This document shows, piece after piece, positions 1 to 64,000 of a DNA stretch of 64,000 nt. The notes under the pieces were generated by a model. It was given only the letters and a program-made list of their open reading frames with translations, made no database searches and had not been told where the DNA came from. The DNA comes from Chloroflexota bacterium. GTDB lineage: Bacteria > Chloroflexota > Dehalococcoidia > JACPQD01. The first letter of the stretch is position 1; each line of letters opens with the position of its first letter. Both the position numbers and the translations under genes were made by a program. The stretch is taken from assembly GCA_016190665.1 (NCBI GenBank), contig JACPQD010000022.1, positions 20,296 through 84,295 on the forward strand, in the 5' to 3' direction.

Positions 1-4
1 TACC

Positions 5-1711
5 CTACTTCGCCAACCACGTATTCTCGTGCCTCAGGTTGGTGTACTGGCCGTTCCCTGGCTTGAAGTTCTTCACCTGGGGCCAGATGCCCGTGATGTT
101 CTTGGTCCAGAAGAGGACGACGTAAGGGCTGATCTCCAGGAACCTCCGCTGCACTTCCAGGACCAGCTTCCTCCGCTCGGCGAACTCGAGGATCGTGTCC
201 TGTTCTTGCCAGAGCCGGTCGATCTCCTCGTCGAAGAAGTTGAAGTCGTTGCCTTTGAGGAAGTACTTGTTGGCCCCGGCAGGATCGTTGTTGTCGATGG
301 CCGCGGTGGCCACCAGGGTGTCCCAATCGGGCTTGGCGCCGAACCGCCGTACGCGCTCGATGTTCTGCTCCACCGGATCAATCGCTGCATCTATCCCGAT
401 GCGCGAAAGCTGGTCCTTCATGAACTCGGCGATACGCACGTATTCCGACCAGTTGCGCACCAGAATGGAGGTCTTGAAGCCCTGAGGGAAACCGGCCTCG
501 GCGAGCAGCTTTTTTGCCTCCGCCCTGTCCGCATCCTTGGGCATGCGGTAGCCGGGCGTCTTGATTATCTCGTCCTCGGACAAGGACCACTCGCCGGGAG
601 TGACGGGCGTGCCGAAGGAGCCGATTCCCTCCCCGAGGGCATCGATCGCCGCTTGCCGGTCCGTGCCCAGGCTCACGGCTCTTCTCACCTTGCTATCGCC
701 CCAGGGTTTGCGGTCCGGGTTCATGAAAAAGGCATTGAAGACGCCGCGAGGGTGCTGGACGATTTGCACGCCTTTGATCTCCCGCTCGGCTATCTTCGCG
801 TGTGATGGCGCCAGGCCGATGTTGGGGGCGGTGAGCATTATCTGCCCAGTCCTGAAACCCGCGAGGCGCGTCGCGGGGTCGGCCACGATATAGTACCTGA
901 TGCCATCGAGATAGGGCCGCCCTTTGATGAAGTAGTCCGGGTTCTTCACTACCGAGTAGAAGGAGTTGTTGACGTACTCCTTGTACTTCATGGGGCCGGT
1001 GCCTACGATGGTCCAGTCGAGGGCCGCATCCGGCTTGGCCGCCTTCTGAGCGATGTGCTTGGGTCCGATGGCCGAATGTGGCAAGGCAAGCTGGACAAGC
1101 AGGGAAGCGCTGGGCGCCTTCAGCATCAGCTTGGCCGTGGTGGGGTCGACCACCTCCACCTTGTCGATGGCGATGAGGTTGAGCAGTTTCCGGTTCACCT
1201 TCGGATTCTTCGGGTCTGTCATGAACTCGAGGCTGAACTTCACGTCGTCGGCGGTGAAGGGCTGACCGTCGTGCCATTTGGCCCCCTTGCGCAGGAAAAG
1301 CGTGGCTACCTTGCCGTCGGCGCTGAACTCCCATTTCTCGGCCAGGTCGGCGATGACTTTGTCATTGTCGAAGGGGTCAAACTGGAACAGCTGGCTATAA
1401 ACAGGTCCGTTCAAGGAGAGCGTGCTGATGGAGGTGTTCTCCAGCGGGTCCAGGTCCACGGGGTTGGACATGTGAGCGATGGTGAGAATGCCGCCGGACC
1501 TGGGCTCCTCGCCCGATGGCTTGGGTGTGGGCGCCGGGGCGCCCGGCTTGGGCGTTGCCGGGCTCGAGGCGGTCGGCGCGGCGGCCGGCGCGGCGGCCGG
1601 CGCCTTGGCCGCATCTTTGGCGGGCGGGGCGCCAGGCGCTGATGGTGCGCAACCTGACAGCACGAGGCCCATGACCATCAACAAGCTGAGCAGATGCAAC
1701 AGGCTCTTCAC
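5..1711 (-). CDS. ABC-transporter substrate-binding lipoprotein, family 5 (peptide/nickel/opine type)
   Basis: 568-aa ORF, GTG start preceded by GAGGAGG. Signal peptide with lipobox (LVLSGC), Pro/Ala-rich linker, then SBP_bac_5-like body ending NTWLAK. Paralogous to six other ORFs in the window. Confidence 0.9.
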   Translation of the reverse strand: MKSLLHLLSLLMVMGLVLSGCAPSAPGAPPAKDAAKAPAAAPAAAPTASSPATPKPGAPAPTPKPSGEEPRSGGILTIAHMSNPVDLDPLENTSISTLSLNGPVYSQLFQFDPFDNDKVIADLAEKWEFSADGKVATLFLRKGAKWHDGQPFTADDVKFSLEFMTDPKNPKVNRKLLNLIAIDKVEVVDPTTAKLMLKAPSASLLVQLALPHSAIGPKHIAQKAAKPDAALDWTIVGTGPMKYKEYVNNSFYSVVKNPDYFIKGRPYLDGIRYYIVADPATRLAGFRTGQIMLTAPNIGLAPSHAKIAEREIKGVQIVQHPRGVFNAFFMNPDRKPWGDSKVRRAVSLGTDRQAAIDALGEGIGSFGTPVTPGEWSLSEDEIIKTPGYRMPKDADRAEAKKLLAEAGFPQGFKTSILVRNWSEYVRIAEFMKDQLSRIGIDAAIDPVEQNIERVRRFGAKPDWDTLVATAAIDNNDPAGANKYFLKGNDFNFFDEEIDRLWQEQDTILEFAERRKLVLEVQRRFLEISPYVVLFWTKNITGIWPQVKNFKPGNGQYTNLRHENTWLAK

Positions 1712-1742
1712 TCTCGTCCTCCTCGCACGCTTGGTGTGCTGT

Positions 1743-1775
1743 AGACCGACTCGGTCTTAGAGACCGAGTCGGTCT
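1743..1775. repeat. Perfect 15-bp-stem / 3-nt-loop hairpin (AGACCGACTCGGTCT-TAG-AGACCGAGTCGGTCT), member of a dispersed hairpin family
   Basis: The arms are exact reverse complements. It lies between two co-directional minus-strand genes. Related copy at 59772..59804 and split copy at 59826..60121. Confidence 0.7.
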
Positions 1776-1949
1776 GGTCCTCACTTACACGCTAGCCGGA
1801 CTCGACGGAGCGAGTCCCTCCGAGTGGCCTCACATGCTGGCGGAGGGCCATGCTTCGTCATGGCCGAACCGGACGCAACGCGACTCCCTCCGAGACGGAC
1901 TTCGTTGCGCCTTGGGGAGGTGCTTCTCGCTTCCCGGTTCGGCCCCGTC

Positions 1950-3713
1950 CTACACTTCAGGAATCGGCCCCAGGTCTTCTCTGGCCTGGGCGATGAGGTC
2001 GTCCCAATTCTTCGGCAGTTCCATGCCCGCGCTGGTAGGCTGGCGGCCGGCGACGCCGATCTGCATCCAGTAGTTGTGGCCGGACTGCTCACCGCCGGCG
2101 ATGGCGATCATGATGTTCTCCGGCTTGGCGGTGATAGGCATCGGGATCTGTGCCGCCTCTGCCGGTAGAGCCATTGACTTGGTGGCTGCCGAGAGAACGC
2201 CTCTCAAGTCAGCGGTATCGGGGACCTTTGAGTTCTCCCAGAGGAAGTTCTTCACTTTCTGCTTGGACCAGCCCATGGCCGCCAGGTCCTTGGCCACGCC
2301 GCGCGGGATGAGCAGGACTCCGGGCGAACCTCCGAAGTAGTTGGGGCCATGGAAGTAGTTGGCATTGAGGGTGCTCATGTTGTGGGCCGAGACGCGAAGG
2401 ATATTTATGAGCTGCCCTTCGGCGGTTTCCGCCATGGCCGACGCGTTCAGGACGTTGACCGTGCTGGCGACGGGTTGCGTGGTGACGGTGTTCGTTCCCC
2501 GGGGGAAGCCCCTTTCCTCGTTGAGCGGCTCCCAGCCTTTGGGAACGCCCGCCTCGTCTTCCGCGAAGACGATGTTGGTGTACCGGGCTGGGCCGCCGTA
2601 GATGGCCATGGTCCCGATGCCGGGGATGGCGCCGCCCACGTTCTGGAGCAGCAGCCGGATGGCGCGCCCGATGGACGCGCCGGCCGGGAACCTCGGGTCT
2701 GGCCCCAGGCACCCGTAGCTCCAGTTCAGACGAATCTGTTTGGTAATGGGGCCATTGACGATCACCACGGGGTAGCCGGAGTTGGTGGTGGGCTGGAAGT
2801 TCTGGTGCAGCGTCAGGGGATTGGTGATGGCCTCGATGGAGGCGATGAGCACCGGCAGGTACTCCGGACGCCCGCCCGCCATGGCGAGGGCGATGGCGAG
2901 GACCTCCACGGTGGATACGCCGCCTCTCGGCAGGATTTTGCCCTCTCCAATAATGGAGTTACGGGGGCGGTCCGTGCCGGTCAATATCCAGGCGACCCGC
3001 TCCTCCGTCGGCGGCAGGACCGGCAGGCCGTCGGCCCACATGTTCTTCAGGAAGAGGTGGTTCATCTTGTCCACCGCATCCTGGTAGTCCTTGCCTTCAA
3101 CCGTTATCCTCTTGGCGGCGAGGGACGCCTGGCGCTTCATCTTCGGCTGCCATTTCGTCAGCCCGTCGATAACGCTGTCGATATGCGCCTCGATGGGGGA
3201 GAGGTCGCTCTCCGTCAGGAACATCTCGGTAGGGAATTCATAGGTCACCGGACCTTCGGGAGAGAAGCCGAAGCCCGCGAAGGCATTGCCGACCACCTGG
3301 GTGAAGCCCTTGCGGGTGAAGGCCACAGTAGGCATGCCCAGTTTCTCGATCCTGGCAGCGGCGCGGCCGACGGCCGTCGAGCAGGAGCCTCAGCCCGCGT
3401 TGCCGACTATGGCGGCGTGACACCCCTTCGCCTTGACCAGCTCCCCAATGTTGTCGACATCGATGTAGCGGCTGCCCGAGGGAAACTCGGTGAGGGGGAT
3501 GACCTTCAGATCGGGGAAGCGCTTCTGGAGCAGTTCGCGGACTCTTCCGAAGGTGCGCTTGTCCTCCCACGATGCGTTCGAGATTTCGCAGACCGTCTTG
3601 CCGGCCAGGGTATCGAGCCGGGGCGCATGAGTCTGCGTGGTATCGAGGGCGCCGCAGGGATCGAATACCTCCAGGGCCGCCCGGCTTGACTCTCGAGCCA
3701 TGGTTCTTTCCAT
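1950..3713 (-). CDS. UGSC-type selenoprotein (N-terminal U-G-S-C domain) fused to a conserved C-terminal DGLPVLPPT domain; Sec codon TGA at 3390..3392
   Basis: ORF-track entries 3390..3713 and 1950..3335 are in the same frame and separated only by one TGA. Read-through context is IVGNAG-U-GSC-STAVGRAAAARIEKLGMPTV. Homologous TGA positions occur at 30635 and 36779. AGGTGG RBS lies before the ATG at 3713. Confidence 0.72.
3367..3380 (-). promoter_or_regulatory. Weak SECIS-like hairpin candidate downstream of the TGA at 3390..3392
   Basis: Minus strand UCGAC-GGCC-GUCGG (5 bp including one G-U) starts about 10 nt after UGA. It is much weaker than the hairpins at the other two loci. Confidence 0.2.
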
Positions 3714-3784
3714 TGCTTTCCACCTTCCTACACAAATTTCCCGGACTAATGCAGATTGCGCCGTCTTCTGTACACGGCTCGCTA

Positions 3785-3813
3785 ATCGTAAAGCTCAAGA
3801 AGACGGATGTCAA
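3785..3813 (-). promoter_or_regulatory. Sigma-70-type promoter candidate for the selenoprotein gene
   Basis: Minus strand TTGACA (3808..3813), 17-nt spacer, TACGAT (3785..3790), about 70 nt upstream of the ATG at 3713. Confidence 0.4.
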
Positions 3814-3873
3814 GGGGGGAACGAGGGCCGGGGGCCAGGGAGCTGAGAGCAGAATGCTGATTGCTGAAAGCTA

Positions 3874-4032
3874 GAAATGATGAGTGCGGAATCGGTCATG
3901 CCGGTTGACACTGGCACCACCAGGTATGAAAATCGTGTTTCTATACCCCGCACTGAAGTACGGGGCATACCGCGTGGTTTAGTGCGCGGTATGTGTGCGA
4001 ATTCCTATTTTCGTAGCAATGATGAATGATGA
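3874..4032 (+). repeat. Copy A of a ~160-nt four-hairpin intergenic element (possible structured sRNA)
   Basis: Aligns along its length with 9734..9895. Hairpins are preserved with compensatory changes. G-U wobbles only work on the + strand. Bounded by ATGATGA-type words. Confidence 0.6.
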
Positions 4033-4124
4033 CTGGGGAACGGTCAGGAACTAGGAAAGACACGAAAGACACGAAAATGGGGAATGATGGGTGATGAATG
4101 ATGAATGCCCGCCCCTTCGCGCCC

Positions 4125-5654
4125 TCAGCCCTCCCACGCAATCCTCCCGCCAACAATAGTCAGTGCTACTCCTAGTTCAAGGAGCCGCTCGGGAGCATGG
4201 GTGGTGGGATCGCTGTTCAAGACCGCGAGGTCGGCGAGCTTTCCCGGAGTGATTGAGCCCTTGACGTCTTCTTCGGACGAAGCATATGCCCCGCCCAAAG
4301 TGTACATCTCCAGCGCCTCCGCCGCCGAGACGCCCTCGCCGGGATCAAAGCGCTGGCCGGACTCCGTCCTTCTGGTGACAGCCGTGTAAATGCCGAAGAG
4401 CGGGTTAGTAGGCACCAGCGGAGAATCGGAGCTCAGCGCTAGCCCTACGCCGCGGCGCTTAAGAGAGGCAAGGGGGTACAGGTAGTCGGTCTGATACTTA
4501 TCTCCCATGAAGTACAGGAAAGACGGCTGCGTTACGACTACCGCGTGGCTGGCTTTCAGCCTTAGCCAAAGGTCGGGAGGACAGATCGCGCAGTGCTCCA
4601 GACGAAAGCGGTGGTCTGCACGCGGAGCTTGCCGCCAGATGGACTGAATGGCCACCAGCGAGTCTCGAAGATTGGGGACGTCGCTGACGTGAAAAGCGAT
4701 GCGAAAGCCAGCTTTATGGGCGCGAAGAGCGAGGTCTTTGATGTCTTCCAGAGGCGGGTGGGGACATCCCGTGCTCTCGTCCAGAGCCAGTTTCACTCCT
4801 GCCACGCGCAGGCGGTCGTCGCCGCTGCCCATCGACAAGCCAGCCTCTCGATGCTCGTCCAACGACTGCGCACCGAGAAATAGTGAGACCCGCGGCGACA
4901 CATATCCTCGTTCTATCAGTCGCCTCCAGACTCTCCAATGGCGCCAACCGTTGGTCCAACTGGTGTCCTGAAGAGAAGTGACCCCATGCGAGAGGTATTC
5001 TCGATTGACGAGCTTCATGCCCTCTTCGGCTTCCTCTTCGCTCATGGAAGGTATTGCACTCCTGACTTCCTCGTCGACTCGGGAGACCAGACCGTCGGGT
5101 TCGCCTCTGTCGCGGTCCAGATGCAGTGATGATCCTTCAAGCTTGGCGGAGATACCGGTCAGACGCAGTGCCAGGCTGTTCAGGACGCAGTTCTGGCCAG
5201 TACGATGGACCAGCATCACCGGATGGCGTGGAGATGCCGCGTCCAACTCCCAGCGGGTCGGAGGCCGCTTTTCATGAAGGTAGAACTCGTCGTAGCCGGC
5301 GGCCCGGACCCACTGGCCTTCTCTGGTCTTCTCTGCTCGCTGGCGGATTTGTGCCTGAATATCGCGGATGCTGCTTACGGTCCTGGGGGAACAGTCAAGA
5401 CTGAGCAGATTGCTGGCGAGGGCAAGCGGATGGCAGTGCGCGTCGTTGAAGCCGGGAATAATCGTTCCGCCCTGGCAATCGATAACCCTGGTCCCGGCCC
5501 CCTTGAATAGACCGAGATCATCTCTATCGCCTAGAGCCAGAATCCGGTCGCCCCTGATAGCCGCCAGCCCCGCGCGAGGCCGGGCCCCGTCCATAGTTAT
5601 GACTGTGGCGTTGCAGAGGACAACATCGGCTGTGGTTCCGGACCGGGCGTCCAT
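4125..5654 (-). CDS. Amidohydrolase-3 (YtcJ-like) metal-dependent hydrolase
   Basis: 509 aa. N-terminal beta-sandwich then IIPGFNDAHCHP metal-binding motif typical of the amidohydrolase superfamily. Confidence 0.85.
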   Translation of the reverse strand: MDARSGTTADVVLCNATVITMDGARPRAGLAAIRGDRILALGDRDDLGLFKGAGTRVIDCQGGTIIPGFNDAHCHPLALASNLLSLDCSPRTVSSIRDIQAQIRQRAEKTREGQWVRAAGYDEFYLHEKRPPTRWELDAASPRHPVMLVHRTGQNCVLNSLALRLTGISAKLEGSSLHLDRDRGEPDGLVSRVDEEVRSAIPSMSEEEAEEGMKLVNREYLSHGVTSLQDTSWTNGWRHWRVWRRLIERGYVSPRVSLFLGAQSLDEHREAGLSMGSGDDRLRVAGVKLALDESTGCPHPPLEDIKDLALRAHKAGFRIAFHVSDVPNLRDSLVAIQSIWRQAPRADHRFRLEHCAICPPDLWLRLKASHAVVVTQPSFLYFMGDKYQTDYLYPLASLKRRGVGLALSSDSPLVPTNPLFGIYTAVTRRTESGQRFDPGEGVSAAEALEMYTLGGAYASSEEDVKGSITPGKLADLAVLNSDPTTHAPERLLELGVALTIVGGRIAWEG

Positions 5655-5660
5655 GCAGGC

Positions 5661-6590
5661 CTACTTCTGAAAGAACCAGTTGTAGGTCCTGGCCATGCCT
5701 TCCCGGAAGGACATGTAGCGGTAGTCCAGGGTCTTCTGCAAAAGCTCCCCTGTATAGACGAGGTGTTCGCTCAACGGGAATGGCAAGGGTATCCTCCTGG
5801 TCTCGATGATGCGCGTGGCCTGCCGCTGCACGTTGAGCTTGCGGGATGTTATCTCCTCCAGCACCTCGGTCAGCCTGTCGTAGGACACCAGCTCTTCGGC
5901 CGCGACGATATAGGCGCTATTCAAGACCTTATCATTCTCGAGACAGCGAGTACAGATGTTAGCGACGTCCCAGACAGATACCAGGGAGAAGAGGGCCTGA
6001 GGCGGCGAAGGCACGATTATCGGCTCGTCCCTGGCGATCAGGTCGAAGAAATAGGACTCTCTCGGGGCGTAGTTGTACGCGCCGTAGATGAACGCCGGGC
6101 GCAACGAGACATGAGGAATCCCCCTGGACTCACAAAGCTCCTTGACCTTGATCTCAGTCAGCCACTTATTGTAGGCATAGTCGCCCCCCGGCAGCGGCAA
6201 GGGGGCGGTCAGTTTTGGCGTGTCTTCGTTCATAGGCAGTATCAGTGAGTTCTCGTGCACTGACGCCGTGCTGATATAGACATATCGTCGGACCGCGCTC
6301 GGAAGGTTTCCAAGCACGACGGCAATGTCTTCCGGATCGTAGGCGCAGAAATCGACCACCGCATCCCATTCCAGGGGCGGCAGGACCTGCCTCAGTCTGG
6401 CGGCATCGCGCCGGTCACAGACAATCTCATTGACGCCGCTCAGCTTCAGGGGCCTTCTCCCTCGATTCAGCACGTGGAGACTGTATCCTTCGAGCTCGCG
6501 GGCCGCTTCGACAAAGACCCGGCCAAGGAAATAGCTCCCCCCTATGACGAGTATATTCTTCATGGCATCCACCCTCGCTATTCGGCCCAC
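5661..6590 (-). CDS. NAD-dependent epimerase/dehydratase (extended SDR)
   Basis: 309 aa. N-terminal Rossmann motif ILVIGGSYFLG. Overlaps the upstream gene by 13 nt (operon). Confidence 0.8.
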   Translation of the reverse strand: MGRIARVDAMKNILVIGGSYFLGRVFVEAARELEGYSLHVLNRGRRPLKLSGVNEIVCDRRDAARLRQVLPPLEWDAVVDFCAYDPEDIAVVLGNLPSAVRRYVYISTASVHENSLILPMNEDTPKLTAPLPLPGGDYAYNKWLTEIKVKELCESRGIPHVSLRPAFIYGAYNYAPRESYFFDLIARDEPIIVPSPPQALFSLVSVWDVANICTRCLENDKVLNSAYIVAAEELVSYDRLTEVLEEITSRKLNVQRQATRIIETRRIPLPFPLSEHLVYTGELLQKTLDYRYMSFREGMARTYNWFFQK

Positions 6591-7504
6591 ACACTCAAAT
6601 TTCGCAGTTCCGGCTCCCGAATCCTGCTTTGAACTACCGGCGCGTGGTCGAGCAGGAAGTCGCTGGGAGAATCGCTGAGGCCTTCCCTGCGCAATTCCTC
6701 AATGATATGAGAGCAAGTCTCCTCCATCAGTCGGCCCTTCCTTATGAACGCCACGCTTGTGGCGATATCCAGCAGCAAATTGTAAGTGGCTTCCCCCAGG
6801 ATGGGCAGGCCTCGTACGGCCCGGTGCATCCACTTGTAGAAGGGCGTGTATTGCCGGTTGAGCAGGAACACAAGGGAGATGACCTGGGCGCAAAATTGGG
6901 CTTCAGCGTACCGGACGGCCACAAACTCCTTTCTGTTGAGGCATCGCATGTAGTTGTACTGCCCCAGCTGGGCGATGGCCACGCAGCGTGAAGCTATCTT
7001 CTTCAGCCGAACGTCCTCCGGGTAAAACGCCTTGAGAGAATCCCTGAAGCTGGTGAACTCACCGAGCGGGTCGGCGAAAACCTTTCCGTTGGTAGCGGCA
7101 GCCAGATTGCTTTCTGGAATCGCGCGCCACTCCCTCGTGGTCGCGGGCACGCGGTCGAGACCGATGAACTTCTTGTAGAAATCTCCGATTTCAAAGACGC
7201 CGACCCGCCCCTGGCCCCACTCGCTCACCTTCCTGGGGCCGACGCCTTCGAACTCGGCGGGAAGCCGCTGCAATTCCTCAGTAAACCGAGCACCGACGGA
7301 GCGGTAGTCCGACTTGTTCAACCAGAGGCAAAAGCCTGGCCCCCAGTCATGGTCGCGGGAAATCTCGTCATCGAAGCCATAGCATTCCGATCCATCCCCT
7401 ACGAGGCCGGCGGCTATCCGCCCCTTATACTCAGGAAATCTTCGCTCGATCATAGGGGCGCCATGCGCCCAGTAATACCTCTCCGCGATCTCCAGTCCCT
7501 GCAC
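6578..7504 (-). CDS. DUF4037-like domain protein
   Basis: 308 aa. GDGSECYGFDDEISRDHDWGPGFCLWL segment matches my recollection of DUF4037. A DUF4125-like gene lies nearby, a known pairing. Confidence 0.55.
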   Translation of the reverse strand: MQGLEIAERYYWAHGAPMIERRFPEYKGRIAAGLVGDGSECYGFDDEISRDHDWGPGFCLWLNKSDYRSVGARFTEELQRLPAEFEGVGPRKVSEWGQGRVGVFEIGDFYKKFIGLDRVPATTREWRAIPESNLAAATNGKVFADPLGEFTSFRDSLKAFYPEDVRLKKIASRCVAIAQLGQYNYMRCLNRKEFVAVRYAEAQFCAQVISLVFLLNRQYTPFYKWMHRAVRGLPILGEATYNLLLDIATSVAFIRKGRLMEETCSHIIEELRREGLSDSPSDFLLDHAPVVQSRIREPELRNLSVWAE

Positions 7505-7515
7505 CTTTCACCTTC

Positions 7516-8529
7516 TTATTCGACGGGTGGAGCCCCATCGCAGTTGCTGGCCTGGGAGCGCTCCCCTGCAGCGTGGCCGCCCATGGTCTCACGCAGTGAG
7601 GCCAGGCGGCTCAGGGTCGAGGCGCAGGAGGGATGGCCCTCTCCCAGGACCCGTCGGCGAATATCCAGCGACTGGAGAAGGCATTGTTCCGCCTCATCGT
7701 ACCTGGAAAGGGCTCGATACAGCAGGCCCATGTTCTCCAGCCCGGTGGCATAGGTAGGGTGGTCTTTGCCCCATGTCCTTGCGGAGGACTCCAGGACCTG
7801 GCGGTACAGTTCCTCCGCCGTTTCATAGTTACCTTGCTTATAGTGGACCCCGGCAAGGCTGTTGAGGGCGGAAGCGTGAAGGGGATCATTCGTGCCCACA
7901 GTCCTGGTGTACAATTCGAGCGCCTGGTGCAAGAGCGACTCAGCCCTGGTCAGATCGCCCTTCGCCAGGCATACCGCTGCCACGTTGCTCAGGCTTGTAG
8001 CATAGGCAGAGGAATCTTCCCCTTCCGTCCGGCGAACAATTTCCATCGCCTCAACGAGCAATTGCTCGGCCTCCTCGTATCTACCCATCTCCTGGTACAG
8101 GAGGGAGAGGTTGTTGAGGTTACTGGCGTAGAGGAAATGCCCCTCCCCGACAGTCCTGGCGTAAATGCGCCAAGCCGCAAGGAACAGTTCTTCGGCCTTG
8201 GCGTAGTCCCCGGTAAGCCGGTACAGGCCCGCCAGGTTGTTTATGCAGGTGGCATAGCCGGGGTGTTCCTTCCCCACGCTGTTCTCCAGGATCCGCGCCG
8301 CTCTGAGATAGGAGGACTCGGACTTGCCATAGTCGCCGGTGGCGCGGTAGAGACCACCCAGATCATTAAGGATGCTGGCATACTCGGGATGGTCCCCGCC
8401 ATATCGGCGACGCATCAAGACCGCGACCTGTCGCAGCAGTGGCTCAGCTTCCCGGAAGCGTGTCTGGCGACTCAGGGCGGAGATCTGCTCGTTGAGCTCT
8501 TCCAGGTCTTCGCTCGGCATAGCGGCCAA
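7516..8529 (-). CDS. Tetratricopeptide-repeat protein (TPR_12-like)
   Basis: 337 aa made of about seven 42-aa repeats with the pattern LNNLAxLYxxxGxYxxAExLY. Confidence 0.85.
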   Translation of the reverse strand: MAAMPSEDLEELNEQISALSRQTRFREAEPLLRQVAVLMRRRYGGDHPEYASILNDLGGLYRATGDYGKSESSYLRAARILENSVGKEHPGYATCINNLAGLYRLTGDYAKAEELFLAAWRIYARTVGEGHFLYASNLNNLSLLYQEMGRYEEAEQLLVEAMEIVRRTEGEDSSAYATSLSNVAAVCLAKGDLTRAESLLHQALELYTRTVGTNDPLHASALNSLAGVHYKQGNYETAEELYRQVLESSARTWGKDHPTYATGLENMGLLYRALSRYDEAEQCLLQSLDIRRRVLGEGHPSCASTLSRLASLRETMGGHAAGERSQASNCDGAPPVE

Positions 8530-8546
8530 AGAGGGCAGGACCTCGA

Positions 8547-8924
8547 CTAGCCGAGGTCCTTGTCGCCCAGGGCCTCCTGAAGAATACTATCCGCTGCAGC
8601 GCGCCCTTGCTCCCGGAGAGCGCACAGCGCCGCCTTGCAGATCGCCTCCGGCTCCGTGTAGGCCCCGTTCCCGAAATCCGCCCAGCAAATGGCGTCGTCG
8701 AAGCCCTTCTCAATCATCTTGTCGACGACCATCTCAGCCCAGTCCATATCCTCGGAATAGGGCAACGGGTCGCCCCAGATCGAGCTCCCATCTTCGGGAT
8801 GGATTGACTGTTCCATGTATCCGAAGAACTGGTCTTTCACGACCCTCTTTCCCATCACCTGCTCAGCCACCAGGGCGTTCAGTTCCGCGCCGGGTTTCAT
8901 CGCCAGGATTTCCTCTAGACTCAC
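8547..8924 (-). CDS. Small acidic hypothetical protein
   Basis: 125-aa ORF in operon spacing between the TPR and DUF4125-like genes. No motif I can name with confidence. Confidence 0.45.
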   Translation of the reverse strand: MSLEEILAMKPGAELNALVAEQVMGKRVVKDQFFGYMEQSIHPEDGSSIWGDPLPYSEDMDWAEMVVDKMIEKGFDDAICWADFGNGAYTEPEAICKAALCALREQGRAAADSILQEALGDKDLG

Positions 8925-8984
8925 GCTTCACCTCCAGATCTTGGACCGTCCCAGGCTCTTGGGCTGACAACGGCTTCCAGCGAA

Positions 8985-9614
8985 TCAGCCATCTAGCCCC
9001 GCGCCTAGTCGTGCGTTCGCCTCTTCCAGAGAGGCGAATCCGTAGCGCTTCACCGTGTAGCTGTACGCGATTTCGGAGCCGTTGACCTTTTCAGACTCCT
9101 GCCCTAAGAGATTTTCATAATAGAGCTGCAGGGTCTTCAGGGAATAGGTGGCCAGTTCTCCCCGGAGATAGGTCTCCACCGACGTCACATCAAACGTATC
9201 GTCTGAGCTACGAAGCGGCCTTCCCCTTCCAAGAACATAGGGATACTTGTCCAGAAGTGCCTCATCCCATTTGAGTACGATCTCAGCGATGCGGTCGATG
9301 AGGTCAAGAGTTTCAAAAGAAAGTAGGGGAAGAAGATGTTGGATGCCGGCATATTCCTCTGGTGAGGTAGACTTCATCATCCGGGCGTATTTCTCGGTCA
9401 ACAAGTTCCTTTCCGCCGCTTCGGCTTCGGTCAAGTCATTCAGATAGCTTTCCAGGGTAGGATCCGACCAGCTCATGGCCTGGCCGGCCCTGTTGATCTC
9501 AAAGGTCTTAAAGTCCTCCTGGCATGCGGCAGTGCCGCCTATGTTCGGCACCTTCTGGAACATTCTCCACTCGATGTCTATGATCCGGTCGGTGACGTCT
9601 TGCCTTCGGTCCAT
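8985..9614 (-). CDS. DUF4125-like protein
   Basis: 209 aa. N-terminal IEWRMFQKVPNIGGTAACQ motif recalled for DUF4125. Confidence 0.5.
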   Translation of the reverse strand: MDRRQDVTDRIIDIEWRMFQKVPNIGGTAACQEDFKTFEINRAGQAMSWSDPTLESYLNDLTEAEAAERNLLTEKYARMMKSTSPEEYAGIQHLLPLLSFETLDLIDRIAEIVLKWDEALLDKYPYVLGRGRPLRSSDDTFDVTSVETYLRGELATYSLKTLQLYYENLLGQESEKVNGSEIAYSYTVKRYGFASLEEANARLGAGLDG

Positions 9615-9733
9615 ATTTCAGCTCCTACGATGTGACTCCACGATTCTTTACCGAACGCCAAACCGGCCCTCGACGCTTCAAATATCGTGCTTTGGTCTGG
9701 CGAGTTATACGACTTTTGTCGGATATCCTTCGA

Positions 9734-9895
9734 GAAATGATGAATGCGGAATCGGTCATGCCCCGATGTAGTCGGGGCGCCACCAAGGATGAAAACCGTG
9801 GTTCTATACCCCGCACTCGAGTACGGGGTATACCGCGTACTTTAGTGCGCGGTGTGTGTACGAATTCCTATTTTCGTAGCGATGATGAGTGATGA
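9734..9895 (+). repeat. Copy B of the four-hairpin intergenic element
   Basis: Hairpins: GCCCCGA-tgtag-TCGGGGC, ACCCCG-N10-CGGGGT, ACCGCGTAC-ttta-GTGCGCGGT, TACGAA-ttcctatt-TTCGTA. Same order as copy A. Confidence 0.6.
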
Positions 9896-10165
9896 ATGCC
9901 CCACCCCCTTTTGGCCGTAATGCAGGGCTTGTCGCCGCCAGGGCTTAGAGCCGACGACTGAAAGCTGAAAGCCCCCGGACCGGATGGCAAACGGATAAAG
10001 GGATGGGCGTACGGGCGCCCAACGCGTAGGGGCGGCCGTCCCTGTCCGCCTGGGGTTGGGGCGGATTCCCACTCCTCGCCCCGCGCTTCCCGCTTCTTGC
10101 CCTCACTCCTCTCTTCTCGCTTCTCTCTTCCTGATTCCCGCTTCCTGCTTCGCGCTATGCGCTTC

Positions 10166-11296
10166 TCACCCGTTCAACTCCTCAATGATCTCCGCGAGCT
10201 TCTCGATGCTGACCTCGCATTCTTCGGAGATGCGCCGCAGCTCGCTTTCGGGGACATCCACGCGGGGCCGGGCCACCGGGCCCCAGGGCTCCTGGCGCAC
10301 CTGGAGGCTGATGACGTCCCAGCGGGAATAGTGGCCCAGGCAATCGAAGAGCGCTTTGGCGGTCTTGATCTGGTTGGCGTAGCAGTCGGCGTAGAGGATG
10401 GTCTCCTCACCGACCACCGGGCCCGCCATGAAACGGCCGTGGGGATTGACGATGGCGCTGCCGCCGACGGCGAAGCTGTAGTTCGTGTGGTCGCTGGCCT
10501 TAACGTGCTTCCACCGGGGTGGGAAGTCCTTGTCTCTGAGGATGCCGCTGGCGCTGAGGACGAAGCACTGGGCCTCCAGGGCATAGGACCGGATGACGGG
10601 GTAGATCCAGCAGTCGCCTCCCGCGAGGTCGGGCTGGGGGTCCATGAGGTGGTCGCGGCCGCGACCGCTCCAGGCGCCGGGCCAGACGGCGATGTGGAAC
10701 TCCTCGCCCTTGCTCATCATAGCCGCTTTGACCAAGGTCATCAAGTTCTCGGCGCAGATGAGCCCGCCGATGCGGCCGATCTCCGTATCGAAGACCATGA
10801 GGTCGGAGGCATCGCCCATGCCCCAGTAGGTGCGCTCGGTGAAGGTGGGCATCAGCTTGCGGTGGCGTCCCATGACCTTGCCGTCCCGCCCGATAAAGAC
10901 CAGGCTGTTGTAGACCGTCCGGCTGCCGGGGCGACCGTCCAGCTCGTTGCAGCCCATGACCACATAGGCGCCGGCCGCCTTCGCCGCCTCCCCCAGAACG
11001 GCCGTGTCCTCGCCGCCGACGACGATGGCGTTGTCCTGCAAGGCTATCACATAGTCCGACCACTCGGATGGCCTGCTCTCCCAGCCGATGGTGTGGATCG
11101 CCGGGTACCCGGCGACGAAGGCCTCCGGGAAGACCACCAGCTCCGCGCCGTTGCCACCCGCCTCTTTGATGAGCTTGCACGCCTTATCGATGGTGGCGCG
11201 CTTGTCCATGAAAACGGGGCTGGCCTGCGCAACGGCGACTTTGGCTTTGGAGCGGCCGGAGAGAATTCGTTTTTGAATCAATGGAGGCGCCTCCAA
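10166..11296 (-). CDS. Nitrilase / cyanide-hydratase family enzyme
   Basis: 376 aa. Intact Glu-Lys-Cys triad contexts VVFPEAF, HRKLMPT, LICAEN. Confidence 0.85.
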   Translation of the reverse strand: MEAPPLIQKRILSGRSKAKVAVAQASPVFMDKRATIDKACKLIKEAGGNGAELVVFPEAFVAGYPAIHTIGWESRPSEWSDYVIALQDNAIVVGGEDTAVLGEAAKAAGAYVVMGCNELDGRPGSRTVYNSLVFIGRDGKVMGRHRKLMPTFTERTYWGMGDASDLMVFDTEIGRIGGLICAENLMTLVKAAMMSKGEEFHIAVWPGAWSGRGRDHLMDPQPDLAGGDCWIYPVIRSYALEAQCFVLSASGILRDKDFPPRWKHVKASDHTNYSFAVGGSAIVNPHGRFMAGPVVGEETILYADCYANQIKTAKALFDCLGHYSRWDVISLQVRQEPWGPVARPRVDVPESELRRISEECEVSIEKLAEIIEELNG

Positions 11297-11345
11297 GATT
11301 CGACAGCGGTGCGCGAACGGCGAATCATGAGGTGAGCAACGGGGG

Positions 11346-11966
11346 CTATGCCATCAGCCCGCGGATTTCCCGTGTGAGGTCGTCTACAAACCTGCGGAAG
11401 GAGGCGTCGGCCTTCCCAGCTTGGTACAGATTGACTTGCTTGGCAACCTCCTCACCGTACTCTGCACCGCCTAGAACGGGCCGGATGCCGACCGCAAGCA
11501 ATGCGTCGCGGAGGATCATCTTGTAGTAACCACGGGGGTGGTGTCCGCGTGGAAGTCTAGACGTGACTGGGGCGCCCGTGGCCAACTGAAAGGCCTTTGT
11601 GTCTATGACGTACCATCTCTCGATGTAAGGGTTGGGGACCGCCAAAACCGCTGGACCTTGGTAGCCAGCAGATTTCAATATGACGGCGATGTCTTTGCTC
11701 ACGCGGGTGTATTGCGCTCCATTGCCGTCTTTGGCCACCAAGAGAATCTGGTTAGAGCAGGAGCCTGCAGCTCCGACGTCAGCCAAAAACCTCCTCAGCT
11801 CTCTGAGAGTTCTGCTTCCTCCGGCCGCGTTTCGGACATCCTCTATGAGGCTATCCTCACTCAGGCCCAATTGCGTAGCAATGCGGGCCACGAGGCCTCG
11901 GATGAACTTCTCGTGAGCGATGTCTTCAAGGAAGTAAATGATGTGAACCTTACCCGCCAAAGTCAC
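11346..11966 (-). CDS. Toprim-like (DUF4276-like) small protein, partner of the upstream ATPase
   Basis: 206 aa. Overlaps the ATPase gene by 17 nt. Acidic pattern IIYFLED ... LLVAKDGNG ... NPYIERW resembles the E / DxD / E Toprim layout. Family assignment is from memory only. Confidence 0.45.
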   Translation of the reverse strand: MTLAGKVHIIYFLEDIAHEKFIRGLVARIATQLGLSEDSLIEDVRNAAGGSRTLRELRRFLADVGAAGSCSNQILLVAKDGNGAQYTRVSKDIAVILKSAGYQGPAVLAVPNPYIERWYVIDTKAFQLATGAPVTSRLPRGHHPRGYYKMILRDALLAVGIRPVLGGAEYGEEVAKQVNLYQAGKADASFRRFVDDLTREIRGLMA

Positions 11967-13257
11967 CCCTCAAGATCCGATCCGCTAGGGTGGAAGGCTC
12001 CGGTTCCCGATCAAGGGCATCCTCAACATCCCGCTTTCTGAATAAGGGTCCGAAGGTATCTAGCCGCTGGAAGCGGGTGGCGTGATTTCCCTTCGTGCAG
12101 ACCAGTACATACGCGTCCTCAAAGAAGTACTCAGGAAGAATCGGAGAATGAGTATTGACGATTATCTGGGTCTCACCTCGAGAGGCGGCATCTTTCAGAA
12201 GCTCAGCTATGAGTCTCATGCGTCGAGGATGTACCCCGTTTTCCGGTTCCTCGCACCCAATGACGGAAGCAGGGGAAAGCGAATTCGTGATCGCGACCAA
12301 TGCTAGAACCCTCAAAGTGCCTTCGGAAATCACGCGGGAGGAAAAGGGAACGCCATGCTCCCAAACCTGCAATTGCAGAAACCCTTCCTTCGTTCGCTCG
12401 ACATCGACTTTATCGATCGCCGGGATGAGTTGTCTGATTGCGAGGTTTAGTGCGTCAAATTGCCGTTCGTTCTTTGCTTTGAGTGAGTTATAGAACCCCG
12501 CAAGATCGGAGCCGAAGGGACTTATGTTTTCCACTTCCTTCAGAGGCGTCTCACGGCGCATTTCGTTAGGCTCCAAGTAGTAGAACCGCCATCGCGACAG
12601 TTCCTCTTTGAGAGCAGTGATGTGTGGATAATGAGGTGCATACAGGGGCGTCGAAAGCAGCGTGTGATCCAGCCCCAGTTGATGATAAGAGGGATGTGCC
12701 TGGCCCTCCATCCTAAGGTGAAGACGCCCATCTTCTCCTTTCTCAATGAAAGGCCTGCGCCGCGTTGGCTTCCTGCCGCCACCTGTAAGCGCTTCCAGTT
12801 TCTCATCAGCGACCCTAAGATGCCCCGTCGAAGTGGTCATTTCCACAGCAAGGGAATAGCAGAGCCGATTTGCCAAGACTCTGCGCCGGGCAACCCTAGC
12901 GCCTTGGTCTTCAGGTGGGAGACCTGCTCGCATCTCCTTGATGGTCTGCTCCGTATATTCGCGCACCTCCCGGCTAATCTCAACCTCTACTTCGATGCTG
13001 AAGCCCGCAGTGGCCTCCCCCAATAATCCTTCCCTGCCCTTTTCGCCATAGTAGAAAGCTTCGAGCGGCGCTCCTCTATGCTCCTGAAAAGCTTCCTTCA
13101 AGGTCTTCCGCGTGGCCATCCGGCTCACAAGAGCCAAAGCATCAAGCAGGTTGCTTTTCCCAGCAGCATTTGGGCCAAGAATGACTGTCAAGGGTCTCAG
13201 CTCAATGTCGACGTCTTTGAGCGACTTATAGCCCTGCACCTTAATTCTGCGAATCAT
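11950..13257 (-). CDS. ABC/SMC-fold AAA ATPase (AAA_15/AAA_21-like, OLD/AriA-like)
   Basis: Start moved to MIRRIKVQGYKSL (GGAGG RBS). Walker A GPNAAGKS, signature-like SEGTLRVLAL, Walker B IGCEEPENGVHP, H-loop NTHSP. Visibly lower GC than neighbouring genes. Confidence 0.8.
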   Translation of the reverse strand: MIRRIKVQGYKSLKDVDIELRPLTVILGPNAAGKSNLLDALALVSRMATRKTLKEAFQEHRGAPLEAFYYGEKGREGLLGEATAGFSIEVEVEISREVREYTEQTIKEMRAGLPPEDQGARVARRRVLANRLCYSLAVEMTTSTGHLRVADEKLEALTGGGRKPTRRRPFIEKGEDGRLHLRMEGQAHPSYHQLGLDHTLLSTPLYAPHYPHITALKEELSRWRFYYLEPNEMRRETPLKEVENISPFGSDLAGFYNSLKAKNERQFDALNLAIRQLIPAIDKVDVERTKEGFLQLQVWEHGVPFSSRVISEGTLRVLALVAITNSLSPASVIGCEEPENGVHPRRMRLIAELLKDAASRGETQIIVNTHSPILPEYFFEDAYVLVCTKGNHATRFQRLDTFGPLFRKRDVEDALDREPEPSTLADRILRGDFGG

Positions 13258-13397
13258 GGTATAGCCTCCGAGATTGGCCCCGCCCCGTCTGAACTGCGTT
13301 CGCTGCAGCGTCGAATCGAATCCAACATCGCGGCCCAATATTATCATGATTCATTGCAGAAAGTCCATCCGCGCGAAACGAGATCTGCTGGTTCTCC

Positions 13398-13737
13398 CTA
13401 CCCGCACAGCCTCCCCTGCCCCCGCTCCCTGCGCCCCAGCGGTCCCTCCGGGTGCCCCCAAAGGGCTTCGGCATGGGGGTCGTGCTCGGCGTGGCGGCGC
13501 TGGGCAAGGGCGTGGTCTACCGTGGCATAGCAGTAGCGACAGCCGTGGAGGCAGGTGTCGTTCACGCCGATGTCCTTGCTGACGGCGCAGCCGCAGTGCG
13601 GCCGCTGGCCGGGGTCCTTGGCCACGCTCATCGGTATCGACCACAGCCTCTGGATCACCGCCGGGTCGATGCACCGGGTCGTAGACCGATTTGCCGAGAG
13701 GCCAGACAACCTCGTAGAGGGGTTCTGCCATAAACAT
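13398..13737 (-). pseudogene. Chimeric scar: first ~20 codons of a UGSC-type gene joined out of frame to the 3' end of a DUF1848-like (Cys-rich) gene
   Basis: MAEPLYEVVWPLGKSVYDP matches the N-terminus MSEPRYEVVWPLGKSAYDP of the gene at 36470. From there another frame reads CIDPAVIQRL...KDPGQRPHCGCAVSKDIGVNDTCLHGCRYCYA, a DUF1848-like C-terminus. Confidence 0.55.
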
Positions 13738-14125
13738 TTTCCTTTGTAGGGGCCTTTTGGAGCGCGAACGCTGGTGGTTCTGCTAGCGTTTGTGTGTTAA
13801 GCGCGGCTGGGGAAGCGACTCGCTGTCGTCCGCCGTCCCGCTACATGCGCGGCGAGCAGCTTGCGCTTTCATCTGCCGCAATAAGCCTCGGCTCCGGTCG
13901 ATTACTGCGTCCCATCACGACAGCATTTCCATGATCTCAGCCACATCGCCCACCGTCTCGAGGTTGTCAGCCATCTCGATAACTTTCCAAACCCGGTTCC
14001 CGGATTCTGAACCAACCGGAAATAAATGAATTTTCGCTGCATTGTTTTTTGGTGTCAAGACAGGGAAAGATATACCATATATAGCATATTGCTTTTGAAA
14101 GATGGCCTATATTCTATGGGCGGAT

Positions 14126-15250
14126 TCACCTTTTCAGGATCGTTATAGCGCAGTTGGGCCCAGCTCCCAGCGTATGGGCGAGACCGACCCTGGCCCCGGC
14201 AATCTGTCGCGCGCTCGCCTCCCCTCGGAGCTGCAAAACGATCTCGGTAATCTGCGCTAACCCTGTTGCGCCCAGCGCGTGACCCCGGGCCAGCAAGCCG
14301 CCGCTGGGGTTGACCGGGATCCTACCGCCAATCTCCAACGCGCCCTCATCCACCAGTCTGCCCCCTTCGCCCGGGGCGCAGAGCCCCAGATGTTCGCAGT
14401 TCGTGACCTCCGCAATGGCCATGGCATCATGAGTCTCGATCAAATCCAGGTCCTCGGGGCCAATGGCGGCTTCATCATACGCCTCGCGTGCGGCAGCCGC
14501 CGTTAGCCTCCCGTTGTCGCCGTGCAAGGGCTCCGGACCGAGATAAATGGCCGATTTCAGAACAGACGCGGCGATGCGGACCGGCCGGGCGCCTTCCGGC
14601 ATCTTGTCGCGGCAACAAAGGACCGCCGCGGCCGCGCCTTCGCTAGTGGGGCAACACATGAAAAGGGTCAACGGGTCAGCTATCATGCGGGAGGCCAGCA
14701 CTTCCTCTACCGTGCATTCCTGTTGATAATGGGCATAGGGGTTCTTACAGCCGTTTCGATGGTTCTTGACCGAGACCTTGGCGAGCTGTATGGCGGTCGT
14801 CCCGTGGAGGTCCATGTGGCGCCGGGCGACCATGGCGTAATCGGCGGGGCGAACCGACATGCCCATGATCCTTTGCCATTCGGGGTCGGCGGTGCTCGCT
14901 ATCATCCCCTTGGGGATCTTCTCGAGGCCGTAGGCGATAGCGATATCGTACATGCCGCCAGCGATAGATTGACATGCCAATCGAAAAGCGGACCCGCCGC
15001 TGGAACAGGCATTCTCCACATTAACGATGGGTATGCCTGTCAGCGCGATTTCCCTGGCTATCCTGTGCCCCGCGCCCACATCTCCGTAAGCCGTGCCGCA
15101 AAAGGCCGCCTCCGCTTGCCTCCAGGAGAGCCCCGCGTCCTTCAGCGCGTTGAGCACCGCCACGCGGCCCAGGTCCGTGAAATCCAGGTCCGGGAAGCGG
15201 CCAAACTGGTGCATCCCAACGCCAACCACGTAAACTTCTCTGCCCCTCAT
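14126..15250 (-). CDS. Thiolase-fold protein (SCP-x / Ltp-type)
   Basis: 374 aa. VENACSSGGSAF active-site Cys context. Directly downstream of a DUF35 OB-fold gene, the usual partner. Confidence 0.85.
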   Translation of the reverse strand: MRGREVYVVGVGMHQFGRFPDLDFTDLGRVAVLNALKDAGLSWRQAEAAFCGTAYGDVGAGHRIAREIALTGIPIVNVENACSSGGSAFRLACQSIAGGMYDIAIAYGLEKIPKGMIASTADPEWQRIMGMSVRPADYAMVARRHMDLHGTTAIQLAKVSVKNHRNGCKNPYAHYQQECTVEEVLASRMIADPLTLFMCCPTSEGAAAAVLCCRDKMPEGARPVRIAASVLKSAIYLGPEPLHGDNGRLTAAAAREAYDEAAIGPEDLDLIETHDAMAIAEVTNCEHLGLCAPGEGGRLVDEGALEIGGRIPVNPSGGLLARGHALGATGLAQITEIVLQLRGEASARQIAGARVGLAHTLGAGPNCAITILKR

Positions 15251-15327
15251 TTGTCCCCCCAGAAGAAGCTGTCAGCTTTCAGCAACAACCAATGACCAAT
15301 CACTAATCAGCAATCGGCAATCAAAAA

Positions 15328-15738
15328 TCAAAAATCAACGACCGGCCTGAACTTGAAGGCCACGACCTCATTGCCTTCTTCGTCATCGAACAGCTTCTCC
15401 ATGACCAGTTCCATCTGCATCCCAATCTTCAGGCTCTCGAACTCTGTCACTTGAAGCGGAGACAGGACCAGCGGGCCTTCCGGAAGCTCCACATAGCCAA
15501 GAGCATAGGGCACAGGTCCCCGGTATTGCGGTGGTTTCTGACGCACGACGGTGAAGCTGTACAGCGCGCCCCCGGGAGACAACGCAGCCTCTTCAATCTT
15601 CTCGCCTCCGCATTTCAGGCAGATAAGGCGCCGGGGGAAGAAGACCTCGCCGCATGAGGAGCACTTGCTCCCAATCAGATGCGGCTTCTCCACATCCATC
15701 GAAAACAACCCTTCGGCAACCGGAATCGAACTGGTCAT
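15328..15738 (-). CDS. Zn-ribbon / OB-fold DUF35 protein
   Basis: 136 aa. CSSCGEVFFPRRLICLKCGG rubredoxin-like ribbon followed by an OB fold. Confidence 0.85.
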   Translation of the reverse strand: MTSSIPVAEGLFSMDVEKPHLIGSKCSSCGEVFFPRRLICLKCGGEKIEEAALSPGGALYSFTVVRQKPPQYRGPVPYALGYVELPEGPLVLSPLQVTEFESLKIGMQMELVMEKLFDDEEGNEVVAFKFRPVVDF

Positions 15739-15757
15739 CTCCCATTCCTTGCTGGTG

Positions 15758-17002
15758 CTATCCGAGGACGCCGTCTTGCTTGAGCCGCGCCATCTCCTCC
15801 TGGCTATATGCTAGAAGGTCGATGAGCACTTGCTGAGTGTGCTGGCCAAGCAAGGGTGGGGCTGCCCCCACCGCGTAGGCGTCCGGGTCCACGCCCCGGA
15901 ATCTGACCGGCGTGTTCACGAGGTTGAACTTCCCTAAGCGTGGGTGGTCGACTTCCATGAGCATGCGCCTGCCCTTGACGTGCTCGGACTCGTAGACCTG
16001 CTTTATGTTGCTGACGGCACCGCAGGGATAACCCTGTTCCAGGAAGGTATTGACCGTTTCCTCGCTGGTCCGCTGGCTCAGCCACTCGTTGAACCCGGGC
16101 TCCCACACGTCGCTGTTCACGTAGCGCAGGGTGGCAGTGGCCAAACGCGGATCAGCGATCCACTCCTGCTTTCCAATAATGCCGCAGACCCGGTGCCACG
16201 CCTCGTTGGTTGAGCACAACAAGCCGATGTAGCCATCCTTCGTCCTAAACACCCCCCAGGGAACGTTCGAGTCTTCCTGGCCTCGGGTCATAACACGGCC
16301 CGTCAAGGAGTAGGTGGTCAAGGCCCGCTCCACCACCGACACAATACAGTCGAACATACTCATGTCAATAAGATCGCCCTCACCGGTCCGGTCCCGCACC
16401 CGAAGACCCATCGTCACGGCGAAGGCCCCCCAGATCCCCGGCAGCAAATCGGCGAAAGGAACAGTGGAGAAGAGAGGTGGTCCCCCCTTCTCGCCGGTGA
16501 GGTCCAGTAGACCTGCCATAGCTTGTATGACGATGTCCAGGGCCGGCCTGCCCGCCCAGGGCGTGGGATAATCCGGCAAACGACCGAAGCCGCTGCAGGC
16601 CAGGTAGACCATCGACGGATTGATGGCTTTGACGAGGTCATATCCCAGACCCAGGAGATCGTCGACCGCGCCGGGCCTGAAATTCTCAATCATTACGTCC
16701 GAAGTCTTGATCAGGTCCACAAAGGTCTCTTTGCCGCGCTGCTGCTGAAGGTCCAGGACGACACTCTTCTTGTTCCGGTTAAAGCGGATGAACATCTCGT
16801 GGTCGATGCCCTCGCCGAGAAATCGCCCCGCGCGCCGTGTGTGGTCGCCCGTGCCCGGTCTCTCAATCTTGATGACTTCGGCCCCGTTGTCAGCAAGGAT
16901 CATCCCGCAGTAGGGCCCCGTGATGCCCACGGTCAATTCCAGGACTCGAATGCCGTCCAGGGGCTTCTTGTGCTGTTGTCCGCCCAGCGCCATCTTCTTC
17001 AC
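15758..17002 (-). CDS. Family III CoA-transferase (CaiB/BaiF)
   Basis: 414 aa. GIRVLELTVGITGPYCGMILADNGAEVIKIE N-terminal signature. Confidence 0.9.
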   Translation of the reverse strand: MKKMALGGQQHKKPLDGIRVLELTVGITGPYCGMILADNGAEVIKIERPGTGDHTRRAGRFLGEGIDHEMFIRFNRNKKSVVLDLQQQRGKETFVDLIKTSDVMIENFRPGAVDDLLGLGYDLVKAINPSMVYLACSGFGRLPDYPTPWAGRPALDIVIQAMAGLLDLTGEKGGPPLFSTVPFADLLPGIWGAFAVTMGLRVRDRTGEGDLIDMSMFDCIVSVVERALTTYSLTGRVMTRGQEDSNVPWGVFRTKDGYIGLLCSTNEAWHRVCGIIGKQEWIADPRLATATLRYVNSDVWEPGFNEWLSQRTSEETVNTFLEQGYPCGAVSNIKQVYESEHVKGRRMLMEVDHPRLGKFNLVNTPVRFRGVDPDAYAVGAAPPLLGQHTQQVLIDLLAYSQEEMARLKQDGVLG

Positions 17003-17021
17003 TCCTCCCGGGGTATGAACG

Positions 17022-17420
17022 CTAAGAGCTTGCCTCGCATAGCCGCTCGGCGCACTTCACGATTTCGTCCAGCGAAGCGCCGGGCGTGAAAATCTCCGCC
17101 ACTCCAGCCAGTTTGAGCTTCGCAACGTCTTCGTCAGGCACGATGCCACCTCCAAATATCTTGATGTTCGAGGCGCCCTGGGCCTTGAGAAGATCGAGTA
17201 TCCTTGGGAAAACGGTCATATGAGCGCCGGACAGGATGCTGACACCGATCAAGTCCACATCTTCCTGGATCGCGGAGGCTACAATCTGCTCCGGCGTCTG
17301 ACGGAGGCCTGTATAGATCACCTCCATGCCGGCGTCTCGAAGGGATCGAGCGACAACGAGCGCACCCATCTCGTGGCCGTCAAGGCCCGGCTTGGCGATG
17401 AGGACTCTTATCTGACCCAT
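17022..17420 (-). CDS. Cobalamin-binding small subunit of an acyl-CoA mutase
   Basis: Start moved to [19 protein letters not shown] (DxHxxG B12 motif), GAGGGAG RBS, 27 nt after the large-subunit stop. Confidence 0.9.
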
Positions 17421-17446
17421 TTCTGCTCCCTCTGTTGTCGCCCGGC

Positions 17447-19126
17447 CTAGGACGAAACCGTCCCCGGCGAATACACTCCGAAAATATCGCGGAGCACATC
17501 GCATATTTCCTGGACCGTCGCGTAGGTCGAAACTGCGCGGATCGTCGCCGGGACCGAGTTGGCTCCGGCCTTCGCCGCGTCGGCAAGCTCACGCAGGGCG
17601 AGGCGGACCTCCCTGCTGCTCCTCTTGCTCTTCAACTGGCGCAGTCTTTCCACTTGCATCTCTTCACTGGATGGGTGGGCATGGAAGACCGGCACATTGG
17701 GACCTTCGTCAACCTTAAATCGGTTAACCCCGACCATCACCTTGTCGCCGCTCTCAATGGCCCTGATCCTCTTATAAGCCGCGTCGGCGAGCTCCCTTTT
17801 CATGTATCCGATGGCGGCCAGCGCGCCGCCCATGGCCTCGATCTTTGACAGATACTCCACCACTCTCGCCTCGAACTCGTTGGTGAGGCTCTCCACGAAG
17901 TACGAGCCGCCCAGGGGATCGACGGTATTGGTGACACCGCTCTCATAGGCCACGATTTGCTGACTGGCCAACGCGACACGGGCCGCCTGCTCCGTGGGCA
18001 GCCCCAGCGCTTCGTCGTACGAGGGCACGTGGATGGTCTGAGCGCCGCCAAGCACCGCGGCCAGCAGGCTGATGGTGGTTCGGGCCACGTTGTTCAGCGG
18101 CTGTGCGGCGGTCAGAAATCGACCGGTGGGGAAAGTCAGCATCCTGGCGGTGCAGGCGGCCGGGTTCTTCGCACCGAACCTGTCCCGCATCATCTTCGCC
18201 CACATCCTTCGCAGAGCCCGCAAGTTGGCTACGCCCTCGAAGAGGTCGCCTTCGACGTCGATCAAGAGCCACATGCGGGAGCCGAACACGTCAATGTCCA
18301 TCCCCCGCCGCAGGCATTCCTGGATATAAGCCATGGCATCGGCCAGAGCGAAGGCTGTTTGCTGCACGGCCGTGCCGCCGGCCCCGAGGAAGTGCGAACC
18401 GCAGACGCAGATGGGCACCCAATCGGGGAGGACCTTGCACGCGTACTCGATGACATCCACCGCGAGCCTGACGCTGGGCTCCGGCGGGAATATGTAGGCG
18501 CCGCGGACCGTGTACTCCTTAAGGATGTCATTCTGCAAGACCACGCTGAAGCTCGCGGGGTCGACTCCCTGTTTTTCGGCGGTAATCTTGAACATAGCCA
18601 GTGCTATGCCACTTATGGCATTGGCCGTCGTTCGCAACTGTCCCATCTGCGCCAGGGGCAGGCCCTCCAGAACGGTCTCCATGTCCTCAAGGGAACAGAA
18701 AGGCGTCCCGCACTTGCCGACCTCGCCTTTGGCGAGCGGATGGTCGGAGTCAAAGCCGAGCTGAGTGGGGAGGTCCATGGCCAGGGAAAAGCCCGTCTGG
18801 CCCTGGTCTATCAGTTGCCTGACTCTTCGGTTGGTATCCTTGGCCGATGACAACCCGGTATACATCCCCATGGTCCACAACCGCGAGCGGTACATGAGCG
18901 GGTCGGTGCCTCGCGCGAAGGGGAATTCTCCCGGGAAGCCTACTTCTTGCAGGTAATCAATGTCCTTGACGTCTAGCGGCGTATAGAGAGGCTTGACTGG
19001 AATGTTCGAGAGCGTCCTGAAATCGCTTCTCCCCTGTCTGGACTCAGAGATGCCGGTTACTCCTTGATGCCAGCGTTCTGCTGCCGCACTCAATTCCTTG
19101 TGGTCTATTCCCTCAGCCAAGTCCAT
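17447..19126 (-). CDS. Methylmalonyl-CoA-mutase-family large (catalytic) subunit
   Basis: 559 aa. TIM-barrel mutase signatures ([19 protein letters not shown]). Confidence 0.9.
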
Positions 19127-19200
19127 ACCTCCCAGTTAACCCCAGTCAAGCACACCCATTCCGGAATCCACGGATTCAAGAATCTGGCTTCCGGTCCGAT

Positions 19201-20718
19201 TCACTGCCTGACGCGAGTCCTCTCCTTCATTACGCTGTCGCCCGCGATGCGGCCCGAAGCGAAGCACTGCGCCAGGTTTCCGCCCGGACCAGGGCAAAGC
19301 ATGCCGTAGATGCTGCCCAGCTCGCCGCAACCGTAAAGTCCCGGTATAGGGTGGCCGCTGGCGCTGACGATCTGCCCCTTGCTGTTGCGGCGCGGGCCGC
19401 CCACGGTGGCGGGAGTCCCCGGCCAGAGCGCCACGGCGCAGTAGGGGCGGCTGTCCAGCGGTATCAGTTCCGCTGGTTTCCTGCCGAACTCAGGGTCGTT
19501 GCCTTGCAGGCAGTACCGATTGAAGTTCCTGACGGTCCTTTCCAAATTGGCAGGGGGAACGCCTATTCCCCTGGCCAGGTCTCGAACCGAGTTGGCGGTC
19601 TTTATCCAGCCCTTCTCCAACTCAACGCTGTTGTCAGCGCTCCATTCGTAGAGCCGCACGGGCCCGGTGGGCCCAGCGGTGACGGAGGCCAGCGGCCCGT
19701 TTTCCAGCCGTCTCCGGTCGAAGATCATATAGCTGGGTACCCGAGGGTAGATCAGGCGATGGGTATCAAAACAGGGCAGCTCATAATAAGCGGCGCGGCC
19801 GTTCAGGTTCTCGCTGGTGAACCTCTTGCCATCCCGGTCCACTATGATGTGCCCGGATACAGTTGGGATAGCCTCCTCGCCCCTGGCGTAACGCTTCTGG
19901 GACCGGCCCGGGTAATCGGTGGAGAAGGCCATCGGGAAGTCGGGGAACTTGAACATCATACAAGCGGAAAGGCAGTTCATGTGCCAAAGTTGGGCTCCTA
20001 CCTCTATCGCCATTCTGAGGCCATCGCCCGTATTGGCCTCGGTCCCTGTAGAGTAGGCGGGGTAGACTCTTAAGTATTGGAGCTTTGTCTGCTCGTCGTA
20101 TTCGAAACCTCCCGAGGCCAGCACTACACCACGGGAGGCGCCGATCCTGAGCCGTTGCTCCTGCCCATCCTGGCGGACCCGCGCTTCGATGCCGATGACT
20201 CTTCCCCTGACGTTGGCAATGAGATGGGTGGCCCTGGCTTCGTAGAGAACGGGGATCCCTTTAGCCCTTACCTGGTCGTCAAGAAAACGGGCAAGCCCTA
20301 CGCCCAATCCCTTGAAGCAATGTCGGGGGATGGTCGCCGCCCCGGGCAGATGGAGATAGTCGACGGGGCCGGGGCTGAGGAAGACGCTGCCTCCCCTGGC
20401 CTCGATCCAGTCCTTGCCGGTGGCGGCATACTCGGCGAAGCTCCGCAGCACCGCATCATCGGTCCAGGAGATATCTTCGGCGCCGATCCGATAGAGAGCC
20501 TTGGCATATTCCAGCGCACTCTTCGCGTCCAGAGGGGTGATGAAACTGCCCCCAGCCATGCTCGTATTCGTGTGGTGGGTCTCCTTCGGCTGTTTCTCCA
20601 GAACGAGGACCTCGGCGCCGTGCTCGGCGGCGGTGACAGCGGCCACCGGGCCCGCGCCGCCGTAGCCGATGACGACCACGTCAGCGGTCAGGTCCCAGGA
20701 AACATGGCGCACGAGCAT
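19201..20718 (-). CDS. FAD-dependent oxidoreductase (FAD_binding_2, fumarate-reductase/KstD-like)
   Basis: 505 aa. VVVIGYGGAGPVAAVTAAEHGAEVLVLEK dinucleotide-binding motif. C-terminal GLYGCGE motif. Confidence 0.8.
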   Translation of the reverse strand: MLVRHVSWDLTADVVVIGYGGAGPVAAVTAAEHGAEVLVLEKQPKETHHTNTSMAGGSFITPLDAKSALEYAKALYRIGAEDISWTDDAVLRSFAEYAATGKDWIEARGGSVFLSPGPVDYLHLPGAATIPRHCFKGLGVGLARFLDDQVRAKGIPVLYEARATHLIANVRGRVIGIEARVRQDGQEQRLRIGASRGVVLASGGFEYDEQTKLQYLRVYPAYSTGTEANTGDGLRMAIEVGAQLWHMNCLSACMMFKFPDFPMAFSTDYPGRSQKRYARGEEAIPTVSGHIIVDRDGKRFTSENLNGRAAYYELPCFDTHRLIYPRVPSYMIFDRRRLENGPLASVTAGPTGPVRLYEWSADNSVELEKGWIKTANSVRDLARGIGVPPANLERTVRNFNRYCLQGNDPEFGRKPAELIPLDSRPYCAVALWPGTPATVGGPRRNSKGQIVSASGHPIPGLYGCGELGSIYGMLCPGPGGNLAQCFASGRIAGDSVMKERTRVRQ

Positions 20719-20768
20719 TAAACGACCTCCAGCCGGATCTCCTTCTCAGGGCGCCACTCGGTCTGCCC

Positions 20769-22127
20769 CTAAGCGCAGGTCAGGATCTCCATCAACTCTG
20801 ACACGTCCTTCAGATTCTCCAGGTCCAATATCAGTTCGATAGCCCGGTTGACCTGCTCGCCAGCTAGAATCCCCTCAGCGCACCCCTCGAATCTAGCAAT
20901 CAACTCCTCAGTGGTGAAGGGCACGCCCGGATCCCCCTTTGGCTTTTCCACCGTCGTGCTGAATTCTCGTCCGTCCTTGAGCTTGATAGTCACGATGTTA
21001 ACGCCCGTGAAGACGCCGCGCTCCCACTCGGGATGAACCACCAGCTTGAGCTTGCGGCCAGCTTCTCTAAACACCGGATCGAGGGCTTTCTCGTCGGTAA
21101 AGGTACTCGCCCCGATTCTGCGTTCCAGCAGAGCCGCTGCAACGCCATGATATATGCTGAACCTGGCCTCCTCGCCACCTGCCGGGTCGGGCCGATCAAC
21201 AAACTGAGGCGTAGAGGGGCTCACTTCGGCTTCAACTCTCTCCACCTCGTCACAGGAGATGTTATGCTCGTTGATCAGTTGTAACGTACCATCCAATATG
21301 CGGTGCTGAAAATTGCAGCACGGGTGCCCCTTCATCGCGATAGCCTCGATTCGAAACGGATTGCCCAGGTCCTTGAGCACTTTCTCTGTGTCGTATCTCC
21401 CCTCTCCGGCGATGTGAGTGCCGAAGCCAGGATAGTCTGCATCCTCCAGGATGTCTTTATCCGCTGTGAAACCCTCCTTGGCCAGCATGGCCGCCATCAG
21501 GCCCTCGCTGCAAGAAAGCCCAGTCTCAAGGTAGTGGGTCATCGTCGAGGCCTGGCGCGAGTAGCCCCCTGTATGACTGGCGGCAATGCCCAAAGCCATC
21601 CTCGAACGCTCAACATCGAGCCCGAGCAATTTGGCCGCCGCGGCCGCCGCTCCCAGCGAGCCAAAAAGACTGAGATTGAGATACCCCCTTTCGCGGGAAA
21701 AAGGGGCGCATGCCAGGCCAATCCTGCTTTGGACCTCATGGCCAACGATAGTCCCCTGCAAGACGTCTCTTCCCGAAAGCCTTAACTTCTCTCCAAGAGC
21801 GAAGACAACGGGAAATAGCGCCATTGCGCTTCCACCATCTGGAAAGCTGCTGCTCTCCCATTCGGCGGCATGGCCAATGGTGCCATTGGCAAGGGCCGCG
21901 TTTACTGCCGACGTCTTGAAGCCAGCGCCCACCACTCCGGCCTCCGGTGTGCCCCCCATTTCCCTGACGAGTTTGCTCACTATCTTGCTTGCCGGCCATG
22001 CGGAAGCCCATAGCGTCGTTCCTAGACTGCTCAACGCCAGTCTCTTCGCATAGCTGAGCGTCTTCTCAGGAAAATCACCGTAGCTCGTGTCCACCATGAA
22101 CTGAGCCAGTTTCTCAGTTACTCCCAT
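20769..22127 (-). CDS. MmgE/PrpD-family dehydratase/isomerase
   Basis: Start moved to MGVTEKLAQF (GGGAGGG RBS). PrpD-like N-terminal helical domain. Confidence 0.85.
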   Translation of the reverse strand: MGVTEKLAQFMVDTSYGDFPEKTLSYAKRLALSSLGTTLWASAWPASKIVSKLVREMGGTPEAGVVGAGFKTSAVNAALANGTIGHAAEWESSSFPDGGSAMALFPVVFALGEKLRLSGRDVLQGTIVGHEVQSRIGLACAPFSRERGYLNLSLFGSLGAAAAAAKLLGLDVERSRMALGIAASHTGGYSRQASTMTHYLETGLSCSEGLMAAMLAKEGFTADKDILEDADYPGFGTHIAGEGRYDTEKVLKDLGNPFRIEAIAMKGHPCCNFQHRILDGTLQLINEHNISCDEVERVEAEVSPSTPQFVDRPDPAGGEEARFSIYHGVAAALLERRIGASTFTDEKALDPVFREAGRKLKLVVHPEWERGVFTGVNIVTIKLKDGREFSTTVEKPKGDPGVPFTTEELIARFEGCAEGILAGEQVNRAIELILDLENLKDVSELMEILTCA

Positions 22128-22266
22128 CTTGCCCTCCCAGAAAGAATTCCGCAGCGAATCACGGCCAGGCACCTCACACTAGCACCTCGTGCCTCTCCAG
22201 CCTCCTCCGCATACAAAGTTATTGCCACTTACTGGCGAAGATATTCATCGGAAGTAGCCAGGTTCG

Positions 22267-23940
22267 TCAGCGCGCCAACCATACGTCCCTAAAACTGTAG
22301 CCTGAATAGTACGATCGCTGAGGCGCACCCCAACCCTTCACGTACTCGCGCCAGGCGAAAAGCTTCATCCATGTGCCCACCGTTATCACCGGAACATCCT
22401 CGGCAAGGATGGTTTGGATGACATCCTGGAGAGCTTTCTTGCGCTGCAAAGGGTCGAGGATACGACTCTGCTTGTCGATCAACTGCCCCGCCCGTGGGTT
22501 ATCGTACATGGCCCAGTTCTGTCCCCCACCCTTAACATAACCACTGTAAAGGACGGAATCAGGGTCATCGACTATGTAGGCGAGAGTGCCGAAGGCAAGC
22601 GCCCAGTCGCCTCCAACCCTGACGTTATGAAAGGCCGCAGCCTCCAAACGTTTGATTTCTACATCTATGCCAACTTCTTTCAACTGCGCCTTCAATACCA
22701 CGGACGCGTCCGCATGCGCCTGGATGGTTTGAGTCATGAGTGTCGTCTGGAATCCGTCTTTGAACCCCGCCTCGGCCAGCAATCTTCGGGCCTCGCGACG
22801 GTCCTCCTCCTTATCACGTCTAACATAGTAGCCTGGCAGTTGTTTGAGGTCCTCCTCCGACGGCAGCCACTTAGAACCATCGGGGAACAGTGCAGCCTGC
22901 GGCGCGAACCACTCCCCCAGCAACAGCTTCGAAAGGTTTTCCCGGTCTACGGCGAGCGCTACAGCCTTTCGTACCCTCACATCCTTGAAAGGCGTGCCTG
23001 CCAGATGTGGCCAATTGAAACTAATCGAACCCACGGAAGGACCTCCCACAACGGTCCCTATTCCGGGACGCTGCTGCTTCAGCGAAGGAAGCGCCTGCCG
23101 CGGGACTCCTGGAGTAAGGGGCAAAATGTCCACCTGTCCCACCGCGAAGGCGGCTCTCATTGTCCCCGCGTCCGGGATAGCATAAACACTGATGCCATCC
23201 AGATACGGCAGATCCTTGATGAAATAATCTGGATTGCGCACCAGATCCAACGACACACCGCTCTTCACTAGCTTATATTTGAACGGCCCAGTGCCCACGG
23301 GTTGTCCGCCAAGGCCATCGGGACGTTCGTAAGCAGCCTTGGAGATGACCGCCGCCTGCCCTCCAGCCAGAGAGGGAAGGAAGGAAGGTCTGGGATAATC
23401 GAAGAACACCTTGACCGTGTATTCATCGGGAGCTTCGGTCCGCCTCAATTGGGGCGATAGTAGGCCATATGCATACGCTGGAGCCCCTTTTTCAGGCAGC
23501 TTCGTGCTCACATCCAGAAAGAACTTCACGTATTGAGCGGTCATGAGAGCGCCATCGTGGAACTTCACGCCTTTCCTGACGCGCAGAGTCAGGAGTCTGC
23601 CATCGTCGCTTATCTGCCAGCCCTCCAACAGATGCGGCGCCAACTTCGCCGGGTCGCTCCGGTCCTCTTCAACCAGTTGGTCATACATGGGCAACATGGG
23701 GATACGCCCAGTTGCTGTCGCGTCAGTGAGAATGTCAAATCTTGCCGGCAGACGAGATGCGCCCCACTTGAGTATGCCGCCAAACTTCGGCTTCTCCGGG
23801 ACAGGCGTTGGGGTGATGCCTGCCGGGGCTGCGGTGGCCGCAGGCACGGAAGTAACCTTCCGCTCCGCGGGGGCACAGCCGACCAGTAGACCGATCACAG
23901 CAACCAGCCCAGTCAGGGCTCGCAGATTCCGCGTCTCCAT
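22267..23940 (-). CDS. Family-5 ABC substrate-binding lipoprotein embedded in the catabolic operon
   Basis: 557 aa. Lipobox LLVGCAP. SBP_bac_5 body ending DVWLAR. Confidence 0.9.
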   Translation of the reverse strand: METRNLRALTGLVAVIGLLVGCAPAERKVTSVPAATAAPAGITPTPVPEKPKFGGILKWGASRLPARFDILTDATATGRIPMLPMYDQLVEEDRSDPAKLAPHLLEGWQISDDGRLLTLRVRKGVKFHDGALMTAQYVKFFLDVSTKLPEKGAPAYAYGLLSPQLRRTEAPDEYTVKVFFDYPRPSFLPSLAGGQAAVISKAAYERPDGLGGQPVGTGPFKYKLVKSGVSLDLVRNPDYFIKDLPYLDGISVYAIPDAGTMRAAFAVGQVDILPLTPGVPRQALPSLKQQRPGIGTVVGGPSVGSISFNWPHLAGTPFKDVRVRKAVALAVDRENLSKLLLGEWFAPQAALFPDGSKWLPSEEDLKQLPGYYVRRDKEEDRREARRLLAEAGFKDGFQTTLMTQTIQAHADASVVLKAQLKEVGIDVEIKRLEAAAFHNVRVGGDWALAFGTLAYIVDDPDSVLYSGYVKGGGQNWAMYDNPRAGQLIDKQSRILDPLQRKKALQDVIQTILAEDVPVITVGTWMKLFAWREYVKGWGAPQRSYYSGYSFRDVWLAR

Positions 23941-24027
23941 TGGTCCGCCTCCTTCTCAGCATTGCGAGTGCAGTCTCACCTTCCAAGGAATTCACGGTAG
24001 CGCCCACACTCATTGATGTCCGGCGCC

Positions 24028-24056
24028 AATATACACTGGGGATAGAAACATGTCAA
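24028..24056 (-). promoter_or_regulatory. Consensus sigma-70 promoter for the SBP gene
   Basis: Minus strand TTGACA (24051..24056), exact 17-nt spacer, TATATT (24028..24033), about 85 nt upstream of the ATG at 23940. Confidence 0.55.
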
Positions 24057-24336
24057 GGTGTGTGAAGCGCGCCAGAGGCGGAGCGTGACGCCCCAAGTAC
24101 TGCCAACGATGAATTGAGTGATTTTCGAAGCAAACAGACTGGGGTATTCCTTGGGAGCAGGTTGCCCGGAGTATCTCTTCATCAGACGACAAGCGTCTGG
24201 ACCGTGTCGCAACAGCGGGCAACGCCGCAAAGTGAGGATACTCAGGCCTGTAGACGATCGGAAGGGGCTACACTGCGGTGTCAGTCTACCTCCTGCCCGG
24301 CTTCAAGGCGCTGGACGGACTGGAGGGCGCTCGAGG

Positions 24337-24657
24337 TTAGACAGGTATCTCGACGTCGAGAAGAGGGGCATGTTGCTGAGCCCCGTAGACATCGGTATCC
24401 TCGATGTCTCCCGACCCCACGAGCCGAGGGATCGTGGCCTTGAAGGCGTGGCCGGGGCTGTATTCAGTAAACTCAACAGCCGTTTCCGGGACGCCGTAAA
24501 GCCTTGAGAAGAGTTTCCGGTCTATGACCCCCGTCTTACGGACCCTTTCGTAGGTCTCGCGGTCAGGGAACACTATGTCCAGCGTTACCAAGAACGGCCC
24601 CGCGTTCTTGCTTCGGCAGACCATCGCCAGCTCAGATATCTTCGCCACCGCGACCAC
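24337..24657 (-). CDS. DUF4387-like protein
   Basis: 106 aa. CRSKNAGPFLVTLDIVF motif. Starts 9 nt after the AtuA-like gene, the usual partner. Confidence 0.7.
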   Translation of the reverse strand: MVAVAKISELAMVCRSKNAGPFLVTLDIVFPDRETYERVRKTGVIDRKLFSRLYGVPETAVEFTEYSPGHAFKATIPRLVGSGDIEDTDVYGAQQHAPLLDVEIPV

Positions 24658-24665
24658 CTCGCCTT

Positions 24666-26036
24666 CTAAAGCTCAACGTACTCGATAGGGAACATCTCCA
24701 GCGGGTCGGCAGGCTCGACGACGTGCCACATCGTGAAGCGGTAGACCGGCCCGACGGCGATGTCGGAGGGCGCGTAGGGGAAGGCGATGGTGCCCTCGTC
24801 ACAGAGTTTGCCTTCGAAGAAGCCGTTTTTGAATCGGATGCGCGCCAGAGCAAGTAGTTCGTTAGCGAGCTCCTGGGTCTCCGCAACTACCTCTACAATA
24901 ATCCCCAGTTCGTGGGCCTGTGTATCCCTTCTTGGTTCCCACCGTCCCATGACCGCGTTCTTCCCGTACACCCGGAAAACCATCTTGAAAGTAGCCGTAT
25001 CGATGCCCATAGCTTGGGCCCGCTCCACGGTTTGAGACCGCACCATTTCCAGATAATCATCTATGCATCTTATGAGGATGGGGTCTCTCGTCCCGCCGAT
25101 GGTGATGCAGCGGTAACCTGCCAGCTCCACAGCCTCCAGCTTTACCGTATACCTTTCAGACGGCCTCCACCTCATCCCAGAAATGCGCCCCACCCTCTGA
25201 CTGAGGGCTTCGAAACGACATCCAGAGAGGTCCAGCACACCGGAAGGCTCAATGTGGACGTTTGGGTTCTCGTTCTCGTGAAGAAAGAACGACGCAAGGC
25301 TCTCTGGCGTGCACTGCTGCATGGGGTGCAAGGGCTCAGCGAGCAGACTGTCATCCGTGAGGGTGACAAGCAGCCCAGTGTGGCCAAATTTGTGTCTGGG
25401 CACGGCACAGGCGCCACCGCATTCGAGCAGTTTGCCCGCTGTCCAGGCCAGTTCGGGAGGGTAGCCCCGATACACGGGATAGGAGGCAAATACCGCCGCA
25501 TCGTCCGAGCGTCCCGCCAGGACCACTTCGGCGCCGTGTCTGAAGGCTTCGATGTAAGGTTCTACCCCCATCACACCGACGATGCGGCAGCTTCGCCCGA
25601 TCGTATCCTCCTCAAGCGGCCCGGCTGGCCGTAGAGCCTGGACCTTGCCTTCGCTCAGCTTTCGCTTGAGGTAGTCCTTCGGCTGCTCTGCGTGCACCAG
25701 GGCCATCCTGAAATGCAGGTTTTCCTCCCCAGCGATCTCCTCGGCGATTTCGCGTACCCACTGCAAGTGCGGCTCCCCGCCCGCCGAGCCACAACTACCG
25801 ACAACCACTGGAGCATTCAGTCGCCTCCCGGCCAGGAGCATCCATCTGAGGTCGTCTTTGACTGCTCCCCGGTGAGTGAAGGACGTTCCTGAACCGAGAT
25901 AATAGGGTCCCGGGTCAGTGCTGCCGGCATCGACCCCGATGAGATCTGCGCCTCCCTCGAGCGCCCTCTCAAAGTTATCCCGCGCGTAGGAGTAACCTAA
26001 CAGTCCTATCGGCGTTATGAGCTTCAGTTCTTTCAT
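24666..26036 (-). CDS. AtuA-like (DUF1446) acyclic-terpene-utilisation family protein
   Basis: 456 aa. N-terminal ITPIGLLGYSY...GVDAGSTDPGPYYLGSG pattern recalled for DUF1446. Confidence 0.7.
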   Translation of the reverse strand: MKELKLITPIGLLGYSYARDNFERALEGGADLIGVDAGSTDPGPYYLGSGTSFTHRGAVKDDLRWMLLAGRRLNAPVVVGSCGSAGGEPHLQWVREIAEEIAGEENLHFRMALVHAEQPKDYLKRKLSEGKVQALRPAGPLEEDTIGRSCRIVGVMGVEPYIEAFRHGAEVVLAGRSDDAAVFASYPVYRGYPPELAWTAGKLLECGGACAVPRHKFGHTGLLVTLTDDSLLAEPLHPMQQCTPESLASFFLHENENPNVHIEPSGVLDLSGCRFEALSQRVGRISGMRWRPSERYTVKLEAVELAGYRCITIGGTRDPILIRCIDDYLEMVRSQTVERAQAMGIDTATFKMVFRVYGKNAVMGRWEPRRDTQAHELGIIVEVVAETQELANELLALARIRFKNGFFEGKLCDEGTIAFPYAPSDIAVGPVYRFTMWHVVEPADPLEMFPIEYVEL

Positions 26037-26153
26037 GTCCGCCTGCCGTTCACGAACTGGCGTTCTGCCTTCTTGCCCGTCTCCGGGTCTGATAGGGAGC
26101 CTGCTGCATAAGTGAGCTGAGCTTGTTAGTGCTCGCGCCCATCTGCCTGCCGC

Positions 26154-26182
26154 AATATAGCACTCACGTCAAAATGTGTCAA
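26154..26182 (-). promoter_or_regulatory. Consensus sigma-70 promoter (divergent, towards the AtuA-like operon)
   Basis: Minus strand TTGACA (26177..26182), 17-nt spacer, TATATT (26154..26159). Confidence 0.55.
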
Positions 26183-26214
26183 CAGGTTTGCGCGAGTTAC
26201 GAGTGTTACGAGTC

Positions 26215-26243
26215 TTGACAAGCCGTCAACTCTCCTGTATAGT
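26215..26243 (+). promoter_or_regulatory. Consensus sigma-70 promoter heading the + strand SBP/selenoprotein island
   Basis: TTGACA (26215..26220), 17-nt spacer, TATAGT (26238..26243). Implies a ~220-nt leader before the ATG at 26468. Confidence 0.55.
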
Positions 26244-26467
26244 GATGCCCGATGCCAGCAAGCTGGTTCACCATTACGAGACACTTTAGAAAGTGAAACC
26301 TATTCTACGGTTCCCTCTCATCAGTGAGGGTGGAAACCACAGATACATATCAAGAGTATCGTAAGATTATTCTAGAGGGGAAGGGAAAGGGACATGGAAG
26401 CCGGCCACCTGTCCAAGATCCGGCGGGGCGGCTGGTGCTCGTCATAGGAGGTAGGAGGAGGTTCGGA

Positions 26468-28162
26468 ATGTTCAAGCGCTTGTTGTCCAAGGTGACGATC
26501 TTGCTGCTTCTCGGTCTGGTCTTGTTAAGCTGTGTCCCGGGAACATCGCCAGCTGTGACGTCAAAAGCGGTACCATCGCCTGCGGAGGAAGCTTCGACAC
26601 CCCGACAACCCACGATAACGGTTGCGGGTCCAATACCGACGACGAAACAGGGCGACGAGCAGCCTAAGTATGGGGGAGTCATGACGACTGGACAACCCGC
26701 CGAGCCGGTTAGCTTTGACATCCACCAAGAGTCTGGCGGTCAACACCCACTCTATCTCACGCCAGCTTACAACGGGCTCCTTCAGTATGATCCACTTTCT
26801 TGGCCTGAAGAGAAGATCGTGCCTGACTTGGCAGCAACTTGGCAGACAAGCCCGGACGGCCTGGAATACACGTTCAGGCTCAAGAACGGCGTGAAATGGC
26901 ATGATGGCAAGGCGTTTACCAGCGAAGACGTCAAGTCCAGTCTCGATAGAATTCGCGAGCCGCCCAAGGGAGTACGAAGTCCAAGACAGGGCGCGCTGCA
27001 GCCTGTCGCCCAAGTGAACGCTCCCGCTGTCGATACGGTAACGGTCCGTTTGAACTACGCCAGTGCCTCGCTGGCTTCGAATGTAGCGACAGATTGGTTT
27101 GCGATACTGCCGAAACACGTGCTCGAAGCAAAGGGTGACATGAAGCGGGATATCATCGGGACCGGGCCTTTCAAGTTCAAAGGATACACGCCTGGGACGA
27201 CCCATGAGGATGTGAGAAATACCGGCTATTTCGTTAAGGATCGGCCTTACCTGGATGGCATTCGGCTCTACCTGGTGAAGGACGATGCCACGCGTTTCGC
27301 AGCCCTTCGTACGGCAAGAGTTGTATACCTGCCGTATCCATACGGCGTTAGTCCGGCCCAGGCCGGGGTTGCGAGGGCGGACACAAATCTGGTGGTCCAA
27401 TCGAATTTTCAGCCGACTCTCCATCACTTTCGCATGAACCTCGAGAAAGCGCCTTGGTCCGACCCAAGGGTCCGCAAAGCCGCAAGCCTTGGCATCGACC
27501 GTCAGGCGTTCATTAAGGCAGTGTTTGCAGGATCGGCCATTCTTGGTGTTCAAATGTCGTCGGCCGGACCTTGGGGAATACCAGAGGATGAACTGCTTAA
27601 GATGCCTGGCTACCGACAACCGAAAGAGGTGGACATCGCTGAAGCTAAGAAACTCCTGGCGCAAGCCGGTTTTGCGGACGGGTTCAAAACCAGCATTCTG
27701 ACCAGAAGCGAGGAACAACACCAAAGGCGAGGTACCTTTGTTGCGGCAGAGCTCGCAAAGCTGGGGATCAAAGCTGAACTTGTGGTGAAAGCCGCTGCCA
27801 CCTATGATGACACTCTCATGAGGGGAGCGTTCGACGCGCATACCCATGGGACAGCTACAGCGCTAGAAGATCCGGATCTGAGGTACGGTGAGAACTATGT
27901 AACCGGCGGGGGACGCAATTATGGGAAATACACTAACCTGAGGATAGACGAACTCTACGAGAAGCAGTCCCGTGCCTTGGACGTGGCTGAACGCAAGAAG
28001 ATAGTTCGAGAGATGCTCATGATACTTAATCAGGATAATCCTGATGTTCCTCTCGCCTGGTCACTGACGCAGATCGCTCACACAAAACAGGTGAGGAATT
28101 ATAAGATGGCTTCGTCCAACCAGATCAACAACAAGCATCAGGAAGTATGGCTGGCCGAATAG
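26468..28162 (+). CDS. Family-5 ABC substrate-binding lipoprotein
   Basis: Start moved to MFKRLLSKVTILLLLGLVLLSC (AGGAGGAGG RBS). Close paralogue of the next gene. Ends EVWLAE. Confidence 0.9.
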   Translation: MFKRLLSKVTILLLLGLVLLSCVPGTSPAVTSKAVPSPAEEASTPRQPTITVAGPIPTTKQGDEQPKYGGVMTTGQPAEPVSFDIHQESGGQHPLYLTPAYNGLLQYDPLSWPEEKIVPDLAATWQTSPDGLEYTFRLKNGVKWHDGKAFTSEDVKSSLDRIREPPKGVRSPRQGALQPVAQVNAPAVDTVTVRLNYASASLASNVATDWFAILPKHVLEAKGDMKRDIIGTGPFKFKGYTPGTTHEDVRNTGYFVKDRPYLDGIRLYLVKDDATRFAALRTARVVYLPYPYGVSPAQAGVARADTNLVVQSNFQPTLHHFRMNLEKAPWSDPRVRKAASLGIDRQAFIKAVFAGSAILGVQMSSAGPWGIPEDELLKMPGYRQPKEVDIAEAKKLLAQAGFADGFKTSILTRSEEQHQRRGTFVAAELAKLGIKAELVVKAAATYDDTLMRGAFDAHTHGTATALEDPDLRYGENYVTGGGRNYGKYTNLRIDELYEKQSRALDVAERKKIVREMLMILNQDNPDVPLAWSLTQIAHTKQVRNYKMASSNQINNKHQEVWLAE

Positions 28163-28336
28163 CCTTCCAGGAGATTATCGATAAGAATGAGTGGGAGAGA
28201 CCGGAGAAAGCTACTCGGGGCATTCCGTTATGGCCACGAAGCGAGGACGTTTTGGGGCTTCGAAAACGACTTGAGTTCCGCCATCCAGGTTGCCTCTTTC
28301 GCTGCCGTCAGGTCAAAGATGCACGACTGATTCCTG

Positions 28337-28365
28337 TTGACAGATCCTCAGCCCGGCTGTATATT
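28337..28365 (+). promoter_or_regulatory. Consensus sigma-70 promoter
   Basis: TTGACA (28337..28342), 17-nt spacer, TATATT (28360..28365). Implies a ~240-nt leader. Confidence 0.5.
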
Positions 28366-28612
28366 TCTGCCAGACATCCGCGACCCTTGCTTTCTGCTTC
28401 GATACGTTTTGAGAAGCTGGAATGCTTTCGGATTCGCGCGTGATGAATTAGCTTAGAAACCACAGATTCACGTAAGGAGCATCGTCAAATGGGGTAGCCT
28501 AGACAGAAACGGCGTTGTAGACGCGGAGGTGCCGGCGACATGGAAGGCGACCAGAAGTCCAGGATTCAGCGGGTCGGCTCGTTCTCTTCAGAGCAGTAAG
28601 AGGAGGTTCGGT

Positions 28613-30289
28613 ATGATAATCAGGCGTCTGTTGGCCGAGGCGAGTTCCTTGCTCGTTCTGGGGTTACTTCTTGCTGGCTGCGCCCCGGCGCTTACCCCGA
28701 CCCCCACGCTGAAGCCAGGCGTGGCTCCAACGAACGTGCCTGCCGGCGGCATAGCGCCGGCACTTACCCCAAAGGCGGCAGCACCGCAGCCCAAGTATGG
28801 TGGAGTACTAACCTTCGCGCTGCCGGCCGATCCGGTCACTTTTGACCTACACCAGGAGACGGGTGGACAACACCACCTCGCCCTCATGCCGGCCTACAAC
28901 GGTTTGCTTCAATACGACCCCCTGGCATGGCCGGAGGCGAAAATCGCGCCGGATTTGGTCAGTGGCTGGGAAGTCAGCCCCGACGGCTTAGGGTACACTT
29001 TCCGGCTGAGAAGTGGGGTGAAATGGCATGACGGGGTTCCCTTCACCAGCAGGGACGTCAAGGCAAGCCTGGACAGGGTTAGCAAGCCACCAAGAGGAAT
29101 GCGCAGCCCGAGGCAGGCTTCAGTGAGTTCTATCACCAACGTAGATGCCTCCACTGCTGACGTAGTGAAAATACGTTTGGATCAGCCCAGCGCCTCGCTT
29201 GCCTCAATCCTCGCGATAGACTGGCTTGCAGTCTTGCCTCAACATGTCATCGAAGCCAAGGGCGACATGAAACGGGATATCCTGGGTACGGGACCCTTCA
29301 AGTTGAAAGAGTATGCTGCCGGGACGAGCCTCGTCTACGTCAAGAACGGCGACTATTTCGCGCCAGGTCGCCCCTACCTGGACGGCATAATGATCTACGT
29401 GGTCAGGGATGAGTCGACTCGCTTCGCTGCTCTGCGCACCGGCAGAGTTCTTTATTTGCCCTTTCCCTATGGGGTAAGTCCCCCCCAAGCTGAGATTGCC
29501 AAAGGAGACCGGAACCTGGTTATTCAATCCAATTGGGAACCCAGCCTGGTCCACTTCCTCATGAACGTTCAAAGGGCCCCCTGGTCAGATCCCCGGGTTC
29601 GCCGGGCCGCGAGCCTGGCGTTTGACCGCCAGGCGTTCATCAAGACGGCGGCGCAAGGTAGCGCCCTCCTAGGAGCTCACATGCCATCCAAGGGACCCTG
29701 GGGAATACCTGAGGATGAGTTGCTCAAGATGCCCGGCTATCGCCAACCCAAGGACGCCGACATCGCTGAGGCTAAAAGACTCCTGGCGGAGGTGGGGTTC
29801 CCGGAGGGATTCAGCACCACTCTCCTCACCCGGCCAGAGTCCTCGCACCGCGCGCGGGGAACGTTCGCCCTGGCCGAACTGACGAAGCTGGGCATCAAAG
29901 CTGAGCATGTCATAAAGGAGACCGCTGCCTACGATGATGCTCTAAGCCGTGGCGCTTTTGACACACGAACTCACGGCGTAGCCACGGCGATCGATGACCC
30001 GGACCTCAGGTTCGGAGAGAACTACGTGACCGACGGGGGCAGGAACTACGGCAAATACAGCAACCCGAACTTTGACGATCTGTTCAGGAGACAGTCGCGC
30101 GCGCTGGATATCGTTGAGCGCAAGAGACTGGTGCGAGAAATGGAGATGATTCTTTTGCAAGATAACCCTGACGTACCACTGGCCTGGAACGTCGACAATA
30201 TTGCCCACAGTTCGCGGATGAGGAACTACAAAATGGCTTCCTCCGCTTACCTTAATAACAAGCATCAGGAAGTTTGGCTGGCGGATTGA
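28613..30289 (+). CDS. Family-5 ABC substrate-binding lipoprotein
   Basis: Start moved to MIIRRLLAEASSLLVLGLLLAGC (AGGAGG RBS). Tandem paralogue of 26468..28162. Confidence 0.9.
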   Translation: MIIRRLLAEASSLLVLGLLLAGCAPALTPTPTLKPGVAPTNVPAGGIAPALTPKAAAPQPKYGGVLTFALPADPVTFDLHQETGGQHHLALMPAYNGLLQYDPLAWPEAKIAPDLVSGWEVSPDGLGYTFRLRSGVKWHDGVPFTSRDVKASLDRVSKPPRGMRSPRQASVSSITNVDASTADVVKIRLDQPSASLASILAIDWLAVLPQHVIEAKGDMKRDILGTGPFKLKEYAAGTSLVYVKNGDYFAPGRPYLDGIMIYVVRDESTRFAALRTGRVLYLPFPYGVSPPQAEIAKGDRNLVIQSNWEPSLVHFLMNVQRAPWSDPRVRRAASLAFDRQAFIKTAAQGSALLGAHMPSKGPWGIPEDELLKMPGYRQPKDADIAEAKRLLAEVGFPEGFSTTLLTRPESSHRARGTFALAELTKLGIKAEHVIKETAAYDDALSRGAFDTRTHGVATAIDDPDLRFGENYVTDGGRNYGKYSNPNFDDLFRRQSRALDIVERKRLVREMEMILLQDNPDVPLAWNVDNIAHSSRMRNYKMASSAYLNNKHQEVWLAD

Positions 30290-30328
30290 GTTCGCAAGAG
30301 AGCCCAGAAATTCGCAAAGGAGGAGACA

Positions 30329-30910
30329 ATGAAGAAGGACATGGCAAAGCTCATTTCCCCTCGGGCGGAGGAGTATCGGGAGCGTCCGAGAGCTGCAAGG
30401 GGACGGGTGCTCACCGATCTCCACGGAAAGCTCATCGCCTTTGTGGACAATGGTCGACCCAATGCCGACATAGCTCTGGCCGGCGTTAGAGAGGAGATGG
30501 AAAGGGCCTTCCACATCCGGCCGGTCTCTGTTGAGTACAAGGCCTACGGGTTGTCGGCCGGCGGCCTTTTCCCTAAGGAAGTCTTCGACCGGCTGGTCAA
30601 CGAGGCGGACGCCGTGGTCTGGGGGATAGGTTCTTGAGGGGCATGCACGGGGCGGAGTGTCCGCAACGTCGCCGAGTTCGTTGGTCATGAAGTACCAGCC
30701 GTGGCGCTCGTGGCGCCGGCCTGGGAAGCTCCGGCCAGGGCCATTGCGCGGGCGGCTAAGTTGCCCGAGTCGCAAATCATTACTCTCCCGCTAGGCGAGC
30801 TATTCGCCGACAGCACTGACGCCGCCCAGCGGATGCGGGAGACGGCCGGTGATCTGGTGCCCTTGATCGAAAAAGCGCTGAAGGCAAGCTCTCCCGTTCC
30901 AGCGCGGTAG
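30329..30910 (+). CDS. Stand-alone UGSC-type selenoprotein domain (motif U-G-A-C); Sec codon TGA at 30635..30637
   Basis: ORF-track entries 30329..30637 and 30701..30910 share a frame and are separated only by one TGA. Context is VVWGIGS-U-GAC-TGRSVRNVAEF. AAGGAGG RBS. Homologous to residues 1-190 of the fused genes. Confidence 0.7.
30647..30669 (+). promoter_or_regulatory. SECIS-like hairpin candidate
   Basis: ACG-GG-GCGGA-GUG-UCCGC-AA-CGU begins 10 nt after UGA. G-containing apical loop. Confidence 0.4.
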
Positions 30911-30951
30911 CGGTCGCATGGTCCCAGCCCAATTCATGATAGGGAGGCAGC

Positions 30952-32010
30952 ATGACTGCACAAAGCGCGAAGGTCGTTGAAGTTCCGGATGATGTTGAGA
31001 CCATTTATGAGCACCTCGACGGCGAAGGTCTGCTCGATGGGCTTCCCGTGATTCCACCCACACAGGAAAGGGTGAAGCGATTCCTCGACGCGACCGGGCG
31101 TAACGCGGACGAGACCATTGGCTATATCGAACCCCTTGGGGGCCTGGTCACGGTGGAGAAGGTGGCAGCGAACGCCGTGATGGCCGGCTGCCGCCCCGAG
31201 CATATGCCCGTTCTGCTGGCGGCCGCCGAGGTCCTGTGCGACACGCGGGGCGGCCTGCCGGAGAGAGTTAACGAAACTCAAACGACAAGTCACAGCAAGC
31301 ACGCCCTCCTGGTAGTGAACGGGCCGATCCGGAAAAAGCTGGGCATAACCTCAGGAGAAAAGGGCAACGGCGTGAGCTGGCGGGCCAACGCTACCATTGG
31401 CAGGGCTATCCAACTCACCATGATGAACCTGGGTGGATTTCCCGGCGTGACGGAATGGAAGACCTGGGGGTTTTACGTTAATCGCGGCTATTGCATGGCG
31501 GAGAACGAGGAGCAATCCCCCTGGGAACCCCTGCACGTGGAATACGGGTATTCGGCCTCCGACAGCACCGTCACGGTGCTCCTCGTGGAACCCCCTCACC
31601 ACATGGAGCTTTCCTGGCCCAGCACCAACGAAGAGCTCCTGCACGCCTTCGGTCGCACCATGTCCGCCCCGGCCTTTCGGGACTCCTATGGGGACTGCTT
31701 GCCGATAGTGGTCTTTGGCCCCGACCAGGCCAAAGGGGTGGCCAAGTCGGGCTTCAGCAAAGCGGACGTAAAGCGCTACCTGTTTGAGCACGCCCGAACA
31801 CCTTACCGGGAGTTCGGCACCAATGCTGCGTCTGGCTGGAAGCCCTACTGGAGGAAGTTCTTCAGTCATGACCCCAATGCTATGGTGCCGATGGTAGCTC
31901 GGCCGGAAGATTTCACGGTCCTTGTGATCGGCGGGCCAGGGCCTCAGTCTCTGCACATCCCCCATAATCGGGCGCCCATCGAGTTCTGTATGCGGCGAAT
32001 CCAAGTCTAA
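30952..32010 (+). CDS. Stand-alone DGLPVIPPT-domain protein (homologue of the C-terminal two thirds of the fused selenoproteins)
   Basis: 352 aa. GLLDGLPVIPPTQERV and AANAVMAGCRPEHMPVL align with WADGLPVLPPTEERV / WTDGLPVIPPTRDKV and MAGCRPEYMPIL in the fused genes. GGGAGG RBS. Confidence 0.8.
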   Translation: MTAQSAKVVEVPDDVETIYEHLDGEGLLDGLPVIPPTQERVKRFLDATGRNADETIGYIEPLGGLVTVEKVAANAVMAGCRPEHMPVLLAAAEVLCDTRGGLPERVNETQTTSHSKHALLVVNGPIRKKLGITSGEKGNGVSWRANATIGRAIQLTMMNLGGFPGVTEWKTWGFYVNRGYCMAENEEQSPWEPLHVEYGYSASDSTVTVLLVEPPHHMELSWPSTNEELLHAFGRTMSAPAFRDSYGDCLPIVVFGPDQAKGVAKSGFSKADVKRYLFEHARTPYREFGTNAASGWKPYWRKFFSHDPNAMVPMVARPEDFTVLVIGGPGPQSLHIPHNRAPIEFCMRRIQV

Positions 32011-32291
32011 CTCCGTAGCGGCGAGAGCCATTCGCGGATTCGGCAATGTACTCGAAGTGGCAGTGTTCGGGGCCATAGGACGGCCTGGCCACACTATATG
32101 TTCTTAGTGCAGAATGAGGTTAGTCAGGGCCTGGAACGATCAGATTCACACAAGCAGGGGACGGCTTTTCAATCAGATGTTTGTCGCCGGGGTCTCATCA
32201 TAAGGCAACGATGAACGGCGGGTCCCTGCGATTGGGCCGGGCGGCCCATGCCTTGAAGGCAAGAACGAGACATGAGCGTAAGGAGGCTGCA

Positions 32292-33959
32292 ATGCTATCG
32301 ACGAAGTTGCGCGTCATTCTCAGTTGTCTGGCGACTTTGTGGCTTTTCCTCGCAAGCTGTGCTCCGGCGCCCGGCCTTCAACCGCCGGCGAAATCGGCTG
32401 CAGCGCCGGCGTCGGGGACCACTGAAGTCGCACCTGCGACGCCAGCCCCAACCCCCAAGCCAGCGGCTCAGCAGCCGAAATACGGGGGGATTCTGACGGC
32501 CATAGCGGCCTCCGACCCGCCGGACCTGGACATACACCGGCAATCGACCTATGCCACCTTCGCGCTGATCGCGCCGTCCTACAGCGGACTCCTGCAGTAC
32601 GATCCTCTGGAGAATGACCGCTTGATAGGCGATCTCGCGGACAAATGGGAAATGAGCCCGGACGGGAAGGTGTACACCTTCCGTCTTCGCCAGGGCGTAA
32701 AGACCCATGATGGCGCGCCCTTCACCTCGGAGGATGCGCAGTTCAGTCTCAACAGGTTAGGGGAGTTCGCGCCCATGGGCGCCTACGTCCCCTTTGTCGA
32801 TCGAGTCGAGGCGCCAGAAAAGGACACAGTAAGGGTGGTCCTGCAGCGACCTGTAGCCGGATGGGCGACTCTGGCCGGCCACGGCAGGGTTCTGATGGGG
32901 TCCAGGCACGTTATCGAGTCCAAGGGCAATCTGAAGTGGACGGCCGTGGGGACAGGGCCCTACAAGTTTGCTGAGTATGTGCCCGGCGTGAGCCTCAAGC
33001 TCGTGAAGAACAAAGACTATTTTGTTCCCGGGCGTCCCTATCTAGACGGGTTGACCTTCTACGTCATCAAGGACACCGGGACCCAGATGGCGGCCTTCCG
33101 GACGCACCAGGCGAGGTTCCTCGGGCCGCCCACCTACGGCCTCACTCCTTCCGCCGCTGATGTGCTGAAGAAGGACCTGGCTGGCAAGGCGGTTGTGGCT
33201 CCCTATTACCGCATGGCCTTCTCCGTGTTCCTCCCCAACCCGCTGAAGAAACCCTGGGACGACATACGCGTGAGGAGGGCCGCGTTTCTGGCTACGGACC
33301 GTGACAAAGGACTGGCGGTGGTGGCCGATGGGTTCGGTGAGCTGGCTGTGACCTGGGCCCCCAGGGAGTGGGCGCTGACCCAGGACGAGATAAGGAAGAT
33401 GCCTGGCTTCAGGAAGCCCAAGGACCAGGACATCGAGGCAGCCAGGAGGCTCATGGCCGAGGCCGGCTACCCCAGGGGCGTCAAGACGAGCATAATAGTC
33501 AGGGCCGGCTACTCGGACCACGAGAAGCTCGCCACCTTCTTCAGGGACCAGTTCGCCGCCATTGGCATCGACCTCGATCTCAGGATCGTGGACTATGCCA
33601 TATACGACCGCATGAGGAAGGACCGCACCCTGGACTCCATGACGTCCCTCAGCCACTTTGACGTGTCCGACCCGAACATGGCCTATCGGTATGTGACGTT
33701 CACCTATGGCCAGATGGCATCGCTCCTAGACGACCCGAAGATGATCGAGTTGCTGGATAAGCAGTCGGTGATGCTGGATAAGGGCGAGCGCAAGAAGATC
33801 ATCTCCGAGCTCCAGTATCGGGCCGCGGAGGCGGTCCCGCATATACCTATCGGCTGGCAGAACGCCTACCTGGGCCACTGGCCCGAAGTGATGAACTACA
33901 AATCGGGGTACGGCCCGGGCAACAACATGAAGTGGCAGGACGTCTGGTTGGCCGGTTGA
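32292..33959 (+). CDS. Family-5 ABC substrate-binding lipoprotein
   Basis: Start moved to MLSTKLRVILSCLATLWLFLASC (AAGGAGG RBS). Ends DVWLAG. Confidence 0.9.
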   Translation: MLSTKLRVILSCLATLWLFLASCAPAPGLQPPAKSAAAPASGTTEVAPATPAPTPKPAAQQPKYGGILTAIAASDPPDLDIHRQSTYATFALIAPSYSGLLQYDPLENDRLIGDLADKWEMSPDGKVYTFRLRQGVKTHDGAPFTSEDAQFSLNRLGEFAPMGAYVPFVDRVEAPEKDTVRVVLQRPVAGWATLAGHGRVLMGSRHVIESKGNLKWTAVGTGPYKFAEYVPGVSLKLVKNKDYFVPGRPYLDGLTFYVIKDTGTQMAAFRTHQARFLGPPTYGLTPSAADVLKKDLAGKAVVAPYYRMAFSVFLPNPLKKPWDDIRVRRAAFLATDRDKGLAVVADGFGELAVTWAPREWALTQDEIRKMPGFRKPKDQDIEAARRLMAEAGYPRGVKTSIIVRAGYSDHEKLATFFRDQFAAIGIDLDLRIVDYAIYDRMRKDRTLDSMTSLSHFDVSDPNMAYRYVTFTYGQMASLLDDPKMIELLDKQSVMLDKGERKKIISELQYRAAEAVPHIPIGWQNAYLGHWPEVMNYKSGYGPGNNMKWQDVWLAG

Positions 33960-34024
33960 TTGCTGATTTTTGATTTTTGATTGCGGATTGCCGGGAACGC
34001 CCGACTTGCGCTGGAGGTTATGAG

Positions 34025-36451
34025 ATGGTTTCCACGATCACGAACAAAGGACTACTCAATCGCATCGACGTCTTGCCGCTGAGTCCGCGGCTTCAGCGGC
34101 TCAAGGCGAGGTATTTCGAGGAGACCCCGAAGGTCTGTGCGGAGCGGCTCAAGTACTCCGTCCAGGCGTGGAAAGAGAGCGATGGGGATCCCATCGAGCT
34201 CCGAAGCGCAAAGGCGTTGCGGAAGATTCTGGAGGAGATGCCCATCGTCATCCATGACGGGGAGCTGACGGCAGGCAACCAGACCCGTTCCTTTCGCGGC
34301 TGCGCCCCTTATATCGATTTTGACAGCGAATACTTCGAGAAGGTGGCGGAGGGCTCCAAGGTGACTTTCGGCAGCCCGGCCGAATCGGGGAGCATCTCTG
34401 AGGAGGACTGGCAGATTTGCAGGGAGGCCGCAGCCTACTTCAGGGGGCGCAGTGCGGCGGAGGCGGCCAGGGAAGCGGCGAGGGCGGTATTCGGCGATTG
34501 GTACGAAGACGCGGCCGCGGTGCGCGTCATCTCTCCACGCTTCGATGAGCTGTCTTACCTGCCGGGAGTGCCTCTGTGGGAAAAGCTGCTGCAGGCCGGC
34601 CTGGCGGGCATTATCCGCGAGGCCGAGGCGGCCATGCAGTGCTTCCGGGACGGCGCTGAGCACGACCCGGAGAAGATTTCCTTCTGGCGGGCGATCATCA
34701 CCGTCTGCGAGGCGGTGGTGGCCTTTGCTCATCGTCACGCCGGGCTCGCCAGGCAGATGATCACCGAGGAGCCGGACGCAGCGAGACGCAAGGAGCTGGA
34801 GGAGCTGGCCGAGGCCTGCGACTGGGTGCCCGAGAACCCGGCGCGGAGCTTCCGCGAAGCCATTCAGTCCATCCGCCTGACTCACGTCGCTCTGCTCATG
34901 GAGAATAGCCGGAAGGCGGCCGACCTGGGCAGAATAGACCAGCTCTTCTATCCCTATTTCAAGAGGGATATGAATGAGGGCTCGCTGACAATCGAGAAAG
35001 CCGCCGACCTGTTAGGCGACTACATTTCCTATGTGGCGCGGCTGGAACAGATCCGGCCTTTGCGTGGCGCGGAGGGCCATCAGGCCACCATGATAAACCA
35101 TATCACTCTCGGGGGCCTAACTCAGGACGGGCAGGACGCCTGCAACGAGCTGACCTATCTCAGTCTCCACGTCCTGGGGTTGCTCGGATACGCGGAGCCG
35201 CACGCCACTCTGCGTCTGCATGAGGGCACACCGGCGTGGCTCCTGGAGAAGGCGCTGGAGACCAACCAGAAAGTGAACGGCATCCCCATGTACCTCAACG
35301 ACAAACACATCATTGAGACCATCTGCAAGAAGGGGGTGCCTCTGGATGAAGCCCGTGAGTGGGCGGTCTCCGGCTGCTCCCAGGCCGTCCTGCCGCGTCG
35401 CGGGCATTTCAATCCGATACAGATAAACATGGCTCTTGCCCTGGACCTCACGCTTCATAACGGCGTCTCCCCCCTCACCGGGAAGCAGGTGGGCATAGCC
35501 ACGGGAGACCCGCGAAGCTTCGAGACCTTCAGTGACCTGTTCGATGCGTACAAGAGACAGGCCGAGTTCATCATAAAGAGGCTGTTGAGGCTGGTGCGTC
35601 TGATGCACCTCGCGGAAGCGCAGGTCTTCAGGATGCCCCTGCGCTCTGCTCTCGATTACGCCACAATCCAGAATGGCAGGAGCCACCTTGTTGGAGGCTC
35701 CGATTCCTACCCCTTGTGGCACATAAAGGACCGGGGCCTGGTAGATGTGGGGGACTCCTTGACCGCTATCAAGAAGCTCGTCTTCGGCGAGAAGAGGCTG
35801 ACTATGCCGGAGCTTCTTCAGGCGCTGGACTCCGACTTCGCCGGCGAAAGAGGTGAGGAGATCAGGCAGATGTGTCTGGCCGCTCCGAAATACGGGAACG
35901 ATAACGATGACGCGGACTACATGCTGAGGGACGTGGCCAAGTTCAGCGCCGGCGTCATCCTTTCCGAGAAGAACTGCTTCGGCTGGCCGCACAGCCTGAA
36001 CCGAAACGGGGTCTCGTGGCATTTCGCCGCCGGAAAGGGTGTGGGCGCGCTGCCCAACGGCCGCCGCGCGCGGGCGCCCTTCGCCGATGGCTCCATGTCG
36101 CCTATGAACGGCATGGACAGGAGTGGGCCAACAGCCGTCCTGAACTCAGCGTTGAAGGCGGATTTCACGGAGGCGCTGGTTGGCATCCTGAACCAGAAGT
36201 TCCCTATTACCCTGGTGCGTAACCCTGAGGCGATGCAGAAAGTCGGCGATCTGACCCGAACGTTTATTCAGAACGGGGGACTGCACATTCAGTTCAACTT
36301 CGTCGACCGGAAGGTCCTGCTCGATGCCAAGAAGCATCCGGAGCGCTACAAAGACCTGGTGGTGCGCGTGGCCGGGTACAGCGCTTACTTTGTGAACTTG
36401 ACGCCCGAGGTGCAGGACGAGATCATCAGTCGCACCGAGCAGTGTATATAG
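34025..36451 (+). CDS. Glycyl-radical enzyme (PFL-like fold) with atypical Cys loop
   Basis: Start moved to MVSTITNKG (GGAGG RBS). C-terminal glycyl-radical motif VVRVAGYSAYFVNL. Cys-loop reads AVSGCSQAVLP. Confidence 0.85.
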   Translation: MVSTITNKGLLNRIDVLPLSPRLQRLKARYFEETPKVCAERLKYSVQAWKESDGDPIELRSAKALRKILEEMPIVIHDGELTAGNQTRSFRGCAPYIDFDSEYFEKVAEGSKVTFGSPAESGSISEEDWQICREAAAYFRGRSAAEAAREAARAVFGDWYEDAAAVRVISPRFDELSYLPGVPLWEKLLQAGLAGIIREAEAAMQCFRDGAEHDPEKISFWRAIITVCEAVVAFAHRHAGLARQMITEEPDAARRKELEELAEACDWVPENPARSFREAIQSIRLTHVALLMENSRKAADLGRIDQLFYPYFKRDMNEGSLTIEKAADLLGDYISYVARLEQIRPLRGAEGHQATMINHITLGGLTQDGQDACNELTYLSLHVLGLLGYAEPHATLRLHEGTPAWLLEKALETNQKVNGIPMYLNDKHIIETICKKGVPLDEAREWAVSGCSQAVLPRRGHFNPIQINMALALDLTLHNGVSPLTGKQVGIATGDPRSFETFSDLFDAYKRQAEFIIKRLLRLVRLMHLAEAQVFRMPLRSALDYATIQNGRSHLVGGSDSYPLWHIKDRGLVDVGDSLTAIKKLVFGEKRLTMPELLQALDSDFAGERGEEIRQMCLAAPKYGNDNDDADYMLRDVAKFSAGVILSEKNCFGWPHSLNRNGVSWHFAAGKGVGALPNGRRARAPFADGSMSPMNGMDRSGPTAVLNSALKADFTEALVGILNQKFPITLVRNPEAMQKVGDLTRTFIQNGGLHIQFNFVDRKVLLDAKKHPERYKDLVVRVAGYSAYFVNLTPEVQDEIISRTEQCI

Positions 36452-36469
36452 CGGCAGAAGGAGCGATAG

Positions 36470-38185
36470 ATGTCGGAGCCGCGGTACGAGGTGGTGTGGC
36501 CACTCGGAAAGTCAGCTTATGATCCGATTCCCATGGCACGCCGCCAACCAGACTTGGCTGGGAAAACGATCTGTGAATTATGGGACTGGGCTTTCAAGGG
36601 GGATGAGGTTTTCGTCATCATCAGGGAACTGCTCTCGAAACGCTATCCTGGCATCAAGTTCGTTGATTGCAGGGAGTTCGGCAGTATCCACGGCGCCAAG
36701 GAAAGGGAGATGGTCGCGACCCTGGCCGGCCCGCTGCGCGAACATCATTGCGATGCTGTTGTCTCTGCCTTGGGCGCCTGAGGCGCTTGCACGCCTGCGG
36801 TTGTGCGGGCGAGCGCTGCCGCAGAAAAGGCCGGCATCCGCAGCGTGTCCATCGTCGCGTCTGGATTCATGCGACAAGCAAGGGCTATCGCTCAGGCGCT
36901 CGGAGCCAGCAACCTCGCTGTCGCTGAATACCCTGGCGTGATAATGGTCGACAGCGAGGAGGAGTTGCGAAGGAAAGTTGAGGAAGTCCTGATAACCAGA
37001 GTTGTTCAGGGATTGACGACGCCGGTACAGGATTCGGTCAAGACTATCGAACCGGAAGTCAGGGACATCGTCTTCAAGGGAACGCTAGAACAGGTTCAGG
37101 AGTCCTTTCACAGGAATCTGTGGACCGACGGACTCCCTGTGATACCTCCGACCAGAGACAAGGTGGAGGAATTCCTGGGATTCACTGACCGTTGTCCAGA
37201 AGAGGTTATCGGGGTGTTGGGGCCAGAGAACCGCGAGGCGACCATCTGGAACATCGCGGTAAACGGGGTAATGGCTGGCTGCCGCCCTGAATACATGCCA
37301 ATACTGGTCGCAATAGTGGAAGCGATCGCCGAGCCCGACTTCCGCATCGAAGACGCCGGCAGCACGCCGGGGTGGGAACCGCTGGTTATCCTTAACGGGC
37401 CGATCATGAAGGAACTGGACTTCAACTGTGGTTCCGGGGCGATGCGAGTCGGCCGGCTGGCCAACACGAGCATTGGCCGGTTCTTGAAGTTGTACATACG
37501 TAACGTGGCCGGAGTGCGGATAGCGCCCGGCGCAATAGACAAGGGTAGCATTGCCCAGAGCTTCAATGTGGTGTTAGCGGAGAACGAAGATGCAGTGGCT
37601 GAGCTCGGCTGGCAGCCCTTCAGTGTTGACCGTGGCTTTGAACTTGGCGAGAACGTCGTCACCGTCCAGAGCGTGATAAACATAAGCCCACCCTGCTACA
37701 GTGGCGGAAACGCCCCTGTTGAGCACATGAAAACGATTGCTGAAGTGATCGGGCAGCAGTCGATGGCCTACTGGACAGCCACCTGTGCACATCACGGGAG
37801 GTCCTATCCGCTCTTCGTATTGAGTCCGAGCGTGGCACGTGTGATCGCCGGTGGCGGCTGGACGAAGGGCCAGATGCGACAATACCTATATGATAATGTG
37901 AAGATCCGAGCAGGGTGGATGGAGGGTGTGGCTCGGCGAACCGGCATGACGAGTTTCAGCTTTTGTGCCTGCGTTGAGGCGGGCTTGGTGCCCGAGGCCT
38001 ACTGTCTGTCCGCGGACCCGAACAGGATGGTTCCGGTATTCCAGAGGCCCGACTGGATAGGTATCGTTGTCAGCGGCGATCCGGGTAGGAACCAGAGTAG
38101 AGGATATATGCAAAACCAGAAGCAGGGGACTCCTACAAGCAAGAAGATAGTTTTGCCAGCCATCTGGAGGCAACTTCTGAAGTGA
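36470..38185 (+). CDS. UGSC-type selenoprotein (U-G-A-C) fused to a DGLPVIPPT domain; Sec codon TGA at 36779..36781
   Basis: ORF-track entries 36470..36781 and 36803..38185 share a frame and are interrupted only by one TGA. Context is VVSALGA-U-GAC-TPAVVRASAAAEKAGIRSV. Starts 19 nt after the GRE stop. Confidence 0.75.
36783..36816 (+). promoter_or_regulatory. SECIS-like stem-loop
   Basis: GCGCU-ugca-CGCCUGC-GGUUGU-GCGGGCG-AGCGC starts 2 nt after UGA. 12 bp in total with a GGUU-containing apical loop. Confidence 0.5.
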
Positions 38186-38290
38186 TGCTCGGACGCTTCA
38201 CGTTAAAGCAAAGGAGCAGGAATTGCCCAGATCACGGCCAGGACGGAGTGGAGGTCCTGCACCTATTCGTATGCTGAAGGAGGTGACAGC

Positions 38291-39976
38291 GTGAAATCCA
38301 AGATATCAAGGACTGTTCTGAGTTGCATAAGCGCTTTCTGGCTTCTCCTGACAAGCTGCGCATCTCCTGCGGCCCCCACCCTGCCGTCGCCAACTCCAAA
38401 GGAGGCAGCAACCGCGCCTAAGCCAACCATCGCCGCCACCACCCCGACCGTTACCCCAAAGCCGGCAGCCGATCAGCCCAGGTATGGTGGTATCCTGAAT
38501 ATTGGCCATTATGCCGACCCAGCTACGTACGATCCAATCCAGGAGAGTTCGCTTCAGTCAGAGTCGTTGATCGTTCCCTCCTACAGCGGCATCGTGCAGC
38601 ATGATCCGCTGGAGCCCACGAAGGTCGTCGGCGACCTCGCACATAAGTGGGAGACAAGCTCGGACGGCAAAGTCTACACCTTCCATCTTTACAACAATGT
38701 GAAGTGGCACGATGGGACTCCCTTCACCTCCGAGGATGCCCGCTTCTCTCTCGAGGTGGTGCGCAAGCCGCCGACAGGAGTTCGCAGTCCGCGTCAAGAG
38801 TGGCTCAAGGCTGTCGAAAGGACCGAGGCTCCAGACAAGGACACTCTCAAGATGACACTGCAGTATCCCAGCGCGTCCTTCCTCGACAATTTAGGTGACG
38901 GTCGGATGGTGATCGTTCCCAAGCACGTGTACGAGAGCAAGGGCAATATGAGGAGGGATGTGGTCGGGACAGGCCCCTACAAATTCAAGTCTTTCTCTCC
39001 AGGGGCAAGCTGGAGCGCTGCGAAGAACAGTGACTACTTCATCAAAGGCCGGCCTTATCTCGATGGCATAATCTGGTACATCATACCGGACTTGGCCACG
39101 CGTTTTGCCGCGCTACGCACACACCGAATCCAGGTGACTCCTTTCGGTACCCAGGGATTGACGCCCTCCCAGTCCGAGATAATCCGTAAGGAACTGAGCG
39201 ACAAGATCATTGTCCAGCGATGCTCTTCTCCAGGCTTCCTGTCCTTCAGAATGCCAAATACGAAGGCTCCATGGAGCGACCTTCGGGTTCGTCGTGCCGT
39301 GGAGTTGACTATCGACCGGCCCAAGGTGATCAAGGTAGCGATGGAAGGCGTAGCCGACGTTGGCGGCTTCATGCCTCCAGGCGAGTGGAGCCTCCCTGAC
39401 GCTGAGCTCTTGAAGATGCCTGGCTTCCGTCAGACTAAGGATGCCGACATCGCCGAAGCGAAGAGGTTCATGGCAGAGGCTGGGCACGCTCGAGGAATAA
39501 AGACCACTACCGTCACCAGAAACGTCGCCATCTAGGAGAGGGCTGCTCTGATCGTAAAGGAGCAACTGGCCCAAATCGGGATAGAGATAACGGTTAGCCT
39601 CAAGGACCAAGCCACAATGTACGACCTTACATTCAGTCGAAACTTTGAGAGCGCCGTTTTTGGTCACACCGCCGGCTACAGCGACCCCGATCAAGTACTT
39701 GGCGAGTCCTTCATTACTGGAGTCCCTTACAATTTTGAGGAGTTCAGCGACGAGAAGTTTGACAAATGGTATGAGGAGCAGGCCCGCACCACGGACCCGG
39801 CGAAGCGCAAGCAGATGGTACTGGATATGCAGCGCAGACTCCACGAACTGGTGCCTTCCTCCATACTGTTCTGGTATGCCTACGAGTTCGCCAACTGGAA
39901 GGAAGTGAGCGACCTCAAGCCCGGCATTGGGCCTTACAACAACCTCAAGTTCCAGAATGTGTGGCTGGCGAATTAG
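38291..39976 (+). pseudogene. Family-5 SBP lipoprotein interrupted by a single in-frame TAG (39533..39535)
   Basis: ORFs 38291..39535 and 39617..39976 are in the same frame. Sequence after the TAG continues the family alignment (ERAALIVKEQLAQIGIEI...NVWLAN). The TAG aligns with a Tyr in the paralogue at 5..1711. Confidence 0.7.
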
Positions 39977-40131
39977 ATGGTGGCTCTTTTCTGCCTGTCT
40001 GGAGGATGAACGCCGTTGAGCAACAATTGGATTGATAAGTAAGTGACGACAGTGTGAGCTGCAAGAAAGACTTGGACTCAGAACGATGCGAAATGACAGG
40101 GAAGGAAGTAGGGCCAAAAGGAGGAAACTGA

Positions 40132-41097
40132 ATGCTGGAACGAACCGATGCTATTAGACTCATAGTAGATGTTTGCATTGGGGTCAAGCCAGAGGAGGAC
40201 TTTCTGGTGCTGGCTGATGAGTATGCCCGCTCCAGGGCGATTGCAGAGGCCGTGGCTAAGGTGGCCCGGGAGCGCGGAGCCAAAGTGGTTTACATGGTCG
40301 TCCCGCCGAAGCAGAACGCTGCTGAGGAGCCTCGCAAGACCACTGCAGCAGCGATGATGGCGGCTGACGCTGTGTTTGGTGCGGGCGAAAGAGTAGTTGT
40401 AAGTTCAGGACACAATTCCCTTCGGGAGGCGCTGGTAGCAAACGGAATCAGCGTATATGGCACGCTCGGCCTGTCAGAAGACTACCTGCGTAGACCCTTT
40501 TCCGAGAGGGACATCATGGAAATGAAGGAGCGCACCGAGCGAATAGCTGAGCTATATACTCTCGCTGACACTGTCACGCTTGCGACGCCGCACGGAACTG
40601 ACCTCAAATTCAGCATCAAGGGACGGCGCGGCGCGGTCATGCATCCCATCAGCGGCGTCCTCGTGCCAGACTACGCTGAAGCTCCCGTGGCCCCTGTGGA
40701 AGGAACGGCGAATGGCGTGCTGGTTTTCGACGGTGAGATGGACGGCTGGGGGTATGTGCTTTCAGAGCCGCTGGTCGTCACAGTGGCCAAGAGCAAAGTG
40801 ACCGGTATTTCGGGGGCCCCGGAGGACGTTGAGAGGCTGAGACAGGTAGTCTCCATCGACAGAGACGCCGGTACCATAGGCGAGTTTGCCATAGGCACCA
40901 GCCACACGGTCCCACAAAGGCTAAGCGGCACCCGGTATGACTGCGCCATCCTTGGGACCGCCCACATCGGGTTAGGGAGGAACACTCTACTCGGTGGCAA
41001 GAGCATGAGCAAGAGTCACCTGGATGGGGTCATGACTAGCCCGACTGTGGAGCTTGACGGCAAGGCGATTGTAAAGGACGGAAAGGTCTTGGTGTAG
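40132..41097 (+). CDS. M29 aminopeptidase-T / NicX-like metalloenzyme-fold protein
   Basis: 321 aa. AAGGAGG RBS. C-terminal GTAHIGLGRN...SKSHLDGVM pattern recalled for the aminopeptidase T (COG2309) fold. Confidence 0.6.
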   Translation: MLERTDAIRLIVDVCIGVKPEEDFLVLADEYARSRAIAEAVAKVARERGAKVVYMVVPPKQNAAEEPRKTTAAAMMAADAVFGAGERVVVSSGHNSLREALVANGISVYGTLGLSEDYLRRPFSERDIMEMKERTERIAELYTLADTVTLATPHGTDLKFSIKGRRGAVMHPISGVLVPDYAEAPVAPVEGTANGVLVFDGEMDGWGYVLSEPLVVTVAKSKVTGISGAPEDVERLRQVVSIDRDAGTIGEFAIGTSHTVPQRLSGTRYDCAILGTAHIGLGRNTLLGGKSMSKSHLDGVMTSPTVELDGKAIVKDGKVLV

Positions 41098-41183
41098 TGT
41101 CTTTGACAGTTCGTTCGCTCGCTTGACCCTTGGGAAGAATGGCTAGTAGGGCACCGTTGCGCCTCAGTTAGAGGAGGTCTGGG

Positions 41184-42845
41184 ATGAACCGTCTTCTTGT
41201 CTCCCTGAGTTGTCTGACTGTGCTCGGACTGCTGGTGGGCTGCACCCCGGCCGCAGCCCCCGCTCCCACGGCCAAGGCGCCGGCAGCGGAAGCGCCGAAG
41301 GCGCCCGCCCCAACCCCCAGCCCCCAGCCCCCAGCCCCCACGGCCCGTCAGCCGCGTTACGGCGGCGTCCTCACCACCTCCATGTACGCCGATATTCCTA
41401 GCCTCGATGTGCACCAGGAGAACACCTTCTTGATGAACGCCGTGCAATCGGCCTACAACAACGTCGTCCAATACGACCCCAACGACCCGCAGAAGATAAT
41501 CGGCGACCTGGCGGAGAAATGGGATGTCAGCGCCGACGGCCTGACCTACACTTTTCTACTGCGCAAAGGGGTGAAATTCCACGACGGCCGGGAGCTCACC
41601 GCCGAGGACGTACGGTATAGTCTGGACAGGCTTTACAACCCGGGCCCGGGCATCCGCAGCCCCATGAGGGACAACCTGCGCGCCATAAGCGCTTTGGAAG
41701 CCTCAAGCAGCGAGACCTTGAAGGTCACCCTCAAGTTCCAACACGCCGCCTTCCTCGATGGCCTGGCGAACGGCCAGATTGTGGTCTATCCCAAGCATGT
41801 AGTCGAGGCCAAAGGGCACATGAAGAACGACGTGGTGGGCACCGGCCCCTTCAAATTCAAGGACTACGCCAGCGGGGTCGCCTTCGAGGTGGTCAAGAAC
41901 CAGGATTATTTCGTCCCCGGCCGGCCCTATCTGGATGGCATCAAGAACTACATCGTCAAGGACGACGCGGCGCGGCTGGCCACCTTTCGCACCGGGCAGA
42001 TCAAGTTCATGGGGCCGCTGATAAGCAACTCCGGGATAAAACCGTCGCAAGCCCGCGTCATCGAGAAGGAGATGCCCAGCGCAAAAATCTACCGGTTCAA
42101 CCCCCTGGCCAGCCGCTGGTTCGAGATGGTGACCAACAAGCCGCCCTTCAACGACGTGCGCCTGCGCCGGGCCATGAGCCTGGCCCTCGACCGCCAGACG
42201 GCCATCAAAGTGCTGGTGGAAGGGGAGGGGCAGATTGGCGCCCATTTCACCCCCAGCCAGTGGGCGATACCGAAAGAAGAGCTGGAAAAGCGGCCCGGCT
42301 ACCGGCAACCCAAGGACGCGGACATCGCTGAGGCGAAACGACTGATGGCCGAAGCCGGATTTGCTAATGGTCTGAAGACCCGTATCCTCGCCCGGGCCGG
42401 CAACACCGAGGATGTGGCCGTCTTCTCCAAAGAGCAACTGGCGAAGATTGGCGTCGATCTGGAGATTATCGTCCGTGAGAGCTCGGTCTTCCTGGCGCTG
42501 CTGACCCAACACGTCTTCGAGTCGGTGGCGCAGCCCATCGGGCTGCGGACCGACGACCCGGACCACATGAGCCGGTATTTCCATAGCCAGGGCGCCATGC
42601 GCTTTATGGCACTTGAAGACAAGGCAGTCGACGACCTCTACGCCAAACAGGCCAGCATCCTCGACGTGGCGGAGCGCAAGAAGGTCCTGCGCGAGCTGGA
42701 GGAGAGGCTCTTCGAGCTGGCGCCCAGCGCCGTCCTATTCTGGACCTTCGGCATCATGGCGAGCTGGCCGGAGGTGGAGGACTTCAGGCCGGGCATCAGC
42801 GTCTATAATAACAACAAATATGCCCACGTCTGGCTGGCGAAGTAA
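41184..42845 (+). CDS. Family-5 ABC substrate-binding lipoprotein
   Basis: 553 aa. Lipobox LLVGCTP. Ends HVWLAK. Confidence 0.9.
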   Translation: MNRLLVSLSCLTVLGLLVGCTPAAAPAPTAKAPAAEAPKAPAPTPSPQPPAPTARQPRYGGVLTTSMYADIPSLDVHQENTFLMNAVQSAYNNVVQYDPNDPQKIIGDLAEKWDVSADGLTYTFLLRKGVKFHDGRELTAEDVRYSLDRLYNPGPGIRSPMRDNLRAISALEASSSETLKVTLKFQHAAFLDGLANGQIVVYPKHVVEAKGHMKNDVVGTGPFKFKDYASGVAFEVVKNQDYFVPGRPYLDGIKNYIVKDDAARLATFRTGQIKFMGPLISNSGIKPSQARVIEKEMPSAKIYRFNPLASRWFEMVTNKPPFNDVRLRRAMSLALDRQTAIKVLVEGEGQIGAHFTPSQWAIPKEELEKRPGYRQPKDADIAEAKRLMAEAGFANGLKTRILARAGNTEDVAVFSKEQLAKIGVDLEIIVRESSVFLALLTQHVFESVAQPIGLRTDDPDHMSRYFHSQGAMRFMALEDKAVDDLYAKQASILDVAERKKVLRELEERLFELAPSAVLFWTFGIMASWPEVEDFRPGISVYNNNKYAHVWLAK

Positions 42846-42875
42846 AAGCCACCCGATACAGTTGCACGATGGTGA

Positions 42876-43337
42876 AGCCAAAGTAGGACAGCAACGACCT
42901 GTGCAACGCTGAAGAGCAACCTTCTCCGGCGCACACCATCCACGGCGCTTATCGCGAAGTTGGCCATCGTCCCGCTGGAACAACAGTTCACCTCCGCCAT
43001 TACGCTCCGTGAATTACTGTACGGGGCGTACCGCTTGGGAACACAGTCAGGAACGCTCCTGGAGCGACTGGAGAAGACACTGCTGCGAAACCTGCCTGTC
43101 ATACCCTTCGATGCTGAAGCCGCATATACATATGGGGAAACCAGAGGGGAGTTAGAGCGACGCGGGATTGTCATAGGGGATGCCGATCTACGTATTGCCG
43201 CCATCGCTCTGGCGAGACATCTCACCGTAATTACCGGAAACGTCCGTCGCTTCCAGCGAGTACCGGACTGCCGGTGGAAAACTGGCTGGATCTCTGAAAT
43301 ACGCACCCGCTCTCAGGCGCAATTCCCGGCAACGTAG
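42876..43337 (+). pseudogene. vapC: 5'-truncated PIN-domain (VapC-like) toxin remnant without antitoxin
   Basis: The TSAITLRELLYG ... GDADLRIAAIALARHLTVITGNVRRF core is present. The N-terminal LDTNV-type Asp segment is missing because the frame opens only 30 nt after the SBP stop. No VapB-like ORF lies upstream. Confidence 0.5.
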
Positions 43338-44560
43338 CCTGTTGTCCAACAAAGCTGCAAGGAGAATCCGCCTGAAGACCGGCTCACATTCAGTAGATCC
43401 CCTACTATATATAGATTACTGAAGAGCTTCGACCTCATTGTCCTGGTGTCTATCTCCGAGAGAGACACACCTCCGTCGGAGACAACAGCCCGGTCATACC
43501 CCATCAGGCCGGTTATCGTCACCGGTAGAGCCTTCAGCAGACTGACTATTCTCTTGCGATCTTCCTTGGAAATACTATGCACTTTGGAATCGAGATCTAT
43601 GTCAGCTAGCAGGGTTTGAACGCCCGAAGATGTGCCCGGCGGCGCGATATCCTTGAGAACAGTCTTCAAGGTCTTGTTCTTGTTGCTGTCGAAAACACTC
43701 ACGGCATTCCTGTCCAGCGCTCCGAGGTCCGTGTCAGGAAAGGCGTCGATCTGTGCCGTTACCTGACCATTTTGCAGCAAATCCTTGACTTTGCTTGCGG
43801 AGTTCAGTATCAGCGGCCCGGAGAGACCAAAATGAGTGAATAGGACCGTCCCGGCCTTCGAAAACTGCTTCTTACCATCGAGAAAGAAGGTGATTTTCAT
43901 AATCGGAAGCGAGACGCCCCGAAGCATCTTCACCCATTCATCGCTTACTTCCAGAGGGACCACGGATGGGGCGGGATGTGTTATGGAATGCCCCAGTTCT
44001 TTGAGCCACAGGAATCCATCGCCGGTTGACCCGGTCTCCGGATGAGACAGCCCGCCGGTCGCCAGGATGAAGGATTTCGCGCACAACACTCCCACATCCG
44101 TCTCGACGCCGGTCACAAGTCTATCTTGATGGACCAGTCTTCTGACCGCGCACCCCGTTTTGCATTCCACGCCAGCCTTTTCAAGATGTTTCCTGAGCGC
44201 CAGCACTACATCGGTGGCTCTCTCGGAAGCAGGAAAAACCCTGCTACCGGCCTGAACTACCAGAGGCAAGCCGATGGATTCAAAAAAGGAAAAGGAATCC
44301 TTGACTCCGAACTGAGCAAACGGAGAGAACAGGAACTCCTTGCCGGTCCCGTAGTGCTCTAAAAACGCCCCCGGCTCGAACTCAGCATTGGTGATATTGC
44401 ATCTGCCGTTGCCGGTGAGCTTGAGTTTTTCACCAAAGGTCCTGTTCTTCTCAATGATCAGCACTCTTTTCTTGCGCCGCGCCGCTTGCCCGGCGGCCAT
44501 CATGCCGGCGGCACCGCCGCCAATGACAATCACATCAAAAGAGCCCTGATGAGTATCCAT
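43313..44560 (-). CDS. HI0933/BaiN-like FAD flavoprotein (aminoacetone-oxidase family)
   Basis: 415 aa. FDVIVIGGGAAGMMAAG and LTGNGRCNITN motifs. Confidence 0.85.
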   Translation of the reverse strand: MDTHQGSFDVIVIGGGAAGMMAAGQAARRKKRVLIIEKNRTFGEKLKLTGNGRCNITNAEFEPGAFLEHYGTGKEFLFSPFAQFGVKDSFSFFESIGLPLVVQAGSRVFPASERATDVVLALRKHLEKAGVECKTGCAVRRLVHQDRLVTGVETDVGVLCAKSFILATGGLSHPETGSTGDGFLWLKELGHSITHPAPSVVPLEVSDEWVKMLRGVSLPIMKITFFLDGKKQFSKAGTVLFTHFGLSGPLILNSASKVKDLLQNGQVTAQIDAFPDTDLGALDRNAVSVFDSNKNKTLKTVLKDIAPPGTSSGVQTLLADIDLDSKVHSISKEDRKRIVSLLKALPVTITGLMGYDRAVVSDGGVSLSEIDTRTMRSKLFSNLYIVGDLLNVSRSSGGFSLQLCWTTGYVAGNCA

Positions 44561-44638
44561 TACCGAAAGGATAGCATAATAAGCCTCTCACTTCATTGTT
44601 GGGTCTGCGGGGAGGCAATTTGAACGAGGTGAACTTCG

Positions 44639-45676
44639 ATGCTACAATTCCAGGCAATGGCTAATTATCCTGAGCCGTTAAGAAAGCTTGCCTCTGTCAT
44701 TGTTATTCTCACCGGAATCCTGGCAGTGGCCTTTGGCTTGTCCTGCTCACCTGAAGGCTATTCAGGTCCGGCGGAATCGATCACTATCGGGGTCCCATCC
44801 GCAATTGGAACGGCCACGTACCTTAATATTGCCCAGGAGCAGGGCTTCTTCGGCAGAAATGGTCTTAACGTAACTGTAAGGGGCTATCAAGAAGGGCTGA
44901 ACGCACTCGACGGGTTGTTGGCTGGCGATGTGGACGTCGCGGGGGCAGCCGAATACCCCGTTGTCGGCAAGGCGTTCAACAAGGATGGAGTCCGCATTAT
45001 CGCGGGCCTCGACAAAGGGGGGACATTCTTCCTTACGGGCCGAAAGGACCGCGGAATCGAAAGTATCGCTGACCTCAAAGGGAAGCGAATCGGCGTTACC
45101 GCCCGGACGATTAACGAGTTCTATCTTGGCCGGCTGCTCAATCTGAATGGCGTACAGATTGGGGATGTAACCCGCGTTAATCTTACGTTGGCACAACTGG
45201 AGGACGCTCTTGCGGGCGGCAGCGTTGACGCGGTCATGAGTCGTGAACCCTTCCTGAGCAGTATCAAAAAGCGATTAGGCGCCAACGGCATAGGCTGGTC
45301 GGCCCAAAGCTATCAGCCGACCTACGGGCTTCTGGCTTCCCGGGACGACTGGATAACTCAGCACCCGGGACTGGTCAAGCGATTCCTGAAGTCCCTCGCC
45401 CAGGCAGAGGAGTATATCGTCAGGCATCCCGCCGAAACAGAGGCTATGGTGGAAAGAATCTTGAACTATGATAAGGAAGCCGTCGCAAGCCTCCGGCTCG
45501 GGTTGCAGTTCTCATTATCCCTTGACCAGTCGCTCATCGTCGCCATGGAAGACGAGGCCCGTTGGATGATAGACAATAATCTCACCACCGAAAAGCTGAT
45601 CCCTGATTTCGTGAATTACATATACGTGGATGGTCTTAAAGCAGTGAAGCCGGGCGCGGTGAACATTATTCGGTGA
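44639..45676 (+). CDS. NMT1/SsuA-like ABC substrate-binding protein (sulfonate/nitrate/taurine type)
   Basis: 345 aa. Membrane anchor/lipobox-like LSCS. SsuA-like two-lobe pattern (LKGKRIGV...). Confidence 0.75.
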   Translation: MLQFQAMANYPEPLRKLASVIVILTGILAVAFGLSCSPEGYSGPAESITIGVPSAIGTATYLNIAQEQGFFGRNGLNVTVRGYQEGLNALDGLLAGDVDVAGAAEYPVVGKAFNKDGVRIIAGLDKGGTFFLTGRKDRGIESIADLKGKRIGVTARTINEFYLGRLLNLNGVQIGDVTRVNLTLAQLEDALAGGSVDAVMSREPFLSSIKKRLGANGIGWSAQSYQPTYGLLASRDDWITQHPGLVKRFLKSLAQAEEYIVRHPAETEAMVERILNYDKEAVASLRLGLQFSLSLDQSLIVAMEDEARWMIDNNLTTEKLIPDFVNYIYVDGLKAVKPGAVNIIR

Positions 45677-45832
45677 AATGCGACACCGTCGCCAACGAAG
45701 GGTGGCATGGCCTGGCGGGGAACGTCAAGACCTTTTTATGGCACCGGATCGAAGAACAACACGGTAATAGGGTGGCTGTCGCCTTGACACGCTATTTTCG
45801 TGGTAGCAGGCATGGCATCACGCGCGAAGTGG

Positions 45833-46162
45833 TCAAGCGTTTCCCTTCATCGTCCTCCGTATCTTGGCTGCCTGCTCCATATGCACGCGCCCGTGGTCGA
45901 CGTAGTGGGAGACGCCCTTCGTGCGGCCCTCCTCCCACTTGCGGTCGTGGGCCAGGAGGTGCTCCAGCATCTGCCGGAGAGACCACTCTCCCGGCTCCGG
46001 CTCCTTCTCCCAGAGGTGAGCGCCCAGCCGGGCCGCCTCCTCGGAGAGACAGGCGCGGACTTCTCTGAGGCCTTCGATCACTGCGCTGTCCGCCTTGAAC
46101 TCGCCCACCAGGGCGACGTGGGCCTCGTCCAAGTGCCTGAATAGTTCCGTCCACGGCGCCAT
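45833..46162 (-). CDS. DinB-superfamily-like small protein
   Basis: Start moved to MAPWTELFRHL (AAGGAGG RBS). WSLRQMLEHLLAHD helix typical of DinB_2-like four-helix bundles. Confidence 0.5.
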   Translation of the reverse strand: MAPWTELFRHLDEAHVALVGEFKADSAVIEGLREVRACLSEEAARLGAHLWEKEPEPGEWSLRQMLEHLLAHDRKWEEGRTKGVSHYVDHGRVHMEQAAKIRRTMKGNA

Positions 46163-46444
46163 GTTTTGCCTCCTTAGCAGCTCCACGGCTGTCAGTCGAA
46201 TAGACGGAAGGTAGTATAACCGCCCCAAGACCCTATTGTCCAGTAAGGAGCGATTCCGACCGGCTCACGAGCCAGGTGGCCGCCAGGCCCTGGTTCACCT
46301 TGATGGGTTTCAATTGGGGATGGGGAAAAGCGAGGTCCCTGAAGAATTTTGGGCAGTGGTTGTGGAGGTGGCGCCCCGACGTGTCAGGTCGAGATTCGGG
46401 GCTCGCTTTTGCCTTGAGGAGCGGGATATCTGGCAGGAAGTGCA

Positions 46445-46477
46445 AGAGAGACGCGGTTTCAGAAACCGCGTCTCTCT
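46445..46477. terminator. Perfect 15-bp-stem / 3-nt-loop hairpin downstream of the DUF5667 gene pair
   Basis: AGAGAGACGCGGTTT-cag-AAACCGCGTCTCTCT. Followed by a second 10-bp hairpin CAGGGGGCGT...ACGCCCCCTG. No U-tract. Confidence 0.45.
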
Positions 46478-46647
46478 CAGGGGGCGTACCGATTCTGGCG
46501 GTGACGCCCCCTGATCTGCTTACCTTGCTCGGCCTGCTTCAGAGGTGCATGGTTGGGCCTCTGTGCCAGGTGAGTGTCGTCCCCGATCACGTACTCGGTC
46601 ACGACCCCATCCGCCCGGGGCCTCGGGCGTCGTTGCGGCCGCGCCTT

Positions 46648-48018
46648 TTATCGGCCGCTGCGCCCACTCCCTCCTCCTCCGCCGCCTCCACGCCCGCGAT
46701 CTTCATCGTCGCCTCCACGCCCGCGTCCTCTATCGTCTTCCCCCGCTCCAGGTGTCGCAGGTGGAGGGGGGGCGTCAGGCGTCGGGGGAGCAGCAGGACC
46801 TACCGTCGCAGGGGGAGCCGGTGGGCTGGCCGGAGGCGTTGGAGTGCCGTCGCGTCCACGCCCACGCCCTCGGTCGTCATCCCCTGGCTCAGGCGTCCGG
46901 GTACCGTCGGGCCCACCCGGGCCGCGGTTGCGTCCACTGTCGTCCCCTGGTTCAGGCGTCCGGCTAGCATCCGGGCCCCCGGGGCCACGATTGCGCCCAC
47001 TGTCGTCCCCTGGCTCAGGCGTCCGGGTGGCATCGGAGCCGCCGGGGCCACGGTTGCGCCCACTGTCGTCCCCTGGTTCAGGCGTCCGGGTGGCATCGGG
47101 GCCGCCGGGGCCACGGTTGCGCCCACTGTCGTCCCCTGGCTCAGGCGTCCGGGTACCATCGGGCCCACCCGGGCCACGGCCGCGCCGTCGGTCATCGTCC
47201 CCCGGTCCGGGAGTCGCTTGCGCGTCGTCGCCGCCACGGCCACGACCTCTGCCTCTGTCGTCCTCCCCCGTCCTGGGTGTTGCCTGTGCGTCGTCGCCGC
47301 CACGGCCACGACCTCGCCCTCTGTCATCGTCTCCCGCTTCGGGGGTCCGGGTAGCGTCAGGGCCGCCGGGGCCGCGATTGCGTCCTCTATCGTCTTCGCC
47401 CGCCCTGGGCGTTGCCGAAGCGTCATCGCCGCCACGCCCACGACCTCGGCCTCTATCGTCTTCCCCGGCTCGCGGCGTTGCGGTGACCGGTGCGGAGGCG
47501 GTCCCAGTTGGGCCGCCTCTCTCGCCTTCGGAGTCCGCCCTGCCGCCGGCCGCCGTCAAGCCCGTCTTCGCTTTCTCAAGAGCTTTGGCCAGGGCAGCCT
47601 TTGCCGACTCAGGCGCCCGCTCGGCGGCCGCCGAGAGCGCTTGTTGCTGGCGGGCCAGGTTTTCCGCCAGCCGCGCCTTTATGCGGCCAACATCTTTACC
47701 TGAGGCTGCCGCCTGGCCGAGGTGTTGTTCGGCCTCAGCTATGTCCGCGACGAAAGCCGCGGCCGCGGCATTGGCCGCATTGGCATTCTCGGCAAGGCTC
47801 GCCTTCCGGATCTCGTCGAGTCGCTTGCCAGCCAGATCAAGGTAGGTCTGCGCCTTATCCTCGTCGCTGAAGGCCAGCGCAAGCTGCAGCCCCTCCACGG
47901 CGACTTTCACCGGATAAAGGGCATCGCTGGGCAGGGCCTCCTGAGACGCGTATACGGCCCCGCCCCCAGCAGCCGTGGTCAGGGCAAGTACAAGAGCCAC
48001 GATTACTGCGAACATCAC
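46648..48018 (-). CDS. Membrane-anchored DUF5667-like protein with long Pro/Gly/Asp/Arg repeat tail
   Basis: 456 aa. One TM helix, then LPSDALYPVKVAVEGLQLALAFSDEDKAQTYLDLAGKRLDEI (DUF5667-like helical domain), then ~270 aa of tandem repeats. Confidence 0.8.
   Translation of the reverse strand: MMFAVIVALVLALTTAAGGGAVYASQEALPSDALYPVKVAVEGLQLALAFSDEDKAQTYLDLAGKRLDEIRKASLAENANAANAAAAAFVADIAEAEQHLGQAAASGKDVGRIKARLAENLARQQQALSAAAERAPESAKAALAKALEKAKTGLTAAGGRADSEGERGGPTGTASAPVTATPRAGEDDRGRGRGRGGDDASATPRAGEDDRGRNRGPGGPDATRTPEAGDDDRGRGRGRGGDDAQATPRTGEDDRGRGRGRGGDDAQATPGPGDDDRRRGRGPGGPDGTRTPEPGDDSGRNRGPGGPDATRTPEPGDDSGRNRGPGGSDATRTPEPGDDSGRNRGPGGPDASRTPEPGDDSGRNRGPGGPDGTRTPEPGDDDRGRGRGRDGTPTPPASPPAPPATVGPAAPPTPDAPPPPATPGAGEDDRGRGRGGDDEDRGRGGGGGGGSGRSGR
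46860..47200. repeat. About five in-frame copies of a 63-bp (21-codon) tandem repeat
   Basis: The unit encodes NRGPGG(P/S)DATRTPEPGDDSGR on the minus strand. Stretches of more than 140 nt are nearly identical to 48330..48470 in the neighbouring gene. Confidence 0.85.
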
Positions 48019-48081
48019 TATCCTCCTCCGGGCTGTCCCCAGCCCCCTCTTTGCCTACGGGCTTGGCAGCGTCTTGGCCGC

Positions 48082-49584
48082 TCACCGGTCCCTTCCGCGC
48101 CCTCCGTTGCTGTCTCCACGCCCTCCATCATCGCCGCCGCGCCCGCGCCCTCTATCGTCTCCACCCGACTGAGGCGGCGCCGAGGGGCCGGCCGTCGGAC
48201 CTGGCGGTCCAGCCGCTGGTGTTGGTGTGTCGTCGCGCCCGCGCCCTCGTCCCCTATCGTCTCCTGGTTCAGGGGGCGCCTGGGCGTCGGGGCCGCCGGG
48301 GCCACGGTTGCGCCCACTGTCGTCTCCTGGCTCAGGCGTCCGGGTACCATCGGGCCCACCCGGGCCGCGGTTGCGTCCACTGTCGTCCCCTGGTTCAGGT
48401 GTCCGGGTAGCATCCGGGCCGCCGGGGCCACGATTGCGCCCACTGTCGTCCCCTGGCTCAGGCGTCCGGATAGGATCGGGGCCGCCGGGGCCGCGACCGC
48501 GCCCACTGTCGTCCCCTGGCTCAGGCGTCCGGGTGGCATCGGGACCGCCGGGGCCGCGATTGCGCCCTCGGTCGTCTTCGCCAGGCTCACGCGTCGCCGT
48601 AGGGCCGCTGGGGCCGCGGTTGCGCCCCCTGTCGTCGTCCGGTGACGACGCTCCCACGGCCACGGGCGCCCCGCCCAGGCTGACGACCAGCGAGCTGTAA
48701 CCGGCATGGAGGGCATCAAAATTCCTGGCGCTTATGTGCCCGGAGCGCTGTAAGGCGTTCAGCTCGTTAAGGAAGGCATCCAGGTTGTCGAGGGCAACCT
48801 TGTCCTCTCCGCGCGCCAGGGCGGTAATGGCCGCGCTTAGCTTGGCGAGCAGTCCGTTGAAGCTCTGGCCGGGTACGTTGGCATCGGTGGCCAGCTTCTC
48901 CACATCGGACATCAGCCTGTTCAGGTCCCTCTCCATGTTCGAAGCCAGCGCGCTGGCGGCCCCCGGCTGCCCAGCGGGTAGGGTCGAGGGCGCACCGTCC
49001 CCGGTAACGCCGACCACCGTCAACCCCTTTTGCACTCGGGCAAGAGCTCTAACCACGGCGGCCTTTGCCGGCTCAGGCGCACGCTCCGCGGCCACCGATA
49101 GCGCTCGCTGCTGGCGGGCCAGGTTTTCGGCCAGCCGACCCGTGACGCGGCCAGTATCTTCACCCGAGGCCGCGGCGCGCCCCAGGTGTTGTTCTGCCTC
49201 AGCTAAGTCCGCAACAAGGCTCGCCGCTGCCGCCCCGATCACATCAGGGTCCCTCGCGGCGAGGCTCGCTCTCTGGATCTCCTCGAGCCGCTTGGCGGCG
49301 AGTTCAAGGTAGGTCTGCGCCTTATCCAGGTCGCTGAAGGCCAGCGCGAGCTGCAAGTCCTCGCCAGCGACTTTTATCGGATAAAGGGAGTCGCTGGGCA
49401 AGGTATCTTGAGACGCATAGACGACCACGCCGCCGGCTGCTGTGGTCAGGGCAGCGATGAGGGCGGCAATTAGTGTGAGGCGCGCCACCCTCCCCCGGGA
49501 ACCGGCCTCTTGAGATGCGTATCCGGCGATGCCCCACACCGCTGTGGCCAGGGCCGCCGCAAAAGCAACAACTAACGTGAGCAT
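48082..49584 (-). CDS. DUF5667-like protein with duplicated TM segment, FIMAH-like helical hairpin and 63-bp-repeat tail
   Basis: 500 aa. Two near-identical TM segments, DUF5667-like domain, LDNLDAFLNELNALQRSGHISARNFDAL segment, then about six 21-aa repeats. Confidence 0.8.
   Translation of the reverse strand: MLTLVVAFAAALATAVWGIAGYASQEAGSRGRVARLTLIAALIAALTTAAGGVVVYASQDTLPSDSLYPIKVAGEDLQLALAFSDLDKAQTYLELAAKRLEEIQRASLAARDPDVIGAAAASLVADLAEAEQHLGRAAASGEDTGRVTGRLAENLARQQRALSVAAERAPEPAKAAVVRALARVQKGLTVVGVTGDGAPSTLPAGQPGAASALASNMERDLNRLMSDVEKLATDANVPGQSFNGLLAKLSAAITALARGEDKVALDNLDAFLNELNALQRSGHISARNFDALHAGYSSLVVSLGGAPVAVGASSPDDDRGRNRGPSGPTATREPGEDDRGRNRGPGGPDATRTPEPGDDSGRGRGPGGPDPIRTPEPGDDSGRNRGPGGPDATRTPEPGDDSGRNRGPGGPDGTRTPEPGDDSGRNRGPGGPDAQAPPEPGDDRGRGRGRDDTPTPAAGPPGPTAGPSAPPQSGGDDRGRGRGGDDGGRGDSNGGRGRDR
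48270..48640. repeat. About six in-frame copies of the same 63-bp tandem repeat
   Basis: Same unit as 46860..47200. Confidence 0.85.
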
Positions 49585-49639
49585 TACTGTCCTCCTCGGC
49601 TCTCCCCACTATTCGTATACCCTAACTTTCCGCAAAGCG

Positions 49640-49716
49640 ACTAGTATGATGATAGCTTTAAGGACGTGAAGAAGTCATAAAACGCGGTGTGAAGAAGTTG
49701 CATACTTGTGACGTAT
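49640..49716 (-). promoter_or_regulatory. Conserved upstream module U1 (shared by three DUF5667-locus transcription units)
   Basis: Aligns with 52644..52726 and 54692..54774. Contains direct repeat GTGAAGAAGT twice and an ACGTCA/TGACGT-type inverted pair. Confidence 0.45.
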
Positions 49717-50191
49717 TGAGGAGAAGGAAAACCTGTAGGGGCAGGTGTCCCTGCCCGCCCAGACCGAGAGTGGCGCGCCCCGAGGTAGTGGGGGCCAGGG
49801 GTCAGGGGATGGGGTCAACGTAGTGCAGGGGCTCGTCCCCTGCTCAGCTAGTACCAGGTTGTTAGAATCGGCGTAACATATTTCGGGCCAAACGACCGTT
49901 TTTCTAACTTTCCTCTCCCTTGCTGGGAGAGGCTAGAGCCCGCCCTGAGCCTGCCGAAGGGTGAGGGTGGAAGGTGAAGCTCGCCCTCACCTTAGTCCTC
50001 TCCCGCTGAGGAGAGAGGAAACATGACGGTCTTCTGTGCAACTGAGTATTAGAGCACCCTCCGATGTCTCGGCGCCCCGAGGAGGGGCAAAAGAAAAGGC
50101 GCCATGGCTGGCGCCCCGCCGGCGGGGGCACAGTCAGGGTGCTGTCACGCGCAGCTCGCATGCGCGCGACAGCGCCCGTTCTGCCAAGTGG

Positions 50192-51694
50192 TTACCTTCC
50201 CCGCCCTGGCCCTCCGGAGGGGCGGTTCGGGTCGGCTTGTCTGCCACGTGGAGAGTCATCCCGGCCACGGTCACGGTCACGATCTTGGTCTCGACCACGC
50301 TCCCGGTCTTCCTGTCCGGGGGGCTCAGGTGGTGCTTGGCGGTCATCCTCCCGGTCGCGACCGCGCCCACGTTCGCGATCGCGCTCAGGTTCCGCCGTCG
50401 GCGCGGGCGTAACGGAGCCGGTAGCGGTCGGCGTTGGCGAAGTTGATCCATCTCCCCTCCTGGCCCTGGGCGTCCCGCCCAGCCTGGCGACCAGAGCACT
50501 GTAGCTAGCGTAGAGCGCCTCATAGTTCGCCGCGCTTATGTGGCCGGAGCGTTCGAAGGCATTGAGTTCATTGAGGAAGGCATCCAGATTGTTCAGGGCA
50601 ACCCTGCTCTGGCCGCGCTCCAACGCTGCCTTGGCGGCCTCCAATTTGGCCAGCAGTCCTCTATAGCTCTGTCCGGAGATCTTCGGATCGGAAGCCAGCT
50701 TCTCGACATCGGAGGCCAATCTGTCGACGCCTGCCTCCGGGCTCAGGGCGGTAGCCGTAGGCCTGGCCGTGCCCGTCGGCTGCGGCGTGGTCGGCGGCGT
50801 GCCGCCGGCGCCCGCCGTGGGCGTGGGAGTGCCCATTGCCGGCCCACCCGTTGGCGTGGCTGTTGTCTCGATGACCTCGGCAGGCCGAGCCCCAGGCGTC
50901 GCCGCGGAGCGGCCGCCGGGCAGCGTCAGGCCCTTTCCCGCCCGTTCGGCAGCCTTGGCCAGAGCGGCCCTGGCCGCCTCCGGAGCCCGCTCCGCAGTCG
51001 CCGCCAGCTTCTGTTGTTGCCGCGCCAGGTTTTCAGCGAGCCGCGCTGCCAGGCGGCTGACGTCTCTTCCCGAATTCGCTGCTTGTTCTAGATGTTGCTG
51101 GGCCCCGGCCACGTCTTGAACGAAGGCGTCTGCAGCGGTGTTGACGGCGCCGGCATTGGCCGTCTGGCTTGCCCGCTGGATCTCTTCGAGACGTTTGGCG
51201 GCCAGATCGACGTAGGTCTGCGCCTTGGCTTCGTCATTCGCGGCCAACGCGAGCTGCACGATCTCGACGGCGGTCTTCACCGAGTAGAGGGCATCGGTGG
51301 GCAGGGCATCTTGAGAAGCGTAGACCGCTCCACCTCCGGCCGCCGAAGTCAGCGCAATAACCAGGGCTGCGATTAGTGCAGGCATCCCCATCCTCCTCTT
51401 TGGAGACATCGTCTGTCCCCAGTCACCTATCTGCCTACATAAACGCTGCAATAGCGAAGGCGTTACACCGGCTTCAGCGGATATGGTCTCGATGAGAGCG
51501 ACTCTGGCCCGCAAGCGAAATGCTGGATCAGGCGCCACTGGCGCCACTGGGGGGATGGCCCGGGCGATCTCCAGAAGCTGATGCAGCTCGTCGGCCTGGG
51601 CCGGGTGCGCCGCCACGCATTCTTCCACGCTCATCTGCCCGGATTTGATGGCGGCGAGGCAACCGGCGAGCAGTTCAGGTGTGACCTTCTTCAT
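50192..51694 (-). CDS. Anti-sigma factor with extracytoplasmic DUF5667-like, FIMAH-like and RD/RG-rich tail domains
   Basis: 500 aa. ATGA start/stop overlap with the ECF sigma gene. N-terminal cytoplasmic helix domain, one TM, DUF5667-like domain, Pro/Thr linker, LNNLDAFLNELNAFERSGHISAANYEAL, then a charged tail. Confidence 0.8.
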   Translation of the reverse strand: MKKVTPELLAGCLAAIKSGQMSVEECVAAHPAQADELHQLLEIARAIPPVAPVAPDPAFRLRARVALIETISAEAGVTPSLLQRLCRQIGDWGQTMSPKRRMGMPALIAALVIALTSAAGGGAVYASQDALPTDALYSVKTAVEIVQLALAANDEAKAQTYVDLAAKRLEEIQRASQTANAGAVNTAADAFVQDVAGAQQHLEQAANSGRDVSRLAARLAENLARQQQKLAATAERAPEAARAALAKAAERAGKGLTLPGGRSAATPGARPAEVIETTATPTGGPAMGTPTPTAGAGGTPPTTPQPTGTARPTATALSPEAGVDRLASDVEKLASDPKISGQSYRGLLAKLEAAKAALERGQSRVALNNLDAFLNELNAFERSGHISAANYEALYASYSALVARLGGTPRARRGDGSTSPTPTATGSVTPAPTAEPERDRERGRGRDREDDRQAPPEPPGQEDRERGRDQDRDRDRGRDDSPRGRQADPNRPSGGPGRGR

Positions 51695-52275
51695 CGTGAA
51701 TCGACCTCTCGTGGCAACAGGCGCCTCAGCTCCGTGAGCGCCCGGTGTTGAATGACGCGGAGGTTGCCCTCGCTCTTCCCGAGGGCAGCCGCAATATCGG
51801 CATATTCCAGATCTTCGACAAAGCGCATGACGATCACCTGTTGTTGCTCGGGCTTCAAGCGTTTGACGGCCTGCCGGACCGACTCGCGATCGTAGCTTGC
51901 GAGGGCCTCGGCCTCGGGGTTGACTCCGGGCTCGGCGCTGGCGATGTCCCAGTCCAGATGAGTAGTCTCCTTGGTGCGTCGAAAGAAGCTGATCGCGGCG
52001 TTGTGCGCTATGGTGAGCAGCCAGGCGACGAAGGACGCCTTCGTGTGCTGGTAGCGCGCGATAGCCCGCCAGGCCCTCAGAAAAACCTCCTGCGTCAAAT
52101 CCTCGGCGTCGGGTCGCGTGCCGACCAGGTAATATACGTAACGATACACCCGCCCGAGATAGCGGTCATACAACGCGGCAAAGGCCTGGACTTCGCCGGC
52201 GATCGCCGCGTCGACCAGACCGCGTTCCGCATTTTGACTGTCAGCCTCGTCCTTCTGCACTTCGTCCAATTGCAC
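51691..52275 (-). CDS. ECF-type RNA polymerase sigma-70 family factor
   Basis: 194 aa. Region 2 (DAEDLTQEVFLRAW) and region 4 (YADIAAALGKSEGNLRVIQHRALTELR). Confidence 0.9.
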   Translation of the reverse strand: MQLDEVQKDEADSQNAERGLVDAAIAGEVQAFAALYDRYLGRVYRYVYYLVGTRPDAEDLTQEVFLRAWRAIARYQHTKASFVAWLLTIAHNAAISFFRRTKETTHLDWDIASAEPGVNPEAEALASYDRESVRQAVKRLKPEQQQVIVMRFVEDLEYADIAAALGKSEGNLRVIQHRALTELRRLLPREVDSR

Positions 52276-52288
52276 TCTCTTATCTCTC

Positions 52289-52314
52289 TAACGTCCGGAT
52301 ACCGAGAACGTTAC
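52289..52314 (-). promoter_or_regulatory. ECF-like promoter candidate GTAAC-N16-CGTTA
   Basis: Minus strand GTAAC (52310..52314), 16-nt spacer, CGTTA (52289..52293). It is only ~14 nt from the GTG start, so it would give a nearly leaderless mRNA, which weakens the call. Confidence 0.3.
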
Positions 52315-52643
52315 AGCTTTTCGGTATCATACCACAACGCCTCCCACCCAAAGCACAATGACCCAATAACCTAGAAACAAACACCAAACAGATCTCAAGA
52401 CTGAGTAAGTAAGCCGCATTTGGCCATTGTATCTTGTAGCTTACCAGAAAGGGATTTCGCGGTTCAGAGCCTGTTGCGCTCGAACCGCTGTCCCCCAGAC
52501 CACTTCGCCCTGGTCTCTCCGCCCCAGTTTGCGCCGGCGAAGAATCTGAAGGGCGTTATCGGCCCTCCGTTGGCCTCTCCTCGCCTCGATTTCCTCGGGG
52601 TGGCCGAGAGCCTCTTGATGCTTGCCAGCGTCCGAGAGAAAGT

Positions 52644-52726
52644 GTCCTCGACATTTTCGATGATACCGGCAGTGGCGTGAAGATGTCATAGAACGCACTC
52701 GCAGGAAGTTACTGACTTATGACGTC
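52644..52726 (-). promoter_or_regulatory. Conserved upstream module U3, ~370 nt upstream of the sigma gene
   Basis: About 70% identical over 83 nt to 54692..54774. Confidence 0.45.
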
Positions 52727-52950
52727 TCAGAAGAGATGTGCAAGGGCTGGCATGTGCGGAGCAGCACGGATGGATCGAAGGGCGCGTCAAGGTGAACATC
52801 GAGATGGACATATCTTGAGGAATCGTTGCGGAGGGTCTGAACGGCCGGGTCGTCTTCCATGGACTGGCCATGCTAACCGACCTGGACGGCATCGGGGCGC
52901 TTGCCTGGGCTGCGCCGGTTGCCCTCGTGGATGATAGCGATGGGGCCTAT

Positions 52951-54528
52951 CTAATCCCGCCCACGGTTGTCTGGTCGTGGGGTGGGGGTTGGTGTGGGTC
53001 GAACGCCGCCGTCGCCGTCCGGGCGTGGGGTCGGCGTGGGTGTGGCCTGCGCGCCGCTGTCGCGGTCACCGCCGTCCGGGCGCGGGGTCGGCGTCGGTGT
53101 GGCTTGCGCGCCGTCGTCGCGGTCACCGCCGTCCGGGCGCGGGGTCGGCGTTGGCGTGCCTTGCGCGCCGTCGTCGCCGTCACCGCCGTCCGGGCGCGGA
53201 GTCGGCGTCGGTGTGGCTTGCGCGCCGTCGTCGCGGTCACCATCTCCACCGTCGCCGTCTCCCTCTCCGGGAGGCTCAGGCGTGGGCGTCGGCTCGGGTG
53301 TTGCCGTGGGCTCTCGCGTTGGGGTGGGATCCCGCGTTGGGGTGGGCTCAAGCGTTGGCGTGGGCTCCCGCGTTGGCGTGGGATCCCGCGTTGGGGTGGA
53401 CTCGGGCGTCGCCGTGGCGCTATCATCGCCGGCTGGCGCAGGCCCGCTATGGTTTGTCGCTCCTGGCGTTGGAGTAGTCGTGGCAACATCGGGGACTCGC
53501 CCGGGCCCGCTGGTCGCCGCCGGCGTTGGGGTAGCCGAGGGAATAGCTGTCGGGGCAGGACCGATAGCCGTTGGAGTCGCGACAACCGCTGCCGCCGGCC
53601 CTTTCCTGGCCCCAGGTGTTTCACCCAGGCTAGCGACGAGAGCACTGTAGCTCGTGAATACGGCATCGTAGTTCCGGGCGCTTATGTGGCCTGAGACCTG
53701 CAAGGCGTTCAACTCATTGAGGAAGGCATCCAGGTTGTCGAGGGCCGCCCTGTCCTGGCCACGCGCCAGAGCTGTGATCGCGGCGTCGAGCTTGGGCAGC
53801 AGGCCGTTGAAGCTCTGGCCCGGTATTCTGGGATCAGCCGCCAGTTTCTCTACATCCGAAATGAGCCTATTGAGGTTGTCCTCCGAGGTCGAGGCAATCG
53901 CGGGCAAAACTGAGGCGTCTTCCGCGGCTTCGGCCAGCAGCGGCACCGCGCCGCCGCTGGCCGCCACCAGACCCCTCTCGGCTTTCGCAATAGCTCTGGT
54001 CACAGCAGATCTCGCCGGCTCCGGCGCCCGAGCCGTGGCCGCGGATAGCGCTCGCACCTGGCGGGCCAAGTTTTCGGCCAGTTGCGCTGCAATGCGGGTA
54101 ACGTCTTTCCCCGAGACCGCCGCAAGGCCAAGGTGCTGTTGGGCCCCAGCCAGGTCGTCAACAAAACTCATCGCCGCGGCGTTGGCAGCGTTCTCGTTAC
54201 CGGAGCGGCTCGCTCTCTGAATCTCGGCGAGGCGATTGGCGGCGAGCTCAAGTTAGGTCTGCGCCTTAGCCTCGTCGCTGAGGGCCAGCGCAAGCTGCAA
54301 TTCCTCAACCGCGGTTTTTACCTGGTAGAGGGCCTCGCTAGGCAGGGTGTCTTGAGACGCGTAGACGGCCACGCCCCCGGTCGCCGTGGTCAGTGCGGCT
54401 ACGAGGGCAGCAATCAGTGTGAGCCCCGCTGCCTTGCCCCGGGAAGCGGCCTCTTGAGACGCATACCCGGCGACACCCCAGGTCGCCGTAGCCAGGGCAA
54501 GCACGAGTGCAACGATTAATGCGGGCAT
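52951..54528 (-). pseudogene. Fourth DUF5667-like paralogue interrupted by an in-frame TAA (54253..54255)
   Basis: ORFs 54253..54528 and 52951..54171 share a frame. TAA replaces the Tyr of the conserved AKAQTY(L/V)(E/D)LA motif. Otherwise a complete domain set plus a Thr/Pro and 57-bp-repeat tail. Confidence 0.7.
53010..53240. repeat. About four in-frame copies of a 57-bp (19-codon) tandem repeat
   Basis: The unit encodes ATPTPTPRPDGGDRDDGAQ on the minus strand. Followed by hexapeptide (E/D)PTPTR repeats up to ~53400. Confidence 0.8.
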
Positions 54529-54691
54529 CCGTATCCTCTTGGGCTGTCCTCAGCCCACCGTCAGTCCAGGTAAACGTCGGAATGGTTAGCGTGCTGCCTG
54601 TTCCCGCAACAGGGATCATCTCGACCCGCGCCGCCAGGTGGACAGGGAACTCCATAGGACCGCGGGAGGGGCCGCCTGACCATTCCGGGAA

Positions 54692-54774
54692 GTCCTCGAC
54701 ATTGCAGATGATAACCATTATGGCGTCAAGAAGTCATAAAGCGCAGTTTGACAAGATTACATACTTATCACGTC
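54692..54774 (-). promoter_or_regulatory. Conserved upstream module U2
   Basis: See U1 and U3. Lies 164 nt upstream of the ATG at 54528. Confidence 0.45.
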
Positions 54775-54806
54775 TCGGAGGGGGAGCGAGACCGACTCCT
54801 CTCAGC

Positions 54807-54835
54807 TTGACAGCCAGGGGGCTACGCCGTAATAT
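54807..54835 (+). promoter_or_regulatory. Sigma-70 promoter for the hydantoinase module
   Basis: TTGACA (54807..54812), 17-nt spacer, TAATAT (54830..54835), 45 nt upstream of the ATG at 54881. Confidence 0.5.
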
Positions 54836-54880
54836 GACGAACGCAGCATCGGCTGAGCGTCAGCATTCCAGGGGGGCGAG

Positions 54881-55726
54881 ATGAAGGATGAGGTACGCGT
54901 TGCAGCAGCGCAGATGGATATCAAGCGCGACGTCAAGGTCAACCTTGAGCGCATGCGAAGGCTTGTTGGCCGGATAGCCGCGGAGGGCCCCGTCGACCTC
55001 GTGGTTTTTCCAGAACTGGCCAACTGCGGCTACGTCAAGGCGCTGGACCGCAACTTCGGGCGGGAATACTTCAAGATGGCGGAGAAGGTCCCCGGCGTCT
55101 TCACCGAGGGACTCGGCGAAATTGCCAGGGAATACCGCATATTCATCGTCTCCGGCATGCTGGAGGAGCATCCTCGGGTGCCGGCTTCGGTCTACAACTC
55201 AGGCGTCCTCATCGGGCCCGGGGGCGATGTTCTTGGGGTGCACCACAAAATGCACCTCCCCGATGAGGAGAAACACTATTTCTACCCGGGCAACACCTTT
55301 AAGGTAGTGGACACCGAGCTAGGCAAGATTGGCTTCCAGGTGTGCGCTGACGCCTCATACCCCGAGGTGAGCCGCGTCCTGGCCCTCATGGGCGCCGAGA
55401 TCGTCTGTACAGTGCATAACGGGCCGCGGAGGAAGCCGGGTACGGGGCTGCATTACCGTGGTCGGCCCGCCTGCCGCGCCTTGGAGAACGGTGTGTACTA
55501 CATCGCCTGCAATCGGGTGGGGACGGAGGAGGATGAGATCAGCTATCTGGGCGCCAGCTCCATCGCCGCCCCCGACGGGCAACTCATCGCTCGCGCCCCG
55601 GTGGATGTCGAGCACGTCATGCGGGCCACCCTGCGCGCCGAAGTTCTGGAACAGGAGCGGGCGCGACGCCCGCTGCTCTCCGGAAGAAGGCCAGAGCTTT
55701 ACGGAGCAATAGCGGAGAAGTACTAG
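54881..55726 (+). CDS. Carbon-nitrogen hydrolase (nitrilase superfamily; N-carbamoyl-amino-acid amidohydrolase-like)
   Basis: 281 aa. Intact triad contexts VVFPELANCG (Glu), HHKMHLP (Lys), FQVCADASYPE (Cys). Confidence 0.85.
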   Translation: MKDEVRVAAAQMDIKRDVKVNLERMRRLVGRIAAEGPVDLVVFPELANCGYVKALDRNFGREYFKMAEKVPGVFTEGLGEIAREYRIFIVSGMLEEHPRVPASVYNSGVLIGPGGDVLGVHHKMHLPDEEKHYFYPGNTFKVVDTELGKIGFQVCADASYPEVSRVLALMGAEIVCTVHNGPRRKPGTGLHYRGRPACRALENGVYYIACNRVGTEEDEISYLGASSIAAPDGQLIARAPVDVEHVMRATLRAEVLEQERARRPLLSGRRPELYGAIAEKY

Positions 55727-55886
55727 CTTAGCGGTAGGGCGGAGGTTCGTGCGCCGCCGCCAGGCGCTAGTATCTGGTGTCGGACATGTCGGACACGTCG
55801 GACGTGTCGGAGGCTGGTCCCCCCCCCCGCCCCAGCAGGGAACGAGCCCCTGCACGATTGACTAGGTCAAGTCGGAGGTTCAGCCG

Positions 55887-56726
55887 ATGAAAGAAATGGT
55901 GAACGTGGCGCTGTTCCAAACAGATGTCGAACCGCTGAACGTTCAGGCCAATCTGGAGAAGATTGAGGCGCGCGTGGCGGGGATAATGGACAGCCCGGTC
56001 GATCTGGTGGTCTTCCCCGCCCTCGCCAACTCAGGACACCCCGGCGATGCCAGCAAATCCTCCTTTGCCATGGCGGCGGAGCCGGTGGACGGCGCCTTCG
56101 TCACCGGGCTCAGGGAGATTGCCAGGAGATACAAGGTGCACCTTGTCGCCGGTTTCCTTGAGCAGAACCCCAGCAACTGCCGCAGGCCTTTCAATTCCGC
56201 CGCGCTCGTAGATCCCCGGGGCGGGCTTGTAGGAATTCAGCGACAGGTGCACGCCGTCGGCGAAGACAGAGGAGTCTTCAGCCGCGGCGATAACATCGGC
56301 GTCTTTCCCACGGAGCTGGGCAACATCGCCCTGGTTGTCGGCACTGACCTGGAGTATCCCGAGTTCCTGCGCGTGCAGACGCTGCGCGGCGCGGAGATAG
56401 GATGCTGCCTTCTTGGCGTGAGTCGGCAGGTCGCCGACCCCGCCGGATGGCTCGCCCTCATCGGCATATGCCGGGCGATGGAGGACAAGGTCTACGCGCT
56501 CTTGTGCAACCGCGTTGGCCATCGCGGGAGCGAAGCCTTCTGGGGCGCGAGTTGCATCGTTGACCCGGCGGGCGGCATTGTTGCCCAGGCCGCCCTGTCC
56601 GCCGAGGACGTGGTACGCGCGGAGATGTCCCGGGATTTCTTCGTCGAGGAGAGGTTCGCCAAGCCCAACTTCCGCGACCGCCGCCCGGAGAATTACGGGC
56701 TCATCTGTAAGAAACGTAGGGCATAG
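55887..56726 (+). CDS. Carbon-nitrogen hydrolase paralogue lacking all three catalytic residues
   Basis: 279 aa, colinear with the upstream paralogue. It reads VVFPALANSG (Glu to Ala), QRQVHA (Lys to Gln), LVVGTDLEYPE (Cys to Gly). Confidence 0.8.
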   Translation: MKEMVNVALFQTDVEPLNVQANLEKIEARVAGIMDSPVDLVVFPALANSGHPGDASKSSFAMAAEPVDGAFVTGLREIARRYKVHLVAGFLEQNPSNCRRPFNSAALVDPRGGLVGIQRQVHAVGEDRGVFSRGDNIGVFPTELGNIALVVGTDLEYPEFLRVQTLRGAEIGCCLLGVSRQVADPAGWLALIGICRAMEDKVYALLCNRVGHRGSEAFWGASCIVDPAGGIVAQAALSAEDVVRAEMSRDFFVEERFAKPNFRDRRPENYGLICKKRRA

Positions 56727-56788
56727 GTGCTATGCCCCGGTTCAGGGCGGTGCACCGTGCCTGCTAGGTAAGAACCCAGGAGGTCAGC

Positions 56789-58225
56789 ATGGCGTCATTG
56801 GTCATCAAGAATGGACGTATCGTCACGCCCTCCGGCGTCATCTATGGCGGCCTGGCCGCGGATGGCGAAAAGATCATTCACGTTGGCAGTAATGCCAGCC
56901 TACCGCCAGGAAACAAGACCATAGACGCTCAGAACAACTTCGTCATCCCCGGACTTATCGATCCCCACGTCCACCTGGCCCCGGGCCGGTCCGGCTCCAT
57001 CGAGGAGAGCCTTCGCGCCCAGTTTCTCACGGAGACGGAGGGCGCGCTACACGGCGGGGTCACGACCCTCGGTCAGTTCGTCTGGAACGCCCGCGGCAAG
57101 CCGGTAGTCCCTGTCATCGAGATGGCGCAACGGGTCGGGGAAAGCGCTTCCTACATCGACTTTATGTTCCACGCCGGCATCGGTGATGAGGACCACGTGG
57201 CCGAGCAGGCGGAGCTTTTCCGGCGCGGTGTGACCTCCTTCAAGCATCTGTTCAACCCTCCCGCAGGCTGGCGCGAACCGGGAGCGGCGGTGGCCTACTG
57301 CCACGAAGGCGTGCTCTACCGCTCCCTGGACAACATCGCTCGACTGGGCTCTCCGGCCATCGGCATGGCCCACTGCGAGGAGCAGAGGGTCATTAACGTG
57401 CTCATCGACAAGCTGAAGGCCGAGGGTCGCAACGATCTGGCGGCCTGGACCGAGGCGCGGCCCTCCTGGGTCGAGGTCATGAGGATGCAGCAGGCCTTCG
57501 AGATCTCTAGAGCCACGGGCGGACCGCTCTACGTTGTACATATCTCCTCCGCCGAGGGGACAGACCTGGTGGGTAAATGGCGGAGTGAGGGCCATAACGT
57601 GTATGGGGAGACCCTGGTCGGCTTTCTCACTCACACTGCCGATATGGAGGAGCAGCTTGGCTGCTGGGCCAGAATCAACCCATCCCTCAAATATGGCCGT
57701 GACAGCGACCGGCTGTGGCGGGGCATCCGGGAGGGCAGCATCAGCACCGTGGGCACTGACCACCATTCCCTGCCTCGAGAAGAGAAGGAGGGCGGCGGGG
57801 GCAAGCACAACAACATCTGGAGGGCCGCCAGCGGTTGGTGTGGGGGCATGGAGCACCTGCTGCCCGTCATGATGACCTTCGGGGTGAACGCGGGGCGCAT
57901 CAGTATCGAGGACCTGGCGCGCGTCTGCTCCACCAACGCTGCGCGCATCTTTGGCCTGTATCCCCGGAAGGGCGTCCTCTCCCCTGGCTCTGACGCAGAC
58001 CTCGTCCTGGTCGATCCAGAGAAGGAGGCAGTGGTGGACGACAAGTTCTATCACTGCCGCTGCGAGTACAGCATCTACGGCGGCTGGAAGCTGAAGGGCT
58101 TCGCCCGCACGACCATCATCCGTGGCGAGGTCCTTATGGAGGACTACCGGACGGTTGGCCGGCCAGGGTACGGCCGATATCTCCCACGAAGCTTTCCGCT
58201 TTCAGCAGTACACCGTCTTGGCTGA
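56789..58225 (+). CDS. Dihydropyrimidinase / hydantoinase-type cyclic amidohydrolase
   Basis: 478 aa. VIKNGRIVTP start, GLIDPHVHL metal motif, VTSFKHLF (carbamylated-Lys context). Confidence 0.85.
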   Translation: MASLVIKNGRIVTPSGVIYGGLAADGEKIIHVGSNASLPPGNKTIDAQNNFVIPGLIDPHVHLAPGRSGSIEESLRAQFLTETEGALHGGVTTLGQFVWNARGKPVVPVIEMAQRVGESASYIDFMFHAGIGDEDHVAEQAELFRRGVTSFKHLFNPPAGWREPGAAVAYCHEGVLYRSLDNIARLGSPAIGMAHCEEQRVINVLIDKLKAEGRNDLAAWTEARPSWVEVMRMQQAFEISRATGGPLYVVHISSAEGTDLVGKWRSEGHNVYGETLVGFLTHTADMEEQLGCWARINPSLKYGRDSDRLWRGIREGSISTVGTDHHSLPREEKEGGGGKHNNIWRAASGWCGGMEHLLPVMMTFGVNAGRISIEDLARVCSTNAARIFGLYPRKGVLSPGSDADLVLVDPEKEAVVDDKFYHCRCEYSIYGGWKLKGFARTTIIRGEVLMEDYRTVGRPGYGRYLPRSFPLSAVHRLG

Positions 58226-58417
58226 TCGCTGACCGCTGTTAGCCATAGTGAGTACATAGACCTCGCAACCTGTTCTTAATTAATGGGTGATAATTCTGAG
58301 GATTTAGGGTAGTCCACCCATTGACAACGAGCCCCTATCAGCCACATAGTGTTAGTATAGTCTGGGGGAAGGCCGGCATCAGTTGGATGCCGTAACCGGC
58401 AGAGGAGGAGGTCAATC

Positions 58418-59752
58418 ATGAAACGGAAGGCTTTAGTGGCGCTCAGTATTGTGGGCGTCCTGGCGCTTGTGGCAAGTGTTTTCCCCTTTGCGTTTGGGGG
58501 AGGCGCCAGCGCGGCGGGACCGGAGCGTTTTCTCATTTTCACCAGTGGGGACCCGCCGGTCAATGAGCGCGCCCGGCAGGCCCTGGAGCAACGCGGGGGG
58601 CGCACCCTCAGCGTTATGCACATCACCCCGGGTCTGGACCTTATCGATGTGCTTGTTCCGGCGCCTCCGGGCGAGCTTCTGAGCCAGATAGCTCGGATCC
58701 CCGGGGTGCTGGAAGTCTCGCCGGACCAGCCTCCGGAGCTTCTGGACGACCCCGAGCTGCGATGGGGAGTGGACCGTGTCGACGCTGATCTGGTTTGGTC
58801 TTCCGGCGGCGCTGGCCAGGCGGGAATAGGCTCTCCCTCGCCCCGGGAAGGCAGTGTTACCGGAGGGCTGACCGGTGCCGGGGTCACCATAGCCATCGTG
58901 GATTCGGGTATCGACCTGGACCACCCTGATTTGAGCCCCAATCTTGCCACCAGCGGCAACGCCAACTGTATCGATACCGCCGACGACACCTGCTCAACAG
59001 CTCTGCTCGCTGATGATGGCTACGGCCACGGCTCCCACGTGGCGGGCATCGCGGCGGCGGCTGATAATGCGATTGGCGTGATTGGCGTCGCCCCCGGCGC
59101 CACTCTGTTGTCAGTGAAAATATTCGACAACAGCGGCAGCAGCTCCTTCGCGTCCGTAGTGAATGGGATCCGCTATGTCGCGGGCAGGGATAGCGCCGGT
59201 AACGTCGTCAGTCCCCGCCGCGCCGACGTCATGAATATGAGTTTCGGCTGGAGCAAGAGCCTGTCGAAGCAATGCCCTAGCTGCGTCACCACCCTGCAAA
59301 CGATCATCAACGAAGCGTGGGCCGCGGGGGTGGTCCCGGTGGCGGCGGCCGGAAACTCCGGAAACAAGCAAGGCTCCGGCGATAACGTGGGGTATCCGGC
59401 GCGACTCACTAACGTTCTCGCCGTGGCTGCCACGGACAGCGCCGACAAACGCGCCAGCTTCTCCAGCACCGGCTCAACCGTGGACATAGCGGCGCCGGGT
59501 GTGAGCATCTACTCCACGTATAAAGATGGCGCCTACGCCACGTTGAGCGGCACGTCCATGGCCTCCCCGCATGTGGCGGGGGCGGCGGCGCTGGTCATCG
59601 AGGCCGCAGGCGCCGGGTGGACCCCAGGCGGCGTGGTCAGCGCGTTGACCGGCACGGCTGACGATCTTGGGTCGGGAGGTTTCGACACGAAGTACGGCTG
59701 GGGGTTGCTGGACGCCCAGCAGGCGGCCACGGGAGTGGCGACAACGCCATAG
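58418..59752 (+). CDS. Secreted S8 subtilisin-family serine peptidase
   Basis: 444 aa. Signal peptide. Asp (IAIVDSGID), His (GHGSHVAG), Ser (GTSMASPHVAG) triad motifs. Confidence 0.9.
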   Translation: MKRKALVALSIVGVLALVASVFPFAFGGGASAAGPERFLIFTSGDPPVNERARQALEQRGGRTLSVMHITPGLDLIDVLVPAPPGELLSQIARIPGVLEVSPDQPPELLDDPELRWGVDRVDADLVWSSGGAGQAGIGSPSPREGSVTGGLTGAGVTIAIVDSGIDLDHPDLSPNLATSGNANCIDTADDTCSTALLADDGYGHGSHVAGIAAAADNAIGVIGVAPGATLLSVKIFDNSGSSSFASVVNGIRYVAGRDSAGNVVSPRRADVMNMSFGWSKSLSKQCPSCVTTLQTIINEAWAAGVVPVAAAGNSGNKQGSGDNVGYPARLTNVLAVAATDSADKRASFSSTGSTVDIAAPGVSIYSTYKDGAYATLSGTSMASPHVAGAAALVIEAAGAGWTPGGVVSALTGTADDLGSGGFDTKYGWGLLDAQQAATGVATTP

Positions 59753-59771
59753 CTGAGTAATCAGGCACTTT

Positions 59772-59804
59772 AGACCGGCCCGGTCTTGGAGACCGGGCCG
59801 GTCT
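59772..59804. terminator. Perfect 15-bp-stem / 3-nt-loop hairpin, covarying copy of the 1743..1775 hairpin
   Basis: AGACCGGCCCGGTCT-TGG-AGACCGGGCCGGTCT, 20 nt after the peptidase stop. Followed by a moderately T-rich stretch. Confidence 0.5.
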
Positions 59805-59825
59805 TATCATTTGTCTGCGCTTTTT

Positions 59826-60121
59826 GGACCGACTCGGTCTCTATGTCTCTACGAAATCAGTGTGCCAATCGCCGGCGGCCAGATTCTCCTGGTGAACCTT
59901 ATGCTCGCATAGCACACGTTGGCCCTTTCAGTGAGATGCTTCGCTGCCTCTTCGCTTCGCTCAGAGCTTCGGCTCAGCATGACAAGAAGGGAGGCCTCTC
60001 TTTGTCTTTCTGAGGTGCCGCCGAAGAATCTCACTGCCAGTGCTCACGTTTGCTCGGGGCTCGAAGACATAGGCATAATGTCACGTTATTCATTTAGTGA
60101 CCATTAAGACCGAGTCGGTCT
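59826..60121. repeat. Hairpin-family arms separated by a 266-nt foldback insert (MITE-like or structured RNA)
   Basis: GGACCGACTCGGTCT (59826..59840) and AGACCGAGTCGGTCT (60107..60121) match the two arms of the 1743..1775 hairpin. Internal long-range pairings are CTATGTCT/AGACATAG and GTGAGATGCTTCG/CGAAGAATCTCAC. Confidence 0.5.
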
Positions 60122-60126
60122 CTTAT

Positions 60127-61464
60127 CTACTTTCCGATGCAGAACCGGCTGAAGATGGTCTCCAGCAGCTCCTCGGTGACCGTCTCGCCGGTTATCTCCC
60201 CCAGGGAGTTCAGCGCGGCGGTGAGGTCGATGGTGATGAAATCGTCGGCCAGGCCGCTACGGAGGCCGGCCAGCGCCGCATCCAGGTGCAGGAGCGCTCT
60301 CTCCAGCGCGTCCTTGTGCCTGGGGTTGGCCACCAGGGCGGCGTCCGAAGCCTCCACTGCTCCTCCCAGGGCCTTCCCCACCATTTCCGTCTCCAGCTCG
60401 GCAAGCCCCGCGCCGGTCAGCGCCGAGATGCGAAGGACCGGCCAGACGAGGCCGGAGAGGACGGCTCGGGGCGGCAGATCGCACTTGTTGGCCGCGACGA
60501 GGACCGATTTTTCGGGTAGAAGGCGGCATATCTCTTCATCGGCGGAGGTCAGCGGCTCACTGGCGTCGACGACGAAGAGGACGAAGTCGGCCTGTTCGAT
60601 GGCGCGGCGGCTGCGCTCCACGCCCAACTGCTCCACCTGGTCTTCGGTGTGGGCGATGCCCGCGGTATCCACGAGGACAAAGGGGACCCCTTGCAAGTTC
60701 ACCACTTCCTCCAGGGTATCGCGGGTGGTGCCCGGAACGGGCGTCACGATGGCCCGGCTCTCGCGCAGGAGGCGGTTCAGGAGGCTGGACTTGCCCACGT
60801 TGGGCCGCCCCACGATGGCGGTGCGCACCCCCTGGCGGTAGACCATGCCGGCGTCGGCGGTGGCCAGGAGATGCGCCAGGCTCTCCTTCGCCTCCTCCAG
60901 CCCAGGCGCGATGTCGACCTCCTCCACCTCGTCCTCGGGGAAATCGATGCGCGCCGTGAGATAGGCCAGGGCGTCCATGAGCCTGGCGCGAAGGTCTTTC
61001 ACCGGCGCTGAAAGGCGTCCCGCCAGCCCCCCGGCGGCCACGCGAAGACTGGCCGCGGTCTTGGCTTGTATCACATCCAGGACGGCCTCCGCCTGCGCCA
61101 GGTCGATGCGGCCGTTGAGGAAGGCTCTGAGGGTGAACTCTCCGGGATTGGCCAGCCGCGCGCCCTGCCGCAAGGCCAACTCCACCACACGCTGCAGGGA
61201 CAGCGGCCCGCCATGGCAGTTTATCTCCACCACGTCCTCGCGCGTGTAGGTGCGGGGCGCCGCCATGTAGGTCCCCAGCACCTCATCCACTACCTCTCCG
61301 CTGGCCGGGTCGACGACGCGGCCGTAGACGAGCCGCCGGTCAGCCAGGGGACGATCGAAAATCCCCTGCCCGATGGCTTTAGCCTCAGGTCCGCTCAGGC
61401 GCACGATGCCAATGCCGCCCTGGCCTATCGGCGTGGAGATGGCGACGATGGTGTCTTCACACAT
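60127..61464 (-). CDS. mnmE: tRNA modification GTPase MnmE
   Basis: 445 aa. N-terminal DTIVAISTP, G-domain motifs GRPNVGKSSL and DTAG, C-terminal CIGK. Confidence 0.95.
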   Translation of the reverse strand: MCEDTIVAISTPIGQGGIGIVRLSGPEAKAIGQGIFDRPLADRRLVYGRVVDPASGEVVDEVLGTYMAAPRTYTREDVVEINCHGGPLSLQRVVELALRQGARLANPGEFTLRAFLNGRIDLAQAEAVLDVIQAKTAASLRVAAGGLAGRLSAPVKDLRARLMDALAYLTARIDFPEDEVEEVDIAPGLEEAKESLAHLLATADAGMVYRQGVRTAIVGRPNVGKSSLLNRLLRESRAIVTPVPGTTRDTLEEVVNLQGVPFVLVDTAGIAHTEDQVEQLGVERSRRAIEQADFVLFVVDASEPLTSADEEICRLLPEKSVLVAANKCDLPPRAVLSGLVWPVLRISALTGAGLAELETEMVGKALGGAVEASDAALVANPRHKDALERALLHLDAALAGLRSGLADDFITIDLTAALNSLGEITGETVTEELLETIFSRFCIGK

Positions 61465-61566
61465 GATTGTTGATTCTTGACTGCTGATTAGTCTATTGTA
61501 GCACGGTCAGGCTCCCCAGACATGACTGTCGGACCTGTCCGACGGGTCAGACAGGTCCGACAAGTA

Positions 61567-61595
61567 TTGACATGTCTTTGACCAGCAACTATAAT
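61567..61595 (+). promoter_or_regulatory. Perfect-consensus sigma-70 promoter
   Basis: TTGACA (61567..61572), 17-nt spacer, TATAAT (61590..61595). Preceded directly by a 4 x 9-nt GTCNGAC array. Confidence 0.6.
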
Positions 61596-61686
61596 ATCAG
61601 AAGGCAATATCGGTTTGCGTTATCAACGTCGCCCCGCTGGTTCTTGTGTGGCCGGGCGCACGGAGAGGGAAGAAGGACTAGGCGAC

Positions 61687-62064
61687 ATGGCTGGTGAGCT
61701 TCAAGCAGCATCGACCCCGAAGAGGTCAGCCGTCTGCAACACCTGCACGCTCCGGCTGGTGAGGCTCGCCTATCAGCGCGCCCCGTGGTTCCGACTGGTC
61801 CGCGAGCCGTTGCGCCTTGGGATGCGCACGATGGCTTTCTGGCATCGGATCGACCCGGACGACTACGAGGTGCGTACGCCCAGTTGCCAGCGCTGCATGC
61901 GCTTTTACAAGGTCGCCCTCAAGGAGCGTTCCGCGACCTTCCGCCTCCTGAACGCACTCGCAAATCCCCTGTTCGACGCGCTGTTGGAACGCATCGTCTC
62001 TGCTGAGGCGGTGCAGGAGGCCAAGGCCTACGCGCGAACGGCCATGGCGGGAGATAGGTCATAG
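61687..62064 (+). CDS. Hypothetical Cys-rich (CxxC ... CxxC) protein
   Basis: ORF 61615..62064. Start tentatively placed at MAGELQ. CNTC and CQRC pairs suggest a zinc ribbon. No family recognised. Confidence 0.5.
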   Translation: MAGELQAASTPKRSAVCNTCTLRLVRLAYQRAPWFRLVREPLRLGMRTMAFWHRIDPDDYEVRTPSCQRCMRFYKVALKERSATFRLLNALANPLFDALLERIVSAEAVQEAKAYARTAMAGDRS

Positions 62065-62145
62065 GTTATAGGTTGTAGGTTAGAGGTTAGAGGCCATGGC
62101 CGGCGAGGAAGGGCCCCGGCTGACTAGCTCAACGGGAGGGAGAGC

Positions 62146-63339
62146 GTGAGCGAGGTAGAAGGGGACAAGATAGAGAGACCGTCTGGACGGGGGCCGCTTC
62201 GGGAGGTGGCAGGGCTTTTTCTCAAGCTCGGGTTCATAGCCTTCGGGGGACCGGCTGCTCACATCGCCCTCATGCATGAAGAGATCGTGCGCCGCCGAAG
62301 GTGGGTAACCGACCAGCATTTCCTGGACCTCCTCGGCGCAACCAACCTGATACCTGGCCCGAACTCCACCGAGATGGCGATCCATCTCGGCTTTGTCCGC
62401 GCCGGTTGGCGGGGACTCATCGCGGCTGGTACCCTTTTCATCCTGCCAGCGATGTTGATCGTGCTGGCCCTGGCCTGGGTCTACGCCGAGTTTGGTTCCA
62501 CCCCGCAGGCCACCTGGCTCCTCTACGGTATCAAGCCGGTCATCATCGCTATCGTCACCCAGGCGCTCCTCGGGCTGAGAAAAGCTGCAGTGAAAGGACC
62601 GCTCACCGGCGTTGTTGGCGCGGCAGCGCTCGGATTGTACCTGCTGGGTGTGAACGAGCTGGCGCTGCTCTTCGGTGGGGCGCTTCTGGTGATGGCAGCG
62701 CAGAACGGGCGGCGTCTGTGGGCCAAGGGGGTAGCGGCATCGCTTGTCCCGGGCCTTCCGCTTCCTCTGAGCGGCCTGGTGGGAGCGCTGTCCGCTGGAG
62801 CAGCCCCCTTTAGCCTCACGACGCTGTTCCTGATCTTCCTCAAGATCGGCGCCGTCCTCTATGGCAGCGGCTACGTCCTTCTCGCCTTCCTCCGGGGCGA
62901 CTTCGTCGAGCGGCTGGGCTGGCTCACCGACCAGCAGTTGTTGGACGCCATCGCCATTGGCCAGTTCACCCCGGGACCAGTGTTCACCACCGCCACCTTC
63001 ATCGGTTACCTGCTTGGGGGGTTCCCGGGCGCGGTGCTGGCCACCATTGGCATCTTTCTGCCCTCGTTTATCTTCGTTGCCGCTTGTAATCCGTGTATTC
63101 CCATGATCCGCCGATCGCCCTGGGCATCGGGGCTGCTCGACGGCGTGAACGTTGCCGCCCTCGGGCTGATGGCGGCGGTGGCAATAGAGTTGGGGCGGGC
63201 AGCGATCGTGGACGGGCTTACCATTGGCATAGGTCTGGTCGCCGGAATACTCCTCATCCGGTTCAAAGTCAATTCTGTTTGGCTGCTGGCCGGTGGTTCT
63301 GCGGTTGGTGTAGTCTGGCGCGTGCTGTTGCCGGGGTAG
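62146..63339 (+). CDS. chrA: Chromate ion transporter (CHR family)
   Basis: 397 aa, GTG start. GFIAFGGPAAHIALMHEEIVRRRRW and LIPGPNSTE motifs. Duplicated CHR halves. Confidence 0.9.
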   Translation: MSEVEGDKIERPSGRGPLREVAGLFLKLGFIAFGGPAAHIALMHEEIVRRRRWVTDQHFLDLLGATNLIPGPNSTEMAIHLGFVRAGWRGLIAAGTLFILPAMLIVLALAWVYAEFGSTPQATWLLYGIKPVIIAIVTQALLGLRKAAVKGPLTGVVGAAALGLYLLGVNELALLFGGALLVMAAQNGRRLWAKGVAASLVPGLPLPLSGLVGALSAGAAPFSLTTLFLIFLKIGAVLYGSGYVLLAFLRGDFVERLGWLTDQQLLDAIAIGQFTPGPVFTTATFIGYLLGGFPGAVLATIGIFLPSFIFVAACNPCIPMIRRSPWASGLLDGVNVAALGLMAAVAIELGRAAIVDGLTIGIGLVAGILLIRFKVNSVWLLAGGSAVGVVWRVLLPG

Positions 63340-63438
63340 GCTAAGGAACGATCCATTTGGTAGCAATGACAGGACTGGAAAGCTTTACATTTGCGCTGGA
63401 AGCTTAAGCCAATTACAATCAAAGGGAGGACACCTTAA

Positions 63439-64000
63439 ATGACAGACCTGACAACCCTCGTCGGCTTCTCCGCCGCCGCCTTCCTCGTCGCCACGGTCGT
63501 CACGATGACCGGCTTCGGGCTGGGCACCTCGCTCACGCCGATCTTCGCCCTCGTCTACCAGACGCACATCGCCGTGATGCTCGTCGCCGTGGTCCACTTT
63601 CTGAACAATGTCTTCCGCCTGGGACTCTTTCGGCGGCACGTCGACTTCACGCTGATCAAGCGCTTCGGGGTCCTGAGCATTGCCGGCGCGCTGGTGGGGG
63701 CGCTCCTTCAGGGGACAATCCAGAGCGACTGGCTCAAGGTCCTGCTCGGTGTGGTGCTGATCGTCATCGGGGGCATCGAGCTGGCGCCCGGAGGCTCCGG
63801 CTGGCGCTTTCCACCCAGGTTCGACCAGGTCGGCGGTCTGCTGTCAGGTCTGGTTGGCGGACTGCTGGGGAATCAGGGCGCGGTCCGCAGCGCCTATCTG
63901 GTAAACTATAACATCCCCAAGGAGTCCTTCATTGCTACCGCCACACTGATCGCGATCTTCATCGATAGCACGCGGCTCCCCATTTATTTCCTGACCCAGT
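63439..64000 (+). CDS. TauE/SafE (DUF81) family membrane exporter, 3' end beyond the window
   Basis: Not in the ORF track because it has no stop. ATG at 63439 after an AGGGAGG RBS. Translation MTDLTTLVGFSAAAFLVATVVTMTGFGLGT... is hydrophobic with the TauE-like GxGxG pattern. Confidence 0.75.
   Translation, partial: MTDLTTLVGFSAAAFLVATVVTMTGFGLGTSLTPIFALVYQTHIAVMLVAVVHFLNNVFRLGLFRRHVDFTLIKRFGVLSIAGALVGALLQGTIQSDWLKVLLGVVLIVIGGIELAPGGSGWRFPPRFDQVGGLLSGLVGGLLGNQGAVRSAYLVNYNIPKESFIATATLIAIFIDSTRLPIYFLTQ

Follow-up and report, generated by a model that had tools for sequence, protein, structure and literature searches.

UGSC selenoproteins have been in the literature since 2007–2008 (PMC1976440, PMC2398784, PMC13188914). 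In Global Ocean Sampling (GOS) data, 255 Sec forms and 21 Cys forms of UGSC-containing selenoproteins were recorded, and a thioredoxin-like (Trx-like) fold and a generic redox role were proposed (PMC2398784). A fusion designated "UGSC/Unknown_1" is reported from GOS reads in Fig. S1A of the same paper, reads that could reveal just the beginning of the fused domain. The family (Zhang & Gladyshev) is now represented by NCBIfam NF041046 ("UGSC family (seleno)protein") and Pfam PF24696 ("UGSC"); NF041046 models a stand-alone protein of ~147 residues. A further system that invites comparison is selenoprotein B of glycine and D-proline reductases (GrdB/PrdB), which like UGSC depends on Sec and is associated with the catabolism of amino acids or organic acids, and in which, as in UGSC, a hydrophobic strand is followed by U-x-x-C at a helix start and then by a G-I-P-T-V strand. 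GrdB, however, carries Sec near its C-terminal end, whereas the Sec module of the proteins described here is N-terminal, and the hosts of UGSC include aerobes, e.g. Burkholderiales.

The window (the whole 64-kb stretch of DNA that was analyzed) contains three copies of the UGSC domain, with these features:

1950..3713, minus strand: copy 1, a complete selenoprotein gene (587 codons) with a UGSC domain and a C-terminal domain (C-domain), Sec being residue 108
3390..3392, minus strand: UGA of copy 1, almost certainly read as selenocysteine, motif U-G-S-C (from conservation of the TGA/TGC column and CGSC/CGAC/CGGC homologues)
3210..3671, minus strand: UGSC domain of copy 1, residues 15–168 (Pfam PF24696, E 6.6e-18, 65.9 bits)
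1953..3101, minus strand: C-domain of copy 1, ~385 residues (from conserved motifs and an AlphaFold model)
30329..30910, plus strand: copy 2, stand-alone UGSC selenoprotein, 193 residues (UGA 30635–30637, motif U-G-A-C; PF24696)
30952..32010, plus strand: partner of copy 2, stand-alone C-domain gene, 352 residues, in another frame 41 nt past the UGSC gene
36470..38185, plus strand: copy 3, UGSC plus C-domain selenoprotein, 571 codons (single TGA 36779–36781, motif U-G-A-C; PF24696)

Translation of the minus-strand frame 3713..1950 of copy 1 yields 587 residues and a stop, with exactly one internal stop; ORFs 3390..3713 and 1950..3335, which the sequence-only reading had placed in one frame with TGA 3390–3392 as its sole break, are thus indeed so arranged. 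The TGA stands in the context ...AAIVGNAG-*-GSCSTAVGRAAARIEKLG-M..., where GSCSTAVGRAAARIEKLG represents the 18 codons from the TGA to the downstream ATG; these were said to read sensibly, and they are conserved as protein, but the string originally quoted for them had one A too many. When copy 1 is compared with continuous Cys homologues (~575 residues), the alignment extends from end to end at 45–51% identity. The two-domain layout recurs in copy 3, while the copy 2 locus is a two-gene version and not a fusion: the UGSC gene has a Shine-Dalgarno sequence, AAGGAGG, ahead of its ATG, and the partner gene has its own (GGGAGG, 7 nt upstream of the ATG), is 30–33% identical to the C-domains and retains the motifs DGLPVIPPT, CRPEH, NGP and IGRA. 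A TGA had been noted at the homologous column of the loci at 30635 and 36779 and is confirmed there, within the frames 30329..30910 and 36470..38185; none of the other same-frame TGA junctions in the window looks coding-like on both sides, and these were judged to be shadow ORFs.

All three copies pass the PF24696 gathering cut-off of 25, at 65.9 bits (copy 1), 77.0 bits (copy 2, E 2.6e-21) and 103.5 bits (copy 3, E 1.8e-29), and the family named in the sequence-only reading therefore both exists and includes them. They share with it the U-G-(S/A)-C motif (UGSC in copy 1, UGAC in copies 2 and 3), the presence, in a minority of homologues, of Cys opposite the Sec codon, and the large excess of Sec over Cys forms. 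By profile score, the window UGSC domains form a subfamily apart from the NF041046 equivalog, though related to it, since they score only 36.8 (copy 1), 51.8 (copy 2) and 58.9 bits (copy 3) against its cut-off of 125 bits; they differ from it also in that two of the three are fused to a ~400-residue domain. The "UGSC/Unknown_1" fusion very probably shares the window fusion architecture. The window gene is a fresh member of the known UGSC family; the family, and probably the fusion, have already been published.

Conservation of the TGA was evaluated in 80 related loci from species-representative genomes of different species. The column holds TGA in 72 of these, TGC (Cys) in five and GGG in one, and is not assessable in two; L001 and L002 likewise have TGA at this column, and the TGA total is given as 74 loci. 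Both flanks of the column are conserved across loci, and the TGA-bearing loci span Chloroflexota, Burkholderiales, Rokubacteriota, Alphaproteobacteria, Acidobacteriota and others. Among the best 120 homologues, 92 are cut by gene callers at the TGA point and 28 are continuous, and 26 of these 28 have Cys there (CGSC in 15, CGAC in nine, CGGC in two); the Cys-containing counterparts whose alignment the sequence-only reading had recommended as a check do therefore exist. A reassigned genetic code is unlikely, because TGA is the ordinary stop of 19 other ORFs in the window. The preponderance of TGA at this column (72 of 80), together with TGC in five loci and CG(S/A/G)C in 26 of 28 continuous homologues, supports Sec recoding far better than a stop or nonsense mutation, and TGA 3390–3392 is almost certainly the selenocysteine codon of a UGSC-family protein of 587 residues. 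Pfam scans found no selA, selB, selD or other selenium genes among the 54 large ORFs of the 64-kb window, and neither ARAGORN nor an Rfam gathering scan found tRNA-Sec in it.

The bSECISearch criterion of Zhang and Gladyshev reportedly calls for a stem-loop directly 3' of the UGA with a G-containing apical loop 16–37 nt downstream. RNAfold predicts a hairpin at such a distance past each of the three UGAs:

3345..3381, minus strand: SECIS-like hairpin of copy 1, beginning 11 nt past the UGA, apical loop ~27 nt downstream
30639..30679, plus strand: SECIS-like hairpin of copy 2, inner stem GCGGA/UCCGC, loop GUG
36787..36818, plus strand: SECIS-like hairpin of copy 3, made of 12 pairs, a 2-nt bulge and the loop GGUUGU

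In the three copies the G-containing apical loops lie 22–28 nt past each UGA, and relatives have hairpins too. The copy 1-type stem GCGGC/GCCGC and loop CGUGCN are kept in 88–94% of 49 distinct relatives; copy 1 itself has CGC instead of CGU in the loop, the usual GU being absent. The GUG-loop type of copy 2 is also found in the *GSCTSW subgroup, and the copy 3-type structure is 86% paired over 19 relatives, compared with 24–56% in slid controls. Base-pair covariation did not exceed that of shuffled controls in either subgroup, single-sequence fold z-scores of the hairpins were not significant (the DNA is G+C-rich), and the Rfam gathering scan of the whole window matched no RNA family. In place of covariation, a synonymous-codon test was applied to the hairpin codons of 50 relatives. 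For Arg in the loop, CGT is used in 37 of 48 sequences, versus a share of 11.4% in the rest of these genes; in the stem, the Gly codon is GGY in 48 of 49 (versus 73%) and the Ala codon GCY in 44 of 47 (versus 44%), and all four synonyms occur at neighbouring Thr and Ala codons. The synonymous sites of the hairpin are strongly constrained at the RNA level. The Sec recoding put forward in the sequence-only reading is thus supported by a TGA column conserved over many phyla, by continuous Cys homologues and by a hairpin under synonymous constraint.

The structural analysis used models of the full-length Cys homologue P0009 (47% identical) and of the 461-residue piece encoded in the window itself. 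The P0009 model shows an alpha/beta fold in which the Sec-equivalent Cys111 lies between strand 103–109 and helix 112–127. Foldseek searches with the full-length model, which is of high confidence, returned the DHQS N-domain and B12-binding, flavodoxin, lumazine synthase and CheY-like proteins, matches that are generic and confined to the N domain; the fold predicted for the UGSC domain is flavodoxin-like or Rossmann-like. The earlier suggestion of a thioredoxin-like fold finds no counterpart among the Foldseek matches, which pertain to the predicted structure only.

The C-domain, which falls into 6256 representative clusters at 50% identity, is marked by the motifs W-x-DGLP-x-x-P-(P/A)-T, GGRPEY-x-P-V-L, NGP, SIGRA and AEDE; D228, R282, E284, R350 and E385–E387 make up a conserved cluster. 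No Pfam or NCBIfam model matches it even at E<=10, and a profile search of the PDB gave noise only, with no sequence relative. Its AlphaFold model has a pLDDT of 91.4, and Foldseek found no PDB match to it at E<=0.001; the best matches, class I fumarase and Toblerone-fold proteins, reached a probability of <=0.2 and were rejected. The C-domain lacks an invariant Cys or His, shows no cofactor motif that could be recognised and yielded no structural relative in these searches, so that a catalytic role for it is conjectural.

UGSC and C-domain are together in every arrangement examined, and their pairing is obligate: copies 1 and 3 are fusions of the two, adjacent genes encode them, in either order, in copy 2, L085 and L087, and in L088 one frame encodes UGSC(Sec), the C-domain and FeThRed_B. 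The full-length P0009 model has a pTM of 0.93, which implies a fixed interface between the two domains, at least as predicted. The additional domain of L088, found also in P0271, lies C-terminal to the C-domain and resembles, with its CxC...CPC...CHC pattern, the catalytic subunit of ferredoxin:thioredoxin reductase (PF02943); none of the three window copies has it, and it is rare (two of the 120 best matches), but its attachment to the C-domain in L088 and P0271 demonstrates a connection between the family and disulfide-reducing modules in some lineages. In L087 a gene for a flavoprotein of thioredoxin-reductase size lies upstream of UGSC. Genes around UGSC loci encode solute-binding proteins (SBP_bac_5 in the window, TctC in 32 loci), and also amidohydrolases, MmgE/PrpD and CoA-transferases, a neighbourhood that suggests dicarboxylates and tricarboxylates, N-substituted amino acids, opines, small peptides and CoA thioesters as candidate substrates; over the 80 loci no conserved reductase partner recurs, solute-binding and catabolic genes alone doing so.

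The resemblance to the Sec region of GrdB/PrdB, pointed out in the sequence-only reading, is supported by profile comparison with GOS GrdB/PrdB-like fragments (..VDVVLLVPN-U-PVC-HQTVSLVARHLEANKIPTVI). In hhalign the UGSC and GrdB/PrdB regions align Sec-on-Sec with a probability of 81.9% and an E of 1.1e-5 over a short segment of 45–53 columns; the score is 48.5, whereas 100 column shuffles reached 20.3 at most, and it lies 17 sd above the shuffles. The likeness could also arise from convergence on a strand-UxxC-helix geometry. The Pfam profile PF07355 (GRDB), which ends at Sec and so compares only the pre-Sec part, gave no match at E<=10, and no genes for the GrdE/PrdA pyruvoyl subunit, GrdA, GrdC or PrdC were found among window ORFs or recurrent neighbour clusters.

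The best explanation of the locus as a whole, which we hold with high confidence, is a SECIS-directed selenoprotein whose redox module serves the C-domain. The two ORF-track entries would then be one gene, with the ribosome reading UGA 3390–3392 as Sec to give a 587-residue product, and the SECIS hairpin ~11 nt downstream would direct Sec insertion at the UGA. Sec108 and Cys111 (U-G-S-C), predicted to lie at the helix start in the N-terminal flavodoxin-like UGSC domain, would cycle between selenol/thiol and selenenylsulfide, and the redox module so formed would serve the fused C-domain of ~400 residues, itself the putative substrate-binding or catalytic part of a reductase for a small imported organic compound. 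Selenoprotein B of the glycine and D-proline reductases, with its U-x-x-C centre, may offer a parallel to this arrangement; we infer that such a redox-relay role, with the U-x-x-C redox centre serving a reductase domain, is likely.

If instead the annotation were correct, the TGA would end a protein of 107 residues, and ATG 3335 would start another, separate one of 461 residues. An ATG is indeed present 18 codons past the TGA, and nearly all relatives are split likewise by gene callers; however, the 18 codons between TGA and ATG are protein-conserved and identical in L001, the position of the downstream start is not conserved, several relatives have no start at all after the TGA while the frame is still open, Cys homologues are continuous, and the Pfam UGSC domain (residues 15–168) runs straight across the TGA, so that we regard two separate proteins as very improbable. 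The idea that the three genes are nonsense-mutated pseudogenes, or their TGAs sequencing errors, deserves scarcely any credence: apart from the metagenome-derived nature of the assembly nothing specific favors it, whereas the identical codon occurs at one column in three paralogues and >70 species, the 587 and 571 codons of the two fused genes show no further stops or frameshifts, and an identical gene is present in two independent assemblies.

An alternative that carries more weight than either of these, though we still think it unlikely, accepts Sec recoding but sees in UGSC a thioredoxin-like module of general use, for antioxidant defence or disulfide exchange, and takes the joining to the C-domain to be incidental, or to regulate or protect a non-redox enzyme. 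Such a module would accord with the Trx-like fold and generic redox role proposed in 2008 (PMC2398784), and the searches with the C-domain revealed no substrate or cofactor site. Against it stand the flavodoxin-like/Rossmann-like fold prediction, with no thioredoxin among the Foldseek matches, and the occurrence of the two domains as a pair whether fused, split in either order or joined to FeThRed_B, which argues for a dedicated partnership. Beyond the preferred reading of a SECIS-directed redox module serving the C-domain, it is possible, as a tentative proposal, that UGSC and C-domain together make up an unrecognised and very widespread two-module reductase of selenoprotein-B-like type, having a catalytic fold without solved relative and being reduced via thioredoxin-reductase-like or ferredoxin:thioredoxin-reductase-like modules; in Chloroflexota, Burkholderiales, Rokubacteriota and others it might act, by cleavage or reduction, on an organic acid or amino-acid derivative taken up by the cell.

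Since 2008 UGSC has ranked among the most abundant selenoprotein families of the environment. New here are the large C-domain that has no family model, its fixed partnership with UGSC, fused or adjacent, and the likeness to the GrdB/PrdB Sec region. Gene callers take the Sec codon for a stop, and the three window genes, and thousands more in public databases, are therefore mis-annotated as paired "hypothetical proteins". UGSC plus C-domain offers biochemistry a concrete two-component target, and since Cys-type versions occur in cultured Variovorax (Variovorax sp. Sphag1AA, L039) and Novosphingobium (Novosphingobium flavum, L058), a Sec expression system is unnecessary for its study; the pairing also provides a testable connection with glycine and proline reductase chemistry.

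Translation of the minus strand from the ATG at 3713 to the TAG at 1950 gives one frame (copy 1) whose sole internal stop is the TGA at 3390-3392; its two halves had been listed as separate ORFs, 3390..3713 (107 aa) and 1950..3335 (461 aa), as the sequence-only reading had claimed. The stop lies in the context ...KGCHAAIVGNAG-*-GSCSTAVGRAAARIEKLG-MPTVAF...; the earlier count of 18 codons between TGA and Met is right, while the string quoted for them has one extra A. The TGAs of two further copies do align to the copy 1 TGA column, as had been stated. The genes concerned are:

1950..3713, minus strand: copy 1, UGSC domain fused to a C-terminal partner domain (C-domain), 588 codons including the stop
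30329..30910, plus strand: copy 2, UGSC protein of 193 residues, TGA at 30635, context GIGS*GACTGRSV
30952..32010, plus strand: C-domain gene of 352 residues, separate and in another frame, 41 nt 3' of the copy 2 UGSC gene
36470..38185, plus strand: copy 3, 571 codons, TGA at 36779, context ALGA*GACTPAVV, two-domain layout as in copy 1

Since its partner domain is a separate gene in another frame, with GGGAGG preceding the ATG, copy 2 is a two-gene version and not a fusion. No further convincing case turned up when the window was scanned for TGA junctions flanked in frame by 60 or more codons on both sides. Two long same-frame plus-strand ORFs, 46276..47703 and 47722..48645, are split by a TGA (...NIFT*GCRL...); neither has Pfam matches, a DUF5667/FIMAH gene overlaps the second from the opposite strand, and the junction is probably a shadow ORF. 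Three paralogous FIMAH genes lie in a row on the minus strand (48082..49584, 50192..51694, 52951..54171), the first two also with DUF5667.

A search with the protein sequence, Cys standing in for Sec, gave 1855 relatives, mainly from Chloroflexota MAGs. Among the best 120, 92 are ~455-residue proteins starting just past the TGA column and 28 are continuous ~575-residue proteins with Pfam UGSC. In 26 of these 28 the column holds Cys (CGSC 15, CGAC 9, CGGC 2), the motif being lost in the other two; Cys-for-Sec counterparts, whose absence the sequence-only reading had held would count against it, were thus found by alignment, and as continuous proteins. At the DNA level at least 589 related stretches were obtained (scan, one genome per species), and when the best 80 were aligned in frame over the Sec region the column read TGA in 72, TGC in five (L019, L039, L052, L058, L076) and GGG in one (L046), and was lost to a contig end in two; L001 and L002, retrieved besides these by exact protein match, likewise have TGA. 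The loci come from Chloroflexota, Burkholderiales and other Betaproteobacteria, Alphaproteobacteria, Rokubacteriota, Acidobacteriota, Dormibacterota, Thermodesulfobacteriota and others, with conservation on both sides of the column (e.g., GNAA*GSCATACGRAA, G(M/I)G(A/C)*GSCTPAVLRAS). Independent nonsense mutations, against which Sec recoding had been preferred from the outset, cannot explain this pattern of TGA and Cys, and neither can sequencing errors or a genuine stop with separate initiation of a downstream protein; a Cys-for-Sec relationship does explain it. The genetic code in the window is standard, since TGA terminates 19 other window ORFs, several with full-length Pfam coverage. Copy 1 is one gene in which UGA is almost certainly decoded as Sec. 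No gene for tRNA-Sec, selA, selB or selD lies within the 64-kb window.

A hairpin follows each TGA on its 3' side, with a G-containing apical loop 22-28 nt downstream. Three sequence subgroups differ in peptide and hairpin at roughly the same position: group A, including copy 1 (stem GCGGC/GCCGC, loop CGUGCN), group B, including copy 3 (12 pairs, 2-nt bulge, loop CGUGUU), and group C, which together with copy 2 has loop GUG. Folded as single sequences, the hairpins reach no significant z-score in the window DNA (60% G+C), and no Rfam model matches; paired cells amount to 73% in group A and 86% in group B in in-register alignments, versus 24-61% with slid partners. Covariation in the stems does not exceed that of shuffles in the group A and B alignments, because the stems are near-invariant and overlap conserved codons; synonymous sites were therefore tested, in 50 group-A genes against codon usage elsewhere in the same genes. 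The loop Arg is CGT in 37/48 (background 11.4%), the stem Gly GGY in 48/49 (73%), the stem Ala GCY in 44/47 (44%) and the codon after UGA GGG in 34/50 (17%); effect sizes are large, nominal p-values being inflated by the mutual relatedness of the genes. Lack of divergence alone does not explain the bias, since all four synonyms occur among the neighbouring Thr and Ala codons. These codon choices indicate RNA-level selection just 3' of UGA, as expected for a SECIS. The copy 1 loop codon is CGC, not CGU; its 76%-identical orthologue in L001 has CGU.

Against Pfam PF24696 (UGSC) all three copies score well over threshold; against NCBIfam NF041046 ('UGSC family (seleno)protein') they reach 37-59 bits, below the curated cut-off of 125. 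The family named in the sequence-only reading is thus real; a mention dates from 2007 (PMC1976440), and an entry in a 2026 review lists its function as unknown (PMC13188914). Copy 1 is a member of an already known selenoprotein family and unsurprising to a specialist. A passage of a 2008 paper describes the fusion partner as an unknown but conserved domain found on its own as well (PMC2398784), which fits the window C-domain; on that passage, the fusion architecture had probably already been noted. In the AlphaFold model of a 47%-identical Cys homologue, P0009 (pLDDT 92.7, pTM 0.93), Cys111, the counterpart of Sec, follows strand 103-109 and precedes helix 112-127. Foldseek matches of this model are weak (best E 8e-4), and every one has a three-layer alpha/beta fold (DHQS N-domain, B12-binding domain, flavodoxin, lumazine synthase); none is a thioredoxin, so the published guess of a Trx-like fold is not supported by the prediction.

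The likeness to selenoprotein B of glycine and D-proline reductases (GrdB/PrdB) was evaluated on GOS fragments annotated as GrdB or as proline reductase, three of which match Pfam GRDB. The fragments read ...VDVVLLVPN-U-PVC-HQTVSLVARHLEANKIPTVI..., whereas the window reads ...CHAAIVGNAG-U-GSC-STAVGRAAARIEKLGMPTVA.... In hhalign the UGSC-fusion alignment places Sec on Sec (probability 81.9, E 1.1e-5), with a score of 48.5 versus a mean of 12.5 (sd 2.1, max 20.3) for 100 column shuffles; the segment is short, so that the resemblance noted earlier stands as a plausible homology to the GrdB/PrdB Sec region, not a proven one. No UGSC-GRDB link appears in hmmscan, because the GRDB profile (PF07355) stops at the residue before Sec (profile positions 345-347). 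PF07355 leaves out the C-terminal segment of GrdB/PrdB that bears Sec, presumably because the proteins of its seed were cut off at UGA.

The C-domain (~400 residues) has no Pfam or NCBIfam match, even at E<=10, and no sequence relative in PDB; a model of the window's own 461-residue piece (pLDDT 91.4) has no significant Foldseek match in PDB. HMMER against 1.84 billion representatives finds 6256 clusters at E<=1e-3 and 1740 at E<=1e-30. Conserved positions are D228-G229-L-P, R282-P-E-Y, N320-G, I348-G-R-A, E385-D-E387 and W394, with no invariant Cys or His in the alignment. Some relatives of 710-740 residues (P0152, P0185, P0190, P0224) contain two tandem C-domains without UGSC and have no Pfam match. 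Many Cys-type fusions (P0014, P0041, P0042, P0061 and others) end in a conserved ...LGC-x4-C-x-(I/L/M) motif, possibly a mobile dithiol at the C terminus; the Sec-type copies of the window do not have it.

UGSC and C-domain form an obligate pair, coupled in every arrangement examined: fused in copies 1 and 3 and most relatives, and adjacent in copy 2. Stand-alone C-domain genes chosen at random adjoin a stand-alone UGSC selenoprotein gene in either order, C-domain first at L085:6001-7704 (UGSC with D*GSCTTC) and UGSC first at L087:4372-7032 (UGSC with D*GACTTW), the latter with a thioredoxin-reductase-sized Pyr_redox_2 flavoprotein gene directly upstream. A 677-residue protein of three domains is encoded at L088:5452-7485 (GCA_041642995.1) in a frame interrupted by one TGA: UGSC(Sec) is followed by the C-domain and then by a domain of the ferredoxin:thioredoxin-reductase catalytic type (PF02943; CxC...CPC...CHC). 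Gene callers give the last 494 residues of this protein only. Its C-terminal domain is shared by another protein, 37% identical.

The surroundings of the window copies include:

5..1711, 22267..23940, 26324..28162, 28529..30289, 32181..33959, 38291..39535 and 41184..42845: seven SBP_bac_5 solute-binding genes in 64 kb
8547..8924 and 11950..13347, minus strand: small ORF with a phage ABA-sandwich domain, and an AAA_21/AbiEii-type ATPase; these may be a defence or mobile-element remnant
14126..22172, minus strand: gene run typical of organic-acid or CoA-ester catabolism (thiolase-like and DUF35/ChsH2 OB-fold pair, family III CoA-transferase, B12-dependent methylmalonyl-CoA-mutase-type large and small subunits, FAD flavoprotein, MmgE/PrpD)
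33977..36451, plus strand: glycyl-radical enzyme gene (PFL-like and Gly_radical), ending 19 nt upstream of copy 3 on the same strand

Every UGSC copy directly adjoins one or more SBP_bac_5 genes; no ABC permease or ATPase gene was found among the window ORFs scanned. Related loci hold 64 TctC/Bug solute-binding genes (in 32 loci), and MmgE/PrpD, family III CoA-transferases, acyl-CoA dehydrogenases, GFO/IDH/MocA oxidoreductases and amidohydrolases also recur; together these neighbours suggest that a small organic compound is imported and catabolised. The MmgE/PrpD and CoA-transferase of the 14126..22172 run are among the types recurring near UGSC fusions of other genomes. No radical-SAM activase was seen in the window, and the pairing of glycyl-radical enzyme and UGSC does not recur in 80 related loci.

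Considered jointly, the fusions, adjacent gene pairs, reductase gene and domains, and dithiol tails look like an electron relay from a reductase module through U-x-x-C to a C-domain site. Sec108 selenolate would attack a substrate or oxidised group held by the C-domain, Cys111 would resolve the adduct to a selenenylsulfide, and a thioredoxin-type system, or in some lineages the fused FTR-like domain, would then reduce this again; we give this scheme as a whole about an even chance of being right. The U-x-x-C of PrdB and GrdB has an analogous role. To a known selenoprotein family the analysis adds clear evidence that the C-domain partner represents a large family, unnamed and without structural relative, along with the consistent coupling of UGSC and C-domain and a quantified similarity to the selenoprotein B Sec site.

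What the first reader, a model, noticed from the sequence alone, without database searches (positions are those of the whole stretch)
30329..32010. Split version of the selenoprotein: a natural fusion/fission (Rosetta-stone) pair
At this locus the N-terminal UxxC domain (30329..30910, TGA at 30635..30637, context GIGS-U-GAC) ends with its own stop. The DGLPVIPPT domain starts 41 nt later with its own RBS (30952..32010). The break falls at the linker of the fused proteins: KVVEVPDDVETIYEHLDGEGLLDGLPVIPPTQERV aligns with KRITVEGKDYQDAVDKMNHLFLKNMWADGLPVLPPTEERV (locus 1) and RDIVFKGTLEQVQESFHRNLWTDGLPVIPPTRDKV (locus 3). Fused and split forms in one genome argue that the two domains act as one functional unit. 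The conserved Cys in MAGCRPE(Y/H)MP(V/I)L may be catalytic.
Basis: seen in the sequence. Interest (0 to 1): 0.75.

Follow-up and report, generated by a model that had tools for sequence, protein, structure and literature searches.

The report
Split UGSC selenoprotein with partner gene
Two neighbouring genes here encode a selenocysteine-containing "UGSC" protein and an unnamed 352-residue partner, a pairing kept in many bacterial phyla and sometimes fused into one protein, which gives a 20-year-old orphan selenoprotein family a concrete partner to test but no proven function.

Summary
30329..30910 is one reading frame with an in-frame TGA (30635..30637). It matches Pfam UGSC (PF24696) on both sides of the TGA, and a selenocysteine-insertion hairpin follows. 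After a 41-nt spacer with its own ribosome-binding site, 30952..32010 encodes a 352-aa protein. That protein is homologous (30-33% identity) to the C-terminal parts of two fused paralogues in the window (36470..38185 +, 1950..3713 -).

The split is not an artefact, and it is the commonest arrangement of this module. In 80 species-representative genomes, 71 of 84 assessable partner genes had a UGSC gene within 300 nt or fused to them (38 upstream, 22 downstream, 11 fused). TGA occupied the motif in 83 of 85 UGSC copies. Fusions occur in both orders, and the two proteins co-diverge (Mantel r 0.87).

The partner family is large (about 8,000 clusters at 50% identity). It has no Pfam or NCBIfam model and no convincing structural relative. 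UGSC is predicted to have a flavodoxin-like fold, not a thioredoxin fold.

Function is inferred only. The most likely reading is a two-part selenoenzyme with a composite Sec/Cys80 site. A UGSC fusion to an unnamed domain was reported in 2008, so this is a new member of a known kind.

The parts
28337..28365 (+). Promoter-like site (TTGACA-17-TATATT) upstream of the solute-binding-protein gene. It is the likely start of an SBP-UGSC-partner operon.
   Evidence: 11 of 12 consensus matches. No terminator-like site lies between the SBP gene's stop at 30289 and 32010; the one site found (29429..29448) lies inside the SBP gene. This is a consensus match only.
28529..30289 (+). Family-5 extracellular solute-binding protein (586 aa). 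It ends 39 nt before the UGSC gene.
   Evidence: ORF; the best NCBIfam match is GsiB/DppA-type, all below cut-off. Paralogous genes match Pfam SBP_bac_5.
30317..30323 (+). Ribosome-binding site (AAGGAGG) of the UGSC gene.
   Evidence: Read from the sequence.
30329..30910 (+). UGSC-family selenoprotein gene (193 codons plus stop), stand-alone form.
   Evidence: PF24696, E 2.6e-21, residues 8-180; NF041046, 51.8 bits, below the 125-bit cut-off.
30635..30637 (+). In-frame TGA read as selenocysteine (motif U-G-A-C).
   Evidence: TGA occupies the same alignment column in 83 of 85 UGSC copies, with Cys in one and Gly in one. Full-length Cys forms align across it.
30652..30664 (+). SECIS-like hairpin GCGGA-GUG-UCCGC, whose stem begins 14 nt after the end of the UGA codon.
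   Evidence: The homologous 8-bp stem is paired in 85.1% of cells across 79 sequences, against 21-51% when slid. It shows compensatory changes (GC 49, CG 24 at one pair). 0 of 500 shuffles reached the observed values on four of the five measures, and 1 of 500 on the fifth.
30942..30947 (+). Ribosome-binding site (GGGAGG) of the partner gene, within the 41-nt spacer.
   Evidence: Read from the sequence.
30952..32010 (+). Partner protein (352 aa) with motifs DGLPVIPPT, MAGCRPE (Cys80), NGP, IGRA and C-x-AENEE-x-SPWEP. It has no Pfam or NCBIfam family.
   Evidence: The AF2 model has pLDDT 85.9.
36470..38185 (+). Fused paralogue (locus 3, 571 aa): UGSC (TGA at 36779..36781, LGA-U-GAC) followed by the partner domain. 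It starts 18 nt after a glycyl-radical enzyme gene.
1950..3713 (-). Fused paralogue (locus 1, 587 aa): UGSC (TGA at 3390..3392, NAG-U-GSC) followed by the partner domain. The partner domain lacks both conserved cysteines (MAGG; IVFAEDE).

Best explanation
The two ORFs are the two subunits of one selenoenzyme module, here probably co-transcribed with an upstream solute-binding-protein gene.

The first subunit is a UGSC protein of about 190 residues. It is predicted to have a flavodoxin-like alpha/beta fold. Its selenocysteine sits at the N-cap of a helix, and the second cysteine of the U-x-x-C motif lies one helical turn later.

The second subunit is a 352-residue protein of a large unnamed family. 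Its near-invariant Cys80 also sits at a helix N-terminus.

The proposed mechanism is as follows. The two proteins form a complex; in the fused paralogues only 3-6 residues separate the two HMM matches. In that complex Sec and Cys80 build one active site. The selenol attacks a small imported substrate, or a Cys80-bound intermediate. A selenenyl-sulfide then forms and is resolved by the U-x-x-C cysteine and by cellular thiol reductants.

Shown: the anatomy, selenocysteine decoding, homology to the fused forms, conserved pairing, co-divergence, and the predicted folds. Inferred: physical complex formation, the Sec-Cys80 composite site, redox chemistry, and the class of substrate.
For: - Reading frame, stop codons and ribosome-binding sites.
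- UGSC homology on both sides of the TGA.
- TGA in 83 of 85 copies, and a covarying hairpin at a fixed distance.
- The split arrangement is repeated twice in the closest relative.
- The pair is adjacent or fused in 71 of 84 assessable cases across many phyla, in both gene orders.
- A Cys-form UGSC in Nakamurella is also followed by a partner gene (E 2e-85).
- Among the 149 top cluster representatives, 53 are UGSC-partner fusions and 4 are partner-UGSC fusions.
- The fused linkers are short, 3-29 residues between the HMM envelopes.
- Mantel r is 0.87, against a maximum of 0.18 in 2000 permutations. Paralogous pairs within a genome are deeply divergent in both proteins.
- Sec (83 of 85) and Cys80 (96 of 97) are the two best-conserved nucleophiles.
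- The Sec-equivalent Cys107 lies between strand 3 and helix 3 of the UGSC model, and Cys80 lies between two helices of the partner model.
- A thioredoxin-reductase-like gene (CATC / CALC motif) sits directly upstream of UGSC in two loci.
- Transport-receptor genes are the commonest neighbours (TctC in 14 of 137 nearest ORFs; SBP_bac_5 here).
Against: - No model of the complex or of a fused protein could be made, so the Sec-Cys80 proximity is untested.
- Locus 1 of this window has Gly in place of Cys80 and lacks Cys181.
- Four UGSC copies lack the second cysteine of the motif (UGSS, UGTS).
- No reductase gene is conserved next to the pair. The thioredoxin-reductase-like gene was found in none of the 80 species loci, and the nearest neighbours fall into 117 different Pfam families.
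- The partner domain has no convincing structural or sequence relative that would indicate its chemistry.
- The Mantel correlation is partly explained by shared phylogeny.
Confidence: 0.6

Rival explanations
1. The pair is a two-subunit enzyme but does not perform redox chemistry. Sec and Cys80 would act as nucleophile and general acid/base in an isomerase, racemase or hydro-lyase working on imported carboxylates. Examples would be Michael addition to an unsaturated di- or tricarboxylate, as in maleate isomerase, or acid/base catalysis as in two-cysteine racemases.
For: - No dedicated reductase is conserved nearby.
- Neighbours recurrently belong to organic-acid metabolism: TctC and DctP receptors, MmgE/PrpD, CoA-transferase III, aconitase, Ldh_2.
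- The best, though weak, Foldseek hits of the partner model are class I fumarate hydratases (E 6.5e-4).
Against: - The U-x-x-C spacing with a conserved second cysteine (80 of 85) is typical of a resolving cysteine in redox proteins.
- The fumarate hydratase hits have a TM-score of about 0.2 and an rmsd of 16-18 A.
- No Pfam relationship was found at any threshold.
Confidence: 0.2
2. The four conserved chalcogen ligands bind a metal ion or an iron-sulfur cluster at the subunit interface. The ligands would be Sec and Cys of U-x-x-C plus Cys80 and Cys181 of the partner. Selenium would then serve as a metal ligand.
For: - Four conserved Cys/Sec positions are split across the two proteins.
- The weak fold similarity is to cluster-dependent class I fumarate hydratases.
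- Two UGSC members gave a weak match to the Pfam CGGC domain (best E 0.0064); my recollection, not checked here, is that CGGC is annotated as metal-binding.
Against: - Cys181 is missing in 11 of 97 partner copies, and the second motif cysteine in 5 of 85.
- Locus 1 keeps only the U-x-x-C pair.
- The fold similarity is not convincing.
- No cluster-assembly or metal-transport genes recur nearby.
Confidence: 0.08
3. The split is an artefact or a decaying gene. A sequencing or assembly frameshift, or a recent nonsense mutation, broke a fused gene. Alternatively the TGA is a true stop, and only a 102-aa fragment is made.
For: Gene callers in public databases do stop at this TGA. The window's own 102-aa fragment is on record (P0138), as are many 96-108-aa fragments.
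Against: - Each ORF has its own ribosome-binding site, and the spacer carries stops in the partner frame.
- The closest relative has the same split, with a 352-aa partner, twice.
- 60 of 84 assessable cases in other species are split and adjacent.
- Homology to Cys-containing full-length proteins continues past the TGA.
- A covarying hairpin follows the TGA.
Confidence: 0.02

Closest known systems
UGSC-containing selenoprotein family (Zhang and Gladyshev 2007/2008; Pfam PF24696; NCBIfam NF041046)
   Same: - The N-terminal ORF matches the Pfam model above its threshold.
- It carries U-G-x-C at the family's motif position.
- It has the family's downstream hairpin.
- It has the typical stand-alone size.
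- The 2008 paper lists a UGSC/Unknown_1 fusion, which is probably the fused form seen at loci 1 and 3 (PMC2398784).
   Different: - The window's three copies are divergent. They score 37-59 bits against NF041046's 125-bit cut-off, read UGAC/UGSC followed by R-N or R-A instead of the usual UGSCTSWSxHD, and are 15-27% identical to mainstream members.
- The literature treats UGSC as a stand-alone protein with a probable thioredoxin-like fold and unknown function. Here it is nearly always paired with one specific partner, and the predicted fold is flavodoxin-like.
- I could not confirm that Unknown_1 is the same domain, because the figure is held only as an image.
Glycine / sarcosine / betaine / D-proline reductases (selenoproteins GrdA, GrdB, PrdB with partner subunits GrdE, PrdA)
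   Same: - PrdB is listed with a U-x-x-C Sec motif (PMC2398784).
- From established knowledge of these enzymes: they are multi-subunit, they act on small amino-acid-type substrates, and a selenol attacks a substrate bound to a partner subunit, forming a Se-S bond that thiols then reduce. That is the working analogy for the mechanism proposed here.
- Peptide-type binding proteins, amidohydrolase and gamma-glutamyltranspeptidase genes are neighbours in some loci.
   Different: - No sequence relationship was found. Neither protein matches the Pfam models of those families even at E up to 5.
- Nothing here indicates a pyruvoyl group.
- The lineages carrying the pair (lake and groundwater Betaproteobacteria, Actinobacteria, Methylomirabilota) are ones I regard as mostly aerobic from general knowledge, whereas the reductases belong to fermenting anaerobes.
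- The neighbourhood is not conserved.
Thioredoxin-fold U-x-x-C / C-x-x-U selenoproteins (Trx-like, Prx-like, DsbA-like, SelW-like)
   Same: The redox-type dithiol/selenol motif sits at the N-terminus of a helix. A thioredoxin-reductase-like gene is adjacent in two loci.
   Different: The predicted topology is five parallel strands alternating with helices, which is flavodoxin/Rossmann-like. Foldseek returns generic three-layer alpha/beta folds and no thioredoxin-fold protein among the 50 listed.
Class I (iron-sulfur) fumarate hydratase
   Same: It gives the best Foldseek hits for the partner model (E 6.5e-4 to 3e-2). Neighbouring genes often deal with di- and tricarboxylates.
   Different: TM-score is about 0.2, rmsd 16-18 A and identity about 10%. 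From general knowledge these enzymes bind their cluster through three cysteines, and that triad has no counterpart: only Cys80 and Cys181 are conserved. No sequence match was found.

Membership tests
UGSC family (Pfam PF24696) | Match to the family HMM above the gathering threshold, covering most of the model | tested here: met
   77 bits against a cut-off of 25, E 2.6e-21, profile positions 2-166 of 172, spanning the TGA. Loci 3 and 1 score 103.5 and 65.9 bits.
UGSC family (NCBIfam NF041046, equivalog) | Score above the curated cut-off of 125 bits | tested here: not met
   51.8 bits for the split copy, and 58.9 and 36.8 bits for the fused copies. All three belong to a divergent subfamily.
UGSC family | Sec (or Cys) in a U-G-x-C motif at the conserved position | tested here: met
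   The window copies read UGAC, UGAC and UGSC. Family counts are UGSC 68, UGGC 6, UGAC 5, UGSS 3.
UGSC family / bacterial selenoproteins in general | SECIS-type hairpin shortly downstream of the UGA, with G in the apical loop | tested here: met
   The hairpin lies at 30652..30664 with loop GUG. Across 79 sequences the stem is 85.1% paired with compensatory changes. No Rfam family matched.
Bacterial selenoproteins in general | The genome encodes selA, selB, selD and tRNA-Sec | not testable with these tools
   No tRNA was found in the window. The source contig could not be retrieved.
UGSC-partner family (unnamed; possibly 'Unknown_1' of PMC2398784) | Conserved motifs DGLPxxPPT, (N)AVMAGCxPE, NGP, IGRA and C-x-AENEE-x-(S)PWEP, with a length of about 345-375 aa | tested here: met
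   All motifs are present in 30952..32010. Closest homologues score E 7e-186.
UGSC-partner family | Encoded next to, or fused with, a UGSC gene | tested here: met
   41-nt spacer here. 71 of 84 assessable cases elsewhere.
Thioredoxin-fold oxidoreductases | Thioredoxin fold (mixed sheet, beta-alpha-beta-alpha-beta-beta-alpha) | tested here: not met
   The AF2 model of a Cys-form UGSC has pLDDT 90.7 and five strands that each alternate with a helix. Foldseek hits are flavodoxin-like, TIR, GTPase and PTS-IIB folds with TM-score up to 0.5.
Glycine/D-proline reductase components (GRDB PF07355, Gly_reductase PF09338) | Sequence match to the family models | tested here: not met
   No match even at E up to 5 for 25 partner members and 32 UGSC members.
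Glycine/D-proline reductase components | Self-processing proprotein that yields a pyruvoyl group | not testable with these tools
   This needs protein chemistry. In the model Cys80 sits at a helix N-terminus, which gives no support for a cleavage site.
Class I fumarate hydratase | Global fold match and three cluster-binding cysteines | tested here: not met
   TM-score about 0.2, rmsd 16-18 A; only two conserved cysteines.

The most novel reading that the evidence does not exclude
UGSC proteins never act alone. Together with this unnamed partner family (about 8,000 clusters at 50% identity, with no Pfam model and no structural relative) they would form a previously unrecognised class of two-component selenoenzyme. 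Its composite Sec/Cys80 active site would act on small imported organic acids or peptide-derived compounds. It is widespread in lake and groundwater Betaproteobacteria, Chloroflexota, Methylomirabilota and Binatia, and expanded to several paralogous pairs per genome.
Probability: 0.35. Interest if true: 0.7.

Novelty: new member of a known kind. Interest (0 to 1): 0.45.

Why it matters
UGSC has been among the most abundant predicted selenoprotein families in aquatic metagenomes since 2007-2008. It is still listed as uncharacterised in a 2026 review.

The evidence here shows three things:

- UGSC comes with one specific partner protein, as a neighbour in either order or as a fusion in either order.
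- The partner family is large and unmodelled in Pfam and NCBIfam.
- The predicted fold is flavodoxin-like, not thioredoxin-like.

These points turn "orphan selenoprotein" into a defined two-protein system that can be co-expressed, modelled and assayed.

There is also an annotation problem. Gene callers cut these genes at the UGA, so databases hold thousands of 100-aa stubs and N-terminally truncated fusions.

Tried and rejected
1. A structural model of a fused protein or of the pair was not possible.
   - MAFFT placed the UGSC-only rows onto the partner domain in both combined alignments (A3, A4).
   - I therefore modelled the partner and a Cys-form UGSC separately.
2. A single-sequence database search with the window's UGSC (U replaced by C) found nothing. 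A profile of 32 UGSC domains taken from the fetched loci was needed.
3. Searches for relatives of either protein gave nothing convincing:
   - PDB sequence searches for the partner and for UGSC;
   - Foldseek of both models;
   - low-stringency Pfam scans of all alignment members.
4. Homology between UGSC and the partner domain was suggested by MAFFT aligning GDC with AGC. hhalign rejected it (probability 0.1%).
5. No conserved third gene exists. The 137 nearest neighbours fall into 117 Pfam families. The thioredoxin-reductase-like neighbour seen in two loci is absent from all 80 species loci.
6. I tested for correlated loss of the second motif cysteine and Cys181. There is no co-loss, but the numbers are too small to mean anything.
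7. The identity of "Unknown_1" in the 2008 paper could not be confirmed. The figure is an image, and the stored supplementary sequences lack the motifs.
8. The window's own contig could not be retrieved to look for selA, selB or selD.
9. In-frame TGAs between UGSC and partner in L044, L046 and L051 look like ordinary stops followed by a new start, not second Sec codons.
Full report
**Observation.** The region is as described. 30329..30910 (+) is one reading frame with a single internal TGA at 30635..30637 (GIGS-U-GAC) and a TAG stop at 30908..30910. AAGGAGG precedes its ATG. After 41 nt, which include GGGAGG at 30942..30947 and an in-frame TAG at 30940..30942, ATG 30952 opens a 352-codon ORF that ends at 32010. 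The two ORFs are in different frames.

tblastn of the 352-aa product against the window finds two further copies:
- 37085..38086 + (30% identity, E 5.6e-39);
- 3032..2091 - (33% identity, E 5.4e-32).

Reading those frames through one TGA each gives fused proteins. One is 571 aa (36470..38185 +, TGA at 36779). The other is 587 aa (1950..3713 -, TGA at 3390..3392). One detail is wrong: locus 1 reads MAGGRPEY, so the cysteine is not conserved in all three copies.

**What the two ORFs are.** The first ORF, and the N-terminal parts of both fusions, match Pfam PF24696 (UGSC family). The E-values are 2.6e-21, 1.8e-29 and 6.6e-18, and the alignments run across the TGA. They fall below the cut-off of the NCBIfam equivalog NF041046 (37-59 bits against 125), so they form a divergent subfamily.

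The 352-aa protein has no Pfam or NCBIfam match, not even at E up to 5 for 25 family members. Yet it belongs to a very large family. A word-indexed search gave more than 7,400 hits at E below 1e-5, nearly all "hypothetical protein" of 340-375 aa. An exhaustive search of cluster representatives at 50% identity gave 7,999 at E up to 1e-3 and 2,428 at E up to 1e-30. The closest relatives (74-77% identity) come from a Chloroflexi MAG, so the window probably derives from a Chloroflexota genome.

**Selenocysteine decoding.** I built HMMs for both domains and scanned the loci with TGA kept open. The UGSC motif column held TGA in 83 of 85 copies, Cys in one and Gly in one. Full-length Cys forms exist in Actinobacteria (Modestobacter, Nakamurella) and align across the position.

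Downstream of the TGA, 79 distinct sequences share a hairpin at a fixed distance:
- The consensus is GUCGUGGA-GUG-UCCACGAC.
- 85.1% of cells are paired, against 21-51% when the 3' arm is slid.
- Seven of eight pairs show changes on both sides. One pair splits GC 49 / CG 24.
- 0 of 500 shuffles reached the observed values on four of the five measures, and 1 of 500 on the fifth.

In the finding's gene the hairpin is GCGGA-GUG-UCCGC at 30652..30664. No Rfam family matched. The Sec machinery could not be looked for, because the window has no tRNA gene and the contig was not retrievable.

**The split is real and is the usual state.** In the closest relative the order SBP - UGSC - partner occurs twice on one contig. 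The UGSC genes there are cut into two calls at the TGA, and the partner genes encode 350 and 352 aa.

I surveyed 80 loci from species-representative genomes. They cover Dehalococcoidia, Methylomirabilota/Rokubacteria, Binatia, Burkholderiales and other Betaproteobacteria, Nitrospinota, Acidimicrobiia, Poribacteria and others. They contained 89 partner genes, which divide as follows (one overlapping case reassigned by hand from the coordinates):

| Arrangement | Count |
|---|---|
| UGSC directly upstream | 38 |
| UGSC directly downstream | 22 |
| Fused | 11 |
| Nearest UGSC more than 300 nt away | 9 |
| No UGSC within 4 kb | 4 |
| At a contig edge (not assessable) | 5 |

A Cys-form UGSC in Nakamurella overlaps the start of a partner gene by 4 nt (hmmsearch E 2e-85).

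Among the 149 best cluster representatives, the architectures are:
- 84 partner alone;
- 53 UGSC-partner fusions, of which 37 were called only from after the TGA and 16 are full-length (those checked carry Cys at the motif);
- 4 partner-UGSC fusions, whose gene call ends at "...GD" just before the TGA;
- 8 tandem partner-partner proteins.

A neighbour-joining tree of the partner domains needs at least 11 changes of architecture. The downstream-UGSC order forms essentially one clade. Fusions appear in at least seven places. The window's two fusions branch deeply, whereas its split copy is sister to the Chloroflexi split copies. So this genome holds old paralogues of different architecture, not a recent fission.

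Pairwise distances of the partner and of its own UGSC correlate strongly over 75 pairs. Mantel r is 0.87, against a maximum of 0.18 in 2000 permutations. Paralogous pairs within one genome are deeply divergent in both proteins, so whole pairs were duplicated.

**Structure.** The partner model is confident (pLDDT 85.9, pTM 0.88). Cys80 lies between helix 68-78 and helix 82-95. Foldseek against the PDB gives nothing convincing. The best hits are class I fumarate hydratases at E 6.5e-4, but with TM-score about 0.2 and rmsd 16-18 A.

The UGSC model had to be built on a Cys-form homologue, because the tools refuse the Sec-containing sequence. It is also confident (pLDDT 90.7). It has five strands that each alternate with a helix, which is a flavodoxin/Rossmann-type layout. 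The Sec-equivalent Cys107 sits in the two-residue loop between strand 3 and helix 3. The second cysteine lies in the first helical turn. Foldseek returns only generic three-layer alpha/beta folds. The "likely thioredoxin-like fold" suggested in 2008 is therefore not supported. The two domains are not homologous to each other (hhalign probability 0.1%).

**Context.** In the window a promoter-like site (28337..28365, 11 of 12 matches) precedes the binding-protein gene 28529..30289. That gene ends 39 nt before the UGSC gene. No terminator-like site lies between that stop and 32010; the single one found (29429..29448) lies inside the binding-protein gene. An SBP-UGSC-partner operon is therefore likely.

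The window holds seven SBP_bac_5 genes and a glycyl-radical enzyme gene that ends 18 nt before fused locus 3. It also holds an amidohydrolase gene near locus 1 and a block of CoA-ester and organic-acid genes.

Elsewhere the nearest neighbours are very diverse: 117 Pfam families among 137 ORFs. The commonest are TctC receptors (14), NHL/SGL (6 and 5), luciferase-like monooxygenases (4), amidohydrolases (3) and DSBA (3). MmgE/PrpD, CoA-transferases, aconitase, TRAP transporters and gamma-glutamyltranspeptidase also occur. A thioredoxin-reductase-like gene with a CATC or CALC motif lies directly upstream of UGSC in two loci, but in none of the 80 species loci.

**Mechanism.** The following points are shown:
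- two genes, Sec decoding, and homology to the fusions;
- near-obligate pairing in either order, fusion in either order, and co-divergence;
- Sec and Cys80 as the two best-conserved nucleophiles, each at a helix N-terminus.

The rest is inferred. The proteins would form a complex with a composite Sec/Cys80 site. The selenol would attack an imported small substrate or a Cys80-bound intermediate. A selenenyl-sulfide would then be resolved by the U-x-x-C cysteine and general thiol reductants. The working analogy is the Sec-dependent glycine and D-proline reductases, but no membership in those families is supported.

The rivals are non-redox nucleophile or acid-base catalysis on carboxylates (0.2), an interface metal or cluster site (0.08), and artefact or true stop (0.02). 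Points against the preferred view:
- locus 1 lacks Cys80;
- a few UGSC copies lack the second cysteine;
- no reductase is conserved nearby.

**Comparison with the literature.** UGSC-containing proteins were described from 2007-2008 as abundant aquatic selenoproteins of unknown function. A "UGSC/Unknown_1" fusion was listed in 2008 (PMC1976440, PMC2398784). Reviews from 2022 and 2026 still give no function, and a full-text search found no characterisation. I could not verify that Unknown_1 is this partner domain.

**Verdict.** The finding is correct and its interpretation is supported, but the locus is a new member of a known kind. The added value comes from three points I did not find stated in the papers searched: near-universal pairing with one large, unmodelled partner family; fusion in both orders; and the flavodoxin-like fold. 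Interest is moderate (0.45).

Noticed in passing
window 1950..3713 (-): The partner domain of fused locus 1 has Gly where 96 of 97 family members have Cys80 (MAGG instead of MAGC). It also lacks Cys181, yet it keeps Sec in a UGSC motif. It may be a variant with different chemistry or an inactive paralogue.
   Followed up: partly
window 33977..36451 (+): An 824-aa glycyl-radical enzyme (PFL-like plus Gly_radical domains) ends 18 nt before fused locus 3. It scores below every NCBIfam equivalog cut-off; the best matches are sulfopropanediol dehydratase and 4-hydroxyproline dehydratase types. No activating-enzyme gene was seen among the annotated neighbours. Its substrate is unknown.
   Followed up: partly
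window 5..1711 (-), 22267..23940 (-), 26324..28162, 28529..30289, 32181..33959, 38291..39535, 41184..42845 (+): There are seven paralogous family-5 solute-binding-protein genes in 64 kb. The three whose N-termini I read (26324.., 28529.., 32181..) have lipoprotein-like signals, and the best NCBIfam match of the two scanned is GsiB, below cut-off. No permease or ATPase turned up among the neighbouring ORFs I scanned, but about half of the window was not annotated. Three of the binding-protein genes directly flank UGSC/partner genes.
   Followed up: partly
window 38291..39535 (+): This SBP_bac_5 ORF has only 414 aa and matches profile positions 1-284 of 368. A 600-nt gap follows before the next ORF. 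It may be a truncated or frameshifted copy.
   Followed up: no
window 14126..23940 (-): A block of organic-acid and CoA-ester genes sits here: thiolase-like, CoA-transferase family III, methylmalonyl-CoA-mutase-like, an FAD-binding_2 flavoprotein, MmgE/PrpD and another SBP_bac_5. The same families (CoA-transferase III, MmgE/PrpD) recur next to UGSC/partner pairs in other genomes.
   Followed up: partly
window 11346..13347 (-): An AAA_21/AAA_15 ATPase (465 aa) is followed by an overlapping 206-aa ORF. The layout resembles ATPase-plus-effector defence gene pairs.
   Followed up: no
L086 6440..7399 and L087 3605..4546: A thioredoxin-reductase-like flavoprotein gene (about 315 aa, CATC or CALC motif) lies directly upstream of UGSC in two unrelated loci. 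It is absent from all 80 species-representative loci.
   Followed up: yes
proteins P0152, P0201 (alignment A5): Two UGSC-family hits have long N-terminal extensions that resemble twin-arginine or lipoprotein signals (…RRDFTRVGAGV…; …SRRKFVKGAAAAGVGAGVLAACGS…). P0152 is a full-length Cys form; P0201's gene call ends at the motif position. Some family members may therefore be exported.
   Followed up: no
proteins P0218, P0233, P0244, P0282, P0331, P0339 (about 710-740 aa): These proteins consist of two tandem partner domains without UGSC.
   Followed up: no
window 36779..36826 and L011 190..237: The hairpin after the TGA of fused locus 3 (CGCCUGC-GGUUGU-GCGGGCG) is shifted by one register and has a 6-nt GGUUGU loop, unlike the family consensus. 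The same variant occurs in one Dehalococcoidia locus whose partner domain is its nearest relative on the tree.
   Followed up: partly
L044, L046, L051: UGSC and partner are in the same frame, separated only by TGA codons. These look like ordinary stops followed by a new start codon, but read-through was not excluded.
   Followed up: partly

Follow-up and report, generated by a model that had tools for sequence, protein, structure and literature searches.

A BldN/RsbN-like ECF sigma factor locus with an expanded set of DUF5667 paralogues in a Chloroflexota genome

To our knowledge, RsbN is the sole anti-sigma factor of its structural class to have been studied. With 412 aa and a class III anti-sigma domain (PDB 6DXO), it is the partner of BldN, an ECF sigma factor (ECF121) from Streptomyces venezuelae with targets such as chaplins, rodlins and bldM. 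RsbN has been described as a protein that crosses the membrane once, with a helical domain in the cytoplasm and a large domain outside (PMC6101532). Homologues of RsbN have been reported from Streptomyces only (PMC6101532) or from actinomycetes only (PMC4255298), and sigma factors of the BldN family (ECF121) carry an N-terminal pro-sequence (PMC7826278).

The sigma/anti-sigma pair and its resemblance to BldN-RsbN

The stretch of DNA analysed here (the window, 64,000 nucleotides of contig JACPQD010000022.1) comes from a Chloroflexota organism, in itself a difference from BldN-RsbN, and contains an ECF sigma gene and its anti-sigma gene within an array of four related genes. All genes and elements of the array described below are on the minus strand. 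The BldN-like sigma gene (51691..52275, 194 aa) has the Pfam domains Sigma70_r2 and r4 (PF04542 and PF04545/PF08281) and reaches 115 bits against TIGR02937, whose cut-off is 42.9. With regions 2 and 4 only and a length of about 190 aa, its product is an ECF sigma factor of the stress type. In NCBIfam it matches TIGR02952 ('BldN family') best, but with 158 bits it stays below the equivalog cut-off of 206; its best PDB match is S. venezuelae BldN (6dxo_A, E=1.2e-32), the next ECF sigma factor following at 3.6e-17; among solved ECF sigma factors, BldN is by far the closest. The BldN residues Glu11 and Asp20, which are partners in the contact with RsbN, correspond to E28 and D37. Unlike BldN, the window sigma factor lacks an N-terminal pro-sequence: of its 194 aa, residue 20 is the first that aligns with mature BldN.

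The anti-sigma gene (copy 3 of the array; 50192..51694, 500 aa) begins with an ATG that overlaps the sigma stop codon by 4 bp as ATGA, whereas the RsbN gene has its own promoter. Its product has a cytoplasmic helical domain (aa 6-74, 51473-51679; helices 6-17, 23-29, 31-46 and 57-74 in the AlphaFold model), a transmembrane segment (aa 105-127, 51314-51382; hydropathy and model), a DUF5667 helical bundle (aa 130-254, 50933-51307) and a four-helix FIMAH domain (aa 319-404, approximately 50483-50740), the last two supported by both Pfam and the model. The linker between DUF5667 and FIMAH and the Arg/Asp/Gly/Pro tail are disordered. One hydrophobic helix followed by about 375 aa in both hydropathy and model makes this a single-pass protein. 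It resembles RsbN in its adjacent gene, its single membrane pass, its cytoplasmic helical domain of about 105-117 aa and its large outer domain. A terminator-like hairpin with a T-run, recognised by pattern match in a consensus scan only, is found past the gene (50096..50117).

As a single sequence, the N-terminal domain of this protein had no match in Pfam, NCBIfam or the PDB. A profile of the anti-sigma family gave the RsbN domain 6dxo_D as its best PDB match, a weak one (E=0.026) covering RsbN residues 39-84. In this alignment R64, L67 and I47 of the anti-sigma factor correspond to Arg67, Leu70 and Leu50, with which the class III domain, a unit of three cytoplasmic helices, contacts sigma in RsbN; these equivalents are conserved in the window family, R64 at 90% or more. 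With Foldseek, the copy 3 model had no PDB hit below E=0.1; what came up were helical bundles of a generic kind and, from 7nsn, the FIMAH-like part. In our reading, the sigma factor would be held at the membrane by the single-pass anti-sigma factor, whose cytoplasmic helices would bind it, and the outer part would consist of the DUF5667 bundle, the FIMAH bundle and the disordered tail. Window features that differ from BldN-RsbN are FIMAH, the repeat tails and the presence of three paralogues that lack the anti-sigma domain.

In RsiV-type anti-sigma factors, site 1 is cleaved by signal peptidase. A signal-peptidase-like motif (V/A-Y-A|S/A-Q) is present right past the membrane helix and is conserved in the anti-sigma factors and orphan paralogues of the Chloroflexota clades, suggesting putative cleavage at this position; the ectodomain itself is unrelated to that of RsiV. 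The homologous proteins from Pseudonocardiaceae described below do not have this motif and read LLLSRDALPGD.

Paralogues of the anti-sigma gene within the array

The earlier note had proposed, from the sequence alone, that four minus-strand genes share a membrane helix and a helical module, and the domain searches bear this out. Copies 1 to 4 match Pfam DUF5667 (PF18915) with 49.6, 42.5, 49.2 and 51.0 bits, all above the gathering cut-off of 27, and have in common a transmembrane segment followed by the module YASQ(D/E)xLP(S/T)(D/E)xLYxVK...KAQTY, with an overall identity of 43-63%. The FIMAH-like hairpin which the note saw in three of them corresponds to Pfam FIMAH (PF22888; 28.9, 40.0 and 28.3 bits in copies 2, 3 and 4, gathering cut-off 24.8), with no Pfam match in copy 1; it forms a four-helix unit in the AlphaFold models of copies 2 and 3. 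The scores of copy 4 were obtained after replacing its internal stop codon by Tyr. The N-terminal extension of about 105 aa is found in copy 3 only, and it is likewise this gene alone that combines a cytoplasmic domain with the ATGA overlap, as had been claimed.

Copy 2 (48082..49584, 500 aa) has a GAGGAGG ribosome-binding site and encodes two hydrophobic helices (aa 2-23 and 31-58) with an Arg-rich loop between them, followed by DUF5667, FIMAH and a tail of 200 aa made of 21-aa repeats. Copy 4 (52951..54528) has the same architecture, and the doubled hydrophobic segment in copies 2 and 4 agrees with the duplication of the membrane segment reported previously. Copy 1 (46648..48018, 456 aa, likely start the ATG at 48015) follows copy 2 after a gap of 63 nt and has GGAGGAGG as its ribosome-binding site. 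It has an N-terminal hydrophobic segment ending in VYA|SQ with no positive charge ahead of it, then DUF5667 without FIMAH, and a repeat tail of 296 aa. The low-complexity tails differ and are built of tandem repeats: 63-bp and 66-bp units such as RTPEPGDDSGRNRGPGGPDAT in copy 1 (46876..47471), 63-bp units in copy 2 that are 82-84% identical to those of copy 1 (48287..48636), and 57-bp and 18/36-bp units in the Pro/Thr-rich tail of copy 4 (53013..53417). The four-copy array presents natural variants in FIMAH (present or absent), in the membrane segment (single or double) and in the tail.

Since this contig belongs to a metagenome-assembled genome and tandem repeats of 57-66 bp are present in the tails, we considered whether misassembly of a repetitive region could have produced the array. 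The folded parts of the four copies are only 67-78% identical in DNA (a difference of 22-33%), their architectures differ, and the flanks and intergenic regions are unique to each copy, which makes collapsed or expanded repeats an extremely improbable source of the array. Doubt is confined to the number of tail repeats, whose units are 82-92% identical and could have been mis-assembled, and to a single base of a TAA codon in copy 4.

The claim of three orphan copies stands insofar as none of them has an anti-sigma domain, but copy 4 is interrupted by a nonsense codon. This in-frame TAA (54253-54255) is located within a 15-mer that is otherwise identical among the paralogues, the three others reading TAC for the Tyr of KAQTY, and it splits the gene into ORFs of 91 aa and 406 aa. 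Copy 4 is either a pseudogene or the result of a base error in assembly or sequencing. The nonsense codon, the loss of FIMAH from copy 1 and the failure to find a close relative with the same array that would show its conservation could all indicate that the extra copies are duplicates in decay that no longer serve a function. We consider this improbable, because dN/dS is 0.15-0.33 over dS of 0.6-1.7, copies 1 and 2 have kept intact reading frames, strong ribosome-binding sites and conserved promoters, and AlphaFold models both folded domains of copy 2 with confidence. In clustering, the orphans group with the anti-sigma gene of the same locus; as judged from the sequences, the window copies represent a separate, old and lineage-specific expansion under purifying selection.

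Being paralogous to the anti-sigma factor, with the same membrane segment and sensor module, the orphans might also be regarded as additional anti-sigma factors or, as the note had suggested, alternative sensors, for this or another sigma factor. However, copy 1 has no cytoplasmic residues at all, and in copies 2 and 4 the only such residues are those of the loop, about 8-12 long, that joins the two hydrophobic helices; the anti-sigma-domain profile found no match in any of the three orphans, and there is no second sigma gene within the array. Without a cytoplasmic domain to signal to sigma, the three orphans cannot bind it, and a role of this kind is very unlikely. Of the other roles offered in the note, decoys (or modulators) and surface proteins are both plausible candidates.

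Related loci and promoters

We found an ECF sigma gene immediately ahead of the DUF5667 gene in 82 of 106 cases of a genome scan, and in 32 of 35 loci from metagenomes. This order is seen in most of 125 related loci, which come from Chloroflexota, Pseudonocardiaceae and candidate phyla. The DUF5667 module is matched by about 5,200 cluster representatives; among those in which it appears N-terminal, many start at a conserved internal Met and the two inspected are truncated gene calls, and the list of such representatives was left out of the estimate of orphan frequency. A full-text literature search returned nothing for DUF5667, and its matches to 'FIMAH' were unrelated fimA/fimH genes.

The earlier note did not recognise an array of this kind, but DUF5667/FIMAH paralogues lacking the anti-sigma domain stand beside the pair in at least eight other Chloroflexota loci, with no more than two in any locus; in eight other genomes it is a single copy. 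The same array is absent from the relatives found in the genome and metagenome scans. The window locus is an enlarged form of a regulatory module that is already known in part, and not a new type of system.

In Pseudonocardiaceae, a BldN-like sigma factor (6dxo_A, E=1.6e-49) precedes a DUF5667 membrane protein, which has a GTAAC-N17-CGTT promoter to itself. Homology between these DUF5667 proteins and the Chloroflexota family extends from the anti-sigma helices up to and including DUF5667, and a Pseudonocardiaceae profile had no match to RsbN 6dxo_D. As neighbours of BldN-like sigma genes, these proteins indirectly support the possibility that the outer domain of S. venezuelae RsbN may itself be of the DUF5667 type. 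The Amycolatopsis sigma factor reaches 169 bits against TIGR02952, again below the cut-off of 206, and has an N-terminal extension of about 65 aa; a search starting from the Amycolatopsis homologue returned Pseudonocardiaceae only among the matches listed.

An ECF-type promoter (TGTAAC-N16-CGTTA, 52289..52315) is located 14 nt upstream of the sigma start and is the single match to this motif in the array. The motif also precedes the sigma genes of related loci, and we propose that the sigma gene is autoregulated via this GTAAC-N16-CGTT promoter. The sole other ECF-promoter-like site in the window, at 25992-26017, is doubtful and was rejected as a regulon member: it overlaps a divergent gene and is 300 nt from the next ORF. 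In relatives, a GTAAC-N16-CGTT promoter precedes 8 of 10 orphan-type genes, where chance would give about one site per 35 kb per strand. No such motif was found before the window orphans, and therefore the regulatory link is less direct here.

Instead, an 88-nt element (repeat family D11, identified by alignment) is common to all three transcription units of the array. It is found before copy 2 (49633..49720, with ATGACT-N18-TATCAT at 49678-49649), about 370 nt upstream of the sigma gene (52644..52731, ATGACA-N18-TATCAT at 52689-52660) and upstream of copy 4 (54692..54779, ATGACT-N18-TATCAT at 54737-54708). The putative sigma-70-like promoters within these elements come from a promoter scan and are consensus matches only. 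A GTAAC-N12-CGTT string inside the element was rejected as an ECF promoter, as its spacer is 4 nt too short. The earlier note had noticed neither the ECF promoter nor the shared upstream element, and had not connected the pair with BldN-RsbN. Rfam had no match in the window or in the long leader, and the 385-nt leader folds slightly better than shuffled sequence (z = -2.2).

These promoters bear on whether the orphans are independent envelope or surface proteins, tied to the pair by ancestry and position alone, in which DUF5667 and FIMAH would be structural or binding modules kept off the membrane by long disordered repeat tails. This would fit with orphans that are preceded by sigma-70-like promoters of their own and not by an ECF promoter, and with tails that are long, variable and repetitive, as is typical where a protein spans the wall or lies at the surface. 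The family commonly includes short proteins that consist of DUF5667 alone and have a classical signal peptide, and FIMAH is also found in an extracellular multi-domain GH92 mannosidase (7nsn). On the other hand, the same 88-nt element precedes the sigma operon too, suggesting that it is co-regulated with the orphans, and in eight other genomes the orphan beside the pair carries the cognate ECF promoter, which is hard to explain without a functional tie. We see independent envelope proteins as a possible but tentative explanation.

A proposed role for the orphan copies

The explanation we prefer, to which we would give about an even chance, is that the locus is a BldN/RsbN-like ECF module in which the orphans are descendants of the anti-sigma factor and most likely take part, outside the membrane, in the step that its ectodomain senses. 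The three extra genes would derive from the anti-sigma gene via an old duplicate that dropped the sigma gene, the ECF promoter and the anti-sigma domain, and kept the distal sigma-70-like promoter within the 88-nt element, the membrane/signal segment and the ectodomain. This orphan would then have duplicated further; two of its descendants may have regained a charged cytoplasmic loop through doubling of the transmembrane segment, and one may recently have acquired a stop codon. We infer that the orphans are exported or membrane-anchored ectodomain proteins which would pair with the ectodomain of the anti-sigma factor or compete for its ligand or protease; export, interaction and the direction of its effect belong to this inferred part, and homology, architecture, promoters, purifying selection and the recurrence of such orphans elsewhere to what the sequences show. 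It should be mentioned that one orphan is already broken, which counts against this explanation.

RseB with RseA and CnrX with CnrY are examples of accessory extracytoplasmic partners of anti-sigma factors. By analogy, a second exported protein beside the pair would act on the outer domain of the anti-sigma factor, and the orphans of relatives would be comparable in being transcribed from the cognate ECF promoter. There is no kinship in sequence or fold with RseB or CnrX, and in contrast to these the partner in the window is a paralogue of the sensor domain itself.

A more specific and unlikely extension of the preferred explanation is a homotypic sensing loop, as yet undescribed, that would be general in the BldN/RsbN-like family of Chloroflexota and beyond and in which the anti-sigma factor reads free DUF5667 paralogues. 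In such a loop the sigma factor, or the shared promoter in the window genome, would drive export of DUF5667 proteins, and the anti-sigma factor would read their abundance or assembly via DUF5667-DUF5667 contacts, which could mask or expose the conserved AYA|SQ cleavage site. If true, the pathway would have a paralogue of its own sensor as its output.

The locus and its relatives point to a family much larger than the RsbN of Streptomyces, with a BldN-like sigma factor, promoter type and DUF5667 sensor as common traits, and in many lineages of this family there is, in addition, a free copy of the sensor domain behind the same promoter. These free copies provide a concrete and testable idea on how anti-sigma factors of the RsbN class may be controlled.

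Array and protein architecture

The array consists of five minus-strand genes, in transcription order copy 4 (54528 to 52951), the ECF sigma gene (52275 to 51691; regions 2 and 4 by Pfam), copy 3 (51694 to 50192), copy 2 (49584 to 48082, after a 607-nt gap) and copy 1 (48018 to 46648, after a 63-nt gap). The ATG of copy 3, the anti-sigma factor, overlaps the sigma stop codon as ATGA, the coupling that the earlier note had described for the gene at 50192. The HMM search proposed there scores DUF5667 above its curated Pfam cut-off in each of the four copies, and likewise FIMAH in every copy but copy 1, which bears out the FIMAH-like hairpin read in three of them. The tandem array of four DUF5667 paralogues holds at the level of domains but not of intact genes: copy 4 is broken by an in-frame TAA (54253-54255), where the other three copies have TAC in an otherwise identical 15-mer, and is not an intact gene. 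The four proteins, 43-63% identical overall, align over a stretch that begins with the hydrophobic segment and takes in the helical module. That the array is an assembly artefact, a possibility raised earlier for such repeated genes, is contradicted by the divergence of the copies, whose folded parts are just 67-78% identical in DNA, and by their unique intergenic regions. G+C content is 64-68% across the array (46000-54000), compared with 55-62% in the flanks, because of the GC-rich repeat tails, which also produce long spurious opposite-strand ORFs such as 46276-47703 (+). A few kb from the array is a gene (42960-43337, +) for a PIN-domain (VapC-like) protein.

The AlphaFold model of copy 3 comprises cytoplasmic helices (aa 6-74), one membrane helix (aa 105-127), a DUF5667 five-helix bundle (aa 137-254, pLDDT > 90) and a FIMAH four-helix unit (aa 319-404), with disorder in the linker between DUF5667 and FIMAH and in the tail. 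Foldseek found no solved relative of DUF5667, and superposed the FIMAH part on one domain of 7nsn, a GH92 mannosidase. The model of copy 2, an orphan (a paralogue without the cytoplasmic anti-sigma domain), has the same two folded domains and a 200-aa disordered C-terminal tail; its N-terminus forms two hydrophobic helices, aa 2-23 and aa 31-58, with an intervening Arg-rich loop, which by the positive-inside rule would be cytoplasmic, with the ectodomain outside. Copy 1 begins right at the hydrophobic segment, which ends VYA|SQ. At the membrane exit, a conserved (V/A)YA|(S/A)Q motif resembles a signal-peptidase site, which hints that cleavage at this point may be the regulated step. That the orphans are extra anti-sigma factors, as their homology to copy 3 might suggest, is very unlikely given their architecture, which retains the export segment and the sensor fold without any sigma-binding part.

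The long low-complexity tails do differ, as first noticed: they are polyampholytic, with Gly, Arg, Asp and Pro abundant, or Pro/Thr-rich in copy 4, and are built of tandem repeats of 63/66 bp (copies 1 and 2) or 57 and 18/36 bp (copy 4). Most members of the alignment of anti-sigma homologues, copy 3 included, end after the tail in a short basic motif (…GRGR, …GKR, …RGKR) that might be a sorting or anchoring signal. A Met just before the membrane helix (…RRMGMPALI…) is conserved in full-length anti-sigma factors (Met105 in copy 3, 51382-51384), and it is the exact start of copy 1 (48015), copy 4 (54528) and many gene calls in databases. This Met may serve as an internal start, and it certainly misleads gene callers, the database DUF5667 calls P0012 and P0035 being truncated.

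The sigma/anti-sigma pair and predicted promoters of the array

In this Chloroflexota member, known from a metagenome-assembled genome, the top NCBIfam match of the sigma factor is the BldN family, with a score below the family cut-off, and its nearest solved relative is Streptomyces venezuelae BldN in the BldN-RsbN structure 6DXO (E=1.2e-32; next ECF 3.6e-17). The RsbN-contacting residues of BldN, Val4, Glu11, Phe15, Tyr19 and Asp20, are conserved in the window sigma. An anti-sigma profile built from 21 homologues finds its best PDB match in the RsbN chain of 6DXO, at a weak E=0.026; in this weak alignment RsbN Arg67, Leu70 and Leu50, conserved or essential in the crystallographic study (PMC6101532), correspond to R64, L67 and I47, of which R64 is nearly invariant across the family. 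Copy 3 also matches the architecture of RsbN, with its 117 cytoplasmic residues, one membrane helix and large outer domain. That RsbN itself may carry DUF5667 is supported indirectly by Amycolatopsis and other Pseudonocardiaceae, in which a DUF5667 membrane protein comes after a BldN-like sigma factor extended at its N-terminus (6dxo_A, E=1.6e-49), and the DUF5667 families of Pseudonocardiaceae and Chloroflexota align from the anti-sigma helices through DUF5667 (hhalign probability 99.4%). A very divergent RsbN-like gene has been reported to lie beside nearly all actinomycete bldN orthologues (Chandra and Chater, PMC4255298), and ECF121 is the group of BldN (PMC7826278).

An ECF promoter match, TGTAAC-N16-CGTTA (52289-52315, -), precedes the sigma start by 14 nt, and the motif recurs before the sigma genes of related loci and before Amycolatopsis DUF5667 genes. 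A BldN/RsbN-like pair with an autoregulatory promoter is well supported. The sole other GTAAC-N16-CGTTA match in the window (25992-26017, +) is of doubtful significance. It runs into the 5' end of a divergent gene, and 300 nt separate it from the gene of an ABC-type substrate-binding protein further downstream (26324-28162).

No ECF motif was found upstream of copies 1, 2 and 4, with one mismatch allowed. An 88-nt element is instead kept at three minus-strand sites (49633-49720, 52644-52731 and 54692-54779) in diverged surroundings, each holding a sigma-70-like promoter match, ATGAC(T/A)-N18-TATCAT. From these elements and a terminator-like hairpin 3' of copy 3, three transcription units with paralogous distal promoters are predicted, namely copy 4, sigma with copy 3, and copy 2 with copy 1; the second additionally has the proximal ECF promoter. 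In the 5' part of each element (49696-49720, 52707-52731 and 54755-54779, -) a GTAAC-N12-CGTT-like string occurs together with short repeats, direct as well as inverted (GACGTCATAAG … TATGAC); this part could be an operator, or what remains of an ECF promoter whose spacer falls 4 nt short. The leader of ~330-370 nt between the distal element and the ECF promoter/sigma start (52316-52643, -) has no Rfam match and a predicted fold marginally better than shuffled sequence (z = -2.2).

Orphans in other genomes and origin of the window copies

We compared 90 genome loci and 35 metagenome loci. A DUF5667 gene follows an ECF sigma gene in 82 of 106 cases in the genome scan and in 32 of 35 in the metagenome scan. 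The cross-genome comparison suggested earlier, in its copy-number part, gave the two-gene pair alone in six close relatives and more than one DUF5667 gene in ten loci, including the window, which with its three orphans has the largest array among those sampled. Orphans that are short (166-327 aa) and made up of a signal-like segment and DUF5667 adjoin the pair in L023, L024, L025, L028, L031, L036 and L045, all loci from other genomes. The order sigma, orphan, anti-sigma is found in L023, L024, L028 and L045, and the orphans of these four form their own clade, which indicates an older, retained duplication. The orphan of L127, a locus of the FIMAH-bearing clade, has a membrane segment, FIMAH and tail without the DUF5667 bundle. 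A Chloroflexia genome multiplies the module in a different way, as three tandem sigma/DUF5667 anti-sigma pairs (L044, 5275-11131).

The motif GTAAC-N16-CGTT lies upstream of 8/10 orphan-type genes in the other loci, at a background of about 1 per 35 kb per strand, which makes the orphan elsewhere a predicted target of the cognate sigma factor. In two longer orphan-type proteins of 327-349 aa (L028 978-1961 and L102 9920-10969) there is a second helical region as well as a Cys motif (GCxxCR[HR]) at the C-terminus, and no ECF promoter lies within 260 nt.

The window orphans group with the anti-sigma gene of the window itself and so represent an independent expansion. For the membrane-plus-DUF5667 module, dS is 0.6-0.7 when orphans are compared with one another and 1.4-1.7 when they are compared with copy 3, and dN/dS is 0.15-0.33. 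Accordingly, the duplications are old, and purifying selection has acted on the module. These values speak against the alternative that the orphans are decaying duplicates, an unlikely reading that would fit the broken copy 4, whose stop codon must be recent. Between copies 1 and 2 the tail repeats are more alike (82-84%) than the folded domains (72-78%), consistent with exchange between repeats. In the simplest history, the whole operon would have been duplicated, a deletion would then have fused the membrane-plus-ectodomain part to the distal promoter, and the resulting gene would have been duplicated further.

Proposed function of the orphans

The window pair belongs to an already known kind of system. 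A full-text search of the literature found no mention of DUF5667, and to our knowledge both the recurrent sensor-domain paralogue and the four-copy array with its promoter swap are undescribed. The orphans might, as exported proteins with their own tails, be independent surface proteins; this less likely reading has to account for their co-location with the sigma operon, with which they have a promoter element in common, and for the recurrence of such orphans in other lineages under the cognate promoter, both of which are well supported. The reading we favor is that the orphans would be exported and take part, outside the membrane, in the sensing step of the anti-sigma factor, either by pairing with its ectodomain or by competing for the ligand or the protease of the latter.
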